In this document: one piece after another, positions 1 to 53,308 of the stretch | Position numbering within the stretch: the stretch's first letter is position 1 | How the letters are laid out: the number at the start of each line of letters is the position of its first letter | Virus record (IMG/VR): IMGVR_UViG_3300005836_000021 | Location: 1-53,308 of that record | Source of the DNA: a virus | Length of the DNA: 53,308 bases | Reading direction: 5' to 3' (one strand) | Program-made: the position numbers and the translations under genes | Notes under the pieces: generated by a model | Told to the model about the DNA's origin: nothing | Database searches by the model: none | Seen by the model: only the letters and a program-made list of their open reading frames with translations

Positions 1-120
1 GTGCCCGAAGGCCCAAGAGCCTCCTGCCGTACGGCGCAGGAGGCTCAAAAACCTGCGCGCGCGGGCACGGTATGACGCGCTGCGCAGCCTGGGCCTCAAG
101 CGCACGCCCTACGGGTGGGA
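1..120. repeat. Terminal overlap, left copy (identical to 53189-53308). The contig circularises.
   Basis: Read directly. Both copies run gtgcccgaaggcccaagagcc...cgccctacgggtggga. Confidence 0.95.
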
Positions 121-124
121 ATGA
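2..124 (+). CDS. 3' end (41 codons) of the junction-spanning zinc-ribbon ORF that starts at 53031
   Basis: The frame continues from 53031..53308 and ends ...tgg gaa tga with the stop at 122-124. It is a duplicate of the right-end sequence. Confidence 0.5.
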   Translation, partial: CPKAQEPPAVRRRRLKNLRARARYDALRSLGLKRTPYGWE

Positions 125-193
125 TGGACTTGCACCGTGGTGCGGACTGGAGTACACTTTAGGATGTGGGGCGGACGCCCCCGGGAGGGTGTG

Positions 194-430
194 ATGACCG
201 AGGAACAGAAGGCGAAGCGGAAGGCCAGCGCGGACAAGCGGGCCAAGGCGGCCAAGCGGCAGCGGGGCCTGTGGCGCGACCTGGCCAACACCGAGCGCGC
301 ACGGGTGCGGAAGTGGCGCAAGGCCCAGGCCAAGGACGGAAAGGCGCTGCCCAAGTGCTGGCACGTGCGGTGCAACGACCCCGAGGCCCCCGGACGCGCG
401 GGCGTGTGCCTCACGGCAGCGGCCAAGTAG
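194..430 (+). CDS. Small Lys/Arg-rich protein (78 aa), function unknown
   Basis: ATG at 194 follows GGGAGGG. Sequence begins MTEEQKAKRKASADKRAKAAKRQR. The track ORF 137..430 gives an alternative upstream start. Confidence 0.5.
   Translation: MTEEQKAKRKASADKRAKAAKRQRGLWRDLANTERARVRKWRKAQAKDGKALPKCWHVRCNDPEAPGRAGVCLTAAAK
359..375 (+). promoter_or_regulatory. Weaker sigma54-like -24/-12 match (TGGCACGTGCGGTGCAA)
   Basis: The GG and GC dinucleotides have the canonical spacing, but the site lacks the TGCATA(T)GG extension and the +14 start codon seen at the other copies. The next start is at 431. Confidence 0.25.
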
Positions 431-601
431 ATGCGCTGCCCCAACTGCGGGTATCGGTCTCGCGTGGGGATCACGTCTCAGTGGAAGGACAACACCCATT
501 GCGGGTGGTGCGGGTGGCAGGCGCCCAAGGAGAACCCACGCCCGGGCCTGCACCCCAAGGTGCGCAGCGAGCGCTTCGGGGGCCTGCGCCCCGATGCCTG
601 A
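431..601 (+). CDS. Small zinc-ribbon protein (56 aa)
   Basis: MRCPNCGYRS...HCGWCGWQ carries two CxxC pairs. It starts right after the stop at 430, and its end overlaps the next start (ATGCCTGA). It is below the track size cut-off. Confidence 0.5.
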   Translation: MRCPNCGYRSRVGITSQWKDNTHCGWCGWQAPKENPRPGLHPKVRSERFGGLRPDA

Positions 602-1142
602 GACGGGCAAAAGCGCCAAGGCCGTGCAGTGGTTGGCCTGGCTGCGCAGCGGCCTGGGCGGCAGGTGTTGCCGCCTGGGCTGCACCCGTTCCGACCATCT
701 CGAGTTCGCGCACACCGGGCCAACCGCCGTGAAGAGCGGTCGGGGCCGTGGGGCCAAGGAGCGCGAGCGGGACATCCGACAGTACCCCGACCGGTACGCC
801 CTGCTGTGCCGTACGTGCCACAGGGCACTGGACCAGGGGTGGCCCCAGGCCCGCGGGTGGGACGTGGTCAGCGTGGCCGACCAGGCCGCCGTGCGCTGCC
901 TGCCCCTGGCCTGGGGTGGGCGCAAGGACGGCCACGGGGCAAGGGGCAGGGTCGCAGCAAAAATCGGCGCATGGCAAACCCCTACGACACAGGGGGTTGC
1001 CAAAGATTGGCACAGCCTGCCGCAAAGTTGCAACGTCGGGGAGGAGCAGCCAACGGCCTCAATCCCCGTAACCCCTTGGTTCGATGAGGAGGGGGCCTGG
1101 CCGGAACAACTGGCACGCACCATGCATATGGTACCGGCATGA
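594..1142 (+). CDS. HNH-family endonuclease
   Basis: CCRLGC...DHLEFAH...LLCRTCHRALD resembles the Cys-rich HNH beta-beta-alpha-metal signature. Confidence 0.6.
   Translation: MPETGKSAKAVQWLAWLRSGLGGRCCRLGCTRSDHLEFAHTGPTAVKSGRGRGAKERERDIRQYPDRYALLCRTCHRALDQGWPQARGWDVVSVADQAAVRCLPLAWGGRKDGHGARGRVAAKIGAWQTPTTQGVAKDWHSLPQSCNVGEEQPTASIPVTPWFDEEGAWPEQLARTMHMVPA
1111..1131 (+). promoter_or_regulatory. Sigma54-type -24/-12 promoter motif, copy 1
   Basis: TGGCACGCACCATGCATATGG. The GG and GC have the consensus spacing, and ATG 1139 lies exactly 14 nt after the C of the GC. Confidence 0.55.
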
Positions 1143-1381
1143 AGACCCCAACCAACCACGAGCCGGTACTGGAGATGGTGACGGCCGAGCTGATGCGCAC
1201 GGCATGCCCGAACTGCACCTGGGCCAGCAGCATCACCACCGACATTAACCGGGCCCTGCTCGAGGGCAATGCGCACCACACAGTGACCTGGGCCTACCGC
1301 GCCTCGGTTGCCCACTACAAAGACCGCCTTCGCACCGCCGGACGTGGCAGCGCCAACCGCGCGGGAGATTGGAACAAGTGA
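1139..1381 (+). CDS. Hypothetical protein (80 aa)
   Basis: ATGA overlap with the upstream stop. The composition looks coding. Confidence 0.5.
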   Translation: MKTPTNHEPVLEMVTAELMRTACPNCTWASSITTDINRALLEGNAHHTVTWAYRASVAHYKDRLRTAGRGSANRAGDWNK

Positions 1382-1557
1382 TGTACTACATACTCCCGGT
1401 AACGGGGCAGCACTGCACCTGCGGCCAGCCCGCAGCGGCCCGCCTGGTGGACCTGCGCACCAGCGAGCAGGACCTCTTCGAGTGCAGGCCCTGCCTGGCC
1501 AAGCGCCCAGCCACCCAGTTGGTGCTGGCGTACACCTGGCAAAAGGAGGCCGCGTGA
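1381..1557 (+). CDS. Hypothetical small Cys-containing protein (58 aa)
   Basis: TGATG junction with the upstream stop. Sequence MYYILPVTGQHCTCGQ...CRPC. Confidence 0.45.
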   Translation: MYYILPVTGQHCTCGQPAAARLVDLRTSEQDLFECRPCLAKRPATQLVLAYTWQKEAA

Positions 1558-1859
1558 GCATCATCGGCAAGCTGAAGCACAAAGTGGAAATGGCCCTGCT
1601 CGAGGACCAGGCCTCCGAGGAGCGACTGTGCCGCGCCACGCGGCTGCGTGCCCTGGTGGCCGACGCCATGTGCACTTCTTCGGTGGAGTGGTACCTGGGC
1701 AGCGAGCGCGCCACTGTGTCCGACGTGGCCAACGCTTTCCGCGCGGAGCGCGAGTGGCCCTTCACCCGGTGCAGCTTGCGCGTGGTGACCGAGGGCGGTG
1801 GTATGGCCTCGGTGCACACCACCCTGGGCGAGCTGGTGAAGGAACTGGAACGAGCATGA
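1554..1859 (+). CDS. Hypothetical protein (101 aa)
   Basis: GTG start in a GTGA overlap with the upstream stop. It is in frame with track ORF 1308..1859. Confidence 0.5.
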   Translation: MSIIGKLKHKVEMALLEDQASEERLCRATRLRALVADAMCTSSVEWYLGSERATVSDVANAFRAEREWPFTRCSLRVVTEGGGMASVHTTLGELVKELERA

Positions 1860-1890
1860 GCACCCCGCGAGGACCCGTAACAAAGGAGGC

Positions 1891-2244
1891 GTGATGAGAA
1901 AGAGAATCCGTAACAGGGCGAGCATCTTTTTGGGGCCCAGACCCACCCCGGTGGCGGGGGCCACGTGGTTGCTCATCCGAAGCTGCGGCAACTGCAAGCA
2001 GAACCAACAGCGTGGTGCAGCGGTCACTGTTGTGGCCGTGGGGCCTTTGGGGCCTGGGGAACTGTTTGTGCACTACCACTACAGCGACGGCGCCCCGCAC
2101 GTGGTGACACTTTCGGCCTTCTTGAACCGCTTCTGCCTGAAAGGAGAACTGCGGAGGCCGACGCGAGCGGAACTCGAAGCTCACTGGGTGGCGACCCACC
2201 AGCAACAGGCCCAGCCTCTCCTGGCGGTGAACATATTCTCATAA
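1891..2244 (+). CDS. Hypothetical protein (117 aa)
   Basis: AAAGGAGG lies 3-10 nt upstream of the ATG. Confidence 0.55.
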   Translation: MMRKRIRNRASIFLGPRPTPVAGATWLLIRSCGNCKQNQQRGAAVTVVAVGPLGPGELFVHYHYSDGAPHVVTLSAFLNRFCLKGELRRPTRAELEAHWVATHQQQAQPLLAVNIFS

Positions 2245-2250
2245 GCACCC

Positions 2251-2270
2251 AGGCACGCGCTGTGCATAGG
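2251..2270 (+). promoter_or_regulatory. Sigma54-type -24/-12 promoter motif, copy 2
   Basis: AGGCACGCGCTGTGCATAGG. ATG 2279 is 14 nt after the C of the GC. Confidence 0.5.
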
Positions 2271-2278
2271 TAAAGGCC

Positions 2279-2461
2279 ATGGATACCCCAACGACCTGGA
2301 CCGGCACGATGCACAGCGTGTGCTGCGTGTGCGGTGTGGAGTACGGCACCAAGCCATGCGAGCCCGAACAGGACGGCGCCCTCAGCCACGGCATATGCCC
2401 CAGCCCCCAGTGCCTGGAGGACTTCAAGCATGGGCGCAAGCATACAAAGGAGGCCCAGTGA
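2279..2461 (+). CDS. Small Cys-rich protein (60 aa)
   Basis: MDTPTTWTGTMHSVCCVCGVEYGTKPC...HGICPSPQC. It is the first gene behind motif copy 2. Confidence 0.5.
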   Translation: MDTPTTWTGTMHSVCCVCGVEYGTKPCEPEQDGALSHGICPSPQCLEDFKHGRKHTKEAQ

Positions 2462-3219
2462 ACGACCTGACCCCCGTAGAGCGGCACGGCGACATCTGGC
2501 TGAAGCGCGACGACCTTTTCGAGGTGTCGGGCGTGCGCGGAGGCAAGGTGCGTACCTGTTACGCCTTGGCCCAGGGAGCCAAGGGCCTGGCCACCAGCAG
2601 CCACAGGGCCTCTCCGATGGCTGCATACGTGGCCAACATCGCCCGCGGCCTGGGCATCCCGTGCCGGGTGCACATACCGCAAGGGCCCACGACCCCAGAG
2701 ATGGAGGCGGCCAAAGCCGCGGGTGCCGAAATGGTGCCGTGGCGCGCGGGGTACACCAGCGTCCTGAGCGCTCGAGCACGCGAGGACGCCCTGGCCCGGG
2801 GCTGGACCGAGATACCCTTCGGCATGCAAAGCACCACCGCGGTGGAACAGACCGCTGGCCAGGTGGCCAACCTGCCCGAGGAAGCCACCCGGCTGGTGGT
2901 GTCCGTGGGCAGCGGCCTGTCGATCTCGGGCATATTGCACGGCCTGGACCGCGTGGGCCGTAGCACGTTGCCGGTGCTGGGCGTGGTGGTGCGTGCCTCG
3001 CCCCTCAAGCGCCTGGCCCAGTTTGCGCCCAAGGGCTGGGAGCAGCGGGCCACCCTGGTGCAAAGCGTGCACCCCTACGAGCGGCACGTTGACGCCATGA
3101 TCGACGACGTAGTGCTGGACCCGGTGTACGAAGGCAAGTGCAAGGAATACCTGCTGCCGGGCGACGTGTTTTGGATGATCGGCCTGAGCCGCAGCGTGCT
3201 GGACCGACTGGAGGCTTGA
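2458..3219 (+). CDS. PLP-dependent fold-type II enzyme, ACC deaminase / D-cysteine desulfhydrase-like
   Basis: GTG start in a GTGA overlap. IWLKRDDLFEVSGVRGGKVR resembles the family's KRDDL...GGNKxR PLP-lysine region. A Gly-rich VSVGSGLS loop is also present. Confidence 0.65.
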   Translation: MNDLTPVERHGDIWLKRDDLFEVSGVRGGKVRTCYALAQGAKGLATSSHRASPMAAYVANIARGLGIPCRVHIPQGPTTPEMEAAKAAGAEMVPWRAGYTSVLSARAREDALARGWTEIPFGMQSTTAVEQTAGQVANLPEEATRLVVSVGSGLSISGILHGLDRVGRSTLPVLGVVVRASPLKRLAQFAPKGWEQRATLVQSVHPYERHVDAMIDDVVLDPVYEGKCKEYLLPGDVFWMIGLSRSVLDRLEA

Positions 3220-4862
3220 TGCGAATCCTGTTTGTGATACCGCCGTACCGCACCACCGACGCCCTGGTGGCGCAGTTGTACCCCATGCCACTGGCTGCCA
3301 CCCAGTTGGCTGCGGTGGTGCGGCAGCAGCGGCCCGACTGGGGAATCGAGATCAAGGACTTCCTCCTGCCGGCGGGCAAGAGCACCACGCCAGCCCCGCC
3401 CACGTTTGCGGGCAAGGGGGCGCCTCCGTACATCCATTACGGGATGCCCATGCCCCAGGTGCAGGAGTGGCTGCGCACCAACCTGCCCCGCTTCGACGTG
3501 GTGGGCCTGTGCGCAGGGCAGTGCAACCTGTGGGAAACCTCAGAACTGATCGCTGCTGAGGTACGCGCAGCGGGAAAGCCCCTGGTGGTGGGAGGCCCGT
3601 TTGCCAGCACGGCACCGGAGGAGGCCCGCAGGCGCTTCCAGCCCAACATCATCGTCAAGGGCGAGGGCGAGGGCGTGGTGGTGGCTGCCTTTGAGGCGGC
3701 CCTGGCTGGCAAGAGCCTGGACATGGTGGGCGTTGCGGTACAGGACTTGAACACCCTGCCGCTGCCCGCCTGGGACCTGGCCCCGCCCACCGAGTACCCC
3801 GCCTTCAACGGGCGCAAGCGGGGGGTGCTGTGCATCTCCAGGGGCTGCCCGTGGAACTGCACCTTCTGCGCAGTGTGGACCATGATGTCGCGCAAGCACA
3901 GGCGCCTGCACGCCGAACGGGCCAAGGCCGAGATACTGCACCTGTTCAAGCTGGGGGTGCGGTACTTCTCCTTCCTGGACGACAACCTGTTCATATCACG
4001 GGCAGCCACGGCGGAGCTGCTGGCCATACTGGATGACCTGCGGGCCACCGTACCGGGCTTCAAGAAGTGCCGGTTCTACATGGAGGAGGGCCTGGAGGTG
4101 CGCATGGCGGCCGAGCCCGGCATCGTGCGTGACATCGTGGCGGCAGGCTTCGACAACGTGGCCATCGGCATGGAGACCGTGAACGCTGCCCAGGCACGGG
4201 ACTCCAAGAAGCCATACACCCCGGAGCAAATGGCCAGGGCGCTGGTGGAGTGCGACGCGGCTGGGGTGGTGGTGAAGGCGTTTTACATTGTAGGCTTTCC
4301 GCGGGACACGGTGGCCTCGGTGTGCCGGGACCTGGTGCACTTTGGGAAGCTGGGGCTGGCAGCCAGGCCGAACAACCTGAAGCTTTACCCCGGAACCGAT
4401 GTGGCCACCGACTACCAGAAAGCGGGGTGGATCGGAGCCGACTACGACTGGCGCCTTTCAACCTTCTGGACGCCCACCACCCCCGGGCTGCGCTACGAGC
4501 AGATCAAGAAGCTGAAGACGGTGCTGGGCGGCATAGGCTTTGCCGCGGACACCTTCGGAATCCGGGTGTTTGGCGACACGGGTGCCCAGGCCCTGGCCAA
4601 GCTACGGGCGCACAAGTACCAGGCCGAGGTAACGGTGGGTGCCGACGGTGTGTGGGACGCCTTGACCATTACGGGCAACATGTTCCGCCCCACCCCATAC
4701 CGCCACATGGCGGAGGCACTGGTGCTGGCCAGCGGGGCCAACGGTTGCGAGTCTACGGTGTACGGGCAAGGCGTGGGCACCGTGAGAGTGGTGCGAACGC
4801 TGATGCCGAAAAACGAGGTGCAGGCTGGCATCGTTGCGGCCTTGCAGGAGGTGAAGCCATGA
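3219..4862 (+). CDS. Class B (cobalamin-binding-domain) radical SAM enzyme
   Basis: The N-terminal MRILFVIPPY...PLVVGGPF region looks like a B12-binding Rossmann domain. SRGCPWNCTFC supplies the CxxxCxxC cluster. TGATG junction with the PLP gene. Confidence 0.75.
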   Translation: MRILFVIPPYRTTDALVAQLYPMPLAATQLAAVVRQQRPDWGIEIKDFLLPAGKSTTPAPPTFAGKGAPPYIHYGMPMPQVQEWLRTNLPRFDVVGLCAGQCNLWETSELIAAEVRAAGKPLVVGGPFASTAPEEARRRFQPNIIVKGEGEGVVVAAFEAALAGKSLDMVGVAVQDLNTLPLPAWDLAPPTEYPAFNGRKRGVLCISRGCPWNCTFCAVWTMMSRKHRRLHAERAKAEILHLFKLGVRYFSFLDDNLFISRAATAELLAILDDLRATVPGFKKCRFYMEEGLEVRMAAEPGIVRDIVAAGFDNVAIGMETVNAAQARDSKKPYTPEQMARALVECDAAGVVVKAFYIVGFPRDTVASVCRDLVHFGKLGLAARPNNLKLYPGTDVATDYQKAGWIGADYDWRLSTFWTPTTPGLRYEQIKKLKTVLGGIGFAADTFGIRVFGDTGAQALAKLRAHKYQAEVTVGADGVWDALTITGNMFRPTPYRHMAEALVLASGANGCESTVYGQGVGTVRVVRTLMPKNEVQAGIVAALQEVKP

Positions 4863-5032
4863 AGCCTGAGCTGCCGTTGGAGGTGTTGCTGTTGGCCGGC
4901 GGGTGCGCGGCTGGCGCCGTTGCGGGTGTGGTGGTGATGCTGTGGCCCCAGGTGGCCCTGTTGGCTTTGGGCATCTTCGGTGTGGTGCGCTTGGCCGAGT
5001 GGCTGCAAGACCACAGCGTGGAGCCGTGGTGA
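4859..5032 (+). CDS. Small membrane protein (57 aa)
   Basis: ATGA overlap. The hydrophobic stretch LLLAGGCAAGAVAGVVVMLWPQVALLALGIFGVV suggests membrane insertion. Confidence 0.45.
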   Translation: MKPELPLEVLLLAGGCAAGAVAGVVVMLWPQVALLALGIFGVVRLAEWLQDHSVEPW

Positions 5033-5229
5033 GAGTCAGGCATGGGTGGCTGTTCGTTGGCCACTTGGGGTGGCTATTTCTGACCGCCAGACTGGTGTGG
5101 AGGCTGGACACAGGACATCCACCTGTGGGCTTTGGTGTGCGGGTCTTTCTGTGGGAAGGCGACACCGCTGTGGTGGACCTGCTGCTGGGCCCGCTGGACG
5201 TGCAGTTTGGCTTGCGGCGGCTGGAATGA
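5029..5229 (+). CDS. Hypothetical small protein (66 aa)
   Basis: GTGA overlap upstream and ATGA overlap downstream. There is no other support. Confidence 0.35.
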   Translation: MRVRHGWLFVGHLGWLFLTARLVWRLDTGHPPVGFGVRVFLWEGDTAVVDLLLGPLDVQFGLRRLE

Positions 5230-5669
5230 AGCCTCGCACCAGTGCCTTCGCGAAACGCCTGGTGGCAGCCCTGTGGGCACCGCGCACCCTGGAAGATGCC
5301 TGGGCCACGTGCCAGCGCATGCTGGACGAGCAGCAAAAAGTGGCGCGACGTAAGGGCAAACGGGTCAAGCGTTTGCCAAAACGTGGCGCAGCGGAGCGCG
5401 ATCCTGCAACATCCGAGGGGCGTGCAGGGGATGAGGCCGAGATCGTGCGGCGTCGTGAGCTATACCGGATTGTCGAGGAGGCATCGGTCGCTCGCAAGGA
5501 GCGCGCCGAGACTGCCGAGCGGGAGCTGGCCTCCCTCCGCGACAAGGTCGGCAGCGTACAGCGGCCCATTGCTGCACTTAAGGCAGGAGCAACCCAACCA
5601 ACCACACAGTGCGGGGAGGCATCTGAAATAGGCCACATGGCACGCGGCCTGCATATGGGTGAGGCATGA
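5226..5669 (+). CDS. Hypothetical charged, coiled-coil-like protein (147 aa)
   Basis: ATGA overlap. It is in frame with track ORF 4980..5669. Confidence 0.45.
   Translation: MKPRTSAFAKRLVAALWAPRTLEDAWATCQRMLDEQQKVARRKGKRVKRLPKRGAAERDPATSEGRAGDEAEIVRRRELYRIVEEASVARKERAETAERELASLRDKVGSVQRPIAALKAGATQPTTQCGEASEIGHMARGLHMGEA
5638..5658 (+). promoter_or_regulatory. Sigma54-type -24/-12 promoter motif, copy 3 (best match)
   Basis: TGGCACGCGGCCTGCATATGG. ATG 5666 is 14 nt after the C of the GC. Confidence 0.6.
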
Positions 5670-5911
5670 AGACCAAGGCACTTTACCCGCTCCCTACCTA
5701 CGCAGACGCCCACGCCCAAATGGTGAAGGGGCTTGCCCCCGCGGAGCGTGCAAAGTACAACACCGACTCCAAGGTGTACGAGGTGAAGAGCTGCCCCAAA
5801 TGCCCCACGTGCGGCAACAGCCCCACCCCGGACGGGCGCCGGTACTGGGTGCAGGTGCTGAACCGCTGGGCGTACTGCCCGCACCCCTGCCATCAGGTGC
5901 TGGCCAAGTGA
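5666..5911 (+). CDS. Small Cys/His-rich (zinc-binding?) protein (81 aa)
   Basis: CPKCPTCG...CPHPCH. Confidence 0.5.
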   Translation: MKTKALYPLPTYADAHAQMVKGLAPAERAKYNTDSKVYEVKSCPKCPTCGNSPTPDGRRYWVQVLNRWAYCPHPCHQVLAK

Positions 5912-6504
5912 CCCGCGAGGAATGGTTGGCCAAAGCCGCGGGGCCCTTGAGCGCGCTGCTGGTGCAGCGTGCTCACGTGACAGCGCCCCAGTGCTACCTG
6001 AGCGTGGGGTGGCCCAAGAGCAAGCCCGGCAAGGGCCGCAAGGTGCTGGGCGAGTGCTGGAACGGGGCCCGCAGCGAGGACGGTGCCCCGCACATATTCC
6101 TGACCCCGGAAATGAAGGAGGTGGTTCAGGTGCTGGCCACCCTCCTGCACGAGCTGGTGCACGCTGCCGTGGAGCCCAACCTGGGAGAGGGCAAGCGGCC
6201 CGTGGGGCATAAGGGGGCCTTTGTGAAGGCCGCCAAGGCCGCGGGGCTGCTCAAACCGTGGACGGCCACCACCCCGGACGACGGCCTGGTGAACGACCTC
6301 CAGGCCATCGCTGAGGCCCTGGGCCCGTACCCGCATGCGGTGCTGACCCAGGCCCCGCGGGGCACCAAGAAGACCGGCAGGCTGCGGCTGTACAAGTGCC
6401 AGTGCGAACCCCCCGTAAAAGTGCGGGTGGCGCGCGACGCAGACCGCTTCCACGCTACCTGTGACGATTGCTGCGCTACCTTCAGGCGCAAGGAGGAAGA
6501 ATGA
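5908..6504 (+). CDS. SprT-like zinc-metallopeptidase-domain protein with a C-terminal zinc ribbon
   Basis: HELVHAA is an HExxH motif, and YKCQC...CDDCC forms the ribbon. GTG start in a GTGA overlap. Confidence 0.55.
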   Translation: MTREEWLAKAAGPLSALLVQRAHVTAPQCYLSVGWPKSKPGKGRKVLGECWNGARSEDGAPHIFLTPEMKEVVQVLATLLHELVHAAVEPNLGEGKRPVGHKGAFVKAAKAAGLLKPWTATTPDDGLVNDLQAIAEALGPYPHAVLTQAPRGTKKTGRLRLYKCQCEPPVKVRVARDADRFHATCDDCCATFRRKEEE

Positions 6505-6698
6505 CGATCCTGGCTGTGGTGCTGTATACCGTGGGCATACTGCTGGCCGCTTTGGCCCTGGAACTGCTGGGCAAGGTGGCCCCGCCGCTGCTGCCCCTTC
6601 GGGTGCGGTTGGTGGTGATGGCCCTGTGGCCCGTGGTGGTGTTGGTGCTGTGGTGGCTGGCGGGCAGCGAGTACCTCGTGGAACTCGAACGCAGATGA
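6501..6698 (+). CDS. Small two-TM membrane protein (65 aa)
   Basis: MTILAVVLYTVGILLAALALELL...LVVMALWPVVVLVLWWLAG. ATGA overlap. Confidence 0.5.
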   Translation: MTILAVVLYTVGILLAALALELLGKVAPPLLPLRVRLVVMALWPVVVLVLWWLAGSEYLVELERR

Positions 6699-7108
6699 CC
6701 ACCCTCCTGCTGGCCCTGCTGTTGGCCACCCCAAAGCCCGCCTGCACCGCGTGGCGCGCTACCGAGGCCCGCCACGACAACGCCCGCCCGGTGGTGCTGG
6801 GGGCACGGTGCACTGAGCCACCTCCCAAGGGGCTGGAATGCCCAGCCATCATCTGGGAGGTGTGGGCAGGCCGCCCGGGCGACACGGCTGAGCCGGCCAG
6901 CAGGGCCACGTGGGAGCCCGACTGCGACGATAACGTGGGGTGGGAGGCACCGGCAGCGCGCCGGTACCTGCTGCCCGAGGGCATGCAGTGGACCGGGAGG
7001 GTGTGGTTTTGCGGGGGCGGGCTGCAAGGCGCCGAGCGCGGCCCCGCGGGGGCCAGTTGCAAACCTGGCCCCAGGGTGTACAATGACGTTATTTTGCTGG
7101 TGAGGTGA
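6695..7108 (+). CDS. Putative exported Cys-containing protein (137 aa)
   Basis: The N-terminus MTTLLLALLLATPKPAC looks like a signal peptide. ATGA overlap. Confidence 0.45.
   Translation: MTTLLLALLLATPKPACTAWRATEARHDNARPVVLGARCTEPPPKGLECPAIIWEVWAGRPGDTAEPASRATWEPDCDDNVGWEAPAARRYLLPEGMQWTGRVWFCGGGLQGAERGPAGASCKPGPRVYNDVILLVR
7057..7084 (+). promoter_or_regulatory. Sigma70-like promoter TTGCAA-N16-TACAAT
   Basis: Both hexamers were read directly, and such AT-rich hexamers are rare in this GC-rich DNA. It sits 28 nt upstream of ATG 7112, which is preceded by GGTGAGG. Confidence 0.35.
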
Positions 7109-7111
7109 CCG

Positions 7112-7438
7112 ATGAGCATCGATGACACCGCCCGTACGATGGAACGCACCAACGAACACTTCGGGCAGCACCTCGACGACCTGGCCCGCACCGGCGCGCT
7201 GGTGCAGGTGGTGCCCGCGCACAGGCCCGGGGTGGAACAGGTGGACCCATTGGCGCAGGTGCTGGACCCCTGGAACCACCCTTGGGAGGCCGCCCGGCAG
7301 GCCGCCGCGGTGGACTGGGATCGGTACTGGGCGTGGCTGGCCAGCGGACAACAGGGCCTTGGCCCCGACTTCTTCGACACCGACCCCCGCACACCGGCAC
7401 AGCGTTTGCAACAGTACGCACTGGAGGTGAGGCCGTGA
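7112..7438 (+). CDS. Hypothetical protein (108 aa)
   Basis: Track ORF with an SD-like GGTGAGG upstream. Confidence 0.5.
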   Translation: MSIDDTARTMERTNEHFGQHLDDLARTGALVQVVPAHRPGVEQVDPLAQVLDPWNHPWEAARQAAAVDWDRYWAWLASGQQGLGPDFFDTDPRTPAQRLQQYALEVRP

Positions 7439-7590
7439 CACAGACAGGCAAGAAGATGCGCCGGCAATTTGGCACCAGGGCAGCGGCAAAGCGTGCGAAG
7501 GCGCGCAAGGCGAGCCGCAAACGCTTCGGCGAGCTGCCCGTGTCGGAGAAGAAGGGCAACGCGGCCCCGTGGCGAAGTGGGGCGCTGTGA
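7435..7590 (+). CDS. Small basic protein (51 aa)
   Basis: GTG start in a GTGA overlap. KKMRRQFGTRAAAKRAKARKASRKRF. Confidence 0.35.
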   Translation: MTQTGKKMRRQFGTRAAAKRAKARKASRKRFGELPVSEKKGNAAPWRSGAL

Positions 7591-7904
7591 AGCCCCCCGT
7601 GAAGAAGATCGACGTGCTCCGCAGGTACATGGTGGAGGGAGAGTACCGGGCCGCCCTGCGCATGGCGGCCAACTTCCCGCGGCTGCCGGCCAAGGAGCGC
7701 AACACCATCCGCACGGCCTGGGCCGCGTGCAGTAACCCCAACCTGTACGACCAGATGGGCAAGGACCCCGCCACGCTGGTGCAGGCGGGGGTGCAGGCCC
7801 TGCGCAGGGTGTACGAGACGCAGGCCATGGCGTACGCCCGCGGGCTGCGTGACGGTGCGGCCCTGGACGCGCTGCTGCACCCGCTGCGGAACCTACACGC
7901 ATGA
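7587..7904 (+). CDS. Hypothetical protein (about 105 aa; alternative GTG start at 7569)
   Basis: GTGA overlap at 7587. The track ORF is 7569..7904. Confidence 0.5.
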   Translation: MKPPVKKIDVLRRYMVEGEYRAALRMAANFPRLPAKERNTIRTAWAACSNPNLYDQMGKDPATLVQAGVQALRRVYETQAMAYARGLRDGAALDALLHPLRNLHA

Positions 7905-8827
7905 ACGAACTCGACCTGTTTGGAAACACAACGGAGGGGGCCCGGGCTGCGGGCCCCCTGGGCAGTCGGTTCATATTCCCTCCCTTCACAGTGCTGCGTG
8001 GCGACAGCGACACGTGGCTGAGCCGAAAGGCTCACTGGCTGGGCATGGGCATCAAGTCCGAGGTCAGCCGCGAAGATGTCAAAACCTACAGCGTGCCGGG
8101 GTACATGCAGAAGTCCGAGGCCACCGTGTCGGTGTTCGACCCCTGCCTGGCCGAGGTGGCGTACAGGTGGTTCTGCCCCACGGGTGGCCAGGTGGTGGAC
8201 CCGTTTGCCGGGGGCAGCGTGCGCGGCATCGTGGCCAGCTTCCTGGGCCTGCCGTACTGGGGGTGTGACCTGCGCGAGGAACAGGTGCAGGCAAACCGGG
8301 AGCAGGCCGCCGAACTATGCACCCCTGGGCTACCCACACCGGTGTGGGTCACGGGCGATGCCCTGGTGGTGCTGGACCAGGCCCCCGAGGCGGACCTGCT
8401 GTTCAGTTGCCCACCCTATGGCGACCTGGAGGTGTACAGCGAAGACGGCGCCGACTTGAGCACCATGCCCCACGAACAGTTCCTGGAGGTGTACGCGGCC
8501 ATCATCAAGAAGGCCGTGGGCAAGCTGCGGGTGGGCGGCATGGCGGCCTGGGTGGTGGGTGAGTTCCGCGACAAGCGCACGGGGGCCTACCGGGAATTCG
8601 TGCCCGACACCGTGGCGGCCTTCACCCTGGCTGGGCTGCAATACTGGAACGAGGTGACCTACATGACCCCCGTGGGCACCCTGGCCATGCGCACCAGCGC
8701 CAAATTCGAGACCAACCGCAAGCTGGGCAAGAACCATCAGAACATGCTAGTCTTTACCAAGGGCAGGCCCATGGTGGCTGGCATACCCGTAAGCACCACC
8801 ACCCCGATGGGTGGCAAGGAGGAATGA
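7901..8827 (+). CDS. DNA (N4/N6 amino) methyltransferase
   Basis: VVDPFAGGSVRG is motif I (FxGxG type) and LLFSCPPYGDLE is motif IV ((D/S)PPY type). ATGA overlap. Confidence 0.75.
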   Translation: MNELDLFGNTTEGARAAGPLGSRFIFPPFTVLRGDSDTWLSRKAHWLGMGIKSEVSREDVKTYSVPGYMQKSEATVSVFDPCLAEVAYRWFCPTGGQVVDPFAGGSVRGIVASFLGLPYWGCDLREEQVQANREQAAELCTPGLPTPVWVTGDALVVLDQAPEADLLFSCPPYGDLEVYSEDGADLSTMPHEQFLEVYAAIIKKAVGKLRVGGMAAWVVGEFRDKRTGAYREFVPDTVAAFTLAGLQYWNEVTYMTPVGTLAMRTSAKFETNRKLGKNHQNMLVFTKGRPMVAGIPVSTTTPMGGKEE

Positions 8828-9297
8828 TGCGAGCTTTGCTGGTGTACCCGAACGGCGCCCAGGCACAGGTGCTGGAAGTGAACCAGACCCCAGGGCAGTT
8901 GCTCACGCCTGTGGCCAACGAGGATTGGTTCTCCATAAACATGGCCATCCCGGTGTATTGCCCGCCCGTGGTGGACGTGTGGAAAAGGGTAAGCACAGGG
9001 GCACCGGACTTCCCTGTGTACGTGTGGGACCGCCGCGAGGGTGGCCCGCGAGAGGGCCCGGCCGAAGGGCTGCCGTTGGTGCGGGGCCTGCAAGCCTACC
9101 TGCGCACTATGCCCGGGGTCAAGACCTTGGGGGTGCAGGTGGACACGAACGGCGACGTGGCCGTGACCCTACAGGGGCCCACCAAGGCCAGCAGGTATCA
9201 CATGAGTCGATACGGGGTGGAACAGGCTCGGTTCGACCCGCTGCGCACGGCCTTGGAATACGCGGCCACACAATTGCGCAGGGCAGGCGACCTGTGA
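8824..9297 (+). CDS. Hypothetical protein (157 aa)
   Basis: Track ORF with an ATGA overlap. Confidence 0.5.
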   Translation: MMRALLVYPNGAQAQVLEVNQTPGQLLTPVANEDWFSINMAIPVYCPPVVDVWKRVSTGAPDFPVYVWDRREGGPREGPAEGLPLVRGLQAYLRTMPGVKTLGVQVDTNGDVAVTLQGPTKASRYHMSRYGVEQARFDPLRTALEYAATQLRRAGDL

Positions 9298-9872
9298 TCG
9301 ACCTGGCCAAGGTGCCCCTGATCGAAAGCGAGAACCAGACACCGAACCCACCCCGCCGTACTGTGGACCTGGTGGTGCTGCACAGCACCGAGGGAAAGGA
9401 ATACCGCGGCAGCGCCCGCAACGTCGCGGACTGGTTCCAAGACGACCGATGCCACGCCAGCGCCCACTATGTGGTCGACCCTGGTGAGGTGGTGCAGTGC
9501 GTGCCCGACGTGGCCGTGGCATGGCACGCCTACGGGTGCAATGCCCGCGGCATCGGGGTGGAGATGTGCGGCCTGGCCGAACAGACCGTGGCACAGTGGG
9601 CAGACCCCGACAGCCTGGCCATCATCGCCCGCACCGCTGACCTGGTGGCAGCAATATGCCTCAAGTGGCAGATACCTGCAACCGGGATGGCCATTTCGCA
9701 AAACACCGGATGGCAGTGGGTGCTTCAAAATCAGAAAGGTAGAGGCCTTCTGACCCACGCACAAGCCAGTGCGGCGTTCCCGGGCCACGGCAACCATTGG
9801 GATCCAGGGCCCAACTTCCCCTGGGCCGCATTCGTCGAAAAGGTGGCCCGCTTGCTGGAGGGAACGCGATGA
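9294..9872 (+). CDS. N-acetylmuramoyl-L-alanine amidase (Amidase_2 / PGRP, T7-lysozyme-like)
   Basis: VVLHSTEG...ASAHYVV...AWHAYGCNARGIGVE...HGNHWDPGPNFPW carries the zinc-ligand pattern. GTG start in a GTGA overlap. Confidence 0.75.
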   Translation: MIDLAKVPLIESENQTPNPPRRTVDLVVLHSTEGKEYRGSARNVADWFQDDRCHASAHYVVDPGEVVQCVPDVAVAWHAYGCNARGIGVEMCGLAEQTVAQWADPDSLAIIARTADLVAAICLKWQIPATGMAISQNTGWQWVLQNQKGRGLLTHAQASAAFPGHGNHWDPGPNFPWAAFVEKVARLLEGTR

Positions 9873-10114
9873 TGAAATGGAACAAGCGCCGAAAGAAGGG
9901 GCGCAAGCTGAACCTCGTTGTGCAGCAGCACCCGTGGTCGCTGGGCATTGCGGCATGCATCCTCCTGCACGTGCTGCGCTGCCCCACCTTCGCGGGCTGG
10001 GTGCCAATCGGGCGGATGGGCATTGGCCCACGCCCAGCCGTCTGGTACCCCAGGCCCCGGTACGTGTGGCGCATCATCTGGGGCAGCACCATGGGCAAGC
10101 CCCGTGCCCGTTAG
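9869..10114 (+). CDS. Small basic protein with one hydrophobic segment (81 aa)
   Basis: ATGA overlap with the amidase gene. MMKWNKRRKKGRK...WSLGIAACILLHVL. A holin role is only a guess. Confidence 0.4.
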   Translation: MMKWNKRRKKGRKLNLVVQQHPWSLGIAACILLHVLRCPTFAGWVPIGRMGIGPRPAVWYPRPRYVWRIIWGSTMGKPRAR

Positions 10115-10298
10115 GCTGTTGGTCAAGGTGGGCACGGCCTTCATCAGTCAGTGGGGCTTTGGGTGCGTGGTAGCCCTAGGGGCTGATGGGTGGTGTGCGG
10201 TGGCATTCCAGAACGGGGTCACAGGGCGCCTGCCCACCGAGGCGGTACAGGTTTTGCATGAGCGGCTGTTGGCGTTTTGCCGAGTGGGGGTGCAGTGA
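10104..10298 (+). CDS. Possible small protein (64 aa)
   Basis: A GTG in frame with track ORF 9918..10298. It mainly fills a gap. Confidence 0.25.
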   Translation: MPVRLLVKVGTAFISQWGFGCVVALGADGWCAVAFQNGVTGRLPTEAVQVLHERLLAFCRVGVQ

Positions 10299-10891
10299 TG
10301 GCGGAAATTGGCTCCACGACGATCGTGGTGAACGTGCGCTCCGGGTGTGGCCATTGGAGGGCGGATGGCCAGGGCAACAAAGCATACTGTGACCGGGTGG
10401 AGGGCCACGCGGGGCGGCATGCAAGCGGAAACAAATGGTGGCACCAGGGGGCAGAGGGCCTCGAATACCCCGTGGCCGTGTGCGGGGAACACCTGGCCGA
10501 CCATGTGTCATTCAAGCACATCAGCCTGAGCTGTGACAGGCCCAACGGCCACGAGGGACTGCACACCGATAAGGGGTGGTGCTGGGCCACCGGGGCTACG
10601 GCGCCGTGCCCCATGCGCAAGAAGGTGGTGCCCAAGGTGGTGTCGTGGGAGGAGGACGGGCTGCGCACATCGTTGGCTTTTGCCCGCAGCGACCTGGCAG
10701 TGATGAGGCAGGAACGAGACGCCCTGCGCGCAGGCTTGGACGAGGCGGAAAGTGATGCGAAGCGGGCCCAGGCGGACGGGGCGGTGTTGCGCCAAGCAAA
10801 CCGCACGCAATACAAGGACCTCGAGAACAGCAGGGAGGCCACCCGCGAGCTGGGGGCCAAGCTGGCGGCCATCCGTAAGGTGGTGCTGTAG
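10298..10891 (+). CDS. Hypothetical protein with a His/Cys-rich N-terminal half and a coiled-coil C-terminus (197 aa)
   Basis: TGATG junction. GCGHW...CDRVEGHAGRH...CGEHLADH...CDRPNGHEGLH. Confidence 0.5.
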   Translation: MAEIGSTTIVVNVRSGCGHWRADGQGNKAYCDRVEGHAGRHASGNKWWHQGAEGLEYPVAVCGEHLADHVSFKHISLSCDRPNGHEGLHTDKGWCWATGATAPCPMRKKVVPKVVSWEEDGLRTSLAFARSDLAVMRQERDALRAGLDEAESDAKRAQADGAVLRQANRTQYKDLENSREATRELGAKLAAIRKVVL

Positions 10892-11211
10892 TGCGGGCCT
10901 GGGCTGTGATCCGGTACCGGATGGGGCATTGGCTGCGGTGCTTCATTCGACGGATAGTACTGGCCGCAGGTGCGGCGGCCAGTACACGCGGGGAAGCCAA
11001 GCGCAGGCACCTGGCCCGGTTGCTGCGCGCCGAACACGAGGCGCGCTTGCACGAGGTTGGCCGGTGGCGCGAGCACTTGCCCCTGGGGGCGCACGCACGC
11101 CTGCGGTACTACCGGGTCATGCGCCCCAGCGGCCTGCGTCCTGACGGACTGTTACCCAAGGACTTCGAAGATGACCTGGCACCGGTTGTGCATAGGAAAC
11201 AGGCGTGCTGA
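10891..11211 (+). CDS. Hypothetical protein (106 aa)
   Basis: GTG start abutting the upstream TAG stop. Confidence 0.4.
   Translation: MRAWAVIRYRMGHWLRCFIRRIVLAAGAAASTRGEAKRRHLARLLRAEHEARLHEVGRWREHLPLGAHARLRYYRVMRPSGLRPDGLLPKDFEDDLAPVVHRKQAC
11177..11196 (+). promoter_or_regulatory. Sigma54-type -24/-12 promoter motif, copy 4
   Basis: TGGCACCGGTTGTGCATAGG. GTG 11205 is 14 nt after the C of the GC. Confidence 0.5.
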
Positions 11212-11621
11212 TGCCCGCTGCTGTGGTGCTACTGGCCAGCGTACTCGAGGCCCCGCTGTTGGCCCGTGTGGCCAAAAGCGAAGACCCCAGCGCGGGGGCT
11301 GCGGTAATGTGGACGGTGCTGAACCGGGCCCGGGAGTACCGCACCAGCATCTTCGAGGAGGTGACCCGCCCTGGGCAGTATCAGGGCATCTGGACCGTAC
11401 AGGCCAAGGCGTGGTTGGACAACCCCCTGGACGCGGCCCAACTTCAGGCCCTGGAGCGGACCGCGCGGCAGGTGCTGCGGGGTGCGCTCCCAGACCCTAC
11501 AGGCGGCGCCACCCACTTCCACAGGGTGGGCACGGCTGACCCACCGTGGGCACCGGAGGAAGCAAAACGAATACTCGTAGGGAAGCACTGGTTTTACAAG
11601 GAGAAGAAAGATGGCCGATAG
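11205..11621 (+). CDS. SleB-like cell-wall hydrolase (Hydrolase_2 family)
   Basis: VLNRA...RPGQYQG...DPTGGATHFH follows the family pattern NR...PGQF...DPT.GA..F. Confidence 0.65.
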   Translation: MLMPAAVVLLASVLEAPLLARVAKSEDPSAGAAVMWTVLNRAREYRTSIFEEVTRPGQYQGIWTVQAKAWLDNPLDAAQLQALERTARQVLRGALPDPTGGATHFHRVGTADPPWAPEEAKRILVGKHWFYKEKKDGR

Positions 11622-11904
11622 GCAGGCGTACAGGTTGCTGGGTGGGTTCCGCAGCGCGATGGCGCAGGTGCTGCGGGGCGCCAAGGTGTTGGCGGCCAAG
11701 GCCGCGGACCTGATCAAGCTGAAGGGTCCCGGTCGCGACACCGCGGCAGTGCGGCGGGCCCGGCGCGCTTTGGCGCGCTGGGCAAGCGGATACCAGGCCA
11801 CCGAGTACCAGAAGGGCCCCACCTGCGCGCCGGCACAGCGGCGCCTGCGTGCGGCCCTGCGAGCGCGGGGTGGGTGCAGCACGGTGGGCCTGGTGGCCCT
11901 ATGA
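11611..11904 (+). CDS. Hypothetical basic protein (97 aa)
   Basis: Track ORF. Confidence 0.4.
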   Translation: MADRQAYRLLGGFRSAMAQVLRGAKVLAAKAADLIKLKGPGRDTAAVRRARRALARWASGYQATEYQKGPTCAPAQRRLRAALRARGGCSTVGLVAL

Positions 11905-12335
11905 GCCGCGAACTGGGGCGGAGCGACTTCTGGAAGGCCCGGTACGACGAGGCCCAGGAGGAGATCGCGAAGGTCGTGCGCGAACGTGATGCGTTTCGCG
12001 AAGGCCTCACGCACGCGGGCCTGCGGATCAGCGAACTGAACACCCACGTGTCCCTCCTGCAAGGGGACCTCGACGAGGCGGCCACCCGGTTGGTGGCCAA
12101 CACCAAGGACCTGGAACACAAGGCACTCATGCTGCGCCTGGCCCAAGGGGCCAACGTCAGCCTGGCCAGGGCCCTGGATGTGGCACGTGCGCGCACCCGG
12201 GTGGTGGAAGGGGAGGGCCGTGCCCTGGTCAGGCTGGGATTGGAGCTGTGTAACTGGATCGAGGCCGACCTGGGCTCACCATGCTTTTTCTCCCGGGCGG
12301 ACCTGGCAAAAAGTGGCGAGGTGCTGGGCCTGTAG
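11901..12335 (+). CDS. Hypothetical coiled-coil protein (144 aa)
   Basis: ATGA overlap. It is in frame with track ORF 11874..12335. Confidence 0.5.
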   Translation: MSRELGRSDFWKARYDEAQEEIAKVVRERDAFREGLTHAGLRISELNTHVSLLQGDLDEAATRLVANTKDLEHKALMLRLAQGANVSLARALDVARARTRVVEGEGRALVRLGLELCNWIEADLGSPCFFSRADLAKSGEVLGL

Positions 12336-12394
12336 GGTCAACACGTTGCCACTTATTGGCTCCACGGAGCGCGGTTTTGCAACATCACAAGCTC

Positions 12395-12426
12395 CCGCTG
12401 TTTGCTGAACCCCCAGCAAACAGCGG
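12395..12426 (+). terminator. Perfect 12-bp stem-loop (ccgctgtttgct / agcaaacagcgg, 8-nt loop) with no U-tract
   Basis: Read directly in the 152-bp gap after gene 11901..12335. It lies 10 nt upstream of sigma54-like copy 5. Confidence 0.4.
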
Positions 12427-12436
12427 AGCAGGGCCC

Positions 12437-12457
12437 TGGCACACACCCTGCATATGG
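12437..12457 (+). promoter_or_regulatory. Sigma54-type -24/-12 promoter motif, copy 5
   Basis: TGGCACACACCCTGCATATGG. ATG 12465 (an 8-codon mini-ORF) is 14 nt after the C of the GC, and the main gene starts at 12488. Confidence 0.55.
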
Positions 12458-12487
12458 GTAAGGCATGACCCAGGCAAAGGAGACCAA

Positions 12488-12982
12488 ATGACCAAGGGAA
12501 TGAGGTTTGCGGAACTGCCCACGGGGGCCCCCTTTGTGTACCAAGTGGGTGGGCCCGAACAGACCAAGCTGGGCCCCCGGCGTGCGCAGCAGCACGGGGC
12601 CCCGGGACCCTACCGCGTGAAGCCCAACACCTACATCCTCGCAGTGCTGCCCGACCCCACCCCCGAACAGGTGCAGGCCAAGCGGGCCACGAATATGACC
12701 CGCCACCTCGAGGGCACGCGGGCCTACGCCCAGGGGCTGGTAGAGGCGTGGGGCACCAAGTTTGCCAACGCCCCAGCCTACGCCTTCGAGTGGGCAGACC
12801 AGGCCATGGAAGCGGCCGCCCGGGTGGCGGTGTACACCGAGGCCCAGCGCATACTGGCGGCCAGCGGCCTGGACAAGCTGATGGTGGTGGCCCGCGGCCC
12901 TACGCGGCGCGCGGCCAACACCATGGCCCAGTACATGAACCAGGCGTGGGCGGAGATTGCGGCCCAGGAGGAGGAGCTGTGA
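12488..12982 (+). CDS. Hypothetical protein (164 aa)
   Basis: AAAGGAG lies upstream of the ATG. It is in frame with track ORF 12281..12982. Confidence 0.55.
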   Translation: MTKGMRFAELPTGAPFVYQVGGPEQTKLGPRRAQQHGAPGPYRVKPNTYILAVLPDPTPEQVQAKRATNMTRHLEGTRAYAQGLVEAWGTKFANAPAYAFEWADQAMEAAARVAVYTEAQRILAASGLDKLMVVARGPTRRAANTMAQYMNQAWAEIAAQEEEL

Positions 12983-13155
12983 AGGAGCTCGAGGCGGTAG
13001 TGAACCAGGCCGTGGCACACGGGTTGACCGGCTCCCAGGCCGTGCAGGCGCTCAGCGTGGTGCAGGCCATCCAGATGGGCTTCAGCGTGGTGTACCCCGC
13101 AGACCTGCGCGCCACGGTGGACGCCGTGTTGGCACAACTGAAGGAGGCAGCGTGA
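12979..13155 (+). CDS. Hypothetical small protein (58 aa)
   Basis: GTG start in a GTGA overlap. Confidence 0.4.
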   Translation: MKELEAVVNQAVAHGLTGSQAVQALSVVQAIQMGFSVVYPADLRATVDAVLAQLKEAA

Positions 13156-13499
13156 CGGACAAAGTGCTCGAGCGCGACAAGGCGGGCAAGCCCCTGGTGG
13201 TGGCCAAGCGGCCACCCAAGCCCGAGCCCGGGGTGCTGGTGGCGGGGCAACGCTTCCGCCTCCAGCCCGGTGGCCCGGTGTGCACGGTGGTGCGGGTGAC
13301 CCCCGCTGCCGCGTACTACCGCGGGGGCACGGTGCGAGAGGTGCCCGCCTTCGACGGCAAGTGCAGCAAATGCAAGGGCGCCGCAAAGCTGGGCTGCACC
13401 GTGTGCGGTAGCACCGGTGTGGAACACCGCGCGGCCTTCCAGGCCCAAGACAATACGGTGCTGCCGATGAGCCGGCGCGCCTTTGTGTACCCCGAATGA
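13152..13499 (+). CDS. Protein with a DnaJ-type CxxCxGxG zinc-finger pair (115 aa)
   Basis: CSKCKGAAKLGCTVCGSTG. GTG start in a GTGA overlap. It sits directly upstream of the polymerase. Confidence 0.5.
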   Translation: MTDKVLERDKAGKPLVVAKRPPKPEPGVLVAGQRFRLQPGGPVCTVVRVTPAAAYYRGGTVREVPAFDGKCSKCKGAAKLGCTVCGSTGVEHRAAFQAQDNTVLPMSRRAFVYPE

Positions 13500-15487
13500 C
13501 CATGGGCCTGGCCCAGCAGCGGCTCCTCGACAAGGTGCAGGGCTTGGTGGCTGCACCCCAGGTGCCCATAGAGCCCCAGGCCAGCAGGCCGAGGGCCCAG
13601 GTGCAGGCGCCCGTGCCACAGGCCACCGAGCCTCCACCGGGCTGGGCCCCTGACGCCCTGCCCAACCTGGCCAGCGCCCGGCGCCTGGGGTATGACCTCG
13701 AGACCACGGGGATCGAGTGGTGGAGGGGGCACCGCCCTGTGGGCGTGGCCGTGGCCGCCCAGCGCGACGACAACCCCGACCATATCGACGCGTGGTACCT
13801 GCCCACGGGGCACGTGGGGGGCAACCACGACCCGGAGCAGGTGCTGGCCTGGGCGCGCAGCCCCAGCGGCCTGGCTGGTAAGCACCTGTTCGGGCTCAAC
13901 GTGCCGTTCGATGCGCACCACAGCCGGGAATGGGGCTTGGGCCTAGAGGCCCTGGGCTGCACGCTGGGCGACATAGGGCACCGTGCCGCGCTGCTGGACG
14001 ACCACCGGCAGTCGTTCAGCCTGGAAAGCATTGCCCAGGACCTGCTGGGCGAGGGCAAAGTCAAGGGCCTGGACATGCGGCACGGCGCCGGGGTGTACCA
14101 CGCCCACCAGGTCACGGAGTACGCCCGGCAGGACGCGCGCCTGGTGCTGCGGTGCCTGGCCGTGCAAGAGCCCCTGCTGGCCGTCGAGGGCCTGGGCAGG
14201 GTGGTGGCGCTCGAGGACGCGACCATCTGGCCCGTGCTGGAGATGGAGCGCAACGCCATACCCCTGGACCTGGAAAAGCTGGACCGGTGGGTGGCAGACA
14301 TGGCCGCCCTGTCCGAGCAGCTTGCCGCGGGGGTGCGCACGGGGGCAGGCTTCCCGGTCAACCCCGACAGCCCCGAGGACATGGCCCGGCTGTGGGCAAG
14401 CTGCGGGCTCAAGCTACGGCACACGGCCAAAGGCGCGCCCAGCTTCACAGAGGAGATCGTCCTGGAGGCCGCAGCGGCACACCCGCTGATCGCGCAGGCG
14501 TGGCGCGCGGGCAAGGTCAAGGACCTGCACAAGGTGCTGGCAGGGTACCAGCGGAAGGTAAGCCCTGACGGGCGCCTACGGTTCGCACTGAACCAGCTCA
14601 AGGGTGAGAGGGACGAGTACGGTGCCAAAGGCACCGTGTCAGGCAGGTTCAGCGCCAGTGCGGCCAGCCGAGAGGAGGGCGACAACCCACAGCAGGTCCT
14701 CGCCTGGGACAAGTACGCCCGCACCTACCTGCCCATTGTGGGACAAGGGTACTACCCCAGGGAGCTGTTTGTGCCTGGCCCGGGGGCCACCCTGTGCGCC
14801 GCGGATGCGAAGCAGATTGAGTTTCGGATCTTTGCCCACTACAGCAAGTCGGCCAGCCTGCTGGCGGCCTATGCCGCTGACCCGGAGACGGACTTCCACA
14901 ACCAGGTCACGGAAATGGCCCACGCCACGAACAAAACCTTGACCCGGAAGCAGTGCAAGTTCCTAAATTTTGCGCTGATCTTTGCGGCAGGGCGCAAGCG
15001 TGGCGCAGCCATGATGGAGTGCAGCCTGGACGACTTTGACAGCTTCCTGGCCATGTATCGGCAAGCGTTTCCAGAGGCACAGGCCCTGCTGCACCAGGCC
15101 CAGCGCAAGGCCAAGGAGCGCAAGTGGGTCAAGACCGCCCTGGGCCGCCGGGCCCGGTTCAAGCCTGGGTGCATGTGCGGGTGCAGGTTCAAGCGCAAGG
15201 AGAAGGACAACCGCGAGCCGGAGCCCCCGTACCACAAGGCCCTGAACGCTGTGATCCAGGGCACCGCCGCAGACCTGAACAAGCTCAAGTTGTGCCGTTT
15301 ATACGCCATGCGGCACGAGTTGGGCTTCACCATGCGGCTGACCGTACACGACGAGGTCGTTGGCGACCTGCCCGACGCGGAGGCCGCCAGCAGGCTGGCC
15401 GCCGTGCTGGCGGTGCAGGAGGTGGACTTCAAGGTGCCGATACTGTGGGACCTGAAAACGGGGCCCAACTGGGCAGCTTGCAAGTGA
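13496..15487 (+). CDS. Family A DNA polymerase with a 3'-5' exonuclease domain
   Basis: Exo I is YDLETTG. Motif A is DAKQIEFRIFAH, motif B is RKQCKFLNFALIFAAG and motif C is LTVHDEVV. Confidence 0.9.
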   Translation: MTMGLAQQRLLDKVQGLVAAPQVPIEPQASRPRAQVQAPVPQATEPPPGWAPDALPNLASARRLGYDLETTGIEWWRGHRPVGVAVAAQRDDNPDHIDAWYLPTGHVGGNHDPEQVLAWARSPSGLAGKHLFGLNVPFDAHHSREWGLGLEALGCTLGDIGHRAALLDDHRQSFSLESIAQDLLGEGKVKGLDMRHGAGVYHAHQVTEYARQDARLVLRCLAVQEPLLAVEGLGRVVALEDATIWPVLEMERNAIPLDLEKLDRWVADMAALSEQLAAGVRTGAGFPVNPDSPEDMARLWASCGLKLRHTAKGAPSFTEEIVLEAAAAHPLIAQAWRAGKVKDLHKVLAGYQRKVSPDGRLRFALNQLKGERDEYGAKGTVSGRFSASAASREEGDNPQQVLAWDKYARTYLPIVGQGYYPRELFVPGPGATLCAADAKQIEFRIFAHYSKSASLLAAYAADPETDFHNQVTEMAHATNKTLTRKQCKFLNFALIFAAGRKRGAAMMECSLDDFDSFLAMYRQAFPEAQALLHQAQRKAKERKWVKTALGRRARFKPGCMCGCRFKRKEKDNREPEPPYHKALNAVIQGTAADLNKLKLCRLYAMRHELGFTMRLTVHDEVVGDLPDAEAASRLAAVLAVQEVDFKVPILWDLKTGPNWAACK

Positions 15488-15490
15488 GGC

Positions 15491-15748
15491 ATGGGTTGTG
15501 CTACACTACGAGGAGAGGGCATGCTGAAGGAATTTGAAACCGAGTACGGGAAGGGCCTTGACGAACCCACCACCCTGCGCCTGCTGCCACCGCAGGCCGA
15601 CCTGCCACCCGGGCGCACGTACGAGTGCAGCGCCTGCCGCACGCGGGTGCGCGAGGGCCAACCCCACACCGCCAGCGAGCCCCACCCCCATCAAACGTAT
15701 GCCGCTCTGATACATAATGAGGTGGACTGTGACCCAAACGCTGAGTGA
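15491..15748 (+). CDS. Hypothetical small protein (85 aa; alternative ATG at 15521)
   Basis: Track ORF containing a CSAC motif. Confidence 0.4.
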   Translation: MGCATLRGEGMLKEFETEYGKGLDEPTTLRLLPPQADLPPGRTYECSACRTRVREGQPHTASEPHPHQTYAALIHNEVDCDPNAE

Positions 15749-16187
15749 CTGGCAGTACCGACATGGGTGCTACTACCGCCGGGGCCTGTACCAGCCCACG
15801 GCGGCTCGCGTGGCCCGCGACCTGCGCGCCGACGCCGACAACGTACTGGCCCCAGGGGCACAGGCTGACGCCGAGGCCCTGGTGAGCGACTGCTACGTGG
15901 GCGTGGGGTACGTGCCCGTGGAGCCAGGGCAAAAGCCCACCCGCGGGCGGGTCTTCGAACTGGCCGGCAAACGCCTGAACGCCATGGCCATGGCCGAGGA
16001 GCTGTGGTTGCGGTACTTCAGCGACGTGCACCCGCTGGACCCCACAGGCTTACCCCTGCGCACGTACTACTGGCTCCACCGCGTGCTGTGCAAGGACGGG
16101 CGCCGGGCCCAGCCCTACACCATCCGCGCGGAAGCGTGGCGCCACGTGGCCCGCATGCGGCAGGTGCCCGTGCGCGAGGCCCTATGA
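15717..16187 (+). CDS. Hypothetical protein (156 aa)
   Basis: Track ORF. The start is uncertain because it overlaps the upstream gene by 32 nt. Confidence 0.45.
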   Translation: MRWTVTQTLSDWQYRHGCYYRRGLYQPTAARVARDLRADADNVLAPGAQADAEALVSDCYVGVGYVPVEPGQKPTRGRVFELAGKRLNAMAMAEELWLRYFSDVHPLDPTGLPLRTYYWLHRVLCKDGRRAQPYTIRAEAWRHVARMRQVPVREAL

Positions 16188-16576
16188 ACGAGGCCACCTG
16201 CAAGGCAGCCCTCTGCAAGCTGCTGCGGGCCACGTTGCCTGGGGCCGTGGTGTACCGGCACGAGGACCAGTTCACGGCGGGCATCCCAGACATCAGCGTC
16301 ACGTGGCGCGGGCGTACGGTGTGGGTCGAGGTCAAGCTGGACCGCCCCGGGCGCCGCGCTGTGGTGACCGCAGCCCAGGCCCTGGCACTGCGCCAGTTGG
16401 AGGGCATGCTGGTGACCTACGGCATCGCGCGCGATGGGTCCTACTGGGTGAGGGTGCAAGATGGAGGCTTCGACTGTGTGTACCCCTACGCCCAGGGAGC
16501 CCGCCGCAATTCGTTCAACCATGTCGCGGTGGTCGGCCGGATCAGCGATGCAGTGCAACGACAAAGGGGGGCCTGA
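16184..16576 (+). CDS. VRR-NUC domain nuclease (PD-(D/E)xK)
   Basis: GIPDISVTWRGRTVWVEVK matches the GxPD...E.K core. ATGA overlap. Confidence 0.65.
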   Translation: MNEATCKAALCKLLRATLPGAVVYRHEDQFTAGIPDISVTWRGRTVWVEVKLDRPGRRAVVTAAQALALRQLEGMLVTYGIARDGSYWVRVQDGGFDCVYPYAQGARRNSFNHVAVVGRISDAVQRQRGA

Positions 16577-17214
16577 TGGCGGACAAACCCAGAACGAAGC
16601 CCTACATTTGGGTCTCGTGGATCACCAAATTGCTCAGCAGGGAAGACCGGTGCTGGTACAAGGGGTGGTTCAAGGCGCACCACCAGTACGACCGGGTTCC
16701 GGACGACCCAGAGCGCAAGGACTTCTTCAAGAAGTACCAAGAGCTGCACGACGCCATCACCACCATGCGGGCCAACCAACTGCGTGCCGAGGGGTACACC
16801 GTAAAGGTAGAGGACGACGCGGCCTTCAAGCTGGTGGGCGACAAGGCTGACGTAGCGGCCAAGCCCGACCTGGCCGCCGTCAAGGACGGCACCGTGCTGG
16901 TGTGTGACGCCAAGTCCGGCAAGCCCCGCGACAGCGACCACTGGCAGGTGCTCATCTACATGCTGGGCCTTCCCATGTCCTGGGCCAAGGGGTTGGCCGT
17001 GCGTGGCGAGGTGCAGTACAAGGACGGGCCCCCTGTGCCCGTGCGCCCGTTGGGCAAGGTGGAGCGCGAGGCCATCGTGGCCACAGTGCAGCGGTTGGCA
17101 CAGGATGCCGCGCCCGAACCCGTGCCCAGCCCGGGCGAGTGCAGGTACTGCGACGTGGCCAGTTGCACGGCCAGGTACACCGCCCCCGAGGGCAGTGCGG
17201 CGGGGCTGTTTTGA
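16576..17214 (+). CDS. Cas4 / RecB-like PD-(D/E)xK exonuclease with a C-terminal Cys cluster
   Basis: VLVCDAKSGKP...HWQVLIY is the nuclease core, and CRYCDVASC is an Fe-S-type Cys cluster. An N-terminal Cys is at REDRCWY. Confidence 0.65.
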   Translation: MADKPRTKPYIWVSWITKLLSREDRCWYKGWFKAHHQYDRVPDDPERKDFFKKYQELHDAITTMRANQLRAEGYTVKVEDDAAFKLVGDKADVAAKPDLAAVKDGTVLVCDAKSGKPRDSDHWQVLIYMLGLPMSWAKGLAVRGEVQYKDGPPVPVRPLGKVEREAIVATVQRLAQDAAPEPVPSPGECRYCDVASCTARYTAPEGSAAGLF

Positions 17215-17453
17215 TTCCCGGGTCCAGGGCCTTGTTCGATTTCCCGCGCAGCAAACCGGGGGTGCCTTGCCGCGTGTGCCAATTGCCCCCCGCAGTGCTG
17301 GCCGAGATCATGGCCGAACGTGCCAAGCCCAACCCCCGGTCGTTCAGCACCATCAGCAGATGGCTGCTGGCAGAACACAACATCCAAATCGGATTCCAGT
17401 CCCTGGGGCACCACGTGCGTGAGGGGCATCCCAACACAGGAGGTAAACCTTGA
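17211..17453 (+). CDS. Small putative DNA-binding protein (80 aa)
   Basis: TTG start in a TTGA overlap. CRVCQLPPAVLAEIMAERA...STISRWLLAEHNI looks HTH-like. Confidence 0.4.
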   Translation: MIPGSRALFDFPRSKPGVPCRVCQLPPAVLAEIMAERAKPNPRSFSTISRWLLAEHNIQIGFQSLGHHVREGHPNTGGKP

Positions 17454-18535
17454 GCACACCCCTTGCCGAGTTCGATGCTGCGCCCGATGACGTGACCGCG
17501 AAGTTGGCGCGGCTGGAGGACGACCTACGCCTGGCCCGGGCGGCCACCGCGGGAGCGAACAAACGTGCAGCCGCAGCCGAACGCCTGCGCGAACTGGTAT
17601 TCGGGCTTCGCAGCGCCCCGGTGGAAACCCCGGACTGGGCCCTGGAGCGCAGCCAGGCCAGCGGAGCCCCCCACGTGGCAGTGCTGGTCACCAGCGACTT
17701 CCAGTGGGGAGAGGTGATCGACCCCGAAAACATGGATGGCGTGAACCAGTTCAACGTGGCCATCGCTGAGCAGCGGTACCGCACGCTGGTGGAACGCACC
17801 ATCGACATCAGCTTCAAACACCTGCCGGCCAACCGGTACAGCGGCCTGGTGTACCTGCGCCTGGGCGACCAGGTCAGTGGGGACATCCACGCCGACCTCA
17901 GGGAAAGCAACGAGCTGAGCGCCATCCCAGCGGTGCGCAGCCTGGTGGCAGCGGAGACCTGGGGCTTGCAGCAACTGGCCGACGCCTTCGGAAAGGTGCA
18001 CGTGGTCAGCGTGCCGGGCAACCACGGGCGGTACCAGGTCAAACCACCAACGAAGAAGATCAGCGATAACTACGACACCCTCAGCGCCTGGTGGCTGCAA
18101 AGCGAGTTCAAGGGTGACCCCAGGTTCACGTGGCAGACCCCCAACAGCACCGACGCGGTGTTCGAGCTGCACGGGCGCCTATACCTGGCCACCCATGGTG
18201 ACAACATCGGCAGCCGGGGTGGCCAGGGCTTCATTGGGCCCGCGGCCACCATTCTGCGGGGCATGAAGATGACCATGGACGAATACGCCACCCGCGGGGT
18301 GGCCCTTTCCAAGATGTTCGTTGGGCACTTCCATAGCGCCTTCGACCTGGGGCGCGGCTGGTCGAATGGCAGCCTTCCGGGATACAGCGAGTTCGCCCGG
18401 GTCAACCGCATGACCCCCGAGCCACCCATCCAGTGGCTGATCTACTTCCACCCGCGCTATGGGGCCACCAGCCAATGGAAACTTCTGCTGGCGACGGAGC
18501 CCCAGGGCGCCCCAAAGGAGGAACCATTCGCATGA
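17450..18535 (+). CDS. Calcineurin-like metallophosphoesterase (Mre11/SbcD-type fold)
   Basis: The ordered motifs are VLVTSDFQWG, GDQVSGD, VPGNHG, ATHGD and VGHFH. Confidence 0.7.
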   Translation: MSTPLAEFDAAPDDVTAKLARLEDDLRLARAATAGANKRAAAAERLRELVFGLRSAPVETPDWALERSQASGAPHVAVLVTSDFQWGEVIDPENMDGVNQFNVAIAEQRYRTLVERTIDISFKHLPANRYSGLVYLRLGDQVSGDIHADLRESNELSAIPAVRSLVAAETWGLQQLADAFGKVHVVSVPGNHGRYQVKPPTKKISDNYDTLSAWWLQSEFKGDPRFTWQTPNSTDAVFELHGRLYLATHGDNIGSRGGQGFIGPAATILRGMKMTMDEYATRGVALSKMFVGHFHSAFDLGRGWSNGSLPGYSEFARVNRMTPEPPIQWLIYFHPRYGATSQWKLLLATEPQGAPKEEPFA

Positions 18536-18870
18536 AGGTTGCCTATGTTGCCGGGCCGTTCCGGGGGCCCAACGCCTGGGTCATCGAAGAGAACATCCGC
18601 AGGGCCGAGCGCCTGGCCCTGGACCTGTGGGCGGCAGGGTTTGCAGTGATCTGCCCCCACACCAACACCCGGTTCTATCAGGGTGCGCTGCCAGACAACG
18701 TGTGGCTGGACGGCGACCTCGAGATCCTGGCCCGGTGCGACTTGCTGGTGTGCACGCCCGACTGGGAGCGCAGCAGCGGGGCACGAGCTGAGGTGGCCTT
18801 TGCACGCAGCCGAGGTATACCGGTGGTGGCCACGGTAGAAGAGGCGCGTCGGCATAGGGAGGGGCAATGA
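18532..18870 (+). CDS. Nucleoside 2-deoxyribosyltransferase-like protein (DUF4406-like)
   Basis: MKVAYVAGPFRGPN...AVICPHTN...DLLVC is the typical short NDT-like layout. ATGA overlap. Confidence 0.55.
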   Translation: MKVAYVAGPFRGPNAWVIEENIRRAERLALDLWAAGFAVICPHTNTRFYQGALPDNVWLDGDLEILARCDLLVCTPDWERSSGARAEVAFARSRGIPVVATVEEARRHREGQ

Positions 18871-19295
18871 GCGACCTGCCTGCGTGGTGCGTGTCGCACC
18901 AGCGCCACGGGTGTCCCACCTGCACCACGGCCAACCCAAAGGACTTGATTGGGGTCACCAAGACCCCCGCCCTGTCCGTGGTGCCGGCGGCCAGCCTGTT
19001 GTACGAGGCCCAGGCCATGCGGGACGGGGCCCGCAAGTACGGGGCGTACAACTGGCGCGAGCACCCCGTGCGTGCCAGCATCTATATCGACGCCTGTGTG
19101 CGGCACCTGATGGCCTGGTACGACGGTGAGGCCGTGGCCAGCGACAGCGGACAGCCGCACCTTGGCCACGCCAAGGCGTGCCTGGGCATCTTGGCCGATG
19201 CCATCGAGACCGGCAACCTGGTCGACGACCGGCCAACCCCCGGGCCCGCGGCTGCCCTGCTCGAACGGTACAAGGTGCAGGGGCCTGGGAAGTGA
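18867..19295 (+). CDS. dATP/dGTP diphosphohydrolase-like (MazZ N-terminal / DUF5664-like) protein
   Basis: GARKYGAYNWRE...YIDACVRHLMAWYDGE..DSGQPHLGHA resembles that family as I recall it. This needs an HMM check. Confidence 0.45.
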   Translation: MSDLPAWCVSHQRHGCPTCTTANPKDLIGVTKTPALSVVPAASLLYEAQAMRDGARKYGAYNWREHPVRASIYIDACVRHLMAWYDGEAVASDSGQPHLGHAKACLGILADAIETGNLVDDRPTPGPAAALLERYKVQGPGK

Positions 19296-20833
19296 CTTCA
19301 GATCTGTACGCCCACCAGGCCGTGGGCGTACAACGCATCAAGGCACAGCCCGAGTTCTGGATCGGCGACGAGCCAGGGGCAGGCAAAACCAGGCAGGCCA
19401 TCAAGGCTGCTCAGGACCTGTATCTGGCCGGTGCCGTGGACCACGTGGTGGTGGTGGCGCCCGCCCAGGTGTTCCGTACGGTGTGGTACGACCCGGGCCT
19501 GGGCCAGATACGCGAGTACCTTGACGTTCCCTCCATGGTGCGCGAGTACCGCCCCAAGGGCCGCACCTGGGCCACCCCCGACGCAGGGCCCAAGGCACTG
19601 GCCTGGACGGTGGCCAACTACGAACTGGTGCGCAAGCCCGAGCGCATGGCGCCACTGATGCGCGCAGCGGGGCCCAACACCATGCTCATACTGGATGAGA
19701 GCCTGGCTGTGAAGTCGCCCACCAGCCAAACCACCCACGCCATCTATGACCTGCGCCAACGGTGTGGCCGCGTGCTGTTACTGAACGGAACCGAGGGTGG
19801 TGGCGACACCCCGGGCGATGTGTATGCCCAGGCCAAGATCATGAGCCCCAAGATACTGGGGTGTCGCCACTGGTACGAGTTCCGCGCACGGTACGCGGTC
19901 ATGGGAGGGTACCGCCGGCTTCAAAACGTGCGGCAGCCAGACGGCAAGTGGCGCAAGCAGTGGGTACCCATGGAGGTTGAGCGCTGGGTGAACATCGACG
20001 ACCTGTGGCAGCGCATGGCTCCGTACTACCTGCGCAGGACGAAGGCCGAATGCCTGGACCTGCCGGCCAAGATACCGCCCGTGGCTATAGAGGTGCCGCT
20101 GCGCGCCAGCACCTGGTCGCTGTACAAGGCCATGCGTGCAGACAGCATGGCGTACCTGCGCGGGGGTGGGCTGGTAACTGCACAGCAAGCGGGCGTCAGG
20201 GGCCTGCGTTTGGCTCAGTTGTGCAGTGGGTTCCTGGGCGGGGTGCGGGCCCTTGACGACGAGGGCATGCCGTACGGCGAGCCCGATACCAAGGAAGTCG
20301 GCACCGAGAAACAAGAGGCCCTGCTCGAGTGGTTTGCCGGGCGCCTGGTGGCCGACCCCAACGCGAAGCTGCTGCTGTGGTGTCGATTCCGTGGCGAGGC
20401 CGAGCGCACCGCCCGGGCGTTCGCTGAAGCGTTTGAGGGCCTGGCTGTGGGCAAGCTGGTGGGCGGCCAAACCCGCGACGAGCGAGATGCGGCTGTTGCC
20501 CTGCTGGACCCGCGCACGGCGCCCACGGGGCCCGTGGTGCTGGTAGGTACCGAAACAGCGGGGCGGTTCGGGCTCAACCTGTCGGCCGCGTACCTTGTGG
20601 CACACTTGAGCAGCGGGTTCAGCCACATCGACCGCACACAGGCCGACGACAGGCCGCACCGCCCAGGGCAGGTGCACCACATTGAATACTTCGACTTCGT
20701 GGCCACAGGGCCACAGGGCCAGCGCACCCTCGACCACGTGGTGCTGCGCGAGCTGCGCGACAAAGGCAACGTGGCCGCCTGGGGCGCGGCCGAGTGGTTG
20801 CGCGCCTTGCAAGAGGAGCGGGTTCCGTGGTAG
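19292..20833 (+). CDS. SNF2-family (SF2) helicase/translocase
   Basis: GDEPGAGKT is Walker A and MLILDESLAV is the DExx box, followed by a C-terminal helicase domain. GTG start in a GTGA overlap. Confidence 0.8.
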   Translation: MTSDLYAHQAVGVQRIKAQPEFWIGDEPGAGKTRQAIKAAQDLYLAGAVDHVVVVAPAQVFRTVWYDPGLGQIREYLDVPSMVREYRPKGRTWATPDAGPKALAWTVANYELVRKPERMAPLMRAAGPNTMLILDESLAVKSPTSQTTHAIYDLRQRCGRVLLLNGTEGGGDTPGDVYAQAKIMSPKILGCRHWYEFRARYAVMGGYRRLQNVRQPDGKWRKQWVPMEVERWVNIDDLWQRMAPYYLRRTKAECLDLPAKIPPVAIEVPLRASTWSLYKAMRADSMAYLRGGGLVTAQQAGVRGLRLAQLCSGFLGGVRALDDEGMPYGEPDTKEVGTEKQEALLEWFAGRLVADPNAKLLLWCRFRGEAERTARAFAEAFEGLAVGKLVGGQTRDERDAAVALLDPRTAPTGPVVLVGTETAGRFGLNLSAAYLVAHLSSGFSHIDRTQADDRPHRPGQVHHIEYFDFVATGPQGQRTLDHVVLRELRDKGNVAAWGAAEWLRALQEERVPW

Positions 20834-20852
20834 GCTTACAGAAGGAGGCCAA

Positions 20853-21380
20853 ATGGCTGGGAAATACGCAGTTCTAGCGGCACGGATCCCCAAGGCCACG
20901 GCCTGGGGTGGCAGGTTTGCCGACGCCGAGGAGAGCGCACGGCAGGGAAAGATCGAGGAGCACAAGGCCACCATCAAGGACCGGAGGCCCAGCGCCCTGG
21001 CCAAGCTGTATGACAGCCTGCGGGCCAAGCTGGACACGGCCTCGGCCGTCACCAAGGCCCTGGGGGTGCAGGTGGCTGCGGCGGAACAACTGCTGTGGGA
21101 AGCCTACGAGGGCGAAGGGATCGAAAAGCTGGACCTGGCCGGAGGGGGCCTGGTCAGCGTGACCGAGGACATTACCGTGGCTGTGGAGAACAGGACCGCG
21201 TTGAACGCCTGGGCCATGGCCAACGGGCTGGGCAGCATGATGACCCTGTACAGCGCCACCGTGGAGTCGGTCACCAAGGAGCGCCTGCTGGCGGGCGCAC
21301 CGCTGCCGAAAGGGGTCAAGGTGGGTTCGTACAAGAAGACAACGTACCGCAGGGGCAAGGCCCCAGTGGCAACCGAATAA
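20853..21380 (+). CDS. Hypothetical protein (175 aa), possibly Gp157-like
   Basis: AAGGAGG lies upstream. It sits next to an SSB-like gene. The family assignment is only a recollection. Confidence 0.4.
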   Translation: MAGKYAVLAARIPKATAWGGRFADAEESARQGKIEEHKATIKDRRPSALAKLYDSLRAKLDTASAVTKALGVQVAAAEQLLWEAYEGEGIEKLDLAGGGLVSVTEDITVAVENRTALNAWAMANGLGSMMTLYSATVESVTKERLLAGAPLPKGVKVGSYKKTTYRRGKAPVATE

Positions 21381-21390
21381 ACGAGGTAAC

Positions 21391-22152
21391 ATGGCACAAA
21401 ACAAGACGACCGCAGTTGCGAAGGCGCCCACGGGGGCGCTGGCACGGCCCAGCTTCATCAAAGCTGGGGACACCAGGGGCACCGAGAACATCAGCCCCGA
21501 GGATCTCCGCATTCCACGCCTGGCCTTGGCCCAGGCCCTGTCGCCCGAACTGAAGAAGGGCGACCCGAAGTACATCGAGGAGCTGGAGTTCGGCCAGGCG
21601 TTCAACAGCATCACGGGCCAGGTGTACGGCAAGGGCCCCGTGGAGGTGGTGGTGGTGCGCGCCGACAAGGCGCGCTGGATCGAGTTCGACCCCAAGAACA
21701 GGGGCGTGATCCTGGACCGCGACGTGCCGGCGGGCGACAAGCGCACCGAGTGGGGCAGTGGCGAAGACGGCAAGCCCGCGGCCACCAAGTTCCTGGAGTT
21801 CGTGGCGCTGTTGCTGCCCACCCTGGAGCCGATCGCGCTCAGCTTCAAGGGCAGCGGCATCAAGGCGGGCCAGTTGGTGAGCACCTTGATCAAGCTGAAG
21901 GCTGCCCAGTTGGGTGGCGCCCCCAGCTTTGCGTTCAAGCTCAGCTTGACCACGGGGCTGGAGAAGAACGCGAAGGGCGAGTACGCGGTGTTCGTGCCGC
22001 GCCTGACCGACACCGTGGGCGAGGAAACCTACGCAGCGGCCAGCGCCTTCTATGACAGCATCAAGGACCAGGCCCTGGCCCCTGACGAAACCGCGGCTGG
22101 CGAGCCCGAGTCCCACCCGGCTGACAGCGACAAGGACGACGTCCCCTTCTAG
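21391..22152 (+). CDS. Putative ssDNA-binding / recombination-associated protein with an acidic SSB-type tail
   Basis: The C-terminus ...DSDKDDVPF resembles the SSB tip DDDIPF. Confidence 0.45.
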   Translation: MAQNKTTAVAKAPTGALARPSFIKAGDTRGTENISPEDLRIPRLALAQALSPELKKGDPKYIEELEFGQAFNSITGQVYGKGPVEVVVVRADKARWIEFDPKNRGVILDRDVPAGDKRTEWGSGEDGKPAATKFLEFVALLLPTLEPIALSFKGSGIKAGQLVSTLIKLKAAQLGGAPSFAFKLSLTTGLEKNAKGEYAVFVPRLTDTVGEETYAAASAFYDSIKDQALAPDETAAGEPESHPADSDKDDVPF

Positions 22153-22171
22153 CACGGCGCACATGCCGCAG

Positions 22172-22198
22172 GGGGTGCAGGCGTAGGGCCTGCACCCC
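22172..22198 (+). terminator. GC-rich hairpin (ggggtgcaggc / gcctgcacccc, 5-nt loop)
   Basis: Read directly, 20 nt after the stop at 22152. No U-tract follows. Confidence 0.45.
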
Positions 22199-22220
22199 AC
22201 CACCTACACCAAGGAGGCGC

Positions 22221-23078
22221 ATGGGCTGCCCTGCTGGTTTGGAAGCGAAGCGGTGTTGGGCCCACTTCGACCTGGTTCCGCGCCCAGGTAAGAAGCCGGC
22301 CAAGGTTCCGACCGCACGGGTCAACGACCCCAGCGGCTGGCTGTTGTACAGCGAGGCCGTGGCCACCATGGGGCGGCACGCTGGGCTGGCCGTGCTGCTG
22401 GGCGACGGCCTGGCCGGAATTGACGTGGACGGATGCGACAAGGACCCCGACAAGGTGGAGGCCCTGCTGGACCAGTGCAAGGGAGCCTATGTGGAGCCCA
22501 GCATCAGCGGGGGTGGCCTGCACATTCTGGGCGCCGCGCCCAGGCTGGGGTTCGAACTGGACCTGCGGGGCACGCCCCACATATGCACGGCCTGGACCAC
22601 TGCGCGGTTCTTCGTGTACCTGGGCACGGGGCGGGGGTCGGTTGCGCGCGATCTGACCGGGGTTGTCGACCGGTGGGCACCGGCACCGGCGGCCTTGCCC
22701 GCTGCGCCGGTGGGCGACCTGCGGTGGCAGTTCGACGATGAACGGGTGGTGGTGCACGCCACCCTGGCCGCCAATGGTGACAAGTTCGCCCAGTTGTACG
22801 CGGCGGGCAACCTAGAGGGGTTCGCCAGCCAAAGCGAGGCCGACTGCGCCCTGGCCAGCATGCTGGCCTTTTGGTGTAACAGCACGGAGCAGATCGACCG
22901 GGTGTTTCGCACCAGCGCGCTGTACCGCCCCAAGTGGGAAGTGAACACCTATCGCAACAGCACCCTGCGCAGGGCGGCCCGGTTCATTCAACGGGTTGCG
23001 CCTGCGGGCCCGCGCGAGCGGGCTGACGCCCCCGTGGTGCAGCGCGAACGGTTGGATGCCCCAGTGGTGGCTCGATGA
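22221..23078 (+). CDS. Primase-polymerase (AEP) with a PriCT-2-like domain
   Basis: AGIDVDGCD is the DxD motif and SISGGGLHIL the sGxGxH motif. SQSEADCALASMLAFW is PriCT-like. AAGGAGG lies upstream. Confidence 0.7.
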   Translation: MGCPAGLEAKRCWAHFDLVPRPGKKPAKVPTARVNDPSGWLLYSEAVATMGRHAGLAVLLGDGLAGIDVDGCDKDPDKVEALLDQCKGAYVEPSISGGGLHILGAAPRLGFELDLRGTPHICTAWTTARFFVYLGTGRGSVARDLTGVVDRWAPAPAALPAAPVGDLRWQFDDERVVVHATLAANGDKFAQLYAAGNLEGFASQSEADCALASMLAFWCNSTEQIDRVFRTSALYRPKWEVNTYRNSTLRRAARFIQRVAPAGPRERADAPVVQRERLDAPVVAR

Positions 23079-24622
23079 TCCGCATTGTGGCGGGCGAGAT
23101 CCCGCGCATGACCGATGAGGCAGAGGCCGAACTACTGGCCCAGGGCACCGCCATCTATGTGCGCGGTGGGGAACTGGTGCACCCGGTGCACCTTGACCAT
23201 GCCACGATCGAGGGGGTGCGCAGGCCAGCGGGTGCCGTGATGCTGGTGCCATGTACCCAGGCTTGGACTTACGAGCAGACTTGCAAAGTTGCCACCTGGC
23301 TGAAGTACCTGCCGGGCCAGGGTGGCCGCTGGGTCAACGCCGACCCCCCGCCCGTGGTCACCACCACCTTGCTGGGCCGCACCGCGGCGGGGTGGCGGTT
23401 CCCGACACTGCGGGGGGTCAGCACTACCCCCACCCTGACGGCCACCGGCAGGCTGCTGCAAGACCCTGGGTTCGACCCGGACAGTGGCATGCTGCTGGAC
23501 CTACAGGATCAGTTCCCACGGGTGCCCGAACACCCCACGCAGGCCGATGCGGGGGCGGCCCTGGCCGTGCTGGCCCACCCCCTGCGCGCCATGCCCTTCT
23601 GTACCCCCGCCGACAAGGCCGTGGCCCTGTCGGCAGTGCTCACGGCCCTGATACGGCCTGCGCTGCACACGGCGCCGCTGCATGCGTTCGATGCACCCAC
23701 CGCAGGCACGGGCAAGTCGCTGCTGTGCGACTACATTGGAATCGTGAAGACCGGGCACACCCTGCCGGCCATGTCCCAGGGCAAGACGGACGAGGAAAAC
23801 GAAAAGCGCCTCAGCGCGGTGTTGCGCGCAGGCGACCCGGTGCTGCTGATCGACAACTGCGACCGCCCCCTGGAGGGCGACTTCCTGTGCAGCCTGCTGA
23901 CCCAGGAGGTGGTGCAAGCCCGAATCCTGGGGCTCAGCGAACGCATGGTATTGCCCAGTACCAGCCTGGTGGTGGCCAGCGGGAACAACATCATCACCCG
24001 CGGCGACGTAACCAGGCGCACGGTGGTGTGTAGGATCGACGCCCAGGCCGAGCGCCCTGACGAACGGGCCTTCGACTTCGACCTGCTGGCCGAGGCCAGG
24101 GACACCCGTGGGGCCCTGGTGGTGGCGGGCCTGACCGTGCTGCTGGCATACCACCAAGCGGGCAGGCCCGTGCCCTCGGGGTTCAAGCCCATGGGTTCGT
24201 TCAATGATTGGGCCTGGGTGCGTGGCGCCCTGCTGTGGGCTGGTGCTGCCGACCCCGCCGACACCCGCATGGCTGTGGCCTCGGTGGACAGCGACAAGTC
24301 AGAATTGCTCGACATCATGCACCTGTGGGAACAGGCATTTGGCCAGCAGTGGCACCCAGTCAAGGACGTGCACTGGGCCAACGACATGGACAACCACACC
24401 CAAGGCGCCCAGCCCGAGGGCATTGCGGCTCTGGAGGCCATGTTCCTCGAGGTCACCAATCGGCACGACTGGTCTCCCAAGGCTGTGGGCCGTTGGCTGT
24501 TGCGGCACAAGGGGCGCATGGTTGCTGGCAAGGTGTTCAACGGCAAGTTGAACCCGAACGGGGTCATGGTGTGGCAATTGGCCCGGCCCACCGAGGAACG
24601 AGAACCAGGGGAAGAGGGATGA
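23075..24622 (+). CDS. P-loop NTPase / replicative helicase partner of the primase (SF3-like)
   Basis: DAPTAGTGKSLL is Walker A and PVLLIDNCD is Walker B. ATGA overlap with the primase gene. Confidence 0.65.
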   Translation: MIRIVAGEIPRMTDEAEAELLAQGTAIYVRGGELVHPVHLDHATIEGVRRPAGAVMLVPCTQAWTYEQTCKVATWLKYLPGQGGRWVNADPPPVVTTTLLGRTAAGWRFPTLRGVSTTPTLTATGRLLQDPGFDPDSGMLLDLQDQFPRVPEHPTQADAGAALAVLAHPLRAMPFCTPADKAVALSAVLTALIRPALHTAPLHAFDAPTAGTGKSLLCDYIGIVKTGHTLPAMSQGKTDEENEKRLSAVLRAGDPVLLIDNCDRPLEGDFLCSLLTQEVVQARILGLSERMVLPSTSLVVASGNNIITRGDVTRRTVVCRIDAQAERPDERAFDFDLLAEARDTRGALVVAGLTVLLAYHQAGRPVPSGFKPMGSFNDWAWVRGALLWAGAADPADTRMAVASVDSDKSELLDIMHLWEQAFGQQWHPVKDVHWANDMDNHTQGAQPEGIAALEAMFLEVTNRHDWSPKAVGRWLLRHKGRMVAGKVFNGKLNPNGVMVWQLARPTEEREPGEEG

Positions 24623-24924
24623 GGCGCAAGCCCGCCATCCGCATCGTGTTTGCCCCACTGGCGCGGCGGGGTGCCATCAAAGGAGACCTGCGGCACCTAC
24701 ACGGTCAGGCGCAGGGCCGCACCATCTGGCTGGACCCCAGGCTGCCCGACGTGGGCGCCACGCTGCTGCACGAACTGCTGCACGTGCGGCACCCTGGGTG
24801 GCCCGAGGAAAAGGTGGTGGCCGAAGAAACCCTACGCTGGCAGCGCATGGGGTGGCGCCAGAAGGCCCGGCTGTACCAGATGCTGGGTGGCGCGATCTTG
24901 GAGGGTGAGCAACCCCAGGGTTAG
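24619..24924 (+). CDS. Small HExxH metallopeptidase-like protein (101 aa)
   Basis: LLHELLHVRHPGW. ATGA overlap. Confidence 0.5.
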   Translation: MRRKPAIRIVFAPLARRGAIKGDLRHLHGQAQGRTIWLDPRLPDVGATLLHELLHVRHPGWPEEKVVAEETLRWQRMGWRQKARLYQMLGGAILEGEQPQG

Positions 24925-24939
24925 GGCCCTGGGGTTGCT
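24908..24939. terminator. Bidirectional terminator hairpin between the convergent arms
   Basis: The 13-bp arms agcaaccccaggg / ccctggggttgct were read directly. The loop contains the stop codon of 24619..24924, and the hairpin ends 9 nt before the minus-strand stop at 24948. Confidence 0.6.
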
Positions 24940-24947
24940 GCTAGGTG

Positions 24948-25214
24948 TTACTCGCTGAAGGCCTCGCGGGGCGCTGGCTCTGCCACGCCCGGGTCCCAGG
25001 TGCGTGGGATGTGGTATTCGATGCCGGCATCGGCCAGGGTTTGGATGGCCGCTGCGCGGGTGGTAACATCTCCGGCGCTGACGTTTTCGTCAGCTTCCGC
25101 ATCCAGCGCCACCACGGTGGCCACGGTGGCCGCCACGGCGCCCACGCGCTCCGCGTAGGACTTACCGTCATCCTGGGGCTGCACCCCCAGGCGTTCCTCG
25201 TTCAGGATGGACAT
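24948..25214 (-). CDS. Hypothetical acidic protein (88 aa), last gene of the late operon
   Basis: Track ORF. Confidence 0.5.
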   Translation of the reverse strand: MSILNEERLGVQPQDDGKSYAERVGAVAATVATVVALDAEADENVSAGDVTTRAAAIQTLADAGIEYHIPRTWDPGVAEPAPREAFSE

Positions 25215-25228
25215 CTAGTTCACCTCCT

Positions 25229-25420
25229 TCATACCTGGGTGGGCACACACACCCAGGGTCGTTCGGGGCACAGGTCCAACGGCCTGCGCTTCTCGACTTG
25301 TGGGCTGGGGCTGGGCACGGGTTCGGGTGCGGGTACCACCACGCGGCCCGCGGTGTAGAAACCCAGGCCGACCCACGCAGCCAACCACACCAGCAACGCC
25401 ACCAGCACCAGGGCCCGCAT
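25229..25420 (-). CDS. Small membrane-anchored Pro-rich protein (63 aa; alternative start at 25435)
   Basis: MRALVLVALLVWLAAWVGLGFY is a TM segment, followed by PAPEPVPSPSP. TGATG junction with the upstream fibre gene. Confidence 0.45.
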   Translation of the reverse strand: MRALVLVALLVWLAAWVGLGFYTAGRVVVPAPEPVPSPSPQVEKRRPLDLCPERPWVCVPTQV

Positions 25421-26034
25421 CAGTCCACCGGCCACACGATACCCCAGCTCCCCGAGTATATGATGCTGTTCGACCCGGTGCTGACCAACTGCGCTGCCTG
25501 GAACTGTACCGTTCCCGCGTTTGCGCCGTTCACGAGGTACCCGTGGATGGTTTCAGTTTGTGCGTTGGGAGCAGCGGACGTGGGCCAATCGATCTGAGTG
25601 CCAAAAGCGACGGCCGGTCCGCCGGTCGTTTGAAAGGACGTGTTCAGGAAGACAATCGACGTTGGCGACGCAGGCCCAGTAAATGTCGCCTTCCAGTCTG
25701 CGGCGCCCGCCCCTGTGTGCATGATGTAGAGCACAAAGGCATACGTTTTGCCGGCGGCCACCGCGAACGCTAGGCCCGTCACGTCGCTCAAGGTGGTGTT
25801 GGAGTTCTTGGTGAAGTTGGAAGTGGTACGGAAGAACGAAGGCGTACGGACGGTCAGGTTAGTGAGCGCGGACCCGTCCAGGCTGGCCAGGTACGTGCTG
25901 TTCAAGGCCCGGATCTTCCCGTTGTCATCGATGGGGGTTTTCAGGACGTTGAGGTTGTCCCGGATGTGGGTGTTCATCAGCGAGGCCGTAACGGTCTCAC
26001 CAGGCGACCAGGTGCGGGGGGTGGTCCAGGCCAT
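25420..26034 (-). CDS. Tail fibre / receptor-binding protein, paralog C (204 aa)
   Basis: The N-terminus MAWTTPRTWSPGETVTASLMNTHIRDNLNVLK is shared with 29059..29991 and 29993..30280. Confidence 0.6.
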   Translation of the reverse strand: MAWTTPRTWSPGETVTASLMNTHIRDNLNVLKTPIDDNGKIRALNSTYLASLDGSALTNLTVRTPSFFRTTSNFTKNSNTTLSDVTGLAFAVAAGKTYAFVLYIMHTGAGAADWKATFTGPASPTSIVFLNTSFQTTGGPAVAFGTQIDWPTSAAPNAQTETIHGYLVNGANAGTVQFQAAQLVSTGSNSIIYSGSWGIVWPVD

Positions 26035-26037
26035 GGG

Positions 26038-26592
26038 TTATGCGCCTCCAAAAAAGGACTTCAGGTTCTCCAACAGCGTGGCGTTTTCCGCCACCGGAAC
26101 GGGGTCTTCCGCTGCAACCTCGACGGCCAGTTGTGTAGCAGCCTGCACCAGCACCGACTTGAAAAAGGCAGCGCACTGGGGACACAGGTGCGCGCCTGTG
26201 ATCTCGGGGTGCGGTTCGGTGGCTGGAACCTTGGGGTGGCTGCACAGCCAGCAACTATCGGGGTCGGTAGCCACAGGCCAGGCCACGGCGCCGCTGCGGT
26301 AGGGGTCGAGGAATCCCGTGCTGCCGGTTTGTCGCTCGATCGGTTCCAGGTCCTGCGCCTTTGGCACCTTGCCGCACGTGCCGCATGCCACCTGAACAGC
26401 GCGCACCCCGTTGAGGTCGATCACGTGTCGCAGTGCGGGAAGGTTGGCCTTGTGCGTGGCCGGCGCGAAGTCCCCGGGCATAAGGGCGCGCAGGTAGAAC
26501 GCTGGGTGCCCCTTGTGCTCCACGGCCCACCAAACCTCGCCGATGTTCGGCGTGGTGGGAAGGCCGTACCAGTCCAGCATTGGCCGCTTCAT
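26038..26592 (-). CDS. Cys-rich hypothetical protein (184 aa)
   Basis: CGTCG and CWLC...CPQC are zinc-ribbon-like pairs. TGATG junction with the upstream gene. Confidence 0.5.
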   Translation of the reverse strand: MKRPMLDWYGLPTTPNIGEVWWAVEHKGHPAFYLRALMPGDFAPATHKANLPALRHVIDLNGVRAVQVACGTCGKVPKAQDLEPIERQTGSTGFLDPYRSGAVAWPVATDPDSCWLCSHPKVPATEPHPEITGAHLCPQCAAFFKSVLVQAATQLAVEVAAEDPVPVAENATLLENLKSFFGGA

Positions 26593-27830
26593 CAAACTCC
26601 TCCCAGGTGCACCACAGCCTGCACCACAGCCTCAGATGCCTGAGCCCCGGGGCCTGACACCAGTTCACCAACCAACCGCAGCCCCGCCTCTTCGGCCAAG
26701 CCAGCCAACCCATCCTTGCGCAGCAGGGTGTCACCATAGGCGTACACCACCAGGCGCCGGGCGACCCGCGGCAACGTGGCGCGAACCAAAGCGGCATCCG
26801 CCGGCGCCACCTCGAGCAGGCGCCCAGGCATCAGCAACACCACGTCGAAAGGGGTGGGTGGTGGCACATGATTGCGGCAGAAGTCAACCAGGTTGCCCTG
26901 CTGCACACCGGGGCCGCCCTGGGCCGCACGGGCGGGGTCGATTTCCACACCCTGTCCATGGCCTCCCAACTGGCGCAGCAAGGCGCCGTCACCACAACCC
27001 AGGTCCAAGGCACTGCCCACTGGGCCCACCGCGCGGGCCACGACGGCATGTGCCGCCTGCATGGCGCCGTAGGTGGCGAACCCGTTCAATTCGTGTGACG
27101 GTGCGGGTGGCAGCGCGTTGCCCTGGCCTGCCCTGACGAGCGTTGTCGAGCCTGCCTTGTCAGTGCCCAGCATGAACCTGAAGTGGGGTGTGGTCACGAT
27201 CGCCAGCGGCCCGTCGGCATCGTACGTGACCGGCAGCCGCAGCAAAGCCTCGATGGCCGCCACGTCAGCCTCAACCTCACGGCCCAGGGCCAGATAGGCA
27301 CGGGCTTGCGCGATGGTAGCCTCACAGGTCGCACTGCACGGCAGGTGCGGCACCAGGCGCACGCCCAGCCACCTCAGCAGGATGTTGGTTTCCCAGGGGC
27401 CCTCAACAGTGGCCATGGCCCGGGTGGTGTCGGTGCTTTGCCGCGCAATCCATTCGCGTGCGAAGAACTCACGGCAGCACTGCGGGAAGCCCAGCAACTG
27501 GCCCACCTGGTCATCGTCGGGCCCCGCGGCCCACGCCTTGTGCCAGGACGCGGCCAGGGCTGCCGTCAGCGTGACTGCGGCCCGGTAGTTGCCCTCGGGG
27601 CGCTGCCCCAAGATGACCAGATGCAGGCCCTGCCGGGCGCAGTCGGCCGATGCCTGGGCCAGCTCGTGCGGCTCCAGCACCACCAGGGCGCTGGTGCGCA
27701 AACGGCCCACGCTGGCCAGCTCGATCTGTTGCCATGCCTCTCGCGCGCGCTCGAGCACGGGCCCCCACGCGGTGCGGTCGGCCGTAGTCGGCCACTGGGG
27801 CCCGTGGGCCCACTCTTGCAAACCGTTCAT
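26592..27830 (-). CDS. Two-domain protein: unknown N-terminal domain (GFPQCCREFF motif) plus a C-terminal class I SAM-dependent methyltransferase
   Basis: ALDLGCGDGALLRQL is motif I and FDVVLLMPG follows. ATGA overlap with the rSAM gene. Confidence 0.6.
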   Translation of the reverse strand: MNGLQEWAHGPQWPTTADRTAWGPVLERAREAWQQIELASVGRLRTSALVVLEPHELAQASADCARQGLHLVILGQRPEGNYRAAVTLTAALAASWHKAWAAGPDDDQVGQLLGFPQCCREFFAREWIARQSTDTTRAMATVEGPWETNILLRWLGVRLVPHLPCSATCEATIAQARAYLALGREVEADVAAIEALLRLPVTYDADGPLAIVTTPHFRFMLGTDKAGSTTLVRAGQGNALPPAPSHELNGFATYGAMQAAHAVVARAVGPVGSALDLGCGDGALLRQLGGHGQGVEIDPARAAQGGPGVQQGNLVDFCRNHVPPPTPFDVVLLMPGRLLEVAPADAALVRATLPRVARRLVVYAYGDTLLRKDGLAGLAEEAGLRLVGELVSGPGAQASEAVVQAVVHLGGV

Positions 27831-29062
27831 GTTACCACCTCTCCACCCAGTATACCACCCAGGTCGGTGTGGTCGCCATGCGGCACGTCACCATGGTCGC
27901 CATGGTCGTGGTGCACCACCTTGGCCGTGTGAACTACCAGGGCCATGTTAAGGCGGTCGGCGATGCGGGCCTGTAGGTCGGGTGCCAGGCTGGCGGGCTG
28001 CACACCCTTGGCCACCAGTTCTTGTTCCACGCGCTCGAGCACCGCGAACCAGGTCGGGCAGTCGACGCTGCGCTTGCGCCAGTCACCACCGATGGCCGTG
28101 CCTGGGCACTGACCCCCGCACTGCAAGAAGAACCGGCACCCGTGGCACCCACCCTCAGCCTGGGGTGTCTGCCACAACACCACCTGCCGCACCTTGACCG
28201 TCGTGTCGGCTGGCAGCCATTGCTTTCCGTCCTTGTGCACCCGTTGGCACAGGCCGCGGGTACCGTCGGCCTCGATGCCGTGCACCGCTGGGGTCGACCA
28301 GGGGTCGCAGTCCGACCACACACACCCCGCGTCGGCGTCAGCGTTGCGCAGCTTGGCCTCCACATCCGTGAATAGGTCAAAGCGCAGGCGCAGGCTGGCC
28401 TCTAGGTCATGCGCAGCAAACAGGGCCGCCACGTTCTGGCCGCTGGGCAAGGCAAGCATGCGCCCAGGGCCATCCAGTTCCAGCAGGTGCAGCCGGGCGT
28501 GCTTCAGCCCCACCGCGTCCAGGTCGCGGAACCATTGCAGCAGAACCGGAAGGCGCTCAGGCGTGGCGTTCAGCTTGTGTAGGGTCACGATAAGGCTGGC
28601 CCCGATACCATCGGCCAGACACCTGCGCAGCATTGCCTCGCTGTGCGCCGTGGCCGCGCGGGTCTGCTCCTGCGTTCCCGCCACGCGGGCGTCGTTCAAA
28701 GGGCCTGGGCCGTCGATCGAGAACCCCACGTGCACCCGGTACTTCTTGAAGGCGGCCAGGTGTTCCTCTGTGATTGGGCGCCCGCTGGTCTGGACCCCAT
28801 TGTGGCCATACCGCTCCAGGCCAAAGGCCCACAGCTTTTCCAGATCGGCCAACGGAGCCAGCAGCGGCTCCCCTCCGAACACGCTGAACCCATCGGGGCC
28901 CGCAGCGGCCTGCACCGCGGCCTGCACCGCAGCATGATCGATACCCGCGGGCGCCGCGTTGCCGCTGGCCCGCCGCACGGTGTGCTGATAGCAATACGTG
29001 CAGGACAGCCCACCAACCTGGGCGCCACAGCGCATTCCCGTGACGTTTACCTCAACGCTCAC
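27827..29062 (-). CDS. Radical SAM enzyme with a SPASM-type C-terminal domain and a His-x-Asp tail
   Basis: The Cys pattern RCGAQVGGLSCTYCY is a non-canonical Cx8CxxC. FGGEPLL is the SAM GGE motif. CHGCRFFLQCGGQCPG is the SPASM CxxCx5Cx3C. The C-terminus is HHDHGDHGDVPHGDHTD. GTG start in a GTGA overlap with the fibre gene. Confidence 0.7.
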   Translation of the reverse strand: MSVEVNVTGMRCGAQVGGLSCTYCYQHTVRRASGNAAPAGIDHAAVQAAVQAAAGPDGFSVFGGEPLLAPLADLEKLWAFGLERYGHNGVQTSGRPITEEHLAAFKKYRVHVGFSIDGPGPLNDARVAGTQEQTRAATAHSEAMLRRCLADGIGASLIVTLHKLNATPERLPVLLQWFRDLDAVGLKHARLHLLELDGPGRMLALPSGQNVAALFAAHDLEASLRLRFDLFTDVEAKLRNADADAGCVWSDCDPWSTPAVHGIEADGTRGLCQRVHKDGKQWLPADTTVKVRQVVLWQTPQAEGGCHGCRFFLQCGGQCPGTAIGGDWRKRSVDCPTWFAVLERVEQELVAKGVQPASLAPDLQARIADRLNMALVVHTAKVVHHDHGDHGDVPHGDHTDLGGILGGEVVT

Positions 29063-29991
29063 GGCACCACCGTGGGCTGCGAAATCGCCACCGTATCGCC
29101 ATGGTCGCTATGGTCACCATGGGGGGCATCGCTGTGCGGGGTGTCGGTGTGTGGCACGTCGCTGTGCGACACATCTCCATGGGGCACACTGGCTGTGTCT
29201 CCGTGGGCCGCGTCGCCATGGGCCAGGTCCGCGTGGCCAGGGCCGTCGTTGTGGTCTTGATGTGTTATGTCGTTGTGGGCCGCGTCGGTGTGTGGGATGC
29301 CGGCGGTGTCCGTGTGTGCCACATCCCCATGGGCATCCCCGTGGCTCACGCTGTCGGTGTGGTCGTCGTGCACCGTGCCGTCCGCATGAGCCACGTCGTT
29401 GTGGCCACGGCGCTCGAGCGTACCCGATTCCCGCACCCAGTGGGTATAGGTTTCCACCCACAGACTTCCTCCGATGGCTGAGGCGTCGGTGTGGCTGGCC
29501 GCCGTGCTGTCGCTGCTGTGGCACAAGCGCTCATCCCCACTGGCGTCAATGTAGTGGAAATCGTTTCCCTCCGCCCACACGCTGCCTGCCACCGCGCCAG
29601 CGGGGGTGCTCACGTACGTGCCCAGGAACCGGTACTCGGTTGTCTGGTTGCTGGCAATGTGGTGCAGGTACTGGCCCTCGATCCAGTTTCCCCTCCGTAG
29701 ACCCCCGCCCAGGTCCTCGTACTTGTCCGCACCCACCGGCAGCACCAGCCGGCTGGTGCCTTGGAACCGGTTGCGCCCCGCGGTGTAAGAGGTGCCTGCG
29801 GTGCGGGTGGCCAACCCCGTCAGTGCGGTGGGATCTAGGCTGGCCAAGGTGGTGCTGCTCAGGTCGGTCAACCGCCCTGCATCGTCCCTAGTGGTTTTGA
29901 GAACCAACAGGTTGTCACGCAGGTGGGCGTTCATGATCGCCGCGGTCACTATCTCGCCGTTGGTCCACGTGCGGGGGGCGGTCCAGGCCAT
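29059..29991 (-). CDS. Tail fibre paralog B (310 aa) with a C-terminal His-x-Asp repeat domain
   Basis: It has the shared N-terminal MAWTAPRTW...RDNLLVLK domain. Residues 197-299 contain 21 H-x-D triplets. Confidence 0.65.
   Translation of the reverse strand: MAWTAPRTWTNGEIVTAAIMNAHLRDNLLVLKTTRDDAGRLTDLSSTTLASLDPTALTGLATRTAGTSYTAGRNRFQGTSRLVLPVGADKYEDLGGGLRRGNWIEGQYLHHIASNQTTEYRFLGTYVSTPAGAVAGSVWAEGNDFHYIDASGDERLCHSSDSTAASHTDASAIGGSLWVETYTHWVRESGTLERRGHNDVAHADGTVHDDHTDSVSHGDAHGDVAHTDTAGIPHTDAAHNDITHQDHNDGPGHADLAHGDAAHGDTASVPHGDVSHSDVPHTDTPHSDAPHGDHSDHGDTVAISQPTVVP
29095..29403 (-). repeat. Degenerate ~15-nt (pentapeptide H-x-D-x-x) coding repeat
   Basis: Translation reads HNDVAHADGTVHDDHTDSVSHGDAHGDVAHTDTAGIPHTDAAHNDITHQDHNDGPGHADLAHGDAAHGDTASVPHGDVSHSDVPHTDTPHSDAPHGDHSDHGD. 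Confidence 0.85.
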
Positions 29992-29992
29992 G

Positions 29993-30280
29993 TTAGATGG
30001 CCCACTTATCGGCGCCCACAGGCACCACCACGCGAGTGGTACCCCCGCCGTTGAAGTTCTGCACCCCCGCCGTAAAGTCGTTTCCGGCGGCCAGCTTGGC
30101 CACGCCCGTCAGGTTGACCCCGCTGGTGTCGCCCAGGTACGTGCTGTTCAGAGCGGGGATCTTACCGTCGTTGTCGACTAGCAGCTTCAGGTGCGTGAAG
30201 TTGTCTCGGACCTGTTCGTTCAGGTCCGAGGCACCCACCAACTGCCCTATTGCCCAGGTTTTGGGCGTTGCCCATGCCAT
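29993..30280 (-). CDS. Short tail-fibre paralog A (95 aa; anchor domain only)
   Basis: MAWATPKTWAIGQLVGASDLNEQVRDNF...RVVVPVGADKWAI parallels residues 1-90 of paralog B. Its stop is 1 nt before the ATG of B. Confidence 0.55.
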   Translation of the reverse strand: MAWATPKTWAIGQLVGASDLNEQVRDNFTHLKLLVDNDGKIPALNSTYLGDTSGVNLTGVAKLAAGNDFTAGVQNFNGGGTTRVVVPVGADKWAI

Positions 30281-30290
30281 GCCTGTACCC

Positions 30291-31964
30291 TCAGTTCAAG
30301 AACGTGTTGCTGTTCAAGGTGCTGCTGTCCAACACCCAACCCACCGCGAACAGGCCATACCCCAGCACTGTGGTCTCATCCAGCTCCGTACGGCCCGGCA
30401 AATCCAGTACCCAGAACTGGGCCTTGTTCACAGGGGCCAGATCCCAGGTCACCATCACCACCCCTTCGGGCCGCAGCTCCAACGTGACCCCGTTGATGAA
30501 GTACGGGTCCGCCACCAGCCCCACGCTGCCACTAGTGACCGAAATTCGGTCGCTTATCTCTGCGTTGAATGCCTGCTCCACCGTTTCATCGTCCCAGTTG
30601 GCCATAAACGTAACCGTTTCCACCCGGGTGGTGGCGTCCTTGTGCAGGCTGATTATGAACTGGGCCAAGTCCACCGCGTTGCTGGGACTGCTCTGGTAGG
30701 GCATGTCGTACCCGTACACGTTTTCCCCATAGGTGGCCAGGCTGTCCGCGTCGTTCAGGTCGGCCAGCACGGGCTCGAAGTCGTACAAGCCACGCCCGCG
30801 CAACTGCAAGAACCACACGTGCCCGTCGTTGGGGCCATTGTTCGTGATAGTAACGTCGGCGCTGTTGCCCCCAAAGGTAGGGGTCACGGTAAGCTGGGCG
30901 CTGTAGTCGCTGCCACTGCCGTCGGCTGCGCTGTTGAACTTGTAGTCGGTGGTGACCACAGGTGCCACCATGTCCACCCCGCCCACCCGCTGGGCGACCT
31001 GTGCGGGGTCCCGATAGGGGCAGTTGATGGTGACGCTGGTGTTGCGCTGGATTTCGATGCTGCTGCCCAAGTTGAACAACACGCTGGTGGCCGCTGCGTC
31101 GCGCCTGCGCGGGTGAATGCTTACCTGGCACCGGTTGATGACGTTGTCGCGGGCGTGGGTTACGGTCATGCCCAGGATCTGTTCATCCTCGTCCATGGCG
31201 AACCGAATGCTGCCCTCGCCACCCCGGCGCTTGCGGCCCTCAAACACGGCCACACCAGCCGACACAAACATGATGCCATATTCCGACATCACCAGCTTTT
31301 GCAGTTCCGACAGCACCCGGCTGGTTTCGTCCTGGGTGTTGTCCAGAGCGTACGGGTACACGTCAGATCCGGTGCCGCTGATCGTACCCCCGGGTGGCTG
31401 TCGGTCAACGGCTGCCACCAGGGTGGCAAACAGGGCGTCGGACTGCACGCTGGTTTGCACGGCCAGGCCCTTCAGCTTGGCCCGCGCGGCCTCGTCCATC
31501 CAGTCAACACAGTGCACCTGCACCGTGGGCCGCTCGACCCCGGGGTTTGGGATCACCTGGTCAATGGTGCCCTGCCACTTGATCTTGTCGCCATACAGCG
31601 GGTGGTTCAACACCAGGCGCACAGGCAGCCCGATGTCAAAGCCTGCCAGAGCGGCACCGCCCCCGGGGCTGTAGTACCCGCGCACCCCGCCGCGGTTGTT
31701 CTCGGTGTTGTCCATCTCGAACGAAAGCTCGCCCGGGTCCGCGACCCGGTCCTTGGGTGTGTTGCCGTGGATGCCCCAGCTTGCCTTCACGGGGCCCACG
31801 ATGTCGGTGGAGAAGTCCACCCACCCGTCGATGTCGAACTCCACCCGGCTGCGGGTGCCCCCGCTGGTGGTGGGGCCAGTGCCACCACTGCCCGCACCGG
31901 TGCGCGGGCCGATGGTGGCCGCCCCGCCAATGGTGCTTCCGATGCTGAAGGGGTTGGTGCCCAT
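30291..31964 (-). CDS. Distal tail (Dit-like) / baseplate protein, extended (557 aa)
   Basis: It lies downstream of the tape measure. The N-terminal half resembles siphovirus tail-family proteins (recollection only). Confidence 0.5.
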   Translation of the reverse strand: MGTNPFSIGSTIGGAATIGPRTGAGSGGTGPTTSGGTRSRVEFDIDGWVDFSTDIVGPVKASWGIHGNTPKDRVADPGELSFEMDNTENNRGGVRGYYSPGGGAALAGFDIGLPVRLVLNHPLYGDKIKWQGTIDQVIPNPGVERPTVQVHCVDWMDEAARAKLKGLAVQTSVQSDALFATLVAAVDRQPPGGTISGTGSDVYPYALDNTQDETSRVLSELQKLVMSEYGIMFVSAGVAVFEGRKRRGGEGSIRFAMDEDEQILGMTVTHARDNVINRCQVSIHPRRRDAAATSVLFNLGSSIEIQRNTSVTINCPYRDPAQVAQRVGGVDMVAPVVTTDYKFNSAADGSGSDYSAQLTVTPTFGGNSADVTITNNGPNDGHVWFLQLRGRGLYDFEPVLADLNDADSLATYGENVYGYDMPYQSSPSNAVDLAQFIISLHKDATTRVETVTFMANWDDETVEQAFNAEISDRISVTSGSVGLVADPYFINGVTLELRPEGVVMVTWDLAPVNKAQFWVLDLPGRTELDETTVLGYGLFAVGWVLDSSTLNSNTFLN

Positions 31965-31971
31965 GGCCTGG

Positions 31972-32976
31972 TTACATGCCCATCGCGAAGATGTTCAACG
32001 ACATGAGGGTGGCGTTGTTCGTCCCACTTGTGTTTCCAACGTACAACTCCAGATAGTCATTGGTAGCCAGCGTGACCACCACGTGTATGGCGTTGCCCTG
32101 CACCGAACTAGTGGTCAGGTCTTGCATCACCTTGCTGGCCGCAACGACCGTTCCGTTCTTGGCCACACCAATGACATATCGGTTGCTGGCTGCGCCCTTG
32201 CTGGACCAGGTACATGCAACGTGGAACACCTTTGTGACTGCCCCTGTATACCTCAAACGCCCATTGTCGGCGCCCCCGTTGTCGAACTCGTGGTCGAAGT
32301 TGCCCGCCGTTGTCACCGCCGCCTTGACCATGTTGGTGCTGCCGTCGCTTTGTGCGGAAATGGTCACGGTGGTGCCCGTGGTGTCAAAGTACGAAACCTC
32401 GCCCATGGGCAGCATCCACCTACCGTACGGGGTTCCGCCCGCGATGGTGTTGGGAAGCACAACTCGCTTCGGCACAATGTTCTGAGCGTGAATGGCCGTG
32501 GCTCCAGGCGTAACCCACACCGCGGCCAGGGCTACGCTATTGGCGGGCACACCTGGGATGCGGGGGTTGACTGCCGGAGTGCCCGCGGTGACCGCTTTGG
32601 TGCCGCTACTGTTGACCGTGATCAGGTCCCACCGAGGTTGAAAGTTGTCGGGCGTGCTGATGGTGAGGTTTCCGCTGCCCACGGTGGCCAACACGTCAGC
32701 AACGAACACCTGTCCACTGCTGACCGCCACGGTCAGGTCAGGCGTGCCCTGGGGCGTAACCACAGCGCCGCTCACCACCCCGTACCCCGCTGCCCCCTGC
32801 GCCTGGATCACCAGGTCGGTCTCGTTGAACCTAGCCTCCCGGGCGTCGTCCAGGCCGCTGGTGTTGGCATCAGGGATGCAGAACGTTTGTGCGGCTGCGC
32901 CCAGACAGTTCTGTGCAGCAGCCGGTGCAGCCAAGGCGCCCACCAGCGCCACCGCAACGAGGAACCTCTTGACCAT
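31972..32976 (-). CDS. Tail-module protein with an N-terminal signal-peptide-like segment and a C-terminal C1q/TNF-like jelly-roll pattern
   Basis: MVKRFLVAVALVGALAAPAAAQ. GGAGGGGG lies upstream of ATG 32976 (the track start is TTG 32982). The C-terminus is ...NDYLELYVGNTSG...LNIFAMGM. Confidence 0.5.
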   Translation of the reverse strand: MVKRFLVAVALVGALAAPAAAQNCLGAAAQTFCIPDANTSGLDDAREARFNETDLVIQAQGAAGYGVVSGAVVTPQGTPDLTVAVSSGQVFVADVLATVGSGNLTISTPDNFQPRWDLITVNSSGTKAVTAGTPAVNPRIPGVPANSVALAAVWVTPGATAIHAQNIVPKRVVLPNTIAGGTPYGRWMLPMGEVSYFDTTGTTVTISAQSDGSTNMVKAAVTTAGNFDHEFDNGGADNGRLRYTGAVTKVFHVACTWSSKGAASNRYVIGVAKNGTVVAASKVMQDLTTSSVQGNAIHVVVTLATNDYLELYVGNTSGTNNATLMSLNIFAMGM

Positions 32977-32991
32977 GCCCAACCCCCTCCG

Positions 32992-35436
32992 TTACTGCGT
33001 TTGCAACAGGCCATCGCGCATGGCCCGCTTCATGGTATACGGCAACCGCTCCATGGCCTGGATCAGCTTGTCCAACTTGCCCAGGGCCTGGTCGCCACTG
33101 AGCCCACGGCCACCCATGGCGCCCGCGATCTCGCCGGCCAAAACGTGGCCTTTGCCCTGTGGGATCACGGCCTCGGGCCCGTGCAGCAGCGTGGCGCTCT
33201 CGCTCCCGAAGTTCACGAAGTCCAGGCCCGGGGTACCTTCCTTGAAGCCCGCGGGCTGGGATCGGATCTTGTTCACGTTCGCCATGCCTGCGGCCAGCGC
33301 GGCAGCCACCGCGGGCAGGCTGGCAGGCCAGGGGATGCTGGCCATGGTCTTGGCGACGGCCATGTAGGTGCTGATCAAGGCGCCGGCGATGGCCGCCGAC
33401 TTGTGCTTGCCACCCAACGACCCGAGGATGCTGACCGTGGCGTCACCCCACCGCTCCATGGAATCCGTCATACCCAGGGTGGCCTTACCCGTGGCCTCCC
33501 GCTTGGCCTTTTCTGCTGCCACCCACGCGTCCTCCAGCTCCTTGGTGGTGTACAACTGGCTGGTCCTCATGGCGTCGTACAACTGCCGGGCGTTGTCCGC
33601 CGTAGTGGCCAGCTCCGACTGCTCCTTGAAGCCAGCCTGTTCCGCAGCACGCTCACGCCCCTTGTAACTGTTGGTGGCATCCTGCCGCATGCCGTCATAC
33701 TTTTGCTTGATCAAGGCGGCCAGCCGGGTGTACTCGGCGGTCTCGCCCTGGGTCATGGCCAACAGGTTCCTCAGTTCCAGGTCCTCGCTGGCCTTCAGGT
33801 CTGCCAGGCGCTTGGCCTGCCCTGCCAGGGCGTTGCCCGTGATCTGTCGCTGGAGGTTGAACTCCAGTTGCATGATCGCGTCCGTGGACGTGCGGGCAAT
33901 GCGCACCTGTGCCACATAGTGCTGATTGATGGCCGCCACCATTTTGGCGTACTCGTTGCCCTTGCCCCCGGTCAGCTCGCGGGCCTTGAGCAACTCCATG
34001 TTCTTTTCGTTTTCGATCTCTTGCAGGCGCTTGGCCATGCCCACCTTGCCGTCCAGGGCCACCTGCTGCTGCAACTTGAGCAGGGTTTCAGCAATCTGCT
34101 TCGCGTTCTTGATGCGCTTCTTGCTGATCTCCTCGTCAGCCCCGCCCAGGTCAATGATGGCCCGCTTGGTTCCCTCCGTGGCATGGGTTTGCGCACCCTG
34201 GGCATCAACCATGGCCTTTCGGGTGGTGACGATAACCCCGTTTACCTTGGCCAGCACCCCCAGTTGTTCCTGGCCGGACTTGAGTGCCGCCTGGCCTTGA
34301 GCTGTGAACCCACCAGCCAGCTCGCGGGTGCTGGTGGCCAGTTCCTTCATGGCCGCGACGTCTTCCTTGTGCACCCCGGAAATGGTGGGGCCCAACTTGG
34401 CCGCCACCTCACCCAGCTTCACCAGGCCGTCCATGGCCGTGGCAACGCCCAGCACCATGCCCGCGATGAACGCATTGAACGCGAAGTTGGCACCAGCCCA
34501 GGCCAGCACGAACTGGCCCGCACCAAACACCGCGGCCTGGGCCACGTACGTGGCCACGATGACCACCTTCTCGAGGGCATGCACCAGCAGGTCAATCAGG
34601 GTAGTTTGTGCCCCACCGAACGCCTTCTGGATGGCCGTGGCTGCGCTGTTCATGCCCGCCATAAGCACGGGGCTACGACTGATCCCAACGCCCAGGGCGT
34701 CGGTGAAGTTCTGCATGGCCGCCTTAGCCTGCTCCACCCGATCCCCAAAGCGGACCGCTTGGTCGTGACCCGTGCCCAGTTGCTTGTGCAGCACGCTGGT
34801 GACCGCGGCAGCGGTGGCGGCCGCCTTTTCGTGCGCAGTGAGTGCTTTGGCGTCCAGGCCATGCGCGTCCGCATACGCCTGAGCGGCCGCCTTGCCGTCC
34901 ACCATCAGGCCCAACTGCTTCAGGTGCGTGGTACGCCCCGTGGCGATGCTGTTGGTCAGGGTTTCGAAGGCCTCCTTGGCGTTGCCCCCCGTGCGCTCAG
35001 CCAACATTTTGGCCCCCTCGGCCAGGGTGCGCATGTCGGCCTCGCTGGTCTTGAGGCCGTACGACAGCATCTTGGTGCCCACCTGCATGAGGTCGAAGTC
35101 GGACACCGTGCCGCGCACACCCTCGCGCATGGCGCCCAGCATAACCTGGGCGGTGCTGCCGGCGGCCTCCGACATCTGGTGGAAGCCCTCAGCAACCTCG
35201 TCCACCCTAGTACCGCGTTCGCCCAGCTCCACCACCCCAACGACCACTTCCTTCAGCACGCTGATGGCTTCGCTGCCCCAATGTTCAATGGCGGCAGCGT
35301 TCACCACCGTGTTCAGGCCGCTAAGGTGCTCCTTGGTTTTGTCAGCCTCTTGGCGGACGCCCTCCATGGCGAACTTGTACTGCTTGTCGTCGACGGTGAT
35401 CTCCAGTACCGCCCGCCCGAGCTTTTCGTCAGCCAC
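32992..35436 (-). CDS. Tail tape measure protein (814 aa)
   Basis: Supported by its size, its position after the chaperones, and a long Ala/Gly/Lys/Glu-rich helical composition with hydrophobic segments. Confidence 0.8.
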   Translation of the reverse strand: MADEKLGRAVLEITVDDKQYKFAMEGVRQEADKTKEHLSGLNTVVNAAAIEHWGSEAISVLKEVVVGVVELGERGTRVDEVAEGFHQMSEAAGSTAQVMLGAMREGVRGTVSDFDLMQVGTKMLSYGLKTSEADMRTLAEGAKMLAERTGGNAKEAFETLTNSIATGRTTHLKQLGLMVDGKAAAQAYADAHGLDAKALTAHEKAAATAAAVTSVLHKQLGTGHDQAVRFGDRVEQAKAAMQNFTDALGVGISRSPVLMAGMNSAATAIQKAFGGAQTTLIDLLVHALEKVVIVATYVAQAAVFGAGQFVLAWAGANFAFNAFIAGMVLGVATAMDGLVKLGEVAAKLGPTISGVHKEDVAAMKELATSTRELAGGFTAQGQAALKSGQEQLGVLAKVNGVIVTTRKAMVDAQGAQTHATEGTKRAIIDLGGADEEISKKRIKNAKQIAETLLKLQQQVALDGKVGMAKRLQEIENEKNMELLKARELTGGKGNEYAKMVAAINQHYVAQVRIARTSTDAIMQLEFNLQRQITGNALAGQAKRLADLKASEDLELRNLLAMTQGETAEYTRLAALIKQKYDGMRQDATNSYKGRERAAEQAGFKEQSELATTADNARQLYDAMRTSQLYTTKELEDAWVAAEKAKREATGKATLGMTDSMERWGDATVSILGSLGGKHKSAAIAGALISTYMAVAKTMASIPWPASLPAVAAALAAGMANVNKIRSQPAGFKEGTPGLDFVNFGSESATLLHGPEAVIPQGKGHVLAGEIAGAMGGRGLSGDQALGKLDKLIQAMERLPYTMKRAMRDGLLQTQ

Positions 35437-35710
35437 GCTGCACCACCTTTATGCCCATGCCCTGCGGCAAAGGCCCCTTGACCACGGCCTCAGGCCCCAG
35501 CGCACGGCGCCACCGGCCCAACTGCTTCTCCGCCCAGTCGCCATTCGACCCCAACGCTGCACCCACCCCGCTCACGGATGCCCCGTACAAAGCCTCCTCG
35601 GCCTCCAGGCTGTCCATCATCTCCAGGCACGCCCGCACCATAACCACGGGCGTTTCCGCCAACCAGGCCCACGGGCTGCCACCGTAGAAACGAACCAGGC
35701 GTGGCACCAC
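35429..35710 (-). CDS. Tail assembly chaperone, gpT-like position (93 aa)
   Basis: It lies between the gpG-like gene and the tape measure, has its own GTG start with GGGGAGAGG upstream, and is in the -1 frame relative to the upstream gene. Confidence 0.45.
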   Translation of the reverse strand: MVPRLVRFYGGSPWAWLAETPVVMVRACLEMMDSLEAEEALYGASVSGVGAALGSNGDWAEKQLGRWRRALGPEAVVKGPLPQGMGIKVVQRG

Positions 35711-35721
35711 CTCTCCCCAGT

Positions 35722-36129
35722 CTACTGGCTTGCGCTCGCGGGGGGCAGGCTTTCCGTCGGGCCCGAGGATTCTGCCGCTGGTGCTGCTGGTGCTTCGGCT
35801 GGCTGCGGCTGCGCCTGCTGAAGCCCGGTAAAAGCCTGGACGATGTTCAGCTTGTGCTTGCTGTACAACACCCCCAGCACCTCGTCAGGCAACTGTGGCA
35901 GCAGCAGACGCACCAACCCGTCCACCAGCGCCTCCACGGCGGCCAGCTTTTCCTCGTTCAGGTCCGTGTCTGCCAGTATGGCGTACACCTGGCCCGCTTG
36001 CTTCACCACCCGGTGTTCCTCGAGCAGCGACAAGCTCTCGGGCGTGCGCAGGTTGTACGGGTGGCCATTGATGACCACCGTGGGGGGCACCGCTAGGGTG
36101 CTGAGGTTGAGGATTTCATTCTCGGCCAT
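35722..36129 (-). CDS. Tail assembly chaperone, gpG-like (135 aa)
   Basis: ATG 36129 follows AAGGGGAG. The protein is acidic with a Pro/Ala-rich tail and sits after the major tail gene. Confidence 0.5.
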   Translation of the reverse strand: MAENEILNLSTLAVPPTVVINGHPYNLRTPESLSLLEEHRVVKQAGQVYAILADTDLNEEKLAAVEALVDGLVRLLLPQLPDEVLGVLYSKHKLNIVQAFTGLQQAQPQPAEAPAAPAAESSGPTESLPPASASQ

Positions 36130-36294
36130 GGGTTCTCCCCTTCGCCTACCACCAAAAGTTTGATCCCCGCGGGGCATTCCAGCGCCACCAGCGCGGACTT
36201 CGCAAGGGCGAGCAGGGTGCGGTGCCGGCGGATCGCAGCCTTGTGTGCCTTGATCTCTGCCAGCAGCGCAACCCTAGCCCGCCCGTCCTGCACC

Positions 36295-36909
36295 TTACGT
36301 CCCGGGTTCGGTGTGCTGTGCCACCAGGCGCCCGAACTTCTCGTCGTCGCTGGTTGCGTCGGGGTCCTCGAGACCCATGAACTCCAGGGCCAGCGCGGCG
36401 GGCTTGCCCTTGGTGTACACGGCCTCGGGGTCGCCCACCTGCACGGCCACAGGGATCTCGTACTGCACGGTCCAGTCAGCGCCGTACGGGCTGGCCCCTG
36501 CCCCACGCACCAGCAGGGCACGTTGCGCCACACTGAGCCCACGGGTCAGGCCGAGAGTCTTATACCCCGCCGTGCCAACCCCCGCGGGAGTGGTGCTGAC
36601 CGTGTTGTAGTTGAGGGCGTTGGCGTACTGCTCCAGGCTGATGTCCGCCAGCTTGAAGCCAACCGAGATCTCCTCCTCGGTGCGGAACGACTTGCGGGCC
36701 GCGGTGCTGCCCAGGGGCTTGAAGTAGTCGACCTTGTCCTTGTGCTTGACGCTGACCCCGTCCTCGGTGTAGTTCAGGTCGCCACTGGTACCAACCAGCA
36801 CCCAGGGCGCAGTGGGGTCCTCGTCGATGGCGGGGAACGCGGTGCCCACCGGAGCGGTGTACACCTCGAACGGCGCCGCAACGATCTCGTATGGTGCGGT
36901 GTTGCTCAC
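36295..36909 (-). CDS. Major tail protein (204 aa)
   Basis: Supported by its position between the tail-completion genes and the chaperones, and by size and composition. Confidence 0.6.
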   Translation of the reverse strand: MSNTAPYEIVAAPFEVYTAPVGTAFPAIDEDPTAPWVLVGTSGDLNYTEDGVSVKHKDKVDYFKPLGSTAARKSFRTEEEISVGFKLADISLEQYANALNYNTVSTTPAGVGTAGYKTLGLTRGLSVAQRALLVRGAGASPYGADWTVQYEIPVAVQVGDPEAVYTKGKPAALALEFMGLEDPDATSDDEKFGRLVAQHTEPGT

Positions 36910-36911
36910 TT

Positions 36912-37493
36912 TTACCTCCTGCTCAGCGCGAACTGTATTTCGTGCTGAAGATTTTTCATCAAAGCCTCGGCCGCTACGGTTGCCCCGAGCGGGAGGAACT
37001 TCTCGAACACTTTCACAATGGACGGCCCAAACAGTTCGCGGATCGTCTCCCTGTTGACGGGCATGCCCCCGCGCTTGCTGGGCCTCCGGGTGAACCGCCC
37101 TGTGCGCTCAAAGACCCCGCGGTGGCCGCTGGGCATGGTGGAGATGAAAGCATGCTCGGCCCGCTGTTTGCCTCCCGGCAGGGTATATGTGACCCCACGG
37201 CCTTTGCCCCTGCTGGGTTCCGGCCCGCGGGCACGGAAGTCGATCAACGGGATGCGTTTGCCGGTGCACACCAACTGCACCCCCTGGTCAGCAAACCGCT
37301 GCGAGATTGCCTCCTTGATCTTACCCACAGGCAGGGCGGTATCCTGAACCATGGCGCGGGCCATAGCGGCCTCCGCAGTGGTTGCCGTACGTGCCAGGGC
37401 CCGTTTGAAGGTTTGCGGGAACCGTTTGCCCAGGGCGTCGATGCCAGCGCGCAGGTCCTCGTCGCGTAGTTGCACCCTCATGGATGGCCCCAC
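36912..37493 (-). CDS. Minor tail / tail-completion protein (gpZ-like)
   Basis: ...AFISTMPSGHRGVFERTG...RETIRELFGPSI resembles the prophage minor tail protein Z family (recollection only). Confidence 0.5.
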   Translation of the reverse strand: MGPSMRVQLRDEDLRAGIDALGKRFPQTFKRALARTATTAEAAMARAMVQDTALPVGKIKEAISQRFADQGVQLVCTGKRIPLIDFRARGPEPSRGKGRGVTYTLPGGKQRAEHAFISTMPSGHRGVFERTGRFTRRPSKRGGMPVNRETIRELFGPSIVKVFEKFLPLGATVAAEALMKNLQHEIQFALSRR

Positions 37494-37921
37494 CCCTCAC
37501 GATATTGCAGGGTGTATTCAACTTCCACCCCTACGAACTGGCTGCCCGCCTCCCGGTCCATTGGCACGGTGCTGCCGCGCTCGAGGCCCCTAGGGATCAG
37601 CGTTTTTCCCAGGTCATGGTCTTGTTCCACGGCCGTTTTCACGTCGGCGATTGCCGCCTCCTGCGTGGCCCAGGCGTCGGGGCCCGCCTTGACAATCACC
37701 TGCACCGCCACGGGCACAATCACGTGGGCGGCCTCGCCTTGGTACACCAGGCGGTCAGCGCGCACCACCACGGCCAGGCTAGCGTCAGGGTCGCTGTCGC
37801 CCAGCACGGGGTGCTCTCCCATGAACACCAAGGCCCCCGCGTCGGTGCTGTACCCGTTGGTCACAAGGATGCCTTGCAACCGGGTGCGCAATACCGTAAG
37901 GGCCGCCTGCCTGTTGCTCAT
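37478..37921 (-). CDS. Head-tail connector / tail terminator-like protein (147 aa)
   Basis: Position in the module. 16-nt overlap with the next gene. Confidence 0.45.
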   Translation of the reverse strand: MSNRQAALTVLRTRLQGILVTNGYSTDAGALVFMGEHPVLGDSDPDASLAVVVRADRLVYQGEAAHVIVPVAVQVIVKAGPDAWATQEAAIADVKTAVEQDHDLGKTLIPRGLERGSTVPMDREAGSQFVGVEVEYTLQYREGWGHP

Positions 37922-38244
37922 GTCACCTCGGGTACAACCAACAGCCTATGATGATCGAAGTCGATCCGTTCCGTCTCGTCTACGGTCCAGGCCACCAGGG
38001 GCCCGCCATCCTCCTCGGCCACTACTACCAAGGTGCCACGTGGCACCTGAGGCACCTCGCTTGCCGCCAGCGCCAGCAGCCGCTTCGGTTCCGCACGCCG
38101 GTAATCCTGCCCCGTTGGGTAGTCCACCGTCACAGGTGGCAGCCACACGGCCACCACCTGCACGGTGGGCCCCCCGGGAGGGGTTACGCTGGCGGGCAGC
38201 CCGAAAGCTGCCTGCGCTGCTGCAAACGAGGGCCTCAGATCCAC
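37918..38244 (-). CDS. Head-tail adaptor / head-completion protein (108 aa)
   Basis: It lies directly downstream of the capsid gene and has a 4-nt overlap with the next gene. Confidence 0.45.
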   Translation of the reverse strand: MDLRPSFAAAQAAFGLPASVTPPGGPTVQVVAVWLPPVTVDYPTGQDYRRAEPKRLLALAASEVPQVPRGTLVVVAEEDGGPLVAWTVDETERIDFDHHRLLVVPEVT

Positions 38245-38253
38245 GCGGGGCCC

Positions 38254-39270
38254 TTACGTGGCCAGTGTGACCTTGACCACCGCGCGGGGGCGGAGGCACA
38301 GGGCCAGGGGGTTCGACTGGGTGTGCAGCTTGGTGTAGCGGTTCAGCTCGTCGTCCACCACCACCTTCGCGTAGATGGGCAGGCCAACCGTGTTCACGGT
38401 TTCCTGGAAGTCCGCCGGCGCGAAATAGGTGCTGAAGATGTTGCTGCCCTCGGGGAACAGGTACGCTTCCGCATCGGGGAAGAAGGGGGTTCCGCCCGTG
38501 CTGCCGCGGTACTCCTCCCACGTGACCCCGCCGTACACGAACGAGCGGGCGTTGGCCTGCTGCTGAAGAAGCGACTGGGGGTCGGCGAAGCGCAGGGTCT
38601 TGACCACGCCCAGGTCCGCGCGCAGCGTGTCGAAGAAGTCCTTGCCGCAGAACGCCCGATACCCGCTGATGGGTTCGGCTCCCAGTTCGTTCTCGATGAG
38701 CCGCTGCAAGGCCACAACCTCCCCGCGCAGGTCGCCACCCTCGTCGGTGGTGCTGTTGGGGCTGACGGTGCCGGTCTGCTGCGCCACGTTGAACTCCGTG
38801 AACAGGTTGTGCAGCGTGCTGCCGTCAGCGTCCTTCACCAGGCCCTGGATGGCCCCCGCGCGCAGGTGCTCGAGCGTGACCTCGTGCATGGCACGCAGGT
38901 CCGTGAGCCGCTCATTCACGATCGCGCTGATGGCGTCGTTGCTGTTGGGGCTACCAAACGCACGCACGCCCTGGATCTCGTCGGCCAGGACCTTGCTTTC
39001 GCGCTCGAGGTGCGACACCACAAACGACCGGGCGGTGCGCTTCTGCGCGCCGATGGTGCTGCCAGGCCCGCCGCGGGGGCTGGTCTGGATCAGGGAGAGG
39101 CGGCCATCCTTTTCCTCGATCACGATCGTGGTCGTGGTGATGCCCCGCTCGCGGAACAGCCCAAGGGCGCCAATGCGCCCAGGCTTGTACGGCGCCTTCA
39201 GGATCGCGTCGGTCAGCGACGTGAAGCTGAAAGCGTCGTTCTTGAAGATGTCCAACGCCAACGATGCCAT
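38254..39270 (-). CDS. Major capsid protein, lambda gpE-like family
   Basis: 338 aa. LFRERGITTTTIVIEEKDGRLSLIQTSPRGGP fits the major-capsid-protein-E pattern. It follows a gpD-like gene. Confidence 0.8.
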   Translation of the reverse strand: MASLALDIFKNDAFSFTSLTDAILKAPYKPGRIGALGLFRERGITTTTIVIEEKDGRLSLIQTSPRGGPGSTIGAQKRTARSFVVSHLERESKVLADEIQGVRAFGSPNSNDAISAIVNERLTDLRAMHEVTLEHLRAGAIQGLVKDADGSTLHNLFTEFNVAQQTGTVSPNSTTDEGGDLRGEVVALQRLIENELGAEPISGYRAFCGKDFFDTLRADLGVVKTLRFADPQSLLQQQANARSFVYGGVTWEEYRGSTGGTPFFPDAEAYLFPEGSNIFSTYFAPADFQETVNTVGLPIYAKVVVDDELNRYTKLHTQSNPLALCLRPRAVVKVTLAT

Positions 39271-39317
39271 ATGTTAGCTCCTTTGCTGGGCCGCTAAGGC
39301 CCGCAGTTAACCCGCGG

Positions 39318-39689
39318 TCAGCCGCGGACCTTGATCCCAACGGCAAAGAGGTCGGCTGCGCCCAACACCGGGTCCGCGCCACCCCACACCAGATCCGCCC
39401 CGCGCACCTCGGCGGCGAAGTCGATCACGACCGCCTCGAAGTCGACGGGTGCCACGCTGCCGCTGTTGTCGAGCGGGGCGTAGTTGATGGCCTTGGCCGT
39501 ACCGCTGCCGTCCGTGTTGGCGTCGTCATACGGCACGTACTTGCCGCCGATGGTGAGCACGCCCAGCACCTGGCCAGGCTTGAGCAGTGTGGCCGCGGGC
39601 ACCGTGATAGTGACGGTGTCCCGGCTGATGGTGCCGTCCAGCTCCGTGAGGATGAACTCCCCGGTGTACTTCCCTTCGCTAAGGGCCAT
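39318..39689 (-). CDS. Head decoration protein (gpD-like)
   Basis: 123 aa, located between the protease and the capsid gene. Confidence 0.6.
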   Translation of the reverse strand: MALSEGKYTGEFILTELDGTISRDTVTITVPAATLLKPGQVLGVLTIGGKYVPYDDANTDGSGTAKAINYAPLDNSGSVAPVDFEAVVIDFAAEVRGADLVWGGADPVLGAADLFAVGIKVRG

Positions 39690-39700
39690 ACGTTTTCTCC

Positions 39701-40924
39701 TTAATGCTGCTGGTTACGCAGCCGATAAATCGCCTGTACGTCGATGGCCGGTGCCGCCCGCCGGGGGGCCCCGCCGTCCGGTCCCAGCCCGGCATTCACA
39801 ACCACTGCCGCGTCAACCTGGGCCGTTACTTCCGCCACCACAGCCTTCGCCTCGTCCACGCCCACTCCCGCCGCAACCAACCGAGCGGCCAGCTTGGGCT
39901 GATTGTACCGTTCGCCCAGAGCCGTGATGGTGCTGCATCGCAGCGCCTCCGCAGCCCGCTTGTCGCGTTCCACCTGTACCGCATGGGCAGCCTGTGCCTC
40001 GGTGGGCTTGATACCAACCAGGGCAGCAGTGAAAGCCACGTCAAGGCCCGCGCCTGCACACAGGGCCAGCACCTGCTCTGCCGACGCCTGCGCCTGAACC
40101 TGCGGCAGCACAGCCAAGGCTTCCGGAGCGTCTTCCACCTCTGCAATCGGCAGAGGGGTTTCCGGCGGGGGCGGCACAGGCGCCGGAGGTGGCTCCGGAG
40201 TCACACAAGCCACAGGGTCTTCAGCCAGGGGCGCCCCGGGGGTTTCCCGCGGGGCCAGCAAGGCATCGACCCGCGCCTTGAACTGTTCGGGCACCTTGAG
40301 GCCCAAGGTGGCGAACACCCTGGGGTCCAGACTGGCATTGGCTTGTGCGCCCTGCACCACCTCGTCGGCGAACCCGTTGGCCACGGCCTCGTCAGCGGTC
40401 ATCCAGGTTTCGGCATCCATCAAGGCGATCAGCTCCTTGTGTGCCAGCTTCGACTTCTGCCGGTAGGTGGCCACGATGGTATCACGGAAGGTGTCCAGGG
40501 TGTCGGCGGCCTTGCGCATTTCATCGGCGTTGCCCATGGCCATCGACCAGGGGTTGTGCACCATGATGATCGCGTTGTCCGCCACCTGCACCGGGGCGCC
40601 TGCCACCATAACCAAGGTGGCAGCGCTGGCCGCCATTCCGTCAACCAACACCTGCACCGTGCGGCCCTTGGCCTGTTGGTCGCGCAGCAGGTTATTGATC
40701 GCCATGGCCGCGGTCACGTCCCCGCCGGGGCTGTTGATACGCACCTTGATGTTCCGCACCTCGGCAGGCAGCGCCGACAGGTCCTCCGCAAACTGCTTCG
40801 CGGTCACCACACCCGGGCCCCCACCCATGTACTCGTCGAGGAAGTCGCCGATGAAGTCGAACAGCAGCACCTCCGCGGTGGGCTCGCCTGCCAGGTTCTT
40901 GATCGAATACCACGGCCTCATCAC
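39701..40924 (-). CDS. ClpP/S49-type prohead protease fused to a scaffold-like C-terminus (gpC-like)
   Basis: INSPGGDVTAAMAI...VDGMAASAATLV...IMVHNPW is the serine protease core. The C-terminal half is Ala/Pro-rich. Confidence 0.8.
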   Translation of the reverse strand: MMRPWYSIKNLAGEPTAEVLLFDFIGDFLDEYMGGGPGVVTAKQFAEDLSALPAEVRNIKVRINSPGGDVTAAMAINNLLRDQQAKGRTVQVLVDGMAASAATLVMVAGAPVQVADNAIIMVHNPWSMAMGNADEMRKAADTLDTFRDTIVATYRQKSKLAHKELIALMDAETWMTADEAVANGFADEVVQGAQANASLDPRVFATLGLKVPEQFKARVDALLAPRETPGAPLAEDPVACVTPEPPPAPVPPPPETPLPIAEVEDAPEALAVLPQVQAQASAEQVLALCAGAGLDVAFTAALVGIKPTEAQAAHAVQVERDKRAAEALRCSTITALGERYNQPKLAARLVAAGVGVDEAKAVVAEVTAQVDAAVVVNAGLGPDGGAPRRAAPAIDVQAIYRLRNQQH

Positions 40925-42459
40925 TCGCCTCCTGGCCCAGCCGGGGCAGGGGCAGGCGCCGCGCCCGCCACCTTTCCGCCCGGGGCAAACCTACCGTCGG
41001 AATCGTACTTGATGCCCAGGGCGTCCGCCCTCTGGGCGTCCACCTTTTGCTGGGCATCGATCAGCTCAGCGTCCTCGCCCTGCTCAGCCACCACGTCGGT
41101 GCGGCTGGTCAAACCACTACGGATGGCCGCATTGGCCGCCTGCACGTCTTGCACTGGGTGGATGTATGCCCACCCCTGAGGCATCCACTTTGCTGCCTGC
41201 CATGCGTCTGGGTTGGTCAGGTAGTCGGGCCCAAAGGGCAGGGCGCCGTCAAGGTACGCCCGGTCCATCCAGGCGGCCCACACCGGGCGGCACAACTGGA
41301 AGGCCACGGTCTCGTGCTGCTCTGCCATCACGTACCGCCGGAACTCGTGCAGGATCACACGCATGACCCGATCGTTCAACCCCGACATGTCGCCGGTGAG
41401 CACCTCGTAGGGCACCCCCGCAGCCGCGCACGCACTGCGCAACTGGGACTTCATGTACTCCACATAGCCCGTCTGCATGTCGGGCGGGTCGCTGAACGTA
41501 ACCTTCTCGCCTGCGTTCAGTTCCTGGAAGATGCCAGGCTGCAACCCCAACGTTGGGCGGTCCCCAGTGCCCTGGTTCCCTGCAATACCCTCTTGCCCCA
41601 GGATTGGCACCTCGCCCAGCACGTCAGTAGTGGGGTGCTCCAAAAAGGCCACAAACATGGCCGACAACTGCTGGCGCAGCAAGGTGGCGTCGTCGAACTT
41701 ATCCAGTTCCCGCAACCGGATCATAGCCTGCGTGAGGTGCGGCACGCCCCGCAACTGGCCGGCGCGCAGCGGCTTGAATACGTGCAGGATCTGCTCCGCG
41801 GGAATGCGCTTGACCACCCCCGGGTTCCAGTCGTTGATTTCCCCTGGCCGCTGGTCGTAAAAGTAGTACGCCACCCTTCGGCCAATGGCGTCCAGCTCGA
41901 TGCCGCCTTTGTAGTAGTTTCCATTGGGCGCAATGCCTGCCCAGTTCAACGGGCACATCTCTGGCTCCAGCACCTGCAACTGAAGCGACACGGCCAAGTT
42001 GTCCTTGGGCAACCGGGGGCGCAGTCGCACGAACACCTCACCAGCCTCCAACCAGCAGCGCACGGCCTGGGCCTGCTGGCCATACCACCCCTGGGTCCCG
42101 TCAGCGTCGCTGTGGTTGGCCCACGCAGCGAACAGGGCCTGGGCCTTCTCACGGAACGCAGGGTCGGGTGCCTGGCTGAGGGGCTTGATGCCGGTGCCCA
42201 CGATGTTGGTCACCAGCTTTGTGATAGCGCCCGACGCAAACCCATTGTTGCGCACGGCCTCACGGCTGCGGCGCCGCATGGCGTCGAGGTCGAACAGGAT
42301 CTGGTTCGGGGTTACGGTGGGGGCTCGCCAGCCCGCGGTGCGCCTGCCGTGGCTGCCAACCTCGTAGGTACTGGGACCCCCGATGATGTTCTTTGCCTTG
42401 CGGGTGGCCCCGCCACGGTGGCGCGGCTTGGCCTTGGTTGGAACAGGTGCAGTGGCCAT
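40921..42459 (-). CDS. Portal protein (lambda gpB family)
   Basis: 512 aa, located between the gpW-like gene and the protease. 4-nt overlap with the protease gene. Confidence 0.8.
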   Translation of the reverse strand: MATAPVPTKAKPRHRGGATRKAKNIIGGPSTYEVGSHGRRTAGWRAPTVTPNQILFDLDAMRRRSREAVRNNGFASGAITKLVTNIVGTGIKPLSQAPDPAFREKAQALFAAWANHSDADGTQGWYGQQAQAVRCWLEAGEVFVRLRPRLPKDNLAVSLQLQVLEPEMCPLNWAGIAPNGNYYKGGIELDAIGRRVAYYFYDQRPGEINDWNPGVVKRIPAEQILHVFKPLRAGQLRGVPHLTQAMIRLRELDKFDDATLLRQQLSAMFVAFLEHPTTDVLGEVPILGQEGIAGNQGTGDRPTLGLQPGIFQELNAGEKVTFSDPPDMQTGYVEYMKSQLRSACAAAGVPYEVLTGDMSGLNDRVMRVILHEFRRYVMAEQHETVAFQLCRPVWAAWMDRAYLDGALPFGPDYLTNPDAWQAAKWMPQGWAYIHPVQDVQAANAAIRSGLTSRTDVVAEQGEDAELIDAQQKVDAQRADALGIKYDSDGRFAPGGKVAGAAPAPAPAGPGGE

Positions 42460-42668
42460 CAGAACCCCTTGGTGGCAAAGCCCAGGGTCTGCTTCCTGTG
42501 CCCTACCGCTGCACGCAGTTGGGACGAAATGAACTCCTCCGCCTGCATCAACTGCGTGATGGACCTGTACGTGACCGATCGGTCAGCAAACTGAACGGTC
42601 TGTTCACCACGGGCGATGGCCAGGCGCACGCGGTCAAGGTCATCTTGCGTGTACGTGGGGTCAGCCAT
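42459..42668 (-). CDS. gpW-like head-tail joining protein (69 aa)
   Basis: Supported by its size, its position immediately upstream of the portal (1-nt overlap), and the sequence DLDRVRLAIARGEQTVQFADRSVTYRS. Confidence 0.6.
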   Translation of the reverse strand: MADPTYTQDDLDRVRLAIARGEQTVQFADRSVTYRSITQLMQAEEFISSQLRAAVGHRKQTLGFATKGF

Positions 42669-42674
42669 ACCGTA

Positions 42675-43433
42675 TTATCGCATATCGGCACCGAATTTGC
42701 AAGCAGAAACTAGGCCCCTTTCTTCCTGGGCCCACAGGCCCGCAAGCCCTTGCACCCCCTTGGTTGCCTTCATACAGATATTTGGATGGCCGAAAATCCG
42801 CATCCGGAGCGCAGACTTTACGTGCACAACCCGCGTCACTGCGGGGTCAAACTGGTCCCAGCAGGTGTCCTCGCAGTTCCACACCAGACAAGGCACCCCC
42901 ACCACGCGGGCGCCCTCGGGGCTGGCCAGCATGCAACCGAGGCTTGCCTGGTTGTAACCCCCATACACCCGGCGCCAAGGGGCTGCGGCAGGCGTGTCGT
43001 GCAGGAACTGGTCATCAACCTCAGCCCACCGCTGCATGAACCTCTTGCCCGCCACGGTGGCACGCACCGCCACGACACCCCCGTTCAACGGAAACCGGGC
43101 TGCCTTGCGTGCCGTGAACGCCACGTCGAAGGGTATTTCCCACAGGGGGTCAAGGGGCCCCGTGACGAAGGTGTCGGCGTCAACCAGCAGGACCGGGGCA
43201 CCCTCGGGGGCGGCCAGCACCGCGTCACGCCACAGGCGCAGCTTGTGCCAGTTGGCTGCGTGGCTCTCGCTGCCGGTGGCGGCCCGCACGGTGGTGGGCG
43301 GCACGGCCTGGACCCGTACGTCCCACCCTGGGTTATGCCGCCGGGCCGTGTGCTCGAGCACGGCAGCCATGCGCTGGAACTCGGTGCCCCCACCCGTGCC
43401 CGTGAACCACACCGACACCAGGCGAGGAGTCAC
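42675..43433 (-). CDS. GT-A-fold glycosyltransferase-like protein (DxD)
   Basis: GTG start in a GTGA overlap with the upstream stop. LVSVWFTGTGG...PVLLVDADTFV contains the DxD motif. Confidence 0.5.
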   Translation of the reverse strand: MTPRLVSVWFTGTGGGTEFQRMAAVLEHTARRHNPGWDVRVQAVPPTTVRAATGSESHAANWHKLRLWRDAVLAAPEGAPVLLVDADTFVTGPLDPLWEIPFDVAFTARKAARFPLNGGVVAVRATVAGKRFMQRWAEVDDQFLHDTPAAAPWRRVYGGYNQASLGCMLASPEGARVVGVPCLVWNCEDTCWDQFDPAVTRVVHVKSALRMRIFGHPNICMKATKGVQGLAGLWAQEERGLVSACKFGADMR

Positions 43434-44023
43434 AGGGTTATGCGGCGCCGGGGCACCACCTCGGTTCTTCGAATTTTCAGGCAGGGGCAGTCTTTGGCCC
43501 TGGGCGCATTTGCCGGCGGGGCGTCTCCGTTCGCCCGGCGCCAGTGGTACACGTACAGGCCCTCGTGCACGTACACCTTGTAACCCAGCTTCGCCAGCGC
43601 GAAGTGCATTCCATGGTCCACGCAGTACATGCCGTCCACGAACCCACCAGCGGCCAGCCAAGCCCGCTGAGAGATCACCATTACCACGCCCGCGATCCCT
43701 GAGGCCGCGGTCACGTCCAGCAAGGTTCTGACCTTCAGCTTTTCCTTGCCACGCTGCCGGTGGTACGCCATGTCGTGATTGTCTGGGCTGGGGTTACTCC
43801 ACTGCCAGGTCTGCCACCCGCGGCTGGCGATGGCCGTTATGATTCCCGCGTCGGGCACCTTGGCCACGGCCTCCTGGATTTGCTTGTACCATTCGCGAGT
43901 GGTCCAAATGGCGTCATGGTCAAGGAACACCGCCCAGTCGTCCTCTCCCAGCAGCCCCATGGCCTCGTTATAGGCGCGGCCCAGGTTCATGTCGGGGGCA
44001 AACGGCATCATCGTGTAGATCAC
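43430..44023 (-). CDS. GT2-like glycosyltransferase (197 aa)
   Basis: DWAVFLDHDAIW is DxD-type and sits in a GT-A-like context. Confidence 0.5.
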   Translation of the reverse strand: MIYTMMPFAPDMNLGRAYNEAMGLLGEDDWAVFLDHDAIWTTREWYKQIQEAVAKVPDAGIITAIASRGWQTWQWSNPSPDNHDMAYHRQRGKEKLKVRTLLDVTAASGIAGVVMVISQRAWLAAGGFVDGMYCVDHGMHFALAKLGYKVYVHEGLYVYHWRRANGDAPPANAPRAKDCPCLKIRRTEVVPRRRITL

Positions 44024-44562
44024 TTCGTGGCCTCCACCCGAAAGTCACGGCCCATGGCGTACGTGTGGTATTGCTGCGGCAGGGCTTGCACCCGCGCCCA
44101 GGGGGCCACGTGGTGCAGAAGGGCACACAGGGTGTCAGGGGTGTACCCCCACCGGTGCATATACCCAGGGTCCCGGTGTGCTGGGTCTCCGTAGATGGGC
44201 CACATGGTGAGCCGCATTGGATCGTCCACCGCGGCAGGCTGCAAGCTGGCAAAGGTTTCCATCTGCCGCGGGGCCAGAGCCGCCATGGCCTTGACCGCGT
44301 GCGCTAGGTTTGGCTGCTCGAGCACCAGCACCCCACCCGGGCGCAGCACCGAATACACCTCAGCCAGCAGGGGGCCTGCATCCCACAGCCAGAAATGCTC
44401 AATGCCGTGGATCAATTCGATCAGATCCCACGGCTCTGCATGCACCGCAGCGGGTAGCGGTGGCACGGTGGCCAGTATGTCAGGCTTGTGCTCTGGGTTC
44501 TGGTCCAGGCGCACAAAGCCCACGGGCCTGGTGGGCCCCGCGCACAACAGCAGCTTACGCAT
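44020..44562 (-). CDS. Class I SAM-dependent methyltransferase (180 aa)
   Basis: KLLLCAGPT...VRLD and LRPGGVLVLEQPN match the Methyltransf_11-like pattern. Confidence 0.5.
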   Translation of the reverse strand: MRKLLLCAGPTRPVGFVRLDQNPEHKPDILATVPPLPAAVHAEPWDLIELIHGIEHFWLWDAGPLLAEVYSVLRPGGVLVLEQPNLAHAVKAMAALAPRQMETFASLQPAAVDDPMRLTMWPIYGDPAHRDPGYMHRWGYTPDTLCALLHHVAPWARVQALPQQYHTYAMGRDFRVEATK

Positions 44563-45247
44563 GCGGCACCCTCGCCCAGTGCTCGTTCTTGAACAGGTTC
44601 ACGTCGTACGGGGCCACCTCAATGCGGTGCCGCTCCAGCAGGGGCGTGATGGCCGCCTGGTCGAAGATGGAAAACGTGTTCACGGTGCGCCACCAGTCGT
44701 CGAGAAACATATGCACCCGGGGCACGTTGGGCAGCAACCACACCCCGCCCGCCCACAGCGGGCAATGTCCCAGGTCAGCCTCGCGTGAGAAGTGGTTGCG
44801 CTCTGCGATCAGCGTTCCTTCGTCGTACCGTGCGGACAGGTACGGGCTTGACCCACGGGCCAGGTGCCCCAGGATATAGTCGTATTCCTCTGCCACCGTT
44901 TTGCGGTCTGGGTGGGGCACCAACACCGCGCGTTCCCTTCCGGCCAGGTTGGCCCACGTGGCCAGGAACTCCAGGTCGTTGAGTTGTAGACATGCGTCCA
45001 CCCAGGCCAGCCACTTGTGGCCCTGTACCGCACGCAGCCGGTGGATCTGACATTTATAGTATTTCGCAGCCAAGCGGGGGTTGAGCGCTGGGTGCTGAGT
45101 GGCGATCACATCCCACCCCGAGGCCTTGACCCCAGGTTGGTCAGTGTAACAGTACGTGGCTGCCCGCACACGCTTGCGCCTGGGCAGCGGCAGCACGGGG
45201 TCCAGGCCCCCAAAGGAGGCCGTTACAAGGGCAACCTGTGGAACCAT
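44555..45247 (-). CDS. DUF616-like putative glycosyltransferase (230 aa; alternative start at 45289)
   Basis: VALVTASFGG...NPRLAAKYYKCQIH...WLAWVDACL resembles the DUF616 pattern. Confidence 0.5.
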   Translation of the reverse strand: MVPQVALVTASFGGLDPVLPLPRRKRVRAATYCYTDQPGVKASGWDVIATQHPALNPRLAAKYYKCQIHRLRAVQGHKWLAWVDACLQLNDLEFLATWANLAGRERAVLVPHPDRKTVAEEYDYILGHLARGSSPYLSARYDEGTLIAERNHFSREADLGHCPLWAGGVWLLPNVPRVHMFLDDWWRTVNTFSIFDQAAITPLLERHRIEVAPYDVNLFKNEHWARVPHA

Positions 45248-45249
45248 GG

Positions 45250-45807
45250 TCAGCCCAGGTCTTGATAGATCTTGGGGTGTGTCAGGCAAAATCGGAGCAT
45301 GGTATCAGGGTCAGCCGCGTACCCCGGCAACCCAAAGTCATATCCTTGAGCCCCGTAGGCTTGTGCCACCAGGCGCGAGCAGATGGGCACCTTGTCGCCG
45401 GCGCCCAACGCGCGGGCCACCACCTTGCCCCCGAACAGTTTGCTGTCGACGAGCTGCTCTGCGATGGCGACGTAACTGTACGCTTCGCCCACCCTCTTTT
45501 CCGCCGTTGCCACAATGGCGTCCAGGGCCTCGAGCGGCACGTTGACCGGGCGGAAGGCAAACACCGAGTCCTTGCTGTGGCTGGAGCGCAGGGGCACCCG
45601 CTGCACGTGGCGCATGGCCTCCACGATCGTGGCGTCCCAGTATGCATCGCCAAGGGGTGGGGCACAGGCCACCACGATGGCCGCGTGGTTCACGCTGGGC
45701 GCGGTCTCTCCAGGGCTGCGTTCTCCCCACCGGATCAGCCTTCCCAGCAGTGCGGTGCTGGCCGTGAACAGAATGTCCCCAGGTATCAGGTACCGGTCGC
45801 CCATCAC
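45250..45807 (-). CDS. Permuted papain-fold (YiiX/C92-like) peptidase/amidase
   Basis: LIPGDILF...NHAAIVV...ICSRLVAQAY has the His-then-Cys order typical of permuted NlpC/P60 relatives. Confidence 0.45.
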   Translation of the reverse strand: MMGDRYLIPGDILFTASTALLGRLIRWGERSPGETAPSVNHAAIVVACAPPLGDAYWDATIVEAMRHVQRVPLRSSHSKDSVFAFRPVNVPLEALDAIVATAEKRVGEAYSYVAIAEQLVDSKLFGGKVVARALGAGDKVPICSRLVAQAYGAQGYDFGLPGYAADPDTMLRFCLTHPKIYQDLG

Positions 45808-46106
45808 TTCCTCCTGTCGATCAGGCCCGCGGCGCCCAGCTTGTCGAGCACCGATGCGGCCACGGTTGCGGGCAGGGCCTCGAGCCGGGTCTCCAACTTG
45901 CCCAGCGTTACCTGTACCCCCACCAGTTCCTTTCCCATTTCGTCCAACCTGCGGTTGGCTGCCACGGCCTTGCGGTCTGCCTCATGTGCAGTAGCCCGCG
46001 TTTCGTGCAGGTATAAGAACCTGGAGAACACCCACGCCAGCACGGCGGCTACTGTGGTGCCCACAGCCACCGCGGCCTCCCAGCCCCAGTCCCAGTTCTT
46101 GAACAT
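45804..46106 (-). CDS. N-terminally anchored membrane protein with a coiled coil (100 aa)
   Basis: MFKNWDWGWEAAVAVGTTVAAVLAWVFSRFLYL followed by heptad-like sequence. TGATG junction. Confidence 0.45.
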   Translation of the reverse strand: MFKNWDWGWEAAVAVGTTVAAVLAWVFSRFLYLHETRATAHEADRKAVAANRRLDEMGKELVGVQVTLGKLETRLEALPATVAASVLDKLGAAGLIDRRK

Positions 46107-46549
46107 CAGATGACCTGAGCAGGCGCGGCGGGCCTGCGGTTGCGCATCTTGACCACCTCGTCGCGCAGGCCGTCGATCTGTGCGCCCAACGTGACCATAA
46201 ACCCGTCCACCTTGGCGGGCAGGGTGTGGCTGAGAACCTCCACTGCTTCGGCCAACTCTTGTACCTGTGTGGCACGTGCCGCATCGTTGGTGTTCAAGCT
46301 GGCCACCTGACCCCACACCTTGTTCACGTCGCCACGCAGGTCTGCCAGTTGCTGGTATGCCTGCAATGGCGACACGTGCTCCAACTTGGTGGCCAGTGCC
46401 CCCACCTCCCTGGTATGGGTGGCGCTGCTGTCATCCAGGCGCCTCGTGAACAGGTGGTAGAACAGGCCAAGGGCGGCAAACTGTACCGCGTTGATGAGGA
46501 TCAAAAGTGCAAACACCACGGTCAGCGCGGTTTGACTTTCCAAGTGCAT
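46106..46549 (-). CDS. N-terminally anchored membrane protein with a long coiled coil (147 aa; i-spanin-like?)
   Basis: ALTVVFALLILINAVQFAALGLFYHLF followed by coiled-coil sequence. Confidence 0.45.
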   Translation of the reverse strand: MHLESQTALTVVFALLILINAVQFAALGLFYHLFTRRLDDSSATHTREVGALATKLEHVSPLQAYQQLADLRGDVNKVWGQVASLNTNDAARATQVQELAEAVEVLSHTLPAKVDGFMVTLGAQIDGLRDEVVKMRNRRPAAPAQVI

Positions 46550-46554
46550 GGCCC

Positions 46555-47013
46555 TCAGTCGGCGTAAAGACGGCGCACACCCAGCACACGTCCAAGGGCG
46601 TACGGAGTCAGGGTTACGGTGGCGGGGTCGTTGTGGTTGCCACCAAGAACCAGGATGTGTGAATTGTCCTGGCTGAAGAAGAAGCCCACGTGGCCAGGTG
46701 CGGCCACCACCCCAGGGCCTGGTTGCGGCTCCGCCCCCCGACTGAGCACTACCACGTCCCAGCCTTGCTCCGCCTGCTCGAGCGGCACGGGCGTTCCGAT
46801 CTCGAGCCAGGCGCGGGCATGCTGCGGGCCCCGGGGTACAGGTACACCCAGCAAGCCCGCAACGAACCCCACGAACCCACCAGCCCACGGGATCTCATCT
46901 GCGGGGTGCCACTCGCGACACCGGTCGCGTGCGTTCCACATCTGCAAGATCCCGGCATCGGTAGGGTACACCCCCAGGAACCGACGCGCTATGTCAAGGG
47001 CCGTGGTTTCCAT
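46555..47013 (-). CDS. TIGR02594-like (CHAP/NlpC-P60-related) cell-wall hydrolase homolog
   Basis: DEIPWAGGFV...GHVGFFFSQDNSHILVLGGNHND...VLGVRRL. No Cys is present where the nucleophile is expected. Confidence 0.55.
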   Translation of the reverse strand: METTALDIARRFLGVYPTDAGILQMWNARDRCREWHPADEIPWAGGFVGFVAGLLGVPVPRGPQHARAWLEIGTPVPLEQAEQGWDVVVLSRGAEPQPGPGVVAAPGHVGFFFSQDNSHILVLGGNHNDPATVTLTPYALGRVLGVRRLYAD

Positions 47014-47018
47014 GGTGG

Positions 47019-47378
47019 TCACTTTGCCGGGACATCCCCGCCGTGCACGTATGAGGCCAGGCCAACGCACACCGCAGTGGCCACGATCGTCGGCGCCTGA
47101 TGGAGGAAGTCCACCCCGCACAAGGCCGTAATCTGGTCACGCAGCAGCAGCCATCCCGACCCCAACACGCTCCACACACCGGTATGAGCCGCGGCCACCT
47201 TGCCGCCCTTGCCCTGCCTCAGTGCAAGGTACGCGGCAGCCAAGCCACCGGCCAAGGCAAACAGGCCCTCGGGGCTGAACAAGGCGGGGCATGCCTGAGT
47301 CACTTTGGCCACCACCACCGGTGCCACGGCCAGGGCCGCAGCACGAACCCAACGCCACACCTTCTGCCAGTCCATCAT
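47019..47378 (-). CDS. Multi-TM holin-like membrane protein (119 aa)
   Basis: It has three or four hydrophobic segments and sits directly upstream of the hydrolase homolog. Confidence 0.45.
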   Translation of the reverse strand: MMDWQKVWRWVRAAALAVAPVVVAKVTQACPALFSPEGLFALAGGLAAAYLALRQGKGGKVAAAHTGVWSVLGSGWLLLRDQITALCGVDFLHQAPTIVATAVCVGLASYVHGGDVPAK

Positions 47379-48079
47379 CAACCTCCCCAGCCGGCGCCCA
47401 CGCCTGCCGTGATCACGTTCGTTCTGTGGCCGTATGGGTTTCGTGCGAGGCCCAACACCGCCCGCACCGACAACACCACAGACCCGTTCCCTCGGGTCAG
47501 CACTTTGATCGACCCCTTGACGTGGGCCGTGGGAACCGGGCCCCACCCCGGGCGCTCGTCAGGGCCCAGGCCAATACGCAGGCGCCCGCCGTGGCCGCCC
47601 GCCTTTTCCCGGAACCACACCCCGCAGCTTGCCCACAGGGGTGCGCCTTCCCGCGGCTGCCTGCCGTCGGTTTCCAGCCTGCTGGCGAACCCCGCCTCGC
47701 AGTACCCCGCGGCATGCACCTTGGTACTGGGACGCCAGTTGACACCCACCGACATCTCGATGGCGTCGAAGTCCTTGGCCGTGGTCAGCCGCACTTGGCT
47801 GTCGGGCAGGCCCGTGAGGTCAGCCTCGGCGAAAGCATTCAGCCGCTGCACCACCGGCCAGTCCACAGCCACCCGCACGAACGGACGCACGGGGCCACGG
47901 CCCGTGGTGCCCAGGGTTGTCTGGGTTCCGGCCAACATGGTCACCTCGGGCGCCGCTGCGTCCACAGCGGCCACCTGCCCAGCCCACCAGGCGCCCGCGT
48001 ACAGACCGGGGCCTGGTGCAGCGTGAGCGGTACCGCAGGCTAGGGCCGCAACCAGCAGCCAGGGCGCCAGCATCCTCAT
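47378..48079 (-). CDS. Secreted, beta-rich (outer-membrane-protein-like) protein (233 aa)
   Basis: Signal peptide MRMLAPWLLVAALACGTAHA followed by alternating hydrophobic/polar segments. Confidence 0.45.
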   Translation of the reverse strand: MRMLAPWLLVAALACGTAHAAPGPGLYAGAWWAGQVAAVDAAAPEVTMLAGTQTTLGTTGRGPVRPFVRVAVDWPVVQRLNAFAEADLTGLPDSQVRLTTAKDFDAIEMSVGVNWRPSTKVHAAGYCEAGFASRLETDGRQPREGAPLWASCGVWFREKAGGHGGRLRIGLGPDERPGWGPVPTAHVKGSIKVLTRGNGSVVLSVRAVLGLARNPYGHRTNVITAGVGAGWGG

Positions 48080-48540
48080 CCGATGTACATGACCCACTGG
48101 TCGCAGCCCAGGGCCGCGCCCTCCAGGCTGATGGCGCAAACCTCGAACGTGGCCGCACCCGCCGGCTCGTGGCAGTTCCAGTTCAGCCCCCTGCTCGAAA
48201 GCGACCCGTACGGGGCGCACTGGGCTCCGAAGCCTCCGGTTTGCCGTTGCTGCCACCGTGGAATGACCCCGCAATCGATAGGCTGGCCGCCCTGGTAGCA
48301 CGCGGTCGGGGTGCCCGTGATCTTGAAGTCGGTGCCTGCCTGCACGCCCGTGGTGACCCGGCCGCCCTGCGAACCTTCCGCGCGGACGATCACATAGATC
48401 GGCGCCGGTGTGGGGCTGGGGCTGGGCTCAATGACCGGGTCGGGCAGCACCGGGGTGGTGCTGGAACACGCTGTGTACAGGCACGCGATCACCAGGCCAG
48501 TGGCCAGGCTGCGCAGCATGCCATAAAGGAAACTCTTCAT
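48076..48540 (-). CDS. Putative lipoprotein (154 aa)
   Basis: MKSFLYGMLRSLATGLVIAC carries a lipobox-like VIAC. AAGGAG lies upstream. ATGA overlap with the next gene. Confidence 0.5.
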   Translation of the reverse strand: MKSFLYGMLRSLATGLVIACLYTACSSTTPVLPDPVIEPSPSPTPAPIYVIVRAEGSQGGRVTTGVQAGTDFKITGTPTACYQGGQPIDCGVIPRWQQRQTGGFGAQCAPYGSLSSRGLNWNCHEPAGAATFEVCAISLEGAALGCDQWVMYIG

Positions 48541-48579
48541 TTGGTTTCAACTCCTTCGGGCGTGTAGCCCACATAACCC

Positions 48580-48588
48580 ATTGTACCA
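48580..48588 (-). promoter_or_regulatory. Extended -10 element TGgTACAAT on the minus strand
   Basis: The plus strand reads attgtacca. It lies in the 50-nt gap between the terL stop and the lipoprotein gene. No good -35 element is present. Confidence 0.3.
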
Positions 48589-48590
48589 CA

Positions 48591-50471
48591 TCAGGCGTCT
48601 GGGTTCCAGTTTCTTGTGCGTGCCTGCCGCGGGGCGGGGGGCACCGCGGGGGCCGCAACGGGCACGGCAGCGTCATCGATCTTCTTGGCCAGGGCCGCGA
48701 AGTGTGCGGGGGTCGGGCAGATAACCCGATAGGCGGCCAGGGCCATACCCATGCAATCCAGCGACTCGTTTCGGTCATGCCCCGGGCGCACCGCCCACCG
48801 CTTGCTGGGTACGCCCAGCTTGTTGCGCTGCACCAGCAAGTGCTCGGCCGTCAGCTCGGTAAAGAACGCGTCGCCCACGGTCATCGGGAAGTGGATCACA
48901 CCCGGGCCCGCCGGTTCCTCAAGGCGCAACCGCGAGTAGATCAACCCCTTAACTTGTGACGCGTCAACCACGTACCGCAGCACATTGCCCTGGGCAGTGT
49001 TCAGGATCTTGCTGGCCGACACCAACTGCCCGTTTATACCGCCATCCTTGCCGATGCTGGCGTACACCCGGCGGCCCTGCCGCGGCACGATGGCCGCGTA
49101 CACCGAGGCCGTGCGGTGCCCCAGCGCATCAACCAGGGTGCACTGCACACGGGTGCCGCCTCCCTCCTCGCGCTCCCATAGTTGCAGCAGCAGTTCATCA
49201 AGCTCGCGCCACACGTCTGGCCTGCTGGGGTCTCCAAAGAACGGCGCCGGGCGCTCGAGCACCCAGCTTTCCTCGCCGGCGCCCCAGCCCATCACCAGCG
49301 CCTCGAGCCGGTCATCCTGCGTGTCCACCCCGCAGGTCAACACCTTGCACCCCGCGGGCACGGGTTTGGGGTACACCACCCGTCGCATCAACAGGCTGGC
49401 GCTCTCGATCCTTTCGCTGGGCACCTCCCAACTTTCCCCGCGGGTCAGGTTCACCCAGCTTTGCAGGGTCTCGGGGCGCTTCTTGGCGGCCAGGAAGGCC
49501 GCAACCATTTCGCTCAACCGGGTCCAGGGCGATACGATGGCCCACACCTTATACCCGCGTACCCCCTCGAACGGTGCGGTGGGCACCCACTGGGCCGCCG
49601 CAAACATGGCGGCACGTTCGCTGTCCTCGATCCGCCCTCCGCAACCAGGCGCCGCACCCGCCGCAACCTCGTCGGGGGTCAGGCCCTCGTTGTGCTCAAG
49701 GTGGGCCGTGCTGGGGTCGCCAGCCTCCCACCGCACATGATGCCACCCTACCTCGAACGCCCTGCCACAGCGGGGGCACGGGGCCATCAGCACCCGCTTG
49801 TCGCTGCGGGCGTACCAGTCCTCAATCCGGCTGGCCCCCTTGATGGTGGGGGTGCTGGTCAACACGATCTTGCGGCGCCTGTACGCGGCGGTGCGCTGCA
49901 CCACCAGCGCCAGCGGGTCTCCCTCAGGGGTGGCCGCCGGCCAGCGGTCTACCTCGTCGCACCACACATACCGCACTGGCCTGCTGCTCAGGCCCGCGGT
50001 GCTGTTGGCGCCGGCCAGGGTCAAAGGCAGCCCGTTGATGCGCTTGTGCAGCACCGAGTTATCGGTGGTCTTGGCCTTGTGCGTGCCCACGTTCAAAGCG
50101 GGGCAAGACTTGAGCGCGCCGGCCAGGCGGTCGGTAGACACGGCGCCGGCCAGTTCTAGGGTGGGCAGCACCAGCATGCCAGGCCCGGGGTCGACCCCGT
50201 AGGCGTAGAGCAATGTTCCAAACAGGCCCTCGGTCTTGCCTATCTGGCTGCTGAACAGCAGCACCAGATATTCCACCTCGGGGTCCACGAAGTCGTTCAG
50301 TGGTGCACGCAGGTATGGGGTGCGGCCCGTGCGCCACGGCCCAGGGAAGGGGCTGGGGTAGTCACGGCCCACCACCCGGTTCCCGTCGAGCCAGTCGGCC
50401 ACGTTGAGCCGCGGGGGCGGGGTGTAGGTGCGCGCACTGGCCCGCAGGATGCGGGCCCGGGTCGCGTTCAC
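48591..50471 (-). CDS. terL: Terminase large subunit (lambda GpA family)
   Basis: 626 aa. LLFSSQIGKTEGL is a P-loop. It lies downstream of a Nu1-like gene with a 4-nt overlap. Confidence 0.85.
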   Translation of the reverse strand: MNATRARILRASARTYTPPPRLNVADWLDGNRVVGRDYPSPFPGPWRTGRTPYLRAPLNDFVDPEVEYLVLLFSSQIGKTEGLFGTLLYAYGVDPGPGMLVLPTLELAGAVSTDRLAGALKSCPALNVGTHKAKTTDNSVLHKRINGLPLTLAGANSTAGLSSRPVRYVWCDEVDRWPAATPEGDPLALVVQRTAAYRRRKIVLTSTPTIKGASRIEDWYARSDKRVLMAPCPRCGRAFEVGWHHVRWEAGDPSTAHLEHNEGLTPDEVAAGAAPGCGGRIEDSERAAMFAAAQWVPTAPFEGVRGYKVWAIVSPWTRLSEMVAAFLAAKKRPETLQSWVNLTRGESWEVPSERIESASLLMRRVVYPKPVPAGCKVLTCGVDTQDDRLEALVMGWGAGEESWVLERPAPFFGDPSRPDVWRELDELLLQLWEREEGGGTRVQCTLVDALGHRTASVYAAIVPRQGRRVYASIGKDGGINGQLVSASKILNTAQGNVLRYVVDASQVKGLIYSRLRLEEPAGPGVIHFPMTVGDAFFTELTAEHLLVQRNKLGVPSKRWAVRPGHDRNESLDCMGMALAAYRVICPTPAHFAALAKKIDDAAVPVAAPAVPPAPRQARTRNWNPDA

Positions 50472-50998
50472 TCTTCCTCGTCGGGGGTGTCGGCCAGCAC
50501 GTCAGCAGCGGCCAGCAGGCGCAACGTGACCCCGGTCAGGGCGTCACGGCACAGGGCCTCCAGCTCCATTTCCTTGCCTGGTACCACAGTGCCCTGCTGC
50601 ACCGCGATGCCAGGGATCGCCATGACCCCCTCGCGCACGGCCATGGCCTCCTGTGTGCGGTCGGCCTCCACCTGGTCAGCGCGCACCACCTGGCCCTGCC
50701 GCTCGGCCAGGTCCAATTCCTTCAGCTTGGCCTCGGCCGCGGTCTTGGCGGCACGGGCGCCCTCGGGGTCCGTGCGTGCCCGCAAGGCTTGCATCTCACG
50801 CTCGTGTTTGGCCAGCACCCACTGCACTCCCAGGGCGACGTTCACCATGGCCCGCCGGTCTTCCCTGTCCACAGGCATGCCCGCCTTGAGCCAGTTGGTG
50901 ACGGTGTTCTGGTGCACCCCGCACAGGTCGCCGAAGCGCCCAGCAGTCACTAAGATGGGGGCGTTTGCCCTGGGCGCATCGGGTTCGTTCTTGGGCAT
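50468..50998 (-). CDS. terS: Terminase small subunit (Nu1-like HTH)
   Basis: FGDLCGVHQNTVTNWLKAGMPV is an HTH, followed by a coiled coil and an acidic tail. Confidence 0.7.
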   Translation of the reverse strand: MPKNEPDAPRANAPILVTAGRFGDLCGVHQNTVTNWLKAGMPVDREDRRAMVNVALGVQWVLAKHEREMQALRARTDPEGARAAKTAAEAKLKELDLAERQGQVVRADQVEADRTQEAMAVREGVMAIPGIAVQQGTVVPGKEMELEALCRDALTGVTLRLLAAADVLADTPDEEE

Positions 50999-51215
50999 GG
51001 GCTAAGCCTCAGAGCCACAACGAGTTACAGCAGCACGTCTTCTGGTCGAGGACAGCGCCTCGTTCACCCGCTTTGCGTGGGGAGGTCCTGGGACCCCGGA
51101 CCTGTCGACACAATAACTTACAAAGGAACGTTGTGCTTGCGCGCAGCAAGGGGAGGAGGTATGTTCCGACGCAAAAACAGCAGGGGGTATGCCCCCTCCC
51201 TCCTCCTTATGTGTC

Positions 51216-51291
51216 AATGACTTAGTAGTGCATGCCCTGTGTGTGCGTGCTGTGTGTACAGGGCATAGCCCATGCATGTGCTTATGTGTCA
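51216..51291. repeat. Two copies of CTTATGTGTCA (51216-51226 and 51281-51291) flanking the inverted repeat ATGCCCTGT / ACAGGGCAT (51232-51267)
   Basis: Read directly in the lower-GC region upstream of terS. These are candidate terminase or regulator binding sites. Confidence 0.4.
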
Positions 51292-51305
51292 TATACATAC
51301 GCAGG

Positions 51306-51317
51306 GCAGTATACTGC
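51306..51317. promoter_or_regulatory. Perfect 12-bp palindrome GCAGTATACTGC (candidate operator)
   Basis: Read directly. It overlaps the predicted start region of the leftward promoter. Confidence 0.4.
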
Positions 51318-51325
51318 ATAAGATG

Positions 51326-51354
51326 AGTGTAGCACAGGTCGCTACCATATGCAA
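51326..51354 (-). promoter_or_regulatory. Leftward sigma70-like promoter TTGCAT-N17-(TGc)TACACT
   Basis: The minus strand reads TTGCATatggtagcgacctgTGcTACACT. This is the same architecture as the rightward promoter. Confidence 0.5.
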
Positions 51355-51537
51355 GCCTATTGTGCACAGGGCAGGCCAGGGCGTGTGTGTTAGGGGCGTG
51401 TAGGAGGGTTTAATACGTTTAGGCGGTTGTATTCAAGCGCACGGCCGTCACCACTGTGTGTGGTCAGGGTCGTAGTAGTTTCGTGCGCGAGCTTGAACCA
51501 GGGGGCAGATAAACATTAAACCCCTCTAGCAACCCCC

Positions 51538-51567
51538 TTGCATCAACCCACTAGCCTGTGCTAATAT
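51538..51567 (+). promoter_or_regulatory. Rightward sigma70-like promoter TTGCAT-N18-(TGc)TAATAT
   Basis: TTGCATcaacccactagcctgTGcTAATAT ends about 38 nt upstream of ATG 51606, which is preceded by AAGGGAGG. Confidence 0.5.
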
Positions 51568-51605
51568 GCCACAGGTGGCACTAAGGCCACACAAAGGGAG
51601 GCTTC

Positions 51606-51965
51606 ATGAAGGTTAGGGTCACACCAGAATTCAAGGCTGCGTACCACGCCCGCCCTGCGTCGTTGACCAGGATGTTACTGGCCAGGTGCGCTCAGGTTAC
51701 AAACGACGATTTGGTGGGCTTGTACTTTGCCCCCAGTTTCGCCTTCGTTGACAGCCCCGTGCACATGGCGCGAATCCAGGCATTTGCGCAGGGCCTGCAC
51801 TTCGAGGGCCCTTTGGTGGTGCCCGACGAGGCCTCGGCCCTGCGCGAAGAGGTACGTGCGGCACGCACCGCGCGGCACGCGAAGGCACGTGCGGATGAAA
51901 TCGCGCGGCTCAAGGGCGAGCTGGCCCTGCTGCGCGCGGCACAAGCCCAAAGTCCCAATGAATAA
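51606..51965 (+). CDS. Hypothetical protein (119 aa) with a C-terminal coiled coil
   Basis: Track ORF with a strong SD. Confidence 0.55.
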   Translation: MKVRVTPEFKAAYHARPASLTRMLLARCAQVTNDDLVGLYFAPSFAFVDSPVHMARIQAFAQGLHFEGPLVVPDEASALREEVRAARTARHAKARADEIARLKGELALLRAAQAQSPNE

Positions 51966-51968
51966 GCG

Positions 51969-51986
51969 GCACCCCCAGGGGGGTGC
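51969..51986 (+). terminator. Hairpin gcaccccc / gggggtgc followed by ATTT
   Basis: Read directly, 4 nt after the stop at 51965. Confidence 0.45.
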
Positions 51987-52190
51987 ATTTCTGCGTTGCA
52001 CCCTCGTGAATTTGCTTGATCGCTGGGCAATCGGGTGCAAGCAAAAAGTGGCTTCCTCGTAACCCACTTGAAATCAGTCCTTTGCCAAATATTGGCTTCC
52101 TGGAGCGCGTTTCTGCAACATTCGGGGGTTGGCGCCGGTGCGCCTGCCCCCAGAAACGGCCTGTTCCGCGAGTTTATTTTGGAACAAGGT

Positions 52191-52211
52191 TGGCACGCAG
52201 ACTGCATATGG
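52191..52211 (+). promoter_or_regulatory. Sigma54-type -24/-12 promoter motif, copy 6
   Basis: TGGCACGCAGACTGCATATGG. Coordinates were set from the frame of ORF 52035..53000. The gene start at 52254 has AAGGAGG upstream. Confidence 0.5.
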
Positions 52212-52253
52212 GTAAGGTCGTGCGGGCTGCGATACTTGCCCCAAGGAGGCGAA

Positions 52254-53000
52254 ATGACGAAGGCACTGGCGTTGACCCTGGCCCTGCTGGCCTGCACGGC
52301 CCAGGCGGGCCCCGTGGCTGTGGTACTGGCCGGCCAAAGCAACATGGTGGGCATTGCACCGCTGTTGCCGGAAGATCGCCTGCCTAGCGCCGCACCAATT
52401 GGTGTGGTGAACAGCGTTGGGCGACTTCAAGACTCCGCAGAGCCGTACTCCAAGAAACCCGGCGCGGGCGTCTCCCTGGCCCGCTCCTTCGCGCTGAAGA
52501 TCCTCGCAGACGACCCGACAGTGGATCAGGTCTGGCTCATTGAGTGCGCGGTGGGAGGCACGGGAAGCGAGCTGTGGGTGCCGGGTGCCAGACTGTTCGA
52601 TGCCTGCATCACGCGGGCCCGCGGCATACCAGCCATTTTCAGGGTGCCGGTGGTTGCGGTGCTGTGGCACCAAGGCGAAAGCGACTGCTCGCCTCGCCTA
52701 TCCAAGACCTACGCTGTGCGCTTGGCGGCCATCATTGCGGGCTTCCGTGCTGCGTTTCCGGGGGCCGCGTTTGTGGGCGGGGAACTGGAGAACCCGTACC
52801 GTTGGGGCGATTACACAGCCAGCCAGTGGCACTACATCGTGGACGCCACCCGTGCCCAAGCGGACGCGTTTGTGCCCGCCGCGGACCTGGCCCTGCTGCC
52901 CCGCAGCCAGCATCACTTCGACCGCAACAGCCTGCGCACGCTGGGAGAGCGGTACGCGGAGGCGCTGGAATCGATACGGCCTGCACTCGGCGACTGGTAG
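52254..53000 (+). CDS. SASA/SGNH-type carbohydrate O-acetylesterase (sialate O-acetylesterase-like) with a signal or lipoprotein peptide
   Basis: MTKALALTLALLAC is the signal segment. VVLAGQSNMVG, ECAVGGTGSELW and AVLWHQGESD are the SASA-domain motifs. Confidence 0.7.
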   Translation: MTKALALTLALLACTAQAGPVAVVLAGQSNMVGIAPLLPEDRLPSAAPIGVVNSVGRLQDSAEPYSKKPGAGVSLARSFALKILADDPTVDQVWLIECAVGGTGSELWVPGARLFDACITRARGIPAIFRVPVVAVLWHQGESDCSPRLSKTYAVRLAAIIAGFRAAFPGAAFVGGELENPYRWGDYTASQWHYIVDATRAQADAFVPAADLALLPRSQHHFDRNSLRTLGERYAEALESIRPALGDW

Positions 53001-53001
53001 T

Positions 53002-53022
53002 TGGCATGCACACTGCATAAGG
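53002..53022 (+). promoter_or_regulatory. Sigma54-type -24/-12 promoter motif, copy 7
   Basis: TGGCATGCACACTGCATAAGG. ATG 53031 is 15 nt after the C of the GC. Confidence 0.5.
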
Positions 53023-53030
53023 AACAAGGC

Positions 53031-53308
53031 ATGAGCGACACAACCCGTACCCAGCAACCCCTGACCGAGGACGAGGGCATACGCTGTGCCCAGTGCGGCA
53101 CCCTGGTGCACCGTGGGGAAATAGTGCAGGTGCGGCGCCTGGGGCTGCGGGACGTGTGCCGCCCCTGTGGGCAGCGCGCCGTGGCCGCGTGCCCGAAGGC
53201 CCAAGAGCCTCCTGCCGTACGGCGCAGGAGGCTCAAAAACCTGCGCGCGCGGGCACGGTATGACGCGCTGCGCAGCCTGGGCCTCAAGCGCACGCCCTAC
53301 GGGTGGGA
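53031..53308 (+). CDS. Small zinc-ribbon protein (93 aa); the ORF runs off the window end and finishes at 122-124 across the circular junction
   Basis: MSDTTRTQQPLTEDEGIRCAQCG...CRPCGQ carries two CxxC pairs, followed by a basic tail RRRRLKNLRARARY. Confidence 0.55.
   Translation, partial: MSDTTRTQQPLTEDEGIRCAQCGTLVHRGEIVQVRRLGLRDVCRPCGQRAVAACPKAQEPPAVRRRRLKNLRARARYDALRSLGLKRTPYGW
53189..53308. repeat. Terminal overlap, right copy (identical to 1-120)
   Basis: Read directly. This is either an assembly circularisation overlap or a short direct terminal repeat. Confidence 0.95.

Follow-up and report, generated by a model that had tools for sequence, protein, structure and literature searches.

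The genome of the uncultured phage analysed here carries seven near-identical copies of a short motif, TGGCAC-N6-TGCATA(t)GG (E1), all on the plus strand, and four of them have a second conserved element (E2) upstream. Judging from the sequence, we lean towards the view that the E1 sites are enhancer-dependent promoters of the host sigma-54 holoenzyme, equipped with upstream activator sites. Such a set of sigma-54-type promoters, with no recognisable phage activator, would be unusual for a phage. An earlier note on this DNA called sigma-54-driven gene sets of phages rarely described, and the searchable literature bears this out: Pseudomonas phage YuA is the only precedent that we came across.

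Results

The ends of the window (the whole stretch of DNA that was analysed, 53,308 nucleotides) overlap by 120 bp, which makes it a complete circular phage genome of 53,188 bp. Because of this circularity, the E1 sites at 52191 and 53002 are the first two of the same contiguous arm, and all seven belong to one early/replication arm running on the plus strand from 52191 to 12457 (Table 1). The sites had been listed in the earlier note, and we found their coordinates and sequences to be correct. With at most two mismatches to TGGCACNNNNNNTGCATANGG, we obtained seven matches against 0.66 expected from dinucleotide shuffles, and none of 100 shuffles gave seven; this search pattern came from the E1 sites themselves, the independent test being the E. 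coli ChIP-seq matrix described below. The scan of the minus strand returned no family member, in agreement with the claim that the family is confined to the plus strand. E1 is the top short repeat family of the genome (families D2 and D3), and seven of the ten TGCATA hexamers on the plus strand fall in E1 sites. Class A sites stand at operon heads and have the exact core TGGCAC-N6-TGCATATGG, while class B sites are weaker, internal and devoid of E2.

Table 1. Coordinates of the E1 and E2 elements and of associated features (bits: score with the E. coli sigma-54 matrix; dyad centres are relative to the predicted start of the E1 site named)
Feature	Position	Strand	Sequence	Remarks
E1, class A	52191..52211	+	TGGCACGCAGACTGCATATGG	16.6 bits; first of the early arm
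E1, class B	53002..53022	+	TGGCATGCACACTGCATAAGG	16.8 bits
E1, class A	1111..1131	+	TGGCACGCACCATGCATATGG	17.2 bits, highest in the genome
E1, class B	2251..2271	+	AGGCACGCGCTGTGCATAGGT	10.4 bits, weakest member
E1, class A	5638..5658	+	TGGCACGCGGCCTGCATATGG	14.2 bits
E1, class B	11177..11197	+	TGGCACCGGTTGTGCATAGGA	12.9 bits; in the 3' end of ORF 10891-11211
E1, class A	12437..12457	+	TGGCACACACCCTGCATATGG	17.0 bits; head of the replication operon
E2	52082..52122	+	TTGCCAAATATTGGCTTCCTGGAGCGCGTTTCTGCAACATT	Dyad centre at -127 (E1 52191)
E2	997..1037	+	TTGCCAAAGATTGGCACAGCCTGCCGCAAAGTTGCAACGTC	Dyad centre at -132 (E1 1111)
E2	5373..5413	+	TTGCCAAAACGTGGCGCAGCGGAGCGCGATCCTGCAACATC	Dyad centre at -283 (E1 5638)
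E2	12346..12386	+	TTGCCACTTATTGGCTCCACGGAGCGCGGTTTTGCAACATC	Dyad centre at -109 (E1 12437)
Hairpin between E2 and E1	12395..12426	+		Perfect 13-bp stem; -28.7 kcal/mol, z = -5.3; no U-tract
Two hairpins between E2 and E1	52120..52190	+		-35.7 kcal/mol, z = -3.2
SASA-type esterase with lipoprotein-like signal	52254-53000	+		Behind E1 52191
Cys-rich ORF, 93 aa	ATG at 53031	+		Behind E1 53002; crosses the circular junction
80-aa ORF	ATG at 1139	+		Behind E1 1111
Cys-rich ORF, 60 aa	ATG at 2279	+		Behind E1 2251; then PLP enzyme and B12-binding radical SAM enzyme
81-aa ORF	ATG at 5666	+		Behind E1 5638
Hydrolase_2-type cell-wall hydrolase, 138 aa	GTG at 11205	+		Behind E1 11177
8-codon mini-ORF	ATG at 12465	+		Behind E1 12437; stop overlaps the ATG of gene 12488-12982
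Candidate immediate-early sigma-70-like promoter	51538..51567	+	TTGCAT-N18(..TGC)-TAATAT	Extended -10 box; from reading of the sequence
Immediate-early ORF, 119 aa	51606..51965	+		GGGAGG Shine-Dalgarno; followed by a hairpin at 51969-51986
Generic sigma-54 consensus match	359..379	+	TGGCACGTGCGGTGCAACGAC	12.4 bits; inside gene 191-430

The spacing between the GG and the GC of E1 is exactly that of the RpoN consensus TGGCACG-N4-TTGCW, as had been claimed. A pyrimidine precedes TGGCAC in six of the seven sites and a G follows it in five; against the extended consensus Y-TGGCAC-G...TGCW, E1 agrees at 12 of 13 positions. The CTGCA variant of the -12 box found in E1 is also present in listed E. coli sigma-54 sites, such as norV (CTGGCACGCAATCTGCA, compared with TTGGCACGCAGACTGCA in the phage). 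An RpoN matrix scan with comparison to randomised sequence had been suggested; for this purpose we used a matrix, independent of the phage, that was built from ChIP-seq data (PMC4591121) on 42 intergenic sigma-54 sites of E. coli. Six E1 sites, scoring 12.9-17.2 bits, took ranks 1 to 6 among about 106,000 positions; genuine E. coli sites in the matrix have a leave-one-out median of 14.8 bits. At least 16 bits were reached by four E1 sites against 0.46 expected, and in none of 300 simulations was that number attained. From these ranks and scores, the chance that an arbitrary conserved motif of E1 composition would score so high is about 1 in 10,000. At the sequence level the sigma-54 claim holds, and it is strengthened by the consensus agreement and by the independent matrix.

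Good sigma-54-like strings arise by chance in high-GC sequence. The mean best matrix score in simulated sequence was 15.4 bits, 5.07 sites of at least 12 bits are expected by chance, and at 13 bits or below the genome showed no enrichment. With at most two mismatches, the generic sigma-54 consensus gave 13 matches against 17.5 expected, which is chance level. The site at 359, previously proposed as a weaker member of the set, is a match to this generic consensus of chance-level quality; it is intragenic, with neither a start codon next to it nor the TGCATA extension, and we rejected it as a member of E1.

A search for conserved upstream activator sites had also been recommended, and E2, which is missing from the earlier note and was added by the present analysis, lies 109-283 bp upstream of the four best E1 sites. 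It reads TTGCCA-N5-TGGC-N17-TGCAAC, combining the dyad GCCA-N5-TGGC with the block TGCAAC, and occurs in exactly four copies in the genome, all on the same strand, with no weaker ones. The stretch that separates E2 from E1 shows no conservation, so the two elements are modules maintained independently of each other, at distances that vary and are enhancer-like. Known activator sites have the same 6-N5-6 dyad format, and E2 is most likely an upstream activator sequence bound by an AAA+ enhancer-binding protein. The hairpin at 12395..12426 may serve either as a terminator that insulates or for protein binding.

We observed that a start codon follows each of the seven motifs after 7-8 nt, which bears out another claim of that note. 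When the start point is placed 12 nt after the GC, that is 19 bp after the motif centre (PMC4591121), the predicted sigma-54 start lies 2-3 nt ahead of the start codon at all seven sites. Shine-Dalgarno pairing is weak for the five genes that start at E1 (-2.9 to -6.9 kcal/mol versus a median of -8.6; Mann-Whitney p = 0.017). Class B sites have TAGGA or TAAGGA 7-8 nt ahead of the start codon, and in class A no usable Shine-Dalgarno sequence is present. This geometry, together with the weak ribosome-binding sites, fits near-leaderless mRNAs. The start codon at the fixed distance from E1 differs from the actual gene start at 12437 and 52191. Behind 52191, a GTG stands 8 nt downstream of E1 and the real gene, the esterase, has its own AAGGAGG Shine-Dalgarno sequence; E1 53002 begins 2 nt past the stop codon of this gene. 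Behind 12437, the mini-ORF leads into the replication operon, with DNA polymerase A and subsequent genes. A leaderless design is found elsewhere in the phage (TTGCAA-N17-GATAAT-N5-ATG at 42702-42674), and distant relatives likewise use such a layout (TATAAT-N7-ATG).

A scan of the plus arm for sigma-70-like promoters gave one, against 1.0 expected, so that they are essentially absent there. The candidate immediate-early promoter at 51538..51567, at the very head of the arm, was missed by a strict consensus scan because its -35 box matches at just three of six positions. For the 119-aa ORF at 51606..51965, the only match among 1.84 billion representatives was to itself; its product is a candidate phage regulator.

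Motif and Pfam searches of all frames and ORFs detected no GAFTGA, no GxxGxGK Walker motif and no Sigma54_activat match, confirming the claim that no ORF shows a GAFTGA-type activator. ORFans aside, no sigma factor, RNA polymerase or DNA-binding domain was detectable in any ORF. No relative carries the E1 motif; the closest share 63-67% identity in the large terminase, 44-50% in the DNA polymerase and 58-59% in the radical SAM enzyme. The large terminase is 64% identical to a prophage-remnant copy on a Vicinamibacteria MAG contig with host genes, and the DNA polymerase is 40% identical to a copy in a Bryobacteraceae MAG. Acidobacteriota are the only taxonomic anchors of the phage and, with one good anchor, the host is probably an acidobacterium. 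Sigma-54 is near-universal in diderm, LPS-bearing bacteria (PMC3162934).

Discussion

In the reading that we favour, the host RNA polymerase-sigma-54 holoenzyme would read E1 and transcribe the early, DNA-modification and replication genes of the plus arm. An AAA+ enhancer-binding protein on E2 would loop to the E1 sites at 52191, 1111, 5638 and 12437 and open the promoter, and those at 53002, 2251 and 11177 would rely on activator from solution or on neighbouring enhancers. With no recognisable activator of its own, the phage would need the host to supply the ATPase. At the five small genes, transcription would start 2-3 nt before the fixed start codon and yield essentially leaderless mRNAs, while the mRNAs from 12437 and 52191 would have a leader and then a normal Shine-Dalgarno sequence. 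We know of no precedent for near-leaderless sigma-54 mRNAs. Predicted starts in the E. coli set are at least 18 nt from downstream coding genes, and only the sRNA glmY has one at 1 nt (PMC4591121).

The E1 sites share with bacterial sigma-54 promoters (glnAp2, pspA, norV, glmY) the GG/GC spacing, the pattern Y-TGGCAC-G...(C/T)TGCA and the orientation with the genes, and their scores reach the upper half of the mapped E. coli sites. In addition, the dyad about 110-130 bp upstream of three E1 sites, and 283 bp upstream of the fourth, resembles bacterial promoters with activator sites. They differ in being in a phage, in forming a family of near-identical members whose conservation extends through -11 to +5, and in lacking a linked activator gene and, at three sites, any upstream element. 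Phage YuA (Yuavirus) has a module of PLP enzyme, radical SAM enzyme and DNA polymerase A in common with the present phage; at the DNA level no similarity between the two can be detected, and their proteins are distant relatives only. Promoter-trap fragments of YuA were annotated '-24/-12 consensus', and ONT-cappable-seq gave one sigma-54-like start site. Unlike E1, these fragments are few, lie in the late structural region and contain no conserved family, and our search for a sigma-54-like pattern in them found no match. The conserved repeated motif of YuA is sigma-70-like (CTTTACTTCTTCGG...CACTATA), whereas E1 is sigma-54-like.

T4 middle promoters depend on MotA and AsiA, and the E1 sites could likewise be phage-specific middle promoters at which a sigma-70-family holoenzyme is redirected by an unrecognised phage protein, for which the orphan 119-aa immediate-early product and the small Cys-rich early proteins are candidates. 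TGGCAC would then be an activator box comparable to the MotA box, TA(t)GG a weak -10 element, the sigma-54 likeness convergent or coincidental, and E2 an early host promoter or operator. We regard this as unlikely, but it is the alternative that we take most seriously. The conservation of E1 (TGCATATGGGTAAGGCATG) far exceeds the needs of sigma-54, with ATATGGGTAAGGCATG spanning -11 to +5, and such near-identity across about 30 nt is what promoters requiring a phage factor typically show; it would also be odd for the whole early programme of an apparently virulent phage to hinge on how active a host activator happens to be. Like E1, the YuA repeats and T4 middle promoters are families of about 20-30 nt located directly 5' of early/middle genes on one strand, with a separately transcribed gene at the head of the arm, a position taken here by one gene that has a sigma-70-like promoter of its own and a hairpin. 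The five 28-bp repeats of YuA, described as a 'sigma70 promoter requiring phage-encoded cofactor', are similarly placed (bioRxiv 10.1101/2023.10.13.562163). Furthermore, an activator ATPase would be unnecessary, and with TATGGG as -10 hexamer the start would fall 7 nt on, at the A of the ATG, a better leaderless register than that given by the sigma-54 rule. However, such promoters are built on a sigma-70 -10 element, and E1 has no credible -10/-35 box: the -10 reading keeps just the TA, the -7 T is missing in six of seven sites, and the TG is out of register for an extended -10 box. That E1 agrees almost completely, and in its exact spacing, with a specific and independent consensus, at odds of about 1 in 10,000 by chance, also argues against it, as does the lack of an identifiable phage factor among the ORFs, ORFans aside.

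In Cluster K mycobacteriophages, whose hosts are not known to have sigma-54, the start-associated sequence (SAS), which includes the ribosome-binding site, is associated with an upstream extended element (ESAS); as with E1 and E2, an asymmetric motif stands a few nucleotides before some start codons and the upstream element is at a variable distance. By analogy, E1 could be a start-associated cis element and not a promoter, acting on the mRNA once made or binding a protein, with E2 as its paired upstream element, and the fixed 7-8 nt to the start codon at all seven sites and a possible weak Shine-Dalgarno role for TAGGA/TAAGGA in class B are in line with this. We judge it improbable: unlike SAS, E1 contains no Shine-Dalgarno sequence; its match to a defined promoter class would be left unexplained; class A sites offer no usable Shine-Dalgarno sequence and the pairing energies are weaker than those of other genes; the fixed start codon at 12437 and 52191 is not the gene start; and the plus arm would be almost promoterless. 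Very improbable, in our opinion, is that E1 binds the sigma-54 holoenzyme unproductively, the sites serving as roadblocks, insulators or sinks for sigma-54 between operons transcribed from elsewhere, even if many genuine E. coli sigma-54 sites lie inside genes without being known to fire (PMC4591121) and hairpins adjoin two E1 sites. No other promoters are evident for the E1 operons, all seven sites are oriented with the genes and placed exactly at gene starts, and four of them have enhancer-like partners.

Seven sigma-54-type sites lie in one block of the plus arm

The two ends of the window (1-120 and 53189-53308) are identical over 120 nt, from which it follows that the window represents a full genome, circularly closed, with a length of 53,188 bp and a G+C content of 66%. 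It is clearly the genome of a tailed phage, whose genes are carried by two diverging arms (see table). The earlier note described seven sites of sigma-54 type, hereafter called E1, all on the plus strand. We recovered the seven sites, on this strand only, where 0.66 would be expected, and a repeat search carried out without any prior pattern also returned E1 as the leading short repeat family of the genome. Since the genome is circular, the sites at 52191 and 53002 are in fact the first two of one contiguous block (52191-12457), which corresponds to the first 13.5 kb of the plus arm and contains the whole family. E1 is a long, near-invariant motif restricted to one strand and to one temporal block of genes. 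The four class A sites have in common the core TGGCAC-N6-TGCATATGG, which continues as GTAAGG in three of them, and seven of the ten TGCATA hexamers present on the plus strand of the genome belong to the family. The observation is real and statistically solid, and it turned out to be richer than first reported.

A weaker member had been proposed at 359. This site has to be removed from the family: it is intragenic, it matches only the generic consensus and it does not have the extension that defines E1. In DNA as rich in G+C as this, generic matches of such quality, with at most two mismatches, are present at the level of chance (13 found for 17.5 expected). No Rfam match and no tRNA was found in the genome, and the N6 spacer of E1 has no obvious pairing pattern; E1 was therefore rejected as an RNA structure or a member of a known RNA family.

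Coordinates of the promoter-like elements, genes and other features of the phage genome
Feature	Position	Strand	Description
E1 sites, class A	52191, 1111, 5638, 12437	+	exact core; each preceded by E2
E1 sites, class B	53002, 2251, 11177	+	without E2
E2 elements	52082, 997, 5373, 12346	+	upstream of 52191, 1111, 5638 and 12437, respectively
Plus arm	51.6 kb through the circular junction to 24.9 kb	+	small orphan genes, PLP enzyme and B12-binding radical SAM enzyme, DNA methylase, cell-wall hydrolases, DNA polymerase A, nucleases, SNF2 helicase, primase-polymerase
Structural arm	~51.0 kb down to 24.9 kb	-	lambda-type large terminase (GpA), lambda-family portal, ClpP-type protease, decoration protein, E-type major capsid protein, tail genes
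Sigma-70-like promoter	51538-51567	+	TTGCAT-N18-TAATAT, extended -10 (TG), ahead of the 119-aa gene
First gene of the plus arm	51606-51965	+	119 aa, coiled-coil C-terminus, good Shine-Dalgarno, hairpin downstream
SASA-family carbohydrate esterase gene	52254-53000		lipoprotein-like signal peptide (LLAC); first long gene downstream of the leading E2+E1 unit
PLP-dependent enzyme and B12-binding radical SAM enzyme	2458-4862
Mini-ORF	12465-12491		8 codons, MTQAKETK
First gene of the replication operon	12488-12982		Shine-Dalgarno AAGGAG
MazZ-like dATP/dGTP diphosphohydrolase	18867-19295
Second radical SAM enzyme	27827-28978		encoded in the structural arm
Sigma-70-like promoter	48608-48580	-	TGGAAC-N17-TACAAT, extended -10
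Sigma-70-like promoter	42702-42674	-	TTGCAA-N17-(TG)GATAAT, extended -10
Gene ahead of the portal	42668-42459	-
Paralogous segments	25887-25986, 29844-29943, 30133-30232	-	~100 nt each, 63-70% identical, among tail-end genes
Control region	51000-51600		between the diverging arms
Repeat TTATGTGTCA	51207, 51282		two copies in the control region
Hairpin AGGGGGTATGCCCCCT	51182-51197		followed by a T-run on the minus strand

E1 against the sigma-54 consensus

The spacing between GG and GC, of one helical turn as in TGGCAC-N5-TTGCW, is exact in all seven sites, and the E1 consensus matches the extended sigma-54 consensus at 12 of 13 positions. The sole departure from the classical consensus is at the first T of TTGC, where E1 has C, G or A; the C variant is also present in E. 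coli sites such as norV, astC and glmY (listed in PMC4591121). In the flanks, TGGCAC is preceded by a pyrimidine in six sites and followed by G in five.

To score the sites we used a weight matrix derived from 42 intergenic, sense-oriented sigma-54 sites of E. coli determined by ChIP-seq (PMC4591121). Both strands were scanned and compared with a simulated background. The resemblance claimed in the earlier note was borne out, as members of the family occupy ranks 1 to 6 of about 106,000 positions, with scores of 17.2, 17.0, 16.8, 16.6, 14.2 and 12.9 bits; the leave-one-out median of the genuine E. coli sites is 14.8 bits. The seventh member, at 2251, is weak (rank 15, 10.4 bits) and the site at 359 has rank 8. 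Four sites reach at least 16 bits for 0.46 expected, and four were reached in none of 300 composition-matched simulations, but the mean best score of simulated sequence is 15.4 bits and the enrichment is absent at 13 bits and below (5.07 sites of at least 12 bits are expected by chance). A single good string is not rare, and the weight therefore rests on the fact that a conserved family, defined independently, has a consensus falling at the upper end of the sigma-54 scores, which would occur by chance roughly 1 time in 10,000.

A second element upstream of four E1 sites

It is well known that sigma-54 promoters are enhancer-dependent. Reading the DNA upstream of the E1 sites, we found a second conserved element, E2, with the consensus TTGCCA-N5-TGGC-N17-TGCAAC(A/G)T and with GGAGCGCG common to three copies. 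There are exactly four copies in the genome, all on the plus strand, and no weaker ones. Each is located upstream of one site having the exact core; the three E1 sites devoid of E2 are those deviating from this core, and they are found in tiny gaps or gene ends within operons. This distribution therefore gives a layout of four operon-head promoters with an enhancer-like partner and three internal promoters. Since conservation does not extend to the stretch separating E2 from E1, the two elements are separately maintained modules and not one duplicated segment. Two of the four intervals contain strong hairpins (z = -5.3 and -3.2), which may insulate the operons or bind another protein.

Sites for enhancer-binding proteins are usually dyads, and the 6-N5-6 format at a distance of about 110-130 bp is classical for them. 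Conserved activator sites had been anticipated 80-150 bp upstream; three E2 dyads (GCCA-N5-TGGC), as candidate sites of this kind, fall within that range, with centres at -109 (12437), -127 (52191) and -132 (1111) from the predicted start. The fourth is at -283 (5638), and three E1 sites have no E2. Two other readings of E2 were considered. If it were a promoter of sigma-70 or ECF type, it would offer on both strands only weak hexamers with 18-19-bp spacers and an unconserved -10 box; this was set aside as the main interpretation, with some probability left to it. If it were a sigma-54 site whose spacer is longer, its 21 nt from TGGC to TGCA would compare with 12 nt in E1, which is not a helical repeat of E1, and this second reading was rejected.

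The combined E2+E1 pattern was also searched in metagenomes and in IMG/VR. We obtained two independent cellular loci with very good or near-perfect sigma-54 promoters (CTGGCACGTCCCGTGCA and CTGGCACGATATTTGCA), preceded 85-100 bp upstream by a TGCCA-N5-TGGCA dyad and TGCAAC; they are represented by the orthologous L135, L137, L138 and L139 and by L140. One is the gene of an OmpA-family lipoprotein and is probably verrucomicrobial, the neighbouring UvrC clustering with a protein from a Verrucomicrobiae MAG; the other is a response regulator-groES-groEL operon. This hints that the dyad is a real type of activator site, but the loci are only a lead because the independent matches are about as many as chance predicts for the pattern. 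A further locus, L141, contains a palindromic operator-like cluster that is not comparable to E2+E1.

Start codons and predicted start points

The earlier note placed a start codon directly after each E1 site and this proved correct, the distance being 7 nt at five sites and 8 nt at two. When the start point is predicted 12 nt past the GC, i.e. 19 bp past the motif centre as in PMC4591121, it falls 2-3 nt ahead of this fixed start codon at all seven sites. For the five genes that start at the fixed codon itself (53031, 1139, 2279, 5666 and 11205), Shine-Dalgarno pairing is weak and ranges from -2.9 to -6.9 kcal/mol, in comparison to a median of -8.6 kcal/mol for all other genes (p = 0.017). 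The predicted register and the weak pairing lend no more than indirect support to a sigma-54 start. Most other genes of the window have sites of GGAGG type, and behind E1 only the class B sites show a marginal AGGA. A fixed distance between promoter and start codon would be the simplest explanation of the E1-ATG register.

At 12437, the fixed ATG opens the mini-ORF, whose terminal ATGA overlaps with the start codon of the first gene of the replication operon and which also contains the Shine-Dalgarno of that gene; translation of the two may be coupled, beginning from a leaderless start. For the site at 52191, the actual gene begins 63 nt further downstream, behind AAGGAGG. On the minus strand, 5 nt separate the -10 box of the promoter at 42702-42674 from the ATG of the gene that lies ahead of the portal; judging from the sequence, this looks like the origin of a leaderless late transcript. 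Two distant relatives, whose radical SAM protein is 58-59% identical to that of the window, have TATAAT-N7-ATG at the radical SAM gene (L125, ~9950-10003) or TATACT near the radical SAM ATG and then a GGAGG Shine-Dalgarno (L126, ~3360-3409). Phages of this group may often use leaderless starts.

Transcription proteins and other promoter-like sites

The absence of a phage activator was confirmed, since none of the about 85 ORFs has a GAFTGA motif, a GxxGxGK Walker motif, a Sigma54_activat domain or a corresponding Pfam or PHROG match. With Pfam and PHROGs, we also detected no sigma factor, RNA polymerase, sigma-appropriating protein or recognisable DNA-binding protein among the ORFs. Many early ORFs are orphans, including the 119-aa immediate-early protein, which has no homologue among 1.84 billion representative proteins and could not be retained as an identifiable regulator. 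Besides E1, the plus arm contains essentially no sigma-70-like promoter, save the one at its head; two others are present on the minus strand.

Which factor could read E1

The best supported reading, although unproven, is that E1 sites are host sigma-54 promoters with an AAA+ activator bound to E2 and near-leaderless starts, and on balance we incline towards it. Host sigma-54 holoenzyme would form closed complexes on E1, and the activator on E2 would loop over and open the four operon-head promoters, the internal ones being served from solution or from neighbouring enhancers; transcripts would begin 2-3 nt before the start codon. As the phage encodes no such activator, this one would have to come from the host. 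Motifs, statistics, geometry and gene content are observed here, while the use of sigma-54, the role of E2, the start points and the host are inferences. A phage factor could nevertheless be the one that recognizes E1: near-identity over about 30 nt, including positions -11 to +5 where sigma-54 needs nothing, is the signature of phage-factor promoters, and the orphan immediate-early gene could supply the factor. Pseudomonas phage YuA, with which the window has a PLP/radical SAM/PolA module in common, has five 28-bp repeats of that kind, though sigma-70-like, and TATGGG taken as a weak -10 box puts the canonical start exactly on the A of the ATG. Against this, TATGGG makes a very poor -10 box, and a match to sigma-54 by mere coincidence would be unlikely; we consider dependence on a phage factor rather unlikely.

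That E1 is an element associated with start codons and not a promoter seems very unlikely to us, as it does not behave as a ribosome-binding site: the Shine-Dalgarno pairing behind it is weaker than that of the other genes. Non-productive binding of sigma-54 to E1 is a further alternative, to which we attach hardly any probability. A bolder proposal is that the whole early and replication programme runs on sigma-54 holoenzyme without a canonical phage activator, and its two versions, even taken together, appear distinctly unlikely. A host stress-responsive enhancer-binding protein (PspF-like, for envelope or heat stress) could possibly sense the infection via E2, or an orphan early protein, e.g. 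the 119-aa product, could possibly open or bypass the closed complex without an AAA+ ATPase. If true, either version would lead to near-leaderless sigma-54 transcripts; to our knowledge, none have been described.

Precedents and significance

According to the usual description, phages either seize the sigma-70 polymerase that serves housekeeping or supply a polymerase or sigma factor of their own. The statement that sigma-54 gene sets are rarely described in phages agrees with the searchable literature, in which YuA was the only precedent found. The YuA record includes three promoter-trap fragments of the late region annotated '-24/-12 consensus', and one sigma-54-like start site was detected by ONT-cappable-seq. 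Unlike E1, these fragments are not a conserved family and the sigma-54-like pattern used here matched none of them. A resemblance of the early promoters of the Streptomyces phage phiC31 to sigma-54 promoters was not supported by a scan of NC_001978, and this lead was dropped. What is new here is a family of seven members over the early and replication arm, four of them with enhancer-like partners, together with near-leaderless predicted transcripts and no activator gene.

If the sigma-54 reading is true, early and replication operons all placed behind sigma-54 promoters with enhancers would represent a different take-over strategy. Such promoters would stay inactive as long as no ATPase activator fires them, and phage development would therefore be tied to the signalling state of the host. 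The genome would also offer, in one compact natural collection, strong and almost identical sigma-54 promoters that either have or lack an enhancer; they could serve to study enhancer dependence, and leaderless translation of sigma-54 transcripts, in a soil phylum about which little is known. If a phage factor reads the promoters instead, a new specificity factor would be hidden among the orphan early genes.

Relatives, host lineage and gene content

The window has no nucleotide match among cultured phages, and protein identity to them is below 40%. In a large protein collection we found the phage once, along with a fragment of it, 6.8 kb long, that comes from another sample (L121; sample 3300001372). 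The closest homologues are 72% (large terminase), 59% (radical SAM) and 50% (DNA polymerase) identical. Neither E1 nor a comparable repeated motif is present in the related contigs read (L116-L126), and the collections contain nothing closer than 50-72% protein identity. The exact E1 pattern occurs in 115 stretches of IMG/VR, with a single match in each of the 80 listed, as by chance; scans of IMG/VR with single proteins gave no match.

The large terminase is 64% identical to that of a prophage remnant in a Vicinamibacteria MAG (GCA_019694155.1; contig JAIBCN010000079.1, L120/L128). This remnant is a small integrase-bearing element with a lambda-type portal, inserted among host genes (metH, ETF-QO), and no other anchor to a host lineage was obtained for this group of phages. 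The DNA polymerase is 40% identical to a Bryobacteraceae MAG protein. All taxonomic anchors of the window phage are Acidobacteriota, from which we infer the host lineage. Sigma-54 is nearly universal among diderm, LPS-bearing bacteria (PMC3162934).

The PLP enzyme and B12-binding radical SAM enzyme are the same pair as YuA gp11 and gp12. Taken with the MazZ-like enzyme, the second radical SAM enzyme and one match in the window to the nucleoside 2-deoxyribosyltransferase family, not placed on a particular ORF, this gene content suggests DNA base modification. The SASA-family esterase is an unusual early function; it might act by altering the cell surface or by keeping out superinfecting phages. 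The three paralogous segments of the minus arm are probably duplicated N-terminal modules. Finally, the control region is relatively A+T-rich and contains several palindromes with TGCAT, in addition to the repeat and the hairpin listed in the table; it may correspond to a packaging site, an origin or a small minus-strand transcript.

Follow-up and report, generated by a model that had tools for sequence, protein, structure and literature searches.

[quoted passage not shown] This question is raised by positions 2279–5032 of the window, that is, of the whole stretch of DNA analyzed, a complete viral genome of 53,308 bp with direct terminal repeats. An earlier sequence-only reading had left three roles open, namely small-molecule synthesis, peptide modification, and nucleotide or DNA modification; our analysis favors DNA modification, makes the small-molecule role less attractive, and leads us to reject a RiPP-like peptide role.

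The four genes described in that reading as chained by overlaps were all recovered on the plus strand (2279–2461, 2458–3219, 3219–4862, and 4859–5032), and their third-position GC (0.85–0.88) is that expected for real genes in a genome of 66% GC. Successive genes overlap by GTGA (2458–2461), TGATG (3217–3221), and ATGA (4859–4862), and a GGAGG-type Shine-Dalgarno sequence precedes each of the three junctions, which indicates translational coupling along the four-gene chain. Each of the quoted motifs was found as well: the first protein (60 aa) contains CCVCG...C...C..C, the PLP enzyme KRDDL...GGK, and the rSAM enzyme CPWNCTFC. Ahead of the operon stands a putative sigma54-like −24/−12 promoter-type motif (2251–2267, plus strand), AGGCAC-N5-GTGCAT, of the TGGCAC-N5-TGCAT type; this motif, already pointed out before the locus, also occurs 14 nt upstream of four other starts (1139, 5666, 11205, and 12465). 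A second putative copy (5638–5654, plus strand) heads a tightly packed row of overlapping or abutting genes (5666 to ~11200), which includes the methylase gene discussed below, and the PLP/rSAM and methylase operons are thus headed by the same promoter-type motif. The PLP/rSAM locus is surrounded by small accessory genes and lies near the genome end. No match to the locus was obtained by blastn among 50,697 phage records.

The second gene (2458–3219, plus strand) encodes a PLP-dependent fold-type II protein of 253 aa, a predicted tailoring enzyme, which matches PF00291 (PALP; 4e-14) and is modeled by AF2 with a pLDDT of 95.4. The nearest solved folds found by Foldseek are D-Cys desulfhydrase (4d8t) and an ACC-deaminase homologue (1j0a), with E-values of ~1e-12 and TM scores of 0.71–0.75, and 4d8t was also retrieved when PDB sequences were searched with a profile (5.6e-09), in agreement with the ACC-deaminase-like, fold-type II assignment made initially. 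The protein remains below the curated TIGR01275 cut-off (25.6 bits vs. 289) and is short of the ~330 aa of full-length members of the ACC deaminase/D-cysteine desulfhydrase branch. The Schiff-base lysine of the GGK motif (Lys30) is invariant in 37 homologs, in which the glycine-rich phosphate loop G151-S152-G153 is nearly invariant. The enzyme also matches phrog_3650 (2.3e-31), the PHROG family to which ViI gp226 belongs (2.5e-241), and hhalign aligned it with gp226 at a probability of 97.8% (E 1e-12, 26% identity over 234 columns); a further match is to the M6 gp52-type phrog_7093 (4.5e-14). In the thymidine hypermodification of phages ViI and M6, ViI gp226 and M6 gp52 are PLP decarboxylases and M6 gp53 isomerizes as an rSAM enzyme (Lee et al. 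2021, PMC8989533); there, gp226 was shown to decarboxylate serine borne on thymine in DNA. Its place in phrog_3650 makes the PLP enzyme a relative of gp226, a decarboxylase of DNA-borne amino acids, although it is much smaller than gp226 (424 aa).

The third gene (3219–4862, plus strand) encodes a class-B-like rSAM protein of 547 aa that matches PF04055 (5.8e-16), a predicted radical tailoring enzyme working together with the methylase-like protein described below. It consists of an N-terminal Rossmann domain of putative B12 type, a CX3CX2C TIM barrel, and a family-specific C-terminal domain (AF2 pLDDT 93.9). The cysteines C210, C214, and C217 of the CX3CX2C motif are invariant in 38 sequences; C102 is the only other conserved cysteine, and neither SPASM/twitch auxiliary-cluster cysteines nor a peptide-recognition Pfam domain could be identified. 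The B12-binding domain PF02310 scores 27.5 bits, just under the 32.1-bit cut-off, which is exceeded in some homologs (33.8 bits in homolog P0019); the domain searches agree with the initial call of a B12-domain rSAM enzyme. The best Foldseek neighbor is AprD4, and TsrM, MgmA, CysS, OxsB, and TokK are also found (E 1e-19 to 5e-13, TM 0.5–0.7), at 12–21% identity to the class B structural neighbors; a search of solved structures with the family profile retrieved AprD4, MgmA, TokK, TsrM, and CysS as well. AprD4 possesses a B12-like domain but does not need cobalamin, and its top rank counts against the reading proposed below; cobalamin use by the present enzyme is putative. The three-part architecture is shared with the class B enzymes TsrM, TokK, CysS, MgmA, and OxsB and with the dehydratase AprD4, from all of which the enzyme differs by its family-specific C-terminal domain and by the fusion or linkage of its family to a DNA methylase; to our knowledge, no class B enzyme has been reported in such an association. 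It falls outside the named NCBIfam subfamilies (HpnR, PhpK, BchE, MgmA, AprD4, and others), the best being TIGR04013 (61 bits vs. 251), with weak matches to ApyD and rSAM_ocin_1. A search of 185,579 species-representative prokaryote genomes with its C-terminal domain turned up no relative, so that the rSAM family looks phage-only. In 50,697 phage records, tblastn identified only a 26%-identical protein of Streptomyces phage SF3; no cultivated phage carrying this rSAM enzyme was found. A single metagenome scan with the rSAM alignment, which used generic class-B motifs, yielded distant relatives only (22–33% identity), and a search with a family-specific DNA pattern returned three already known contigs and nothing further.

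The sequence-only reading missed a third partner. The conserved partner of both enzymes is an amino-type DNA methyltransferase-like protein of 308 aa (7901–8827, plus strand), encoded outside these coordinates, in the next operon, ~3 kb downstream of the PLP/rSAM pair and not adjacent to it. This protein is the sole copy in the genome and has no ParB domain; it matches phrog_12517 (2.7e-83), phrog_498 (1.8e-60), and, slightly above the 26.7-bit cut-off, PF01555 (28.4 bits). The SAM-binding motif I (FxGxG) is present as DPFAGGS and motif IV is SCPPY. The ParB-fused and stand-alone N6/N4 DNA methyltransferases of phages (PF01555; phrog_498, phrog_12517) likewise have motif I and a motif IV of the xPPY type; the family differs from these in having CPPY rather than D/N/SPPY as motif IV (CPPY in 74 of 81 motif-IV xPPY matches, SPPY being the minority), in its insertion hot spot, and in being split or fused to an rSAM domain. 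N-terminal ParB domains are frequent in the family, and fusions to family A DNA polymerase occur. Standing alone is the usual situation, since 141 of the 150 nearest representatives are devoid of a PLP domain, and most cultivated phages with the methylase appear to lack the PLP enzyme in a tblastn search that missed the divergent PLP enzyme of the Erythrobacter phages. The hot spot is a loop that harbors PLP, GNAT, CxxCxxCC, or unknown domains, and one family member has a 2OG-oxygenase-like tail; GNAT inserts and this tail belong to enzyme classes used to tailor amino-bearing adducts and were counted in favor of hypermodification. The partner types are scattered across the methylase tree (a single FastTree run, with no support analysis).

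As for linkage, the two enzymes are rarely found together (2/6 rSAM genomes and 0/80 PLP loci), whereas each of them is linked to the methylase, which accompanies the PLP homolog in 70 of 80 viral loci and is present in all six rSAM-bearing viral genomes, adjacent to the rSAM gene in four. Their pairing, which had been deemed unusual, is thus indeed rare here, but it was already known in phage M6, where a PLP and an rSAM enzyme are also encoded side by side (PMC8989533). These rSAM counts refer to the six viral genomes; 61 close homologs of the rSAM enzyme were identified. The only genes shared among the six loci are those for rSAM, methylase, ParB, and PLP. In ~44 viral loci, the PLP domain is inserted in frame within the methylase, between motifs I/II and motif IV, in the order methylase N-half, PLP, methylase C-half, as one open frame. 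Among cultivated phages, Pam4 (gp70) and Erythrobacter ZS04 (gp7) show this arrangement, the cultivated carriers of the methylase-PLP form being Pam4, the Erythrobacter phages R6L and ZS04, and the mycobacteriophages Vincenzo and AlanGrant. Twelve metagenomic rSAM-methylase fusions show three topologies (rSAM + methylase C-half, methylase-rSAM, and rSAM-methylase), and in locus L004 the genes are separate and run ParB-methylase N-half, PLP, rSAM, methylase C-half. Two loci (L003 and L006) and all twelve fusions combine rSAM and methylase without PLP, which implies that the two additions need not share one adduct. A selfish cassette merely disrupting the methylase gene was ruled out, as the in-frame fusions keep both methylase halves and the motifs are conserved. 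By a reading of fold topology, the PLP insertion site, after the helix following strand 2, would face away from the SAM pocket, and tethering therefore fits better than direct PLP-SAM chemistry. A literature search found no paper describing a methylase-PLP or methylase-rSAM architecture; in the Erythrobacter phage R6L paper, the 830-aa protein is annotated simply as a methylase. Judging from these gene arrangements, the conserved unit is the PLP enzyme and the rSAM enzyme only, as putative add-on modules of the methylase-like gene.

Most likely, the trio puts on phage DNA bases a previously undescribed mark larger than a methyl group. We think it probable that the PLP and rSAM proteins are the tailoring enzymes of a post-replicative base modification started by the 7901–8827 protein, the catalytic residues of all three being intact (Lys30 of the PLP enzyme, the three cysteines of CX3CX2C, and, in the methylase, motif I and the CPPY form of motif IV). 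We infer the substrate, the transferred group, and the order of the steps as follows. The methylase-like enzyme would bind SAM, flip out a base, and load the exocyclic amine of that base, N6 in adenine or N4 in cytosine; as our leading guess, it would transfer the 3-amino-3-carboxypropyl end of SAM, instead of or besides methyl. The PLP enzyme would then strip the carboxylate, leaving an aminopropyl-type cationic side chain, and the B12-type rSAM enzyme may abstract a hydrogen, either of the side chain or of an N-methyl group, before alkylation or rearrangement. The resulting bulky mark might shield phage DNA against host nucleases. There are precedents for such chemistry: enzymes with a methyltransferase-type fold are able to pass on the amino-acid portion of SAM, and further enzymes can tailor the side chain at its amine, its carboxylate, or its C-H bonds. 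In tRNA, the SAM aminocarboxypropyl transferases are TYW2, followed by TYW4/TYW5 (wybutosine), and Tsr3. The likeness to TYW2 and Tsr3 is one of mechanism, by analogy alone; aminocarboxypropyl transfer by the methylase family is a hypothesis, its substrate would be DNA, and no sequence relationship is claimed.

Nor would the route be that of ViI and M6. No dUMP hydroxymethylase (no PF00303 match), 5-hmdU DNA kinase, or aGPT-Pplase amino-acid transferase was found in the complete genome, and the canonical 5-hmdU thymidine hypermodification was rejected for this reason; for the last two the negative is weak, as it comes from single-sequence searches that gave no homolog of ViI gp247 or gp243. 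The conserved partner, an amino-methyltransferase-like protein, would be a different initiating enzyme, and the class-B-like rSAM enzyme with its B12-type domain differs from M6 gp53, which is spore-photoproduct-lyase-like. The Z-genome pathway was rejected as well, a MazZ-like gene being present and PurZ absent.

More tentatively, the phage-only rSAM family could be the first cobalamin-type rSAM family working on DNA, where it might alter a SAM-derived side chain or N-methyl group on adenine or cytosine; aminocarboxypropyl, aminopropyl after decarboxylation by the PLP enzyme, and N-methyl are possible candidates for that group. It may possibly dock on, or be fused to, the base-flipping methyltransferase-like enzyme, and the hypermodified purines or cytosines that result could conceivably form a new class, whose synthesis bypasses the 5-hmdU kinase/transferase route. 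The characterized amino-acid-derived hypermodifications of phage DNA that we reviewed start from a 5-hydroxymethyl-pyrimidine and use kinase/transferase chemistry. The locus points to a second entry route, based on an amino-methyltransferase-type platform with swappable tailoring domains (PLP, GNAT, rSAM, and others). If this is true, it would add new bases to the catalog of natural DNA chemistry, explain the widespread and unannotated domain insertion in phage "methylases," and provide class B rSAM enzymology with its first DNA substrate, with a bearing on restriction evasion, on the sequencing behavior of modified phage DNA, and on enzymatic DNA labeling tools. The methylase-PLP part is open to direct testing, as cultivated phages with this form exist.

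Among the alternatives, plain methylation fares best, although we regard it as unlikely. The core would make N6-methyladenine or N4-methylcytosine, after which the B12-rSAM enzyme would methylate the N-methyl carbon, giving an ethyl or longer group, or a ring carbon, and the PLP enzyme would act off DNA, on SAM itself (for instance by decarboxylating or degrading it) or on one of its by-products. CysS, which extends an O-methyl group by methylation, is a model for ethyl formation by an rSAM enzyme, and the iterative C-methylases CysS and TokK are among the structural neighbors. Moreover, most family members are stand-alone proteins annotated as methylases, and rSAM with methylase but without PLP is the commonest rSAM arrangement. 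Indeed, since neither the methylase core nor its CPPY motif differs between members with and without partners, and the partners are scattered on the tree, the core may simply methylate. The PLP enzyme would then be left without an obvious substrate, and its only characterized relatives use amino acids already on DNA; its location inside a DNA enzyme in ~44 loci is difficult to account for if it works on free metabolites, and an amine-bearing adduct would likewise be needed by the GNAT insert found at that site.

A metabolite-level role, in anti-defense or auxiliary metabolism, appears improbable. The PLP and rSAM enzymes would use up SAM, convert it, or produce a small molecule, and linkage to the methylase would reflect common SAM use or an anti-restriction role rather than a common DNA substrate. 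Phages do possess SAM-degrading anti-restriction enzymes, all three proteins bind SAM or an amino acid, and the locus sits amid small accessory genes at the genome end. However, in-frame insertion and three independent fusion topologies speak for a single physical assembly working on DNA, many of these proteins begin with a ParB DNA-binding domain, and the PLP enzyme is homologous to DNA-acting decarboxylases. It is very doubtful that the core and its additions act on another polymer (tRNA, rRNA, or protein). Proteins and RNA are also among the substrates of amino-methyltransferase folds with xPPY motifs, and CPPY departs from the canonical motif IV of DNA enzymes, but the PF01555 and PHROG "DNA methyltransferase" matches, the frequent N-terminal ParB domains, the fusions to family A DNA polymerase, and a C-terminal rSAM domain absent from the prokaryote genomes searched all argue for DNA. 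Finally, a RiPP-like system, with the Cys-rich protein as precursor or substrate of both enzymes and the membrane peptide serving export or immunity, deserves hardly any credence and was rejected in spite of the coupling of the four genes and of the RiPP C-methylases among class B enzymes (the weak ApyD and rSAM_ocin_1 matches), given that no precursor peptide is conserved beside the rSAM gene, both small proteins are missing from all 85 related loci, the rSAM enzyme has a single further conserved cysteine and no SPASM or auxiliary cluster, and each of the two enzymes occurs elsewhere as a fusion with a DNA methylase.

The grouping of the four genes into one unit, as first proposed, does not hold in related loci. 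The zinc-ribbon-like Cys-rich protein of 60 aa (CxxC ... Cx4C; 2279–2461, plus strand, GC3 0.85), encoded by the first gene, belongs to no Pfam, NCBIfam, or PHROG family, has no homolog across the 85 loci even at E < 10, and matches only unnamed small viral proteins in the ESM Atlas. The hydrophobic (membrane) peptide of 57 aa that closes the operon (4859–5032, plus strand, GC3 0.88) has only a subthreshold Pfam match and no homolog across the same loci. Both are therefore not conserved members of the module, and under the DNA-modification reading they would be unrelated small genes riding in the operon. A possible accessory is the 111-aa protein encoded at 7569–7904 (plus strand), which overlaps the methylase start; it has no Pfam family, and its homologs adjoin the methylase/PLP gene in 13 of the 80 viral loci.

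The viral genome is complete and uncultivated (53,308 bp, 66% GC, with direct terminal repeats), and a codon-position GC map delineates 84 genes across it. Four of these, all on the + strand and described by the sequence-only reading as chained by overlaps, encode a Cys-rich protein (2279-2461; 60 aa), a PLP enzyme (2458-3219; 253 aa), a radical SAM enzyme (rSAM, 3219-4862; 547 aa), and a membrane peptide (4859-5032; 57 aa). This organization is borne out by their third-position GC (0.85-0.88), by junctions that overlap as GTGA, TGATG, and ATGA, and by a Shine-Dalgarno sequence proper to each gene. The sigma54-like motif that the same reading had placed ahead of the operon was also recovered (TGGCAC-N5-TGCATA type; 2251-2267, + strand) and is repeated before four other starts; the five copies (1095-1139, 2251-2279, 5638-5666, 11177-11205, and 12437-12465) each lie 14 nt before a start codon, one standing ahead of the PLP/rSAM operon and another ahead of an operon containing a methylase gene. 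About 630 bp with a weak coding signal (5033-5665) separate these two operons; a possible 148-aa Lys/Arg/Glu-rich ORF found there (5223-5669) has a third-position GC below that of its neighbors and overruns the next promoter-type motif.

Both enzymatic domains initially recognized from the sequence are supported by Pfam. In the PLP enzyme, the fold-type II PLP domain (4e-14) conserves the Schiff-base lysine K30 (GGK) and the GSG phosphate loop, and the confident structural model (pLDDT 95.4) is nearest to D-cysteine desulfhydrase and to the ACC-deaminase homologue 1j0a (TM 0.71-0.75). Its top family match is phrog_3650 (2.3e-31), of which gp226 of Salmonella phage ViI is a member (2.5e-241); the profile of the window PLP family, which has more than 300 metagenomic relatives, aligns end to end with gp226 (hhalign probability 97.8%, E 1e-12). 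Both gp226 and gp52 of phage M6 decarboxylate amino acids borne on thymine in DNA, and in M6 the decarboxylase gp52 adjoins a radical SAM isomerase (Lee et al. 2021, PMC8989533).

In the rSAM, the radical SAM domain is clear (5.8e-16), but the cobalamin domain previously assigned to it is only partly upheld, the B12-binding match scoring 27.5 bits against a 32.1-bit threshold that some homologs exceed. The three cysteines of the CX3CX2C motif (Cys210, Cys214, and Cys217) are invariant; because only one other cysteine is conserved, the enzyme has no auxiliary cluster. No NCBIfam class-B subfamily came close to its cut-off with the rSAM, and the solved folds closest to its confident AlphaFold2 model (pLDDT 93.9) are AprD4, TsrM, MgmA, CysS, OxsB, and TokK, with 12-21% identity. 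Given this motif, these subfamily scores, the model, and its fold neighbors, we term the enzyme class-B-like and predict that it uses cobalamin. Close homologs numbered 61 in metagenomes, and no relative of the C-terminal domain was found among 185,579 species-representative prokaryote genomes.

The product of the methylase gene (7901-8827), an amino-type DNA methyltransferase-like protein, matches phrog_12517 (2.7e-83), phrog_498 "DNA methyltransferase" (1.8e-60), and, above cut-off, PF01555. It is intact, with motif I DPFAGGS and motif IV SCPPY, is the sole copy in the genome, and lies 3 kb downstream of the PLP/rSAM operon in the following row of densely arranged genes, itself headed by the same promoter-type motif. 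A methylase homolog is present in 70 of the 80 viral loci carrying a PLP homolog. In about 44 PLP loci, a single open frame encodes the methylase N-half (motifs I-II), the PLP domain, and the methylase C-half (motif IV onward). Four further loci have the PLP domain fused C-terminal to a whole methylase, and about 19 encode the two as adjoining but separate genes. The inserted arrangement occurs in gp70 of the cultivated phage Pam4 (ParB, methylase N-half, PLP, methylase C-half) and in the 812-aa gp7 of Erythrobacter phage ZS04, where the PLP domain lies within the methylase; the methylase match of vB_EliS-R6L is likewise split, and in mycobacteriophages AlanGrant and Vincenzo a ParB-methylase adjoins the PLP gene.

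The gene context of the rSAM, drawn from six viral loci including the window, points to the same partner. All five other contigs carry the methylase. It lies immediately upstream of the rSAM in L002 and L003 and immediately downstream in L006; in L005 it is found 3.8 kb downstream. L004 has four separate genes, in the order ParB-methylase N-half, PLP, rSAM, methylase C-half. Apart from rSAM, methylase, ParB, and PLP, no gene family within 5 kb is common to the six loci. Moreover, 12 predicted proteins fuse rSAM and methylase in three topologies: rSAM with the C-half (eight, plus a ninth with an intein in the C-half), whole methylase followed by rSAM (two), and rSAM followed by whole methylase (one). 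Taken together, insertion of domains in frame, fusion in three independent topologies, and co-occurrence that is nearly universal strongly indicate that the methylase-like enzyme acts in physical partnership with the PLP enzyme and likewise with the rSAM.

Position 175/176 of the methylase family profile is an insertion hot spot. Besides PLP, a set of related proteins (P0266, P0267, P0280, P0286, P0290, and P0303) carries there a GNAT acetyltransferase (P0286), a CxxCxxCC domain (PF03692), and inserts of ~200 and ~390 aa of no recognized type; P0290 bears a 2OG-oxygenase-like (Asp/Asn-hydroxylase-like) C-terminal tail. Among the family members P0201, P0323, P0262, P0224, and P0337, some are fused to a family A DNA polymerase and several contain LAGLIDADG inteins inside the methylase. 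In the window, a 111-aa protein of no family (7569-7904) overlaps the methylase start; among 80 viral loci, 13 have a homolog beside the methylase/PLP gene, and the protein may be an accessory or a regulator.

We propose, as the best-supported and a reasonably probable reading, a three-component DNA base hypermodification module, which would be a form of post-replicative hypermodification, already known in phage DNA. Among described systems, the closest is the toolkit with which phages ViI and M6 hypermodify thymidine; it shares with the window the PLP family and the concept of a PLP and rSAM tailoring pair, but differs in its initiating enzyme, its probable target base, and its rSAM class. 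The 5-hmdU pathway genes, which elsewhere provide the substrate of gp226-type enzymes, were not found in the complete genome, and our literature search found no paper describing a methylase-PLP or methylase-rSAM architecture.

In the proposed module, the methylase-like enzyme would lay down the first adduct on a DNA base. Because a PLP decarboxylase requires a free alpha-amino acid, and the only amino acid known to be bound by the core is the methionine end of SAM, we infer a SAM-derived handle: an aminocarboxypropyl adduct would be converted to aminopropyl and then undergo radical tailoring, a specific order that is tentative and, on balance, rather doubtful. Transfer of 3-amino-3-carboxypropyl by methyltransferase-type folds has precedent in tRNA modification. 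Such a handle would supply a substrate for every add-on (PLP, GNAT insert, 2OG-oxygenase-like tail, and rSAM), and in the window, with its single methylase and both add-ons, aminocarboxypropyl would be the only simple scheme with a substrate for both. However, most methylase family members have no fused partner, the CPPY motif is unchanged whatever the partner, partner types are dispersed over the methylase tree (built without support analysis), and the rSAM is mostly found without the PLP enzyme. These observations count against a SAM-derived handle and make it possible that the core enzyme simply methylates, in which case the rSAM may lengthen the N-methyl group, as CysS and TokK do on methyl groups.

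Peptide modification, among the roles first considered, is disfavored: the Cys-rich 60-aa protein would be the RiPP substrate of the operon enzymes, but a search of 85 related loci, with the threshold relaxed to E<10, gave no homolog of it or of the membrane peptide, and the rSAM lacks an auxiliary cluster. A role of the PLP enzyme and rSAM on a free metabolite or in SAM depletion is hard to square with the domain insertions and fusions. Modification of a polymer other than DNA is conceivable but made less likely by the ParB DNA-binding domains on many methylase-family proteins and the joining of some to DNA polymerase.

Elsewhere in the genome, a DUF4406 protein (nucleoside deoxyribosyltransferase-like) adjoins a protein with a MazZ-like dATP/dGTP diphosphohydrolase N-domain (18532-19295); PurZ (adenylosuccinate synthetase family) is absent from the genome, and a standard Z-genome set is thus ruled out. 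A family A polymerase (13496-15487) and a SNF2 helicase (19292-20833) are also encoded, and in 20853-23078 the replication module shows links to cyanophage-type phages and marine phages through proteins resembling gp33 and gp34 of Pam3 and through an NrS-1-type primase-polymerase helix-bundle domain. Two cell-wall hydrolases (Amidase_2, Hydrolase_2; 9294-9872 and 11223-11621) lie among the + strand non-structural genes, and a SASA-type carbohydrate esterase (52254-53000) is located close to the right end.

Follow-up and report, generated by a model that had tools for sequence, protein, structure and literature searches.

The radical SAM/SPASM enzyme encoded in the tail-fibre operon of this virus is paired with a fibre protein that carries an array of His-x-Asp (H-x-D) motifs. 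Since clearly more than a hundred phages and bacteria share this enzyme-fibre pairing, the enzyme probably modifies the fibre chemically. With moderate confidence, we read the module as a protein-maturation cassette inside the operon, whose radical SAM enzyme (gpC) forms His-Asp cyclophanes in the array of the fibre protein gpB. An earlier note on the window (the whole stretch of 53,308 nucleotides analysed) had proposed that the phage modifies its fibre with its own radical SAM enzyme, and this interpretation is supported by both the enzyme type and the linkage to H-x-D and tail proteins. Chemical modification of a virus particle protein by a radical SAM enzyme has, to our knowledge, not been previously described.

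The module lies in a siphovirus-like contig and comprises six tightly chained minus-strand genes placed after the tape-measure and tail-tip genes. The ORF check recovered all six on the strand and at the coordinates first given, with the overlaps claimed for them: GTGA between the gpB stop and the GTG start of gpC (29062-29059), ATGA at the gpC/gpD junction (27830-27827) and TGATG at the gpD/gpE junction (26594-26590). The position of this last junction makes the ATG at 26592 the start codon of gpE, which is thus 184 aa long. Translational coupling links the gpB gene to those of gpC and gpD. The remaining gaps are of 1 nt (gpA/gpB) and 3 nt (gpE/gpF), and the 557-aa tail-tip gene that precedes the module is itself preceded by the tape-measure gene (32992-35436) and a 336-aa baseplate-like gene. 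The features are as follows:

30291..31964, minus strand: tail-tip/baseplate-type protein, 557 aa, directly upstream of the module (context only)
29993..30280, minus strand: gpA, 95-aa paralog of the fibre N-terminal domain, C-terminal end ..VVVPVGADKWAI, alignable with Cumys_14
29707..29991, minus strand: gpB residues 1-95, shared fibre N-terminal (attachment-type) domain, from the paralog alignment; 21-24 related loci
29404..29694, minus strand: gpB residues ~100-196, three repeats G-S-x-W-[VI]-E-G-x-x-[LF]-H-[YH]-[IV]-D, directly N-terminal of the array
29095..29403, minus strand: gpB residues 197-299, 21 His-x-Asp motifs with spacers of 0-5 residues, the proposed substrate
27827..29062, minus strand: gpC, radical SAM/SPASM enzyme of the anSME / three-residue-cyclophane-synthase type (Pfam, NCBIfam, PDB profile, fold)
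28991-29029, minus strand: gpC cluster motif C12-x8-C21-x2-C24 (sequence motif)
28859-28876, minus strand: gpC GGE motif, G63-G64-E65 (sequence motif)
28247-28324, minus strand: gpC auxiliary-cluster cysteines C247/C252/C272, invariant in 36 homologs
28106-28147, minus strand: gpC C306xxC309x5C315x3C319, auxiliary-cluster cysteines
28058-28060, minus strand: gpC C335, auxiliary-cluster cysteine, invariant in 36 homologs
27863..27913, minus strand: gpC C-terminal H-x-D tail, residues 384-400, HHDHGDHGDVPHGDHTD
27126..27830, minus strand: gpD N-terminal half, DUF483-like domain (weak PF04467 match)
26595..27098, minus strand: gpD C-terminal half, class I SAM-dependent methyltransferase, motif LDLGCGDG (PDB profile, Foldseek)
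26038..26592, minus strand: gpE, 184 aa with three CxxC pairs; homologs confined to 7 closely related loci
25420..26034, minus strand: gpF, third fibre paralog, 204 aa, differing in its C-terminal domain (ORF call, paralog alignment)

Alignment of gpA, gpB (residues 1-100) and gpF (residues 1-105) gave 41-44% identity, which bears out the claim of a third fibre paralog. The repeat region that follows in gpB is homologous to the N-terminal half of Cumys_13 (BLASTP 1e-19) and occurs in 51 loci, in every case just ahead of an array; it is a candidate recognition or structural domain. Within residues 197-299 every His has Asp at +2, and one further H-x-D stands at residue 167. The last 113 residues hold 20 motifs, whereas 20,000 shuffles gave 3.9 on average and never more than 10; His-to-His spacing is 3-8 residues, most commonly 5, and the array is no DNA tandem repeat. 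The count of 21 triplets given previously is correct for residues 197-299, but these are not consecutive, being set apart by the 0-5 residue spacers.

gpC matched Pfam PF04055 above its cut-off (36.2 against 29.5), and the GGE motif and C-terminal CxxCx5Cx3C cysteines attributed to it were found at G63-G64-E65 and C306-C319. Its cluster motif, absent from the earlier note, is CX8CX2C instead of CX3CX2C, a form shared by a third of the family, and since this motif begins at residue 12 the enzyme has no N-terminal RRE domain, like anSME and the cyclophane synthases. The top NCBIfam matches were the cyclophane maturases AmcB (2e-13), DynA and YhhB, followed by anSME; no cut-off of a named NCBIfam family was reached (AmcB, 50 bits against 425), and scores so far under all cyclophane-synthase cut-offs indicate a separate clade whose reaction could differ. 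The family profile found anSME (5e-17) and the triceptide synthase ChlB (5e-16) as best matches in the PDB, and both were also the best Foldseek matches of the AF2 model (pLDDT 87.8; TM 0.61-0.71, with SkfB, SuiB and CteB at ~0.45-0.5). The profile search that had been proposed as a check therefore returned protein- or peptide-modifying relatives and no cofactor or nucleoside placement, in profile and fold alike, supporting the predicted assignment of gpC to the former type. The H-x-D tail of gpC, likewise missing from the earlier note, has the consensus HGDxxHGDxHGDHTD in most homologs, and at least 3 motifs are present in 64/86 viral and 19/81 genomic copies. AF2 predicts this tail to be disordered, and the model shows no docking of it into its own enzyme.

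A survey of gene neighbourhoods, also suggested beforehand, revealed a very strong linkage of the enzyme's homologs with H-x-D proteins and tail proteins. Of 159 homologous loci, 127 have an H-x-D-rich ORF (8 or more motifs) no farther than 5 kb from the radical SAM gene, on the same strand in 121; 99 of these ORFs lie directly upstream of the enzyme gene, mostly overlapping its start, and a single H-x-D-rich ORF was found in the distant flank (>6 kb away, 850 kb in all). In the reverse search, a pure H-x-D DNA pattern picked out viral contigs; among those having 20 or more motifs and 1.5 kb or more of downstream sequence, 16/17 carried the enzyme. The linkage crosses phyla, cyanobacterial loci L108 and L099 included, and the trio of radical SAM, H-x-D and DUF483 genes is conserved across phages and bacteria. 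Fusions tie the arrays to tail proteins as well: 11 of the 21 loci with homologs of the 557-aa tail-tip protein have an array of 34-56 H-x-D fused to its C-terminus, and other relatives carry it as a fusion to a lambda-J-like central fibre (phrog_31, 2.7e-47). The distance from array end to C-terminus is at most 15 residues in 104/115 arrays.

In dense arrays 99% of His have Asp at +2, and the overall composition is 21% His and 22% Asp, with irregular spacing of 3-9 residues across loci. Inside the arrays His is replaced by Tyr, Phe or Trp and Asp by Asn, substitutions more in keeping with an aromatic-x-X substrate than with a metal site. Mixed arrays of H-x-D and F-x-N occur in 5 phage loci, all with two radical SAM paralogs (Fisher p = 1e-6). 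The array of locus L016 is nearly all F-x-N and matches Pfam pentapeptide-repeat models at 1e-15, so this variant may have a different fold.

The partner gpD joins two domains. Its DUF483-like half, for which neither sequence nor fold comparison with the PDB gave a relative, carries invariant C118, C119, H162 and C165 and a nearly invariant C169, a cluster that is possibly a metal site; PF04467 is borne by some gpD homologs, and the domain is present in 145/159 loci, directly after the radical SAM gene or fused to it. The methyltransferase previously read at the end of this protein is indeed of class I (PDB profile 1e-7, the RiPP methyltransferases BamL/BpumL and CgnL being among the matches; Foldseek probability 1.0 to many methyltransferases) and occurs in 108/159 loci. 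The Cys-rich 184-aa protein (gpE) is also present as described, and a family search with it gave no match.

We propose that, before or during fibre assembly, the [4Fe-4S] cluster held by C12, C21 and C24 of gpC and SAM would generate a 5'-deoxyadenosyl radical, which would take a hydrogen from Cβ of the position-3 Asp in each H-x-D. The Asp carbon radical would add to the imidazole (C2) of the position-1 His and an electron would pass to the SPASM auxiliary clusters, giving a three-residue His-Asp cyclophane with a change of -2 Da per motif, at up to 21 motifs per chain. Such a His-to-Asp-Cβ cross-link in each motif is inferred to be the most likely mechanism. The DUF483-like domain would be an obligate partner, with substrate handling or a metal-dependent step as candidate roles, and the methyltransferase domain of gpD would place a methyl group on some site. 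The resulting tip, built of small macrocycles, would be rigid and resistant to heat and proteases and would still expose imidazole nitrogens and carboxylates for cations or a receptor, while the tail of gpC is probably a built-in substrate or pseudo-substrate.

Links of this kind, from His C2 to Cβ with -2 Da, are established for HaaB (HAA motif), YhhB (HNR) and HtkB (HTK) (PMC11499958). Like gpC, the triceptide synthases (XyeB, GrrM/OscB, FxsB, YhhB, HaaB, HtkB, ChlB, AmcB) are anSME-related radical SAM/SPASM enzymes lacking an RRE, with an adjacent substrate gene of repeated aromatic-X-X motifs, His-containing ones among the known substrates; the arrays share this pattern, which counts for the cyclophane reading. 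However, their substrates are short leader-core peptides, whereas here they would be virion proteins of 300-1500 aa with 20-90 motifs, position 3 is always Asp or Asn, and a DUF483(-methyltransferase) partner and a motif on the enzyme's own C-terminus are added. No characterised triceptide substrate comes near a 21-fold modification of a trimer-forming protein of 310 residues, which counts against cyclophanes, as do the scores under all family cut-offs, the undocked gpC tail and the L016 array. The closest solved structure, anSME, resembles our proposal in acting on a full-length protein by Cβ hydrogen abstraction, but for its family TIGR03942 the score was only 34.5 bits (cut-off 349), the ORFs and family matches examined included no sulfatase gene, the C/S-x-P-x-R sulfatase motif is absent, and Asp and Asn are not oxidisable to formylglycine in its manner. 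The parallel drawn previously with the His-Xaa-Ser system holds as an analogy, a repeated His-x-X protein (HxsA) paired with radical SAM/SPASM maturases (HxsB/HxsC), but not as family membership: the HxsB model scored 19.4 bits against 370, no HxsA, HxsC or HxsD matches were found, and here we have Asp instead of Ser, one radical SAM enzyme with DUF483, and a phage tail context. Enzymes fused to their own core peptides are known in the borosin N-methyltransferase OphMA and fused burpitide cyclases, which like gpC carry substrate motifs at their own terminus, although here the main substrate would be a separate protein.

The same linkage would be expected if gpC modified the array without cross-linking it, by Asp oxidation towards aminomalonate, other Cβ functionalisation, epimerisation or preparation of a site for the methyltransferase. 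We consider this unlikely, even though no cyclophane-synthase cut-off was reached, ChlB is no closer than anSME, a methyltransferase domain so often lies alongside, and a three-residue cyclophane enzyme can reportedly (Ma et al., 2021) also yield formylglycine and aminomalonate. The conserved feature is the pair of an aromatic residue at i and Asp or Asn at i+2, the free exchange of His, Tyr, Phe and Trp at position 1 would be hard to explain if only the Asp were touched, and Asp and Asn have no β-heteroatom for anSME-type oxidation. Metals, moreover, are classically bound by His and Asp, and the fibre tips of T4 bind iron through H-x-H motifs, so the arrays could be metal sites regardless of the enzyme. 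The T4 gp37 and gp12 tips likewise repeat His triplets at the distal end of a trimeric fibre. The array might then be mainly a metal-binding spine of the trimeric fibre, with the radical SAM and DUF483 proteins serving metal loading or assembly. The His and Asp content of the arrays, the invariant DUF483 cluster, the fusion of DUF483 in some bacteria to DUF364 ('putative heavy-metal chelation'), a gpC tail that might bind metal jointly with the fibre, and a fibre (L238) whose array directly follows a collagen-like trimerisation segment all suit this account. We nevertheless judge it quite unlikely, as the non-ligands Phe and Asn replace His and Asp within the same arrays, almost completely in L016, the irregular spacing suits a regular metal-threaded β-structure poorly, and metal insertion is not a known role of the protein-modifying radical SAM/SPASM clade. 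Unlike the H-x-H of T4-type tips, the motif here is H-x-D, irregularly spaced and with Phe and Asn replacements, and it comes with a dedicated radical SAM enzyme, which the T4-type tips lack. Metal binding and cross-linking are not exclusive, and cross-linked motifs could still hold metal.

It is highly improbable that the radical SAM-DUF483-methyltransferase set is a DNA or nucleoside modification module placed in the fibre operon incidentally. Pathways of this kind are known to employ radical SAM enzymes and methyltransferases. Homologs are reported near deazapurine DNA-modification genes in some cyanobacterial genomes (bioRxiv 10.1101/2024.08.14.607894). But the enzymes closest to gpC in sequence and fold have proteins or peptides as substrates, start/stop overlaps tie the genes to fibre genes, the H-x-D linkage extends across phyla and includes cyanobacterial loci L108 and L099, and the enzyme's tail bears the same motif.

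A three-gene 'rSAM module' was described in 2024 in the Thermus phages Cumys and phiMa and in prophages and tentatively assigned to DNA modification (bioRxiv 10.1101/2024.08.14.607894); the word 'histidine' does not occur in the main text of that paper, and H-x-D repeats are not mentioned. The earlier view that nothing similar had been described thus stands for the modification of a structural protein but not for the gene trio itself. The Cumys enzyme is 49% identical to gpC within the same trio, in which Cumys_13 carries the H-x-D array (54 motifs) and Cumys_11 is the DUF483 protein; unlike gpD, the Thermus versions have no methyltransferase domain. Finally, bacterial relatives L095 and L155 encode precursor-like peptides of ~80 aa, which point to activity of this radical SAM family in classical small-peptide settings as well.

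The window contig is a siphovirus-like phage, in which the six genes gpA to gpF of the tail-fibre operon (25420-30280) stand beside the following head and tail genes.

Structural and tail-fibre genes of the window (nucleotide positions, strand, product)
40921-42459, minus strand: portal
39701-40924, minus strand: head protease
38254-39270, minus strand: major head protein
36295-36909, minus strand: major tail protein
32992-35436, minus strand: 814-aa ORF in the tape-measure position, placed by size and synteny, without PHROG match
31972-32982, minus strand: baseplate-like protein, 336 aa
30291-31964, minus strand: tail protein, 557 aa
29993-30280, minus strand: gpA, fibre N-domain paralog, 95 aa
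29059-29991, minus strand: gpB, fibre bearing the His-x-Asp (H-x-D) array, 310 aa
27827-29062, minus strand: gpC, radical SAM (rSAM)/SPASM enzyme, 411 aa
26592-27830, minus strand: gpD, DUF483 plus methyltransferase, 412 aa
26038-26592, minus strand: gpE, 184 aa, three CxxC pairs
25420-26034, minus strand: gpF, third fibre paralog, 204 aa

The earlier note had described these six genes as chained by start/stop overlaps, and the junctions indeed consist of GTGA, ATGA and TGATG overlaps together with gaps of 1 and 3 nt. The fibre paralogy reported there is also seen in the alignments, where gpA and the N-terminal parts of gpB (~100 residues) and gpF (~105 residues) share 41-44% identity. At the 3' end of gpF, an overlapping 68-aa ORF with a hydrophobic N-terminal segment (25229-25435) may be a lysis gene of the holin/spanin type.

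Residues 197-299 of gpB carry 21 H-x-D motifs, with Asp at +2 of every His and spacers of 0-5 residues, so that the number of triplets originally counted is correct but they are not consecutive. Shuffling of the last 113 residues of gpB yielded 3.9 ± 1.6 motifs with a maximum of 10 (20,000 trials), and the DNA encoding the array is not a tandem repeat, so what is kept up is the pattern of the protein. The middle domain (residues ~100-196) consists of the unit G-S-x-W-[VI]-E-G-x-x-[LF]-H-[YH]-[IV]-D repeated three times and is common to Cumys_13 and to the array proteins of 51 loci. No match to gpB was found in Pfam, pentapeptide-repeat models included, or in NCBIfam, and a tblastn search of residues 1-196 against 50,697 phage records also gave none.

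The neighbouring product, gpC, passes the Pfam Radical_SAM model PF04055 (36.2 bits against a cut-off of 29.5). Its cluster motif, C12-x8-C21-x2-C24 (28991-29029, residues 12-24), has the form CX8CX2C with the insert GAQVGGLS, the canonical motif of the SAM-cleaving [4Fe-4S] cluster being CX3CX2C; among the 120 homologs listed, the CX8 spacing occurs in 40 and CX3 in 76. Across 36 homologs, G63 and G64 of the GGE motif (F62-G63-G64-E65-P-L-L) are invariant and E65 nearly so, and the cysteines C247, C252, C272, C306, C309, C315, C319 and C335 are all invariant, which confirms the GGEPLL motif and the SPASM-type CX2CX5CX3C cluster (C306xxCx5Cx3C319) given in the earlier note. The rSAM motif begins at residue 12, and gpC has no N-terminal RRE domain.

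The best NCBIfam matches of gpC were the cyclophane maturases AmcB, DynA and YhhB, followed by the anaerobic sulfatase-maturating enzyme (anSME), all of them far under their cut-offs. Models of the named families of triceptide synthases, the three-residue cyclophane-forming rSAM/SPASM enzymes, scored 50.1 bits against 425 (AmcB), 41.2 against 445 (YhhB), 26.1 against 450 (XyeB), 22.9 against 310 (GrrM/OscB) and 22.4 against 370 (FxsB). Of the profile searches that the earlier note had proposed for this enzyme, Radical_SAM was thus positive, while the SPASM model (TIGR04085, 17.7 against 27), HxsB and the cyclophane synthases stayed below threshold, with AmcB as the best NCBIfam match. A profile of the 36-member family retrieved anSME (5e-17) and the triceptide synthase ChlB (5e-16) from the PDB, and the AF2 model of gpC (pLDDT 87.8) superposed best on the same two enzymes (TM 0.61-0.71; ChlB 0.63-0.69), aligning with anSME across about 390 columns; TM values against SkfB, SuiB and CteB were about 0.45-0.5. 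By profile and by fold the nearest relatives are therefore anSME and ChlB, and not the non-peptide rSAM families whose kinship would have told against a maturase. The family comprises ~429 clusters at 50% identity (E <= 1e-30), and the profile, fold and family-size results together place it as a separate clade in the protein/peptide Cβ-abstracting branch of SPASM enzymes.

The enzyme also carries an H-x-D run of its own, HHDHGDHGDVPHGDHTD, at residues 384-400 (27863-27913), followed by a conserved L..L.GGE.V end. The family consensus of this tail is HGDxxHGDxHGDHTD, at times with Tyr in place of His, and it is present in 64 of 86 viral rSAM copies and more rarely in genomic ones (19 of 81). 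An AF2 model made to see whether the tail docks into the enzyme predicted it to be disordered.

Homologous loci were gathered with the rSAM profile (76 from viruses and 80 from genomes, with two more from Thermus phages; totals are over 159 loci) and searched for an ORF with at least 8 H-x-D motifs within 5 kb of the rSAM gene. Such an ORF was found in 127 of the 159 loci, on the same strand in 121 of these, so the linkage on which the maturation proposal depended is recurrent; many of the loci counted as array-less are truncated contigs. Ninety-nine of the ORFs lie directly upstream of the rSAM gene, mostly abutting or overlapping its start, and 15 lie downstream, mostly about 1.0-1.6 kb past its end, at the position of the DUF483 gene, while flanks more than 6 kb from the rSAM gene contained 1 such ORF in 850 kb. 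In the reverse test, a degenerate DNA pattern representing four H-x-D-x-x units was run over viral contigs. Of the 17 loci with 20 or more motifs and no less than 1.5 kb of downstream sequence, 16 had an rSAM gene; the seventeenth and most of the weaker pattern matches were unrelated simple repeats (HQDMR, HGDPR, HxDCK). The module is also present in three cultured Thermus thermophilus phages, Cumys, phiMa and phiLo. In Cumys a tail-collar fibre comes first, then a gpA-like protein of 97 aa, a protein of 343 aa carrying 54 H-x-D motifs, the rSAM enzyme and DUF483, and in phiLo the H-x-D proteins are encoded on the opposite strand, a few kb off. Apart from these, one viral fibre-like protein (L238, 925-2013) contains a collagen-like segment, GPPGPPGPAGAAG, immediately followed by 12 H-x-D motifs, with no rSAM gene in the 9.9 kb downstream and with upstream sequence spanning 0.9 kb, and is possibly an array without a maturase.

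The array ends at most 15 residues from the C-terminus in 104 of 115 proteins. Among the phage carriers is the family of the window's 557-aa tail protein, which has homologs in 21 loci, 11 of them with a fused C-terminal array of 34-56 H-x-D motifs. For this protein, tblastn against 50,697 phage records and a family profile search against the PDB gave no match, and comparison of the family with PHROG gave a single 'virion structural protein' match, for one member. In L010 the array is internal to a lambda-J-like central tail fibre (phrog_31, 2.7e-47; phrog_5616, 6e-57). In bacteria, arrays also terminate proteins of 1000-2700 aa in Chloroflexota, Myxococcota, Planctomycetota and Cyanobacteria, and two loci encode peptides of ~80 aa built as HTD-(DVDIDVD)n-HTD (L095, 8762-9079, Pyrinomonadaceae; L155, 8942-9238, Pseudoalteromonas), in which H-x-D arrays flank an acidic (D-x)n core. 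The neighbours of these peptides are a weak PhyH-like oxygenase, an rSAM enzyme and a ~620-aa DUF483 protein, which in L155 ends in DUF364, annotated as 'putative heavy-metal chelation'. An actinobacterial 1066-aa protein with a FAD_binding_4 domain (L090, 12684-15881), encoded downstream of rSAM and DUF483 genes, has hydrophobic H-[VIA]-D motifs at its N-terminal end and in its C-terminal part, showing that arrays are not confined to phage tails.

Over 115 distinct arrays, Asp stands at +2 for 99% of the His residues, the middle position holds a small residue (Gly, Thr, Ser, Ala or Val), and the His-to-His spacing is 5 (33%), 4 (20%) or 3 (9%), reaching up to 9. In the arrays of relatives, His gives way to Tyr, Phe or Trp, and Asn takes the place of Asp: two loci carry 10-12 Y-x-D motifs (L083, L085) and another mixes H, F and Y (L021). 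The viral protein of L016 (2896-3942) has a gpB-type middle domain followed by 37 P-F-x-N-T pentapeptides and just 6 H-x-D motifs; its array passes Pfam pentapeptide-repeat thresholds (1e-15) and may adopt a different fold, and its cognate rSAM enzyme lacks the H-x-D tail and is preceded by the DUF483 gene. In five phage loci (L056, L067, L069, L070 and L071) H-x-D alternates with about 5-11 F-x-N motifs, as in HNDVSFVNSHSDVSFVNT, and exactly these five possess two tandem rSAM paralogs (Fisher p = 1e-6). The paralogs fall into two orthologous groups, and in some copies the H-x-D tail is very long, with as many as 25 motifs. A grouping of one tandem paralog with the F-x-N-only enzyme of L016 was rejected, all of them being about 43% identical to it. 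Given these replacements, conservation extends to the aromatic nature of position 1 and to the β-methylene Asp/Asn of position 3, but not to metal-ligand character; this is the aromatic-X-X motif defining triceptide substrates.

The DUF483-like N-terminal half of gpD has invariant C118, C119, H162 and C165 and a nearly invariant C169. It scores 18.3 bits with PF04467, against a gathering score of 25, but PF04467 is precomputed for several homologs, and DUF483 is the annotation of the one in Cumys. The C-terminal half is a class I SAM-dependent methyltransferase, as initially recognized: in its motif LDLGCGDG, D276-L277-G278, G280 and G282 are invariant and C279 nearly so, its profile matches PDB methyltransferases at 1e-7, and Foldseek gives a probability of 1.0, with single-sequence Pfam matches under cut-offs. 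Foldseek matches of the gpD model came through this half only, none through the DUF483 half. DUF483 occurs in 145 of 159 loci, directly after the rSAM gene in 98 and fused to it in 13, the other 43 matches being mostly just downstream, on ORFs whose stop-to-stop span overlaps the rSAM gene; the methyltransferase domain occurs in 108 of 159. The Cys-rich gpE, with its three CxxC pairs, has homologs in 7 of 159 loci, all closely related, and no match in family searches; possible roles are those of a chaperone, zinc protein or electron donor. Family searches recognized no protease among gpA to gpF.

Radical SAM peptide maturases have their known place in the making of small natural products, and capsid cross-links are the main known case of covalent post-translational chemistry in phage particles. 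Against this background, a reading to which we give an even chance is that phages of many host phyla cross-link their own tail-fibre tips and tail-tip proteins with a dedicated rSAM/SPASM enzyme, so that each chain bears dozens of three-residue aromatic-to-Asp/Asn cyclophanes. It would be the first case of a virion structural protein matured by RiPP-type radical chemistry, with DUF483 as a new partner domain and an enzyme bearing its own substrate-like tail, and large bacterial proteins as well as small acidic peptides would be targets of the same chemistry. What the analysis shows is the type of the enzyme, the coupling of the genes, the conserved linkage, the properties of the motif and the tail proteins that carry it; the mechanism is inferred. 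In such a scheme the rSAM enzyme would take the Asp Cβ hydrogen and bond Cβ to His C2, each motif losing 2 Da; the methyltransferase would put a methyl group at some site, DUF483 would be an obligate helper, and the HGDxxHGDxHGDHTD tail of the enzyme may act as a built-in substrate or pseudo-substrate. The outcome would be a rigid, stable fibre tip still capable of cation binding. Links from His C2 to Cβ have been established for the motifs HAA, HNR and HTK (PMC11499958).

Other radical chemistry acting on the same H-x-D substrate is an unlikely alternative, for which the evidence of linkage to the arrays is the same as for cross-linking. That the array is mainly metal-binding, on the pattern of the T4 gp37-type fibre tip with its repeated His motifs co-ordinating metal ions along the trimer axis, we consider improbable, and the Phe/Asn substitutions and the irregular spacing speak against an obligatory metal site. 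The gene trio of array protein, rSAM enzyme and DUF483 protein had been noticed earlier, in the paper on Cumys, with the idea of DNA modification (bioRxiv 10.1101/2024.08.14.607894). We rejected this role as very improbable, since three things contradict it: what gpC is related to, its start/stop coupling with genes for fibres, and a linkage to H-x-D arrays that is pervasive and extends to cyanobacterial loci. Within the literature searched there was no report of the repeat motif, of a peptide-maturase reading or of a tail-protein target, and nothing relevant on DUF483, on cyclophanes or triceptides with phage, or on SPASM with tail; the earlier note, which knew of no rSAM maturation described for a phage structural protein, needs one qualification, namely that the trio itself was already reported.

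Among known systems, the cross-linking module would work like a triceptide pathway, sharing with the triceptide synthases an anSME-like rSAM/SPASM architecture without RRE domain and an adjacent substrate gene with aromatic-X-X motifs, here as H-x-D arrays, but differing in that gpC lies under the cut-offs of AmcB, YhhB, XyeB, GrrM/OscB and FxsB. Since its scores also fall below the cut-offs of HxsB (TIGR03978, 19.4 against 370 bits) and anSME (TIGR03942, 34.5 against 349), the module lies outside every named triceptide family, the Hxs system and anSME. The Hxs system combines an HxsB/HxsC rSAM pair with HxsA His-x-Ser repeats and HxsD, whereas here a single rSAM enzyme is present and the third residue is Asp; as to anSME, the sulfatase motif C/S-x-P-x-R is absent, and there is no sulfatase gene among the ORFs and family matches examined. 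RiPP pathways have a short leader-core precursor and proteolytic release, whereas the substrate here is a 310-aa structural fibre with an N-domain common to two paralogs, so that, strictly taken, the module is no RiPP pathway; the bacterial relatives L095 and L155 do have ~80-aa peptides. If the cross-linking reading is true, phages harden or functionalise their receptor-binding apparatus by radical chemistry, which would account for a gene trio seen in some 430 sequence clusters, place DUF483 in a functional setting, and extend cyclophane-forming enzymes to highly repetitive full-length proteins, with potential use in protein engineering.

The exact sequence of gpC is on record a single time, in a JGI contig of 53,308 bases. 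Its closest genomic relative, at 69% identity, is in a Vicinamibacteria (Acidobacteriota) genome, and on this ground the phage host is probably an acidobacterium. The closest related locus occurs in two copies in the Vicinamibacteria MAG CBDFGD010000002.1 (L079 and L080, at 5.02 and 3.03 Mb), with the same ORF coordinates and 2 Mb apart on a single 5.1-Mb contig, which suggests a duplicated prophage.

Follow-up and report, generated by a model that had tools for sequence, protein, structure and literature searches.

Among the described systems, those closest to the locus reported here are the triceptides, RiPPs with three-residue cyclophanes, in which a radical-SAM enzyme (a 3-CyFE: XncB, OscB, MscB, YxdB, HaaB, YhhB, HtkB or ChlB) is encoded beside a short leader-plus-core precursor with repeated aromatic-x-X motifs. 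The motifs established by experiment are YxD, FxN, WxN and WxD, of which YxD is assigned to YxdB, FxN to XncB and OscB, and WxN and WxD to OscB; links from the C2 of His to a C-beta are established for HAA, HNR and HTK and are assigned to HaaB, YhhB and HtkB (PMC11002830; PMC11499958). A His-to-Asp link as such is not among the cross-links described in this triceptide literature (PMC11002830; PMC11499958). Stapling of this kind has been described in small bacterial peptides but is not known to occur in virus particles.

Three further systems share features with the locus. In phage T4, the receptor-binding needle of the long tail fibre protein gp37 binds iron through HxH motifs. In the HXS anti-phage system, the His-Xaa-Ser effector HxsA, which combines five HxS repeats with a domain that binds peptidoglycan, is matured by the radical-SAM enzymes HxsB and HxsC with HxsD, and a single +8 Da change was reported on one SHRSS motif (PMC13128918). 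A preprint describes an 'rSAM module' of the Thermus phages Cumys and phiMa and proposes a role in DNA modification (10.1101/2024.08.14.607894).

Here we describe a locus within 53,308 nucleotides of viral DNA (the window), in which a tail-tip or fibre-like protein ends in a dense array of His-x-Asp (H-x-D) triplets and is followed by a radical-SAM/SPASM enzyme and a DUF483-methyltransferase. Judged from sequence comparison, the array is probably the C-terminal multi-site substrate of a phage tail-tip protein, matured through triceptide-like stapling by the two enzymes whose genes follow immediately, a reading to which we assign a probability of about 0.6.

The H-x-D array and its carrier

The window is a tailed-phage genome. 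Its minus-strand genes run in the order terminase, portal, protease, major head protein, neck, an 814-aa ORF (tape-measure-sized, without a PHROG match), baseplate-like, 557 aa, 95 aa and fibre, and the tail-module gene order of one further locus, L286, is the same as that of the window. The array and its surroundings comprise the following features.

29059..29991, minus strand: tail-tip/fibre-like protein, 310 aa, ATG start, with an N-terminal anchor domain, hairpin-like repeats, the H-x-D array and a C-terminal tail
29095..29403, minus strand: H-x-D array of 21 triplets, fibre residues 197-299, the proposed multi-site substrate
29485..29493, minus strand: isolated 22nd triplet, HTD, fibre residues 167-169, upstream of the array
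29993..30280, minus strand: 95-aa protein made up of the anchor domain alone; third of the paralogues of the fibre N-terminus
30291..31964, minus strand: tail-tip protein, 557 aa, whose homologues elsewhere carry an H-x-D array fused to their own C-terminus

The 310-aa protein opens with the anchor domain (MAWTxPRTW...LPVGADKY), continues with three GSxWVEGxxLHYID hairpin-like repeats and ends, after the array, in a QPTVV tail. Its reading frame is real, since 99 orthologues exist in the protein database (40-61% identity, all annotated 'hypothetical'); plus-strand ORFs overlapping it were rejected as GC-rich artefacts. Pfam, NCBIfam and PHROG gave no match to the protein, and a sequence search of the PDB returned nothing better than a porin at E = 0.34, with no solved fibre tip and no similarity to gp37. 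The term tail fibre, introduced by the first-pass annotation, agrees with the place of the gene at the end of the tail module and finds no counterpart in homology to a known fibre family (PHROG, Pfam, PDB); we keep it as a putative label drawn solely from synteny. The 95-aa protein has a counterpart in phiMa and Cumys, where a distinct 97-aa ORF precedes the HxD ORF, and in the array-fused homologues of the 557-aa protein (L162, L050, L023, L014 and L017; 34-42% identical along almost the whole length) the array comes after a FWxLExxGRxELD motif.

Inspection of the array confirmed that 21 triplets occur in residues 197-299 in the order first read from the letters, mapping exactly to 29095..29403, and that, as also claimed, every His of this segment is followed by x-Asp (21/21); the six His outside the triplets all lie N-terminal of residue 185. 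In 20,000 shuffles of the segment 167-299 (133 residues) HxD appeared 4.0 times on average and 12 times at most, compared with 22 observed. The period of about five residues that had been suggested is a fair description of the mode of the His spacing, which is not strictly periodic and ranges from 3 to 8 residues. A degenerate DNA repeat of ~15 nt, also suggested, was not borne out, as Tandem Repeats Finder reported none in the array and gave there only a 9-nt unit in three copies (29096-29122) and a 12-nt unit in 1.9 copies (29322-29344). The repeat is thus conserved at the protein level only, not at the DNA level.

In an alignment of eight fibre orthologues, the H and D columns of the array are invariant, together with H167 and D169 of the isolated triplet, while the x positions and the spacers vary, a pattern indicating that purifying selection acts on the array H and D only. 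These columns bear on the explanation that the array is a low-complexity, disordered spacer without a specific role, brought next to the enzyme by hitch-hiking in a mobile tail-fibre cassette. The fibre does lack a family or fold match, and the number of triplets varies from 9 to 40 among the 99 orthologues (median 23), as such a spacer would allow; but its H and D are held constant as the residues between them drift, 95% of the C-terminal His across the 99 orthologous fibres stand in HxD, and the same array occurs with the enzyme on unrelated carriers, so that we can scarcely credit this explanation.

The radical-SAM/SPASM enzyme and the operon

Directly behind the fibre gene, the following features were found.

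27827..29062, minus strand: radical-SAM/SPASM enzyme, 411 aa, GTG start, adjoining the fibre stop; PF04055
27863..27913, minus strand: C-terminal tail of the enzyme, HHDHGDHGDVPHGDHTD, residues 384-400, with the same triplet as the array
26592..27830, minus strand: DUF483-methyltransferase, its ATG overlapping the enzyme stop (ATGA)
26038..26595, minus strand: Cys-rich protein, 185 aa, in the same operon and kept in the closest relatives only
25420..26034, minus strand: second fibre-like protein, 204 aa, with the same N-terminal anchor domain and without an array

The enzyme contains a radical-SAM core (36.2 bits against PF04055, cut-off 29.5) with the cluster motif CX8CX2C (C12, C21, C24), whose Cys are invariant in 28 aligned family members and are spaced CX3CX2C in relatives without a 5-residue insert. 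Eight further invariant Cys (247, 252, 272, 306, 309, 315, 319 and 335, including a CX2CX5CX3C motif) probably serve two auxiliary Fe-S clusters, as in a SPASM domain. The generic SPASM model TIGR04085 scored 17.7 bits, below its cut-off of 27, and the full-length match of the enzyme to the anaerobic sulfatase-maturating enzyme type (anSME) takes in the SPASM region; the enzyme is a full SPASM enzyme without an N-terminal leader-binding domain. In this it resembles the triceptide synthases, in which the SPASM domain is likewise complete and an N-terminal extension is missing, and which are encoded beside their substrates. Such an adjacent candidate substrate is present here, the gene directly upstream of the enzyme carrying 22 HxD.

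The enzyme also bears the triplet itself. Its HGD..HGD..HGDHTD tail is found in 24 of the 28 aligned family members, and among the 65 loci whose enzyme has at least three tail triplets an array lies next door in 58. The family comprises 423 clusters at 50% identity (E < 1e-30), and members are fused to DUF483 and to an aKG-HExxH peptide beta-hydroxylase domain, a known peptide-tailoring domain (TIGR04267, 78 and 73 bits, cut-off 40), which is a fusion partner shared with the triceptide systems.

The DUF483 domain of the third gene occupies residues 1-240, with invariant C118, C119, C165 and C169, and is fused to a class I SAM methyltransferase domain (residues ~250-405). An AF2 model of the full protein (pLDDT 92.8) matched SAM methyltransferases in its C-domain; the N-domain modelled alone (pLDDT 92.6) matched no fold significantly in either PDB or BFVD. 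The 185-aa Cys-rich protein had tblastn matches in six loci only.

The stop and start codons of fibre, enzyme and DUF483-methyltransferase overlap in turn (GTGA, ATGA), and the 185-aa gene follows with codons overlapping or abutting; the fibre gene is coupled in translation to both the enzyme and the DUF483-methyltransferase. With a fibre-like gene on either side and a place where the tail module ends, the operon has a late and morphogenetic setting rather than one in DNA metabolism. This position in a virion morphogenesis operon differs from that of the triceptides, as does the obligatory DUF483 partner, which is often methyltransferase-fused.

Linkage of array, enzyme and DUF483

For comparison, 162 loci were fetched by homology to the enzyme alone, consisting of 80 viral contigs, 80 genomes from many phyla and two Thermus phages. 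In 112 of the 162 loci, an ORF containing 8 or more HxD per 60 aa was found within 5 kb of the enzyme, and in 131 an [HFYW]-x-[DN] array within the same distance, which lies on the strand of the enzyme in 128; the array ORF stops where the enzyme gene starts in 67 loci. The linkage is not a background effect, because only 171 of 14,830 six-frame ORF segments are dense. About 30 of the 162 enzyme loci have no array within 5 kb, and several of those loci are truncated.

In the reverse direction, searching DNA with a pattern of four HxDxx units yielded 20 arrays of 20 or more triplets each. The co-occurrence of such arrays with radical-SAM genes, which the first-pass annotation had proposed as a check, was seen in 16 of the 20, and three of the four without the enzyme are truncated at a locus or contig edge. 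Arrays without a nearby enzyme were found in a satellite-like element (L285) and in a collagen-like fibre with 12 triplets (L242 and L195).

The trio of array, enzyme and DUF483 is present in the cultured phages phiMa, Cumys and phiLo, whose hosts are Thermus thermophilus. The enzyme of the window is 46% identical to that of Cumys and phiMa, the DUF483 protein of the Thermus phages has no methyltransferase domain, and their arrays hold ~54 triplets. The three genes of the Thermus 'rSAM module' (unknown protein, rSAM, DUF483) are the same as those of the window, although the H-x-D array goes unremarked in that preprint.

Across the loci, the array is carried by proteins of 170 aa to 1,660 aa with folded N-terminal parts, with 20-90 motifs per candidate substrate. 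Some of these carriers are of the 310-aa fibre type, some are homologous to the 557-aa tail protein, and some are bacterial proteins with a signal peptide. Pfam analysis of seven large array proteins from other loci gave one Laminin_G_3 domain and one sub-threshold coiled-coil match. Here too the candidate substrates depart from those of the triceptides, being structural or secreted proteins of 310 aa (up to ~1,660 aa) without a leader in place of a short leader-plus-core precursor.

Of the two readings offered for the array by the first-pass annotation, the one in which it is the substrate of the adjacent rSAM/SPASM enzyme is strongly supported by the GTGA overlap, the Thermus trio and the linkage in both search directions, all of which are sequence-level evidence.

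The HXS system offers a parallel, since there as well a tandem His-x-X protein is encoded beside its radical-SAM maturases and phage entry at the cell envelope is concerned. It differs in being a bacterial defence with HxS repeats, two radical-SAM enzymes plus HxsD and no DUF483, whereas the system described here belongs to a phage and combines HxD with one radical-SAM enzyme and a DUF483-methyltransferase. Consistent with this, the HxsB model scored 19.4 bits against the enzyme (cut-off 370), and the HxsA model (NCBIfam) gave no match to the fibre.

Motif variants and the chemistry of the array

The array is not confined to HxD. An orthologous fibre beside the same enzyme carries 37 FxN (L015), HxN outnumbers HxD in the fibres of L047 and L053, and those of L074 and L086 have YxD arrays. 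The general motif across these arrays is aromatic-x-Asp/Asn, the vocabulary of triceptide cyclophane synthases, and the HxD, HxN, YxD, FxN, FxD and WxD of the phage family overlap the proven motifs. An N-glycosylation sequon was considered for the FxN arrays and rejected, because it is Thr-Pro and not x-Ser/Thr that comes after the Asn in L015. When enzyme columns were compared between Asp- and Asn-type arrays, residue 275, beside the invariant C272 and R274, was the best, being Thr in 87% of the Asp-only loci, Gly, Ala or Ser in 16 of the 18 Asn-rich loci, which make only two or three clades, and Val in the window.

These variants weigh on the other early reading, a trimeric needle that coordinates metal as the tip of T4 gp37 does, and in particular on a form of it in which the array stays unmodified and the radical-SAM and DUF483 genes serve something unrelated such as DNA modification. 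His and Asp are classic metal ligands, and the array shares with the gp37 needle both a short repeated motif containing His and a position at the C-terminal end of a tail fibre. The gp37 motif, however, is HxH, while here it is HxD and accompanied by a radical-SAM enzyme, and orthologous fibres that keep the enzyme have Phe or Tyr in place of His and Asn in place of Asp. Such replacements are not tolerable for metal ligands and disfavour metal coordination as the conserved role, and the PDB search showed no similarity to gp37 or any solved fibre. The array stays with the enzyme whatever its carrier, and the enzyme itself bears the triplet. As to DNA modification, homologues of the enzyme and DUF483 do occur near deazapurine DNA-modification genes in some cyanobacteria (10.1101/2024.08.14.607894), but this role for the module is unlikely because of the tail-operon position with its overlapping codons, the array linkage and the peptide-hydroxylase fusions. 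We therefore regard the needle with unrelated enzymes as highly improbable; the His/Asp version of the array, once modified, could also hold metal ions.

A different possibility is that the enzyme modifies the array by other chemistry, namely C-alpha epimerisation, anSME-like oxidation or decarboxylation at the Asp C-beta, or inter-chain cross-links in a trimer, with the methyltransferase then acting on the product. The array-enzyme linkage would apply equally to this case. In PDB profile searches the enzyme family is as close to anSME (3e-16, full-length), which oxidises without cross-linking, as to the triceptide synthase ChlB (2e-15). No solved structure matches the enzyme better over its full length than anSME, itself a SPASM enzyme, which takes a hydrogen from the C-beta of a residue in a leaderless protein of full size. 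The best NCBIfam models are those of the cyclophane-forming AmcB (50 bits, cut-off 425), DynA (49, cut-off 450) and YhhB (41, cut-off 445), and the next named relative is anSME; XyeB (26, cut-off 450), GrrM/OscB (23, cut-off 310) and FxsB (22, cut-off 370) scored lower. All are far below their cut-offs; no curated named cyclophane synthase model in NCBIfam was passed, and in falling below every curated 3-CyFE cut-off and bearing the motif in its own tail the enzyme is unlike the triceptide synthases. The SPASM enzymes PapB and QhpD, whose models matched weakly in the NCBIfam scan, also abstract hydrogen at an Asp C-beta. Against such alternatives, the strict pairing between an aromatic residue at i and Asp or Asn at i+2 and the interchange of H, F, Y and W and of D and N are the signature of a ring-to-C-beta cyclophane, and the pairing would be unnecessary for epimerisation or oxidation of a single residue. 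The likeness to anSME also has limits, as TIGR03942 scored 34.5 bits (cut-off 349), there is no sulfatase or C/S-x-P-x-R motif here, and the motif here pairs an aromatic residue with Asp or Asn. We consider these other chemistries possible but rather unlikely.

Cyclophane formation remains the preferred reading, and ring-to-C-beta cross-linking fits because H, F and Y, and D and N, interchange in arrays beside the same enzyme. In the proposed mechanism, the fibre array would be matured post-translationally by the enzyme and the DUF483-methyltransferase of the same late operon, the former most likely working like a triceptide (three-residue cyclophane) synthase. In each triplet, hydrogen would be abstracted from the C-beta of Asp i+2 and the carbon joined to the imidazole of His i, presumably at C2 by analogy with HaaB, YhhB and HtkB, so that each triplet would gain a C(sp2)-C(sp3) ring-to-C-beta link and lose 2 Da. 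The result would be ~22 small rings in a row along the array. The DUF483-methyltransferase may add a second modification (methylation) or present the array to the enzyme, and the product, once incorporated into the virion, would form a stiff stapled rod at the tail's distal end, able to withstand proteases and heat.

Implications

A search of the literature for HxD, radical-SAM and phage tail found no prior description, subscription journals lying mostly outside its reach. We tentatively put forward, at slightly less than even odds, a broader proposal: tailed phages of many bacterial phyla may carry in their tail operon a RiPP-type radical-SAM cyclophane synthase that places tens of aromatic-to-Asp/Asn C-C staples on a virion protein, giving a covalently stapled tail-tip element and the first post-translational radical-SAM modification of a phage structural protein, with DUF483 as obligatory partner and the enzyme tethered or regulated via its own copy of the motif.

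The idea is directly testable, as phiMa, Cumys and phiLo, three cultured phages of Thermus thermophilus, carry the module. Should the array prove to be stapled in this way, a function could be assigned to the orphan domain DUF483 and to several hundred enzyme clusters that lack characterisation, and protein engineering would gain a heat- and protease-resistant, genetically encoded and repeat-addressable protein staple. The module would be a phage-side counterpart to the bacterial HxS-repeat defence, which acts at DNA entry. Stapling of the array would also mean that radical-SAM cyclophane chemistry reaches beyond small secreted peptides and serves to build virus particles.

An H-x-D array at the end of a phage tail module

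The window (66% G+C over 53,308 bases) is a tailed-phage genome, in which PHROG matches on the minus strand follow the canonical order of terminase, portal, head protease, major head protein, and neck and tail-terminator proteins.

Features on the minus strand
48591-50471, minus: large terminase (PHROG match)
38254-39270, minus: major head protein (PHROG match)
32992-35436, minus: 814-aa ORF of tape-measure size, after the neck and tail-terminator genes, no PHROG match
after the 814-aa ORF, minus: 336-aa protein with a baseplate match
29993-30280, minus: 95-aa protein
29059..29991, minus: array protein, ATG-started ORF of 310 aa
29095..29403, minus: H-x-D array, residues 197-299 of the array protein
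27827-29062, minus: radical-SAM enzyme, 411 aa
27863-27913, minus: HxD run at the C-terminus of the radical-SAM enzyme, HHDHGDHGDVPHGDHTD
25420-26034, minus: 204-aa protein

Past the baseplate-like gene, the order is a 557-aa protein, the 95-aa protein, the 310-aa array protein, the radical-SAM enzyme, a DUF483-methyltransferase, a 185-aa Cys-rich protein and the 204-aa protein. The 95-, 310- and 204-aa proteins are paralogous at the N-terminus, where all three carry the domain MAWTxPRTW...LPVGADKW/Y, and this common domain suggests that they could be alternative tips for one docking site. The stop codon of the array protein overlaps the enzyme start (GTGA), the enzyme stop overlaps the DUF483 start (ATGA) and the junction after the DUF483 gene is equally tight; the enzymes are therefore translationally coupled and lie at the tail module's end, flanked by fibre-like genes. 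This placement makes the label of tail fibre, given to the array protein by the first-pass annotation, a reasonable one, although the protein matched no fibre family in Pfam, NCBIfam or PHROG and no solved structure in the PDB.

Re-reading the translated ORF reproduced the triplet order reported earlier (HND HAD HDD HTD HGD HGD HTD HTD HND HQD HND HAD HGD HGD HGD HSD HTD HSD HGD HSD HGD) and revealed a 22nd triplet, HTD, at residues 167-169. No His lies outside the triplets in residues 185-310, His-to-His spacing is 3-8 residues (mode 5), and the 22 HxD observed compare with a mean of 4 and a maximum of 12 after shuffling residues 167-299 (20,000 trials). The 15-nt repeat proposed for the DNA was not recovered by Tandem Repeats Finder, which returned just two very short stretches of 9 and 12 nt; the H-x-D repeat is kept at the protein level alone.

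The radical-SAM enzyme and its DUF483 partner

The 411-aa enzyme scores above the Pfam Radical_SAM threshold, and its cluster cysteines C12, C21 and C24 are invariant among 28 aligned relatives. Their spacing in the window is CX8CX2C (28991-29029, enzyme residues 12-24), against the canonical CX3CX2C of relatives without the 5-residue insert (GAxxGGLS) responsible, which is found in a subset of the family. Eight further Cys, CX2CX5CX3C among them, are invariant in the same alignment and amount to a full SPASM domain, with two auxiliary clusters; the enzyme has no leader-binding domain at its N-terminus. By NCBIfam score its nearest named relatives are AmcB, DynA and YhhB, peptide maturases that form cyclophanes, and after them anSME; every one of these hits is far under its curated cut-off. 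Comparison of the family profile with solved structures returned anSME (3e-16, full length) and the triceptide synthase ChlB (2e-15). A library of 1.84 billion representatives contains 423 clusters of the family at E < 1e-30. Fusion to DUF483 is frequent, and the two members examined, P0243 and P0272, have in addition an aKG-HExxH peptide beta-hydroxylase domain that scores above cut-off, placing the family in peptide or protein tailoring. In four relatives (P0270, P0315, P0341 and P0324), an intein-like insert of ~340 aa (~135 aa in P0324) interrupts precisely the Cys motif of the radical-SAM active site (C..C..YC / intein / YQ), which would be whole only once spliced.

In the 412-aa partner, a DUF483 N-domain in which four Cys (GFPxCC ... 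HLPCSxxC) are invariant is followed by a C-domain of the class I SAM methyltransferase type. AlphaFold2 models of the full protein and of the N-domain reached a pLDDT of about 93; the C-domain model matches methyltransferases, and the DUF483-domain model had no significant structural neighbour in the PDB or BFVD. DUF483 is the enzyme's core partner, since the DUF483 proteins of Thermus phages lack the methyltransferase.

The enzyme's own tail (HGD..HGD..HGDHTD) recurs in 24 of 28 aligned family members and reaches nine triplets in Thermus phage phiLo. An array adjoins in 58 of the 65 loci whose enzyme bears it, and the tail might serve the enzyme as a cis substrate or pseudo-substrate, or tether it to the array.

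Linkage of array and enzyme

Linkage was scored in 162 loci, comprising 160 fetched by enzyme homology alone (80 viral contigs and 80 genomes of Acidobacteriota, Actinomycetota, Chloroflexota, Cyanobacteriota, Myxococcota, Planctomycetota, Bacteroidota, Pseudomonadota and others) and two Thermus phage loci. An HxD array, scored wherever an ORF no more than 5 kb from the enzyme reached 8 or more HxD per 60 aa, was present in 112, on the enzyme's strand in 109 of these; it ends at the enzyme start in 67 loci and follows DUF483 in others. Arrays of up to 93 triplets occur in the enzyme-fetched loci. Their carriers, on which they are C-terminal, differ widely: proteins of the 310-aa fibre type, homologues of the 557-aa tail protein encoded in the window (L162, L050, L023, L014, L017), 1,600-aa proteins in Chloroflexota and cyanobacteria, and 500-aa proteins with a signal-peptide-like N-terminus. 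In the reverse direction, a DNA pattern for four HxDxx units was searched and arrays of at least 20 triplets were kept; the suggested co-occurrence with rSAM genes was upheld, the enzyme being in the locus for 16 of 20 long arrays, with three of the other four cut by a locus or contig end.

Two Vicinamibacterales loci (L103:7790-9304 and L107:7697-9184) encode ~500-aa proteins with about 84 and 81 HxD triplets, respectively, both downstream of DUF483. In L103 the triplets form long PHTDA runs behind a signal-peptide-like N-terminus (…RRALIRAGWVAPLV…ASAQ). They represent a secreted, apparently non-phage form of the system. L285:7001-8005 encodes a fibre orthologue with 28 HxD. It belongs to a small element that has an integrase gene and a primase-like gene and lacks further tail genes, and neither rSAM nor DUF483 occurs within 7 kb; the element is possibly a satellite with its own fibre that relies on a helper phage. 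Two loci (L242, L195) have a collagen-like fibre of 12 triplets and no enzyme within 10 kb downstream.

Thermus phages and closest relatives

Among GenBank phages, similarity was confined to Thermus phages phiMa, Cumys and phiLo. In phiMa and Cumys, the baseplate and collar-fibre genes are directly followed by genes for a 343-aa protein that carries about 54 HxD triplets, for the rSAM enzyme and for the DUF483 protein; phiLo has all three kinds of gene inside 6 kb, its HxD-array protein being 475 aa long. The phiLo array protein (phiLo_137) is 4.4 kb from the rSAM gene in convergent orientation, and two ORFs annotated as IS605 OrfB (TnpB-type) transposase lie between them, directly upstream of the rSAM gene (L283:6386-7515). 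In phiMa (L001:5779-7110) and Cumys (L002), a 97-aa anchor ORF is in frame with the array ORF across one stop codon (…LPVGTDRWAP*GGRMPRPG…); the parts split there form one 310-aa ORF in the window, and the single stop may reflect read-through or two separate subunits. The Cumys paper recorded the "rSAM module", also in prophages, and proposed DNA modification for it, with the repeats unmentioned (10.1101/2024.08.14.607894).

The closest match to the window's module (69% enzyme identity) is in two prophages of one Vicinamibacteria genome (L083 and L084; CBDFGD010000002.1); the host group is therefore likely to be Acidobacteriota. The two are related and about 2 Mb apart on a single 5.1-Mb contig.

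Motif swaps favour proposed cross-linking over metal binding

Absence or frameshift of the repeat in close relatives, named in advance as counter-evidence to a role, was not found: in eight orthologous fibres (48-66% identity), H and D never vary in the alignment, in contrast to the middle residue and the spacers, which drift, and 95% of C-terminal His are in HxD among 99 orthologues, which have 9-40 triplets per fibre (median 23). Several loci scored as lacking an HxD array bear an array of another motif on the orthologous fibre, whose N-terminal hairpin repeats are the same, as is its QPV-type C-terminus. L015 has 37 FxN and 6 HxD; L028, L033, L037 and L045 mix HtD, HtN and FsN; HxN outnumbers HxD in L047, L053 and L059; and L074 and L086 have YxD plus HxD. 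Widened to [H/F/Y/W]-x-[D/N], the array is present in 131 of 162 loci, on the enzyme's strand in 128 of the 131, and just 171 of 14,830 ORF segments are dense in this motif. About 30 of the 162 loci, some of them truncated, had no array within 5 kb of the enzyme.

Triceptide synthases form Tyr-C3 to Asp-C-beta cross-links on YxD (YxdB), Phe-C4 to Asn-C-beta (XncB, OscB), Trp to Asn/Asp-C-beta (OscB) and His-C2 to Ala/Arg/Lys-C-beta (HaaB, YhhB, HtkB) (PMC11002830, PMC11499958). The array motif reads as triceptide vocabulary, and a ring-to-C-beta cross-link requires the two groups that it offers, an aromatic ring at i and, at i+2, a side chain of the form CH2-C(=O)X. The first-pass annotation had offered two readings, the array as substrate of the adjacent rSAM/SPASM enzyme or as a metal-coordinating trimeric needle like that of T4 gp37. 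Because orthologous arrays swap His for Phe or Tyr and Asp for Asn within this vocabulary, the comparison favours the substrate reading, as ring-to-C-beta cross-linking of the array, and makes a metal needle unlikely as the conserved role. A metal site or a charge-based function would have no need of Phe and Asn, and the T4 needle is a superficial analogue only; the His/Asp version could nevertheless bind metals once modified.

Cross-linking of the array would share its proposed mechanism with triceptide synthases, but the enzyme scores under every curated 3-CyFE family, and the proposed substrate is a protein whereas triceptide precursors are leader-core peptides. The HXS defence system, the nearest combination of a His-x-X repeat with rSAM, is unlike in every component (PMC13128918). 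A literature search of incomplete coverage found no paper joining these arrays, this enzyme family and phage tails. The first-pass interpretation is partly supported, in its substrate reading; on that reading, triceptide-like rSAM maturation with a DUF483 partner would extend to phage virion and secreted proteins, the chemistry and the virion location being inferred.
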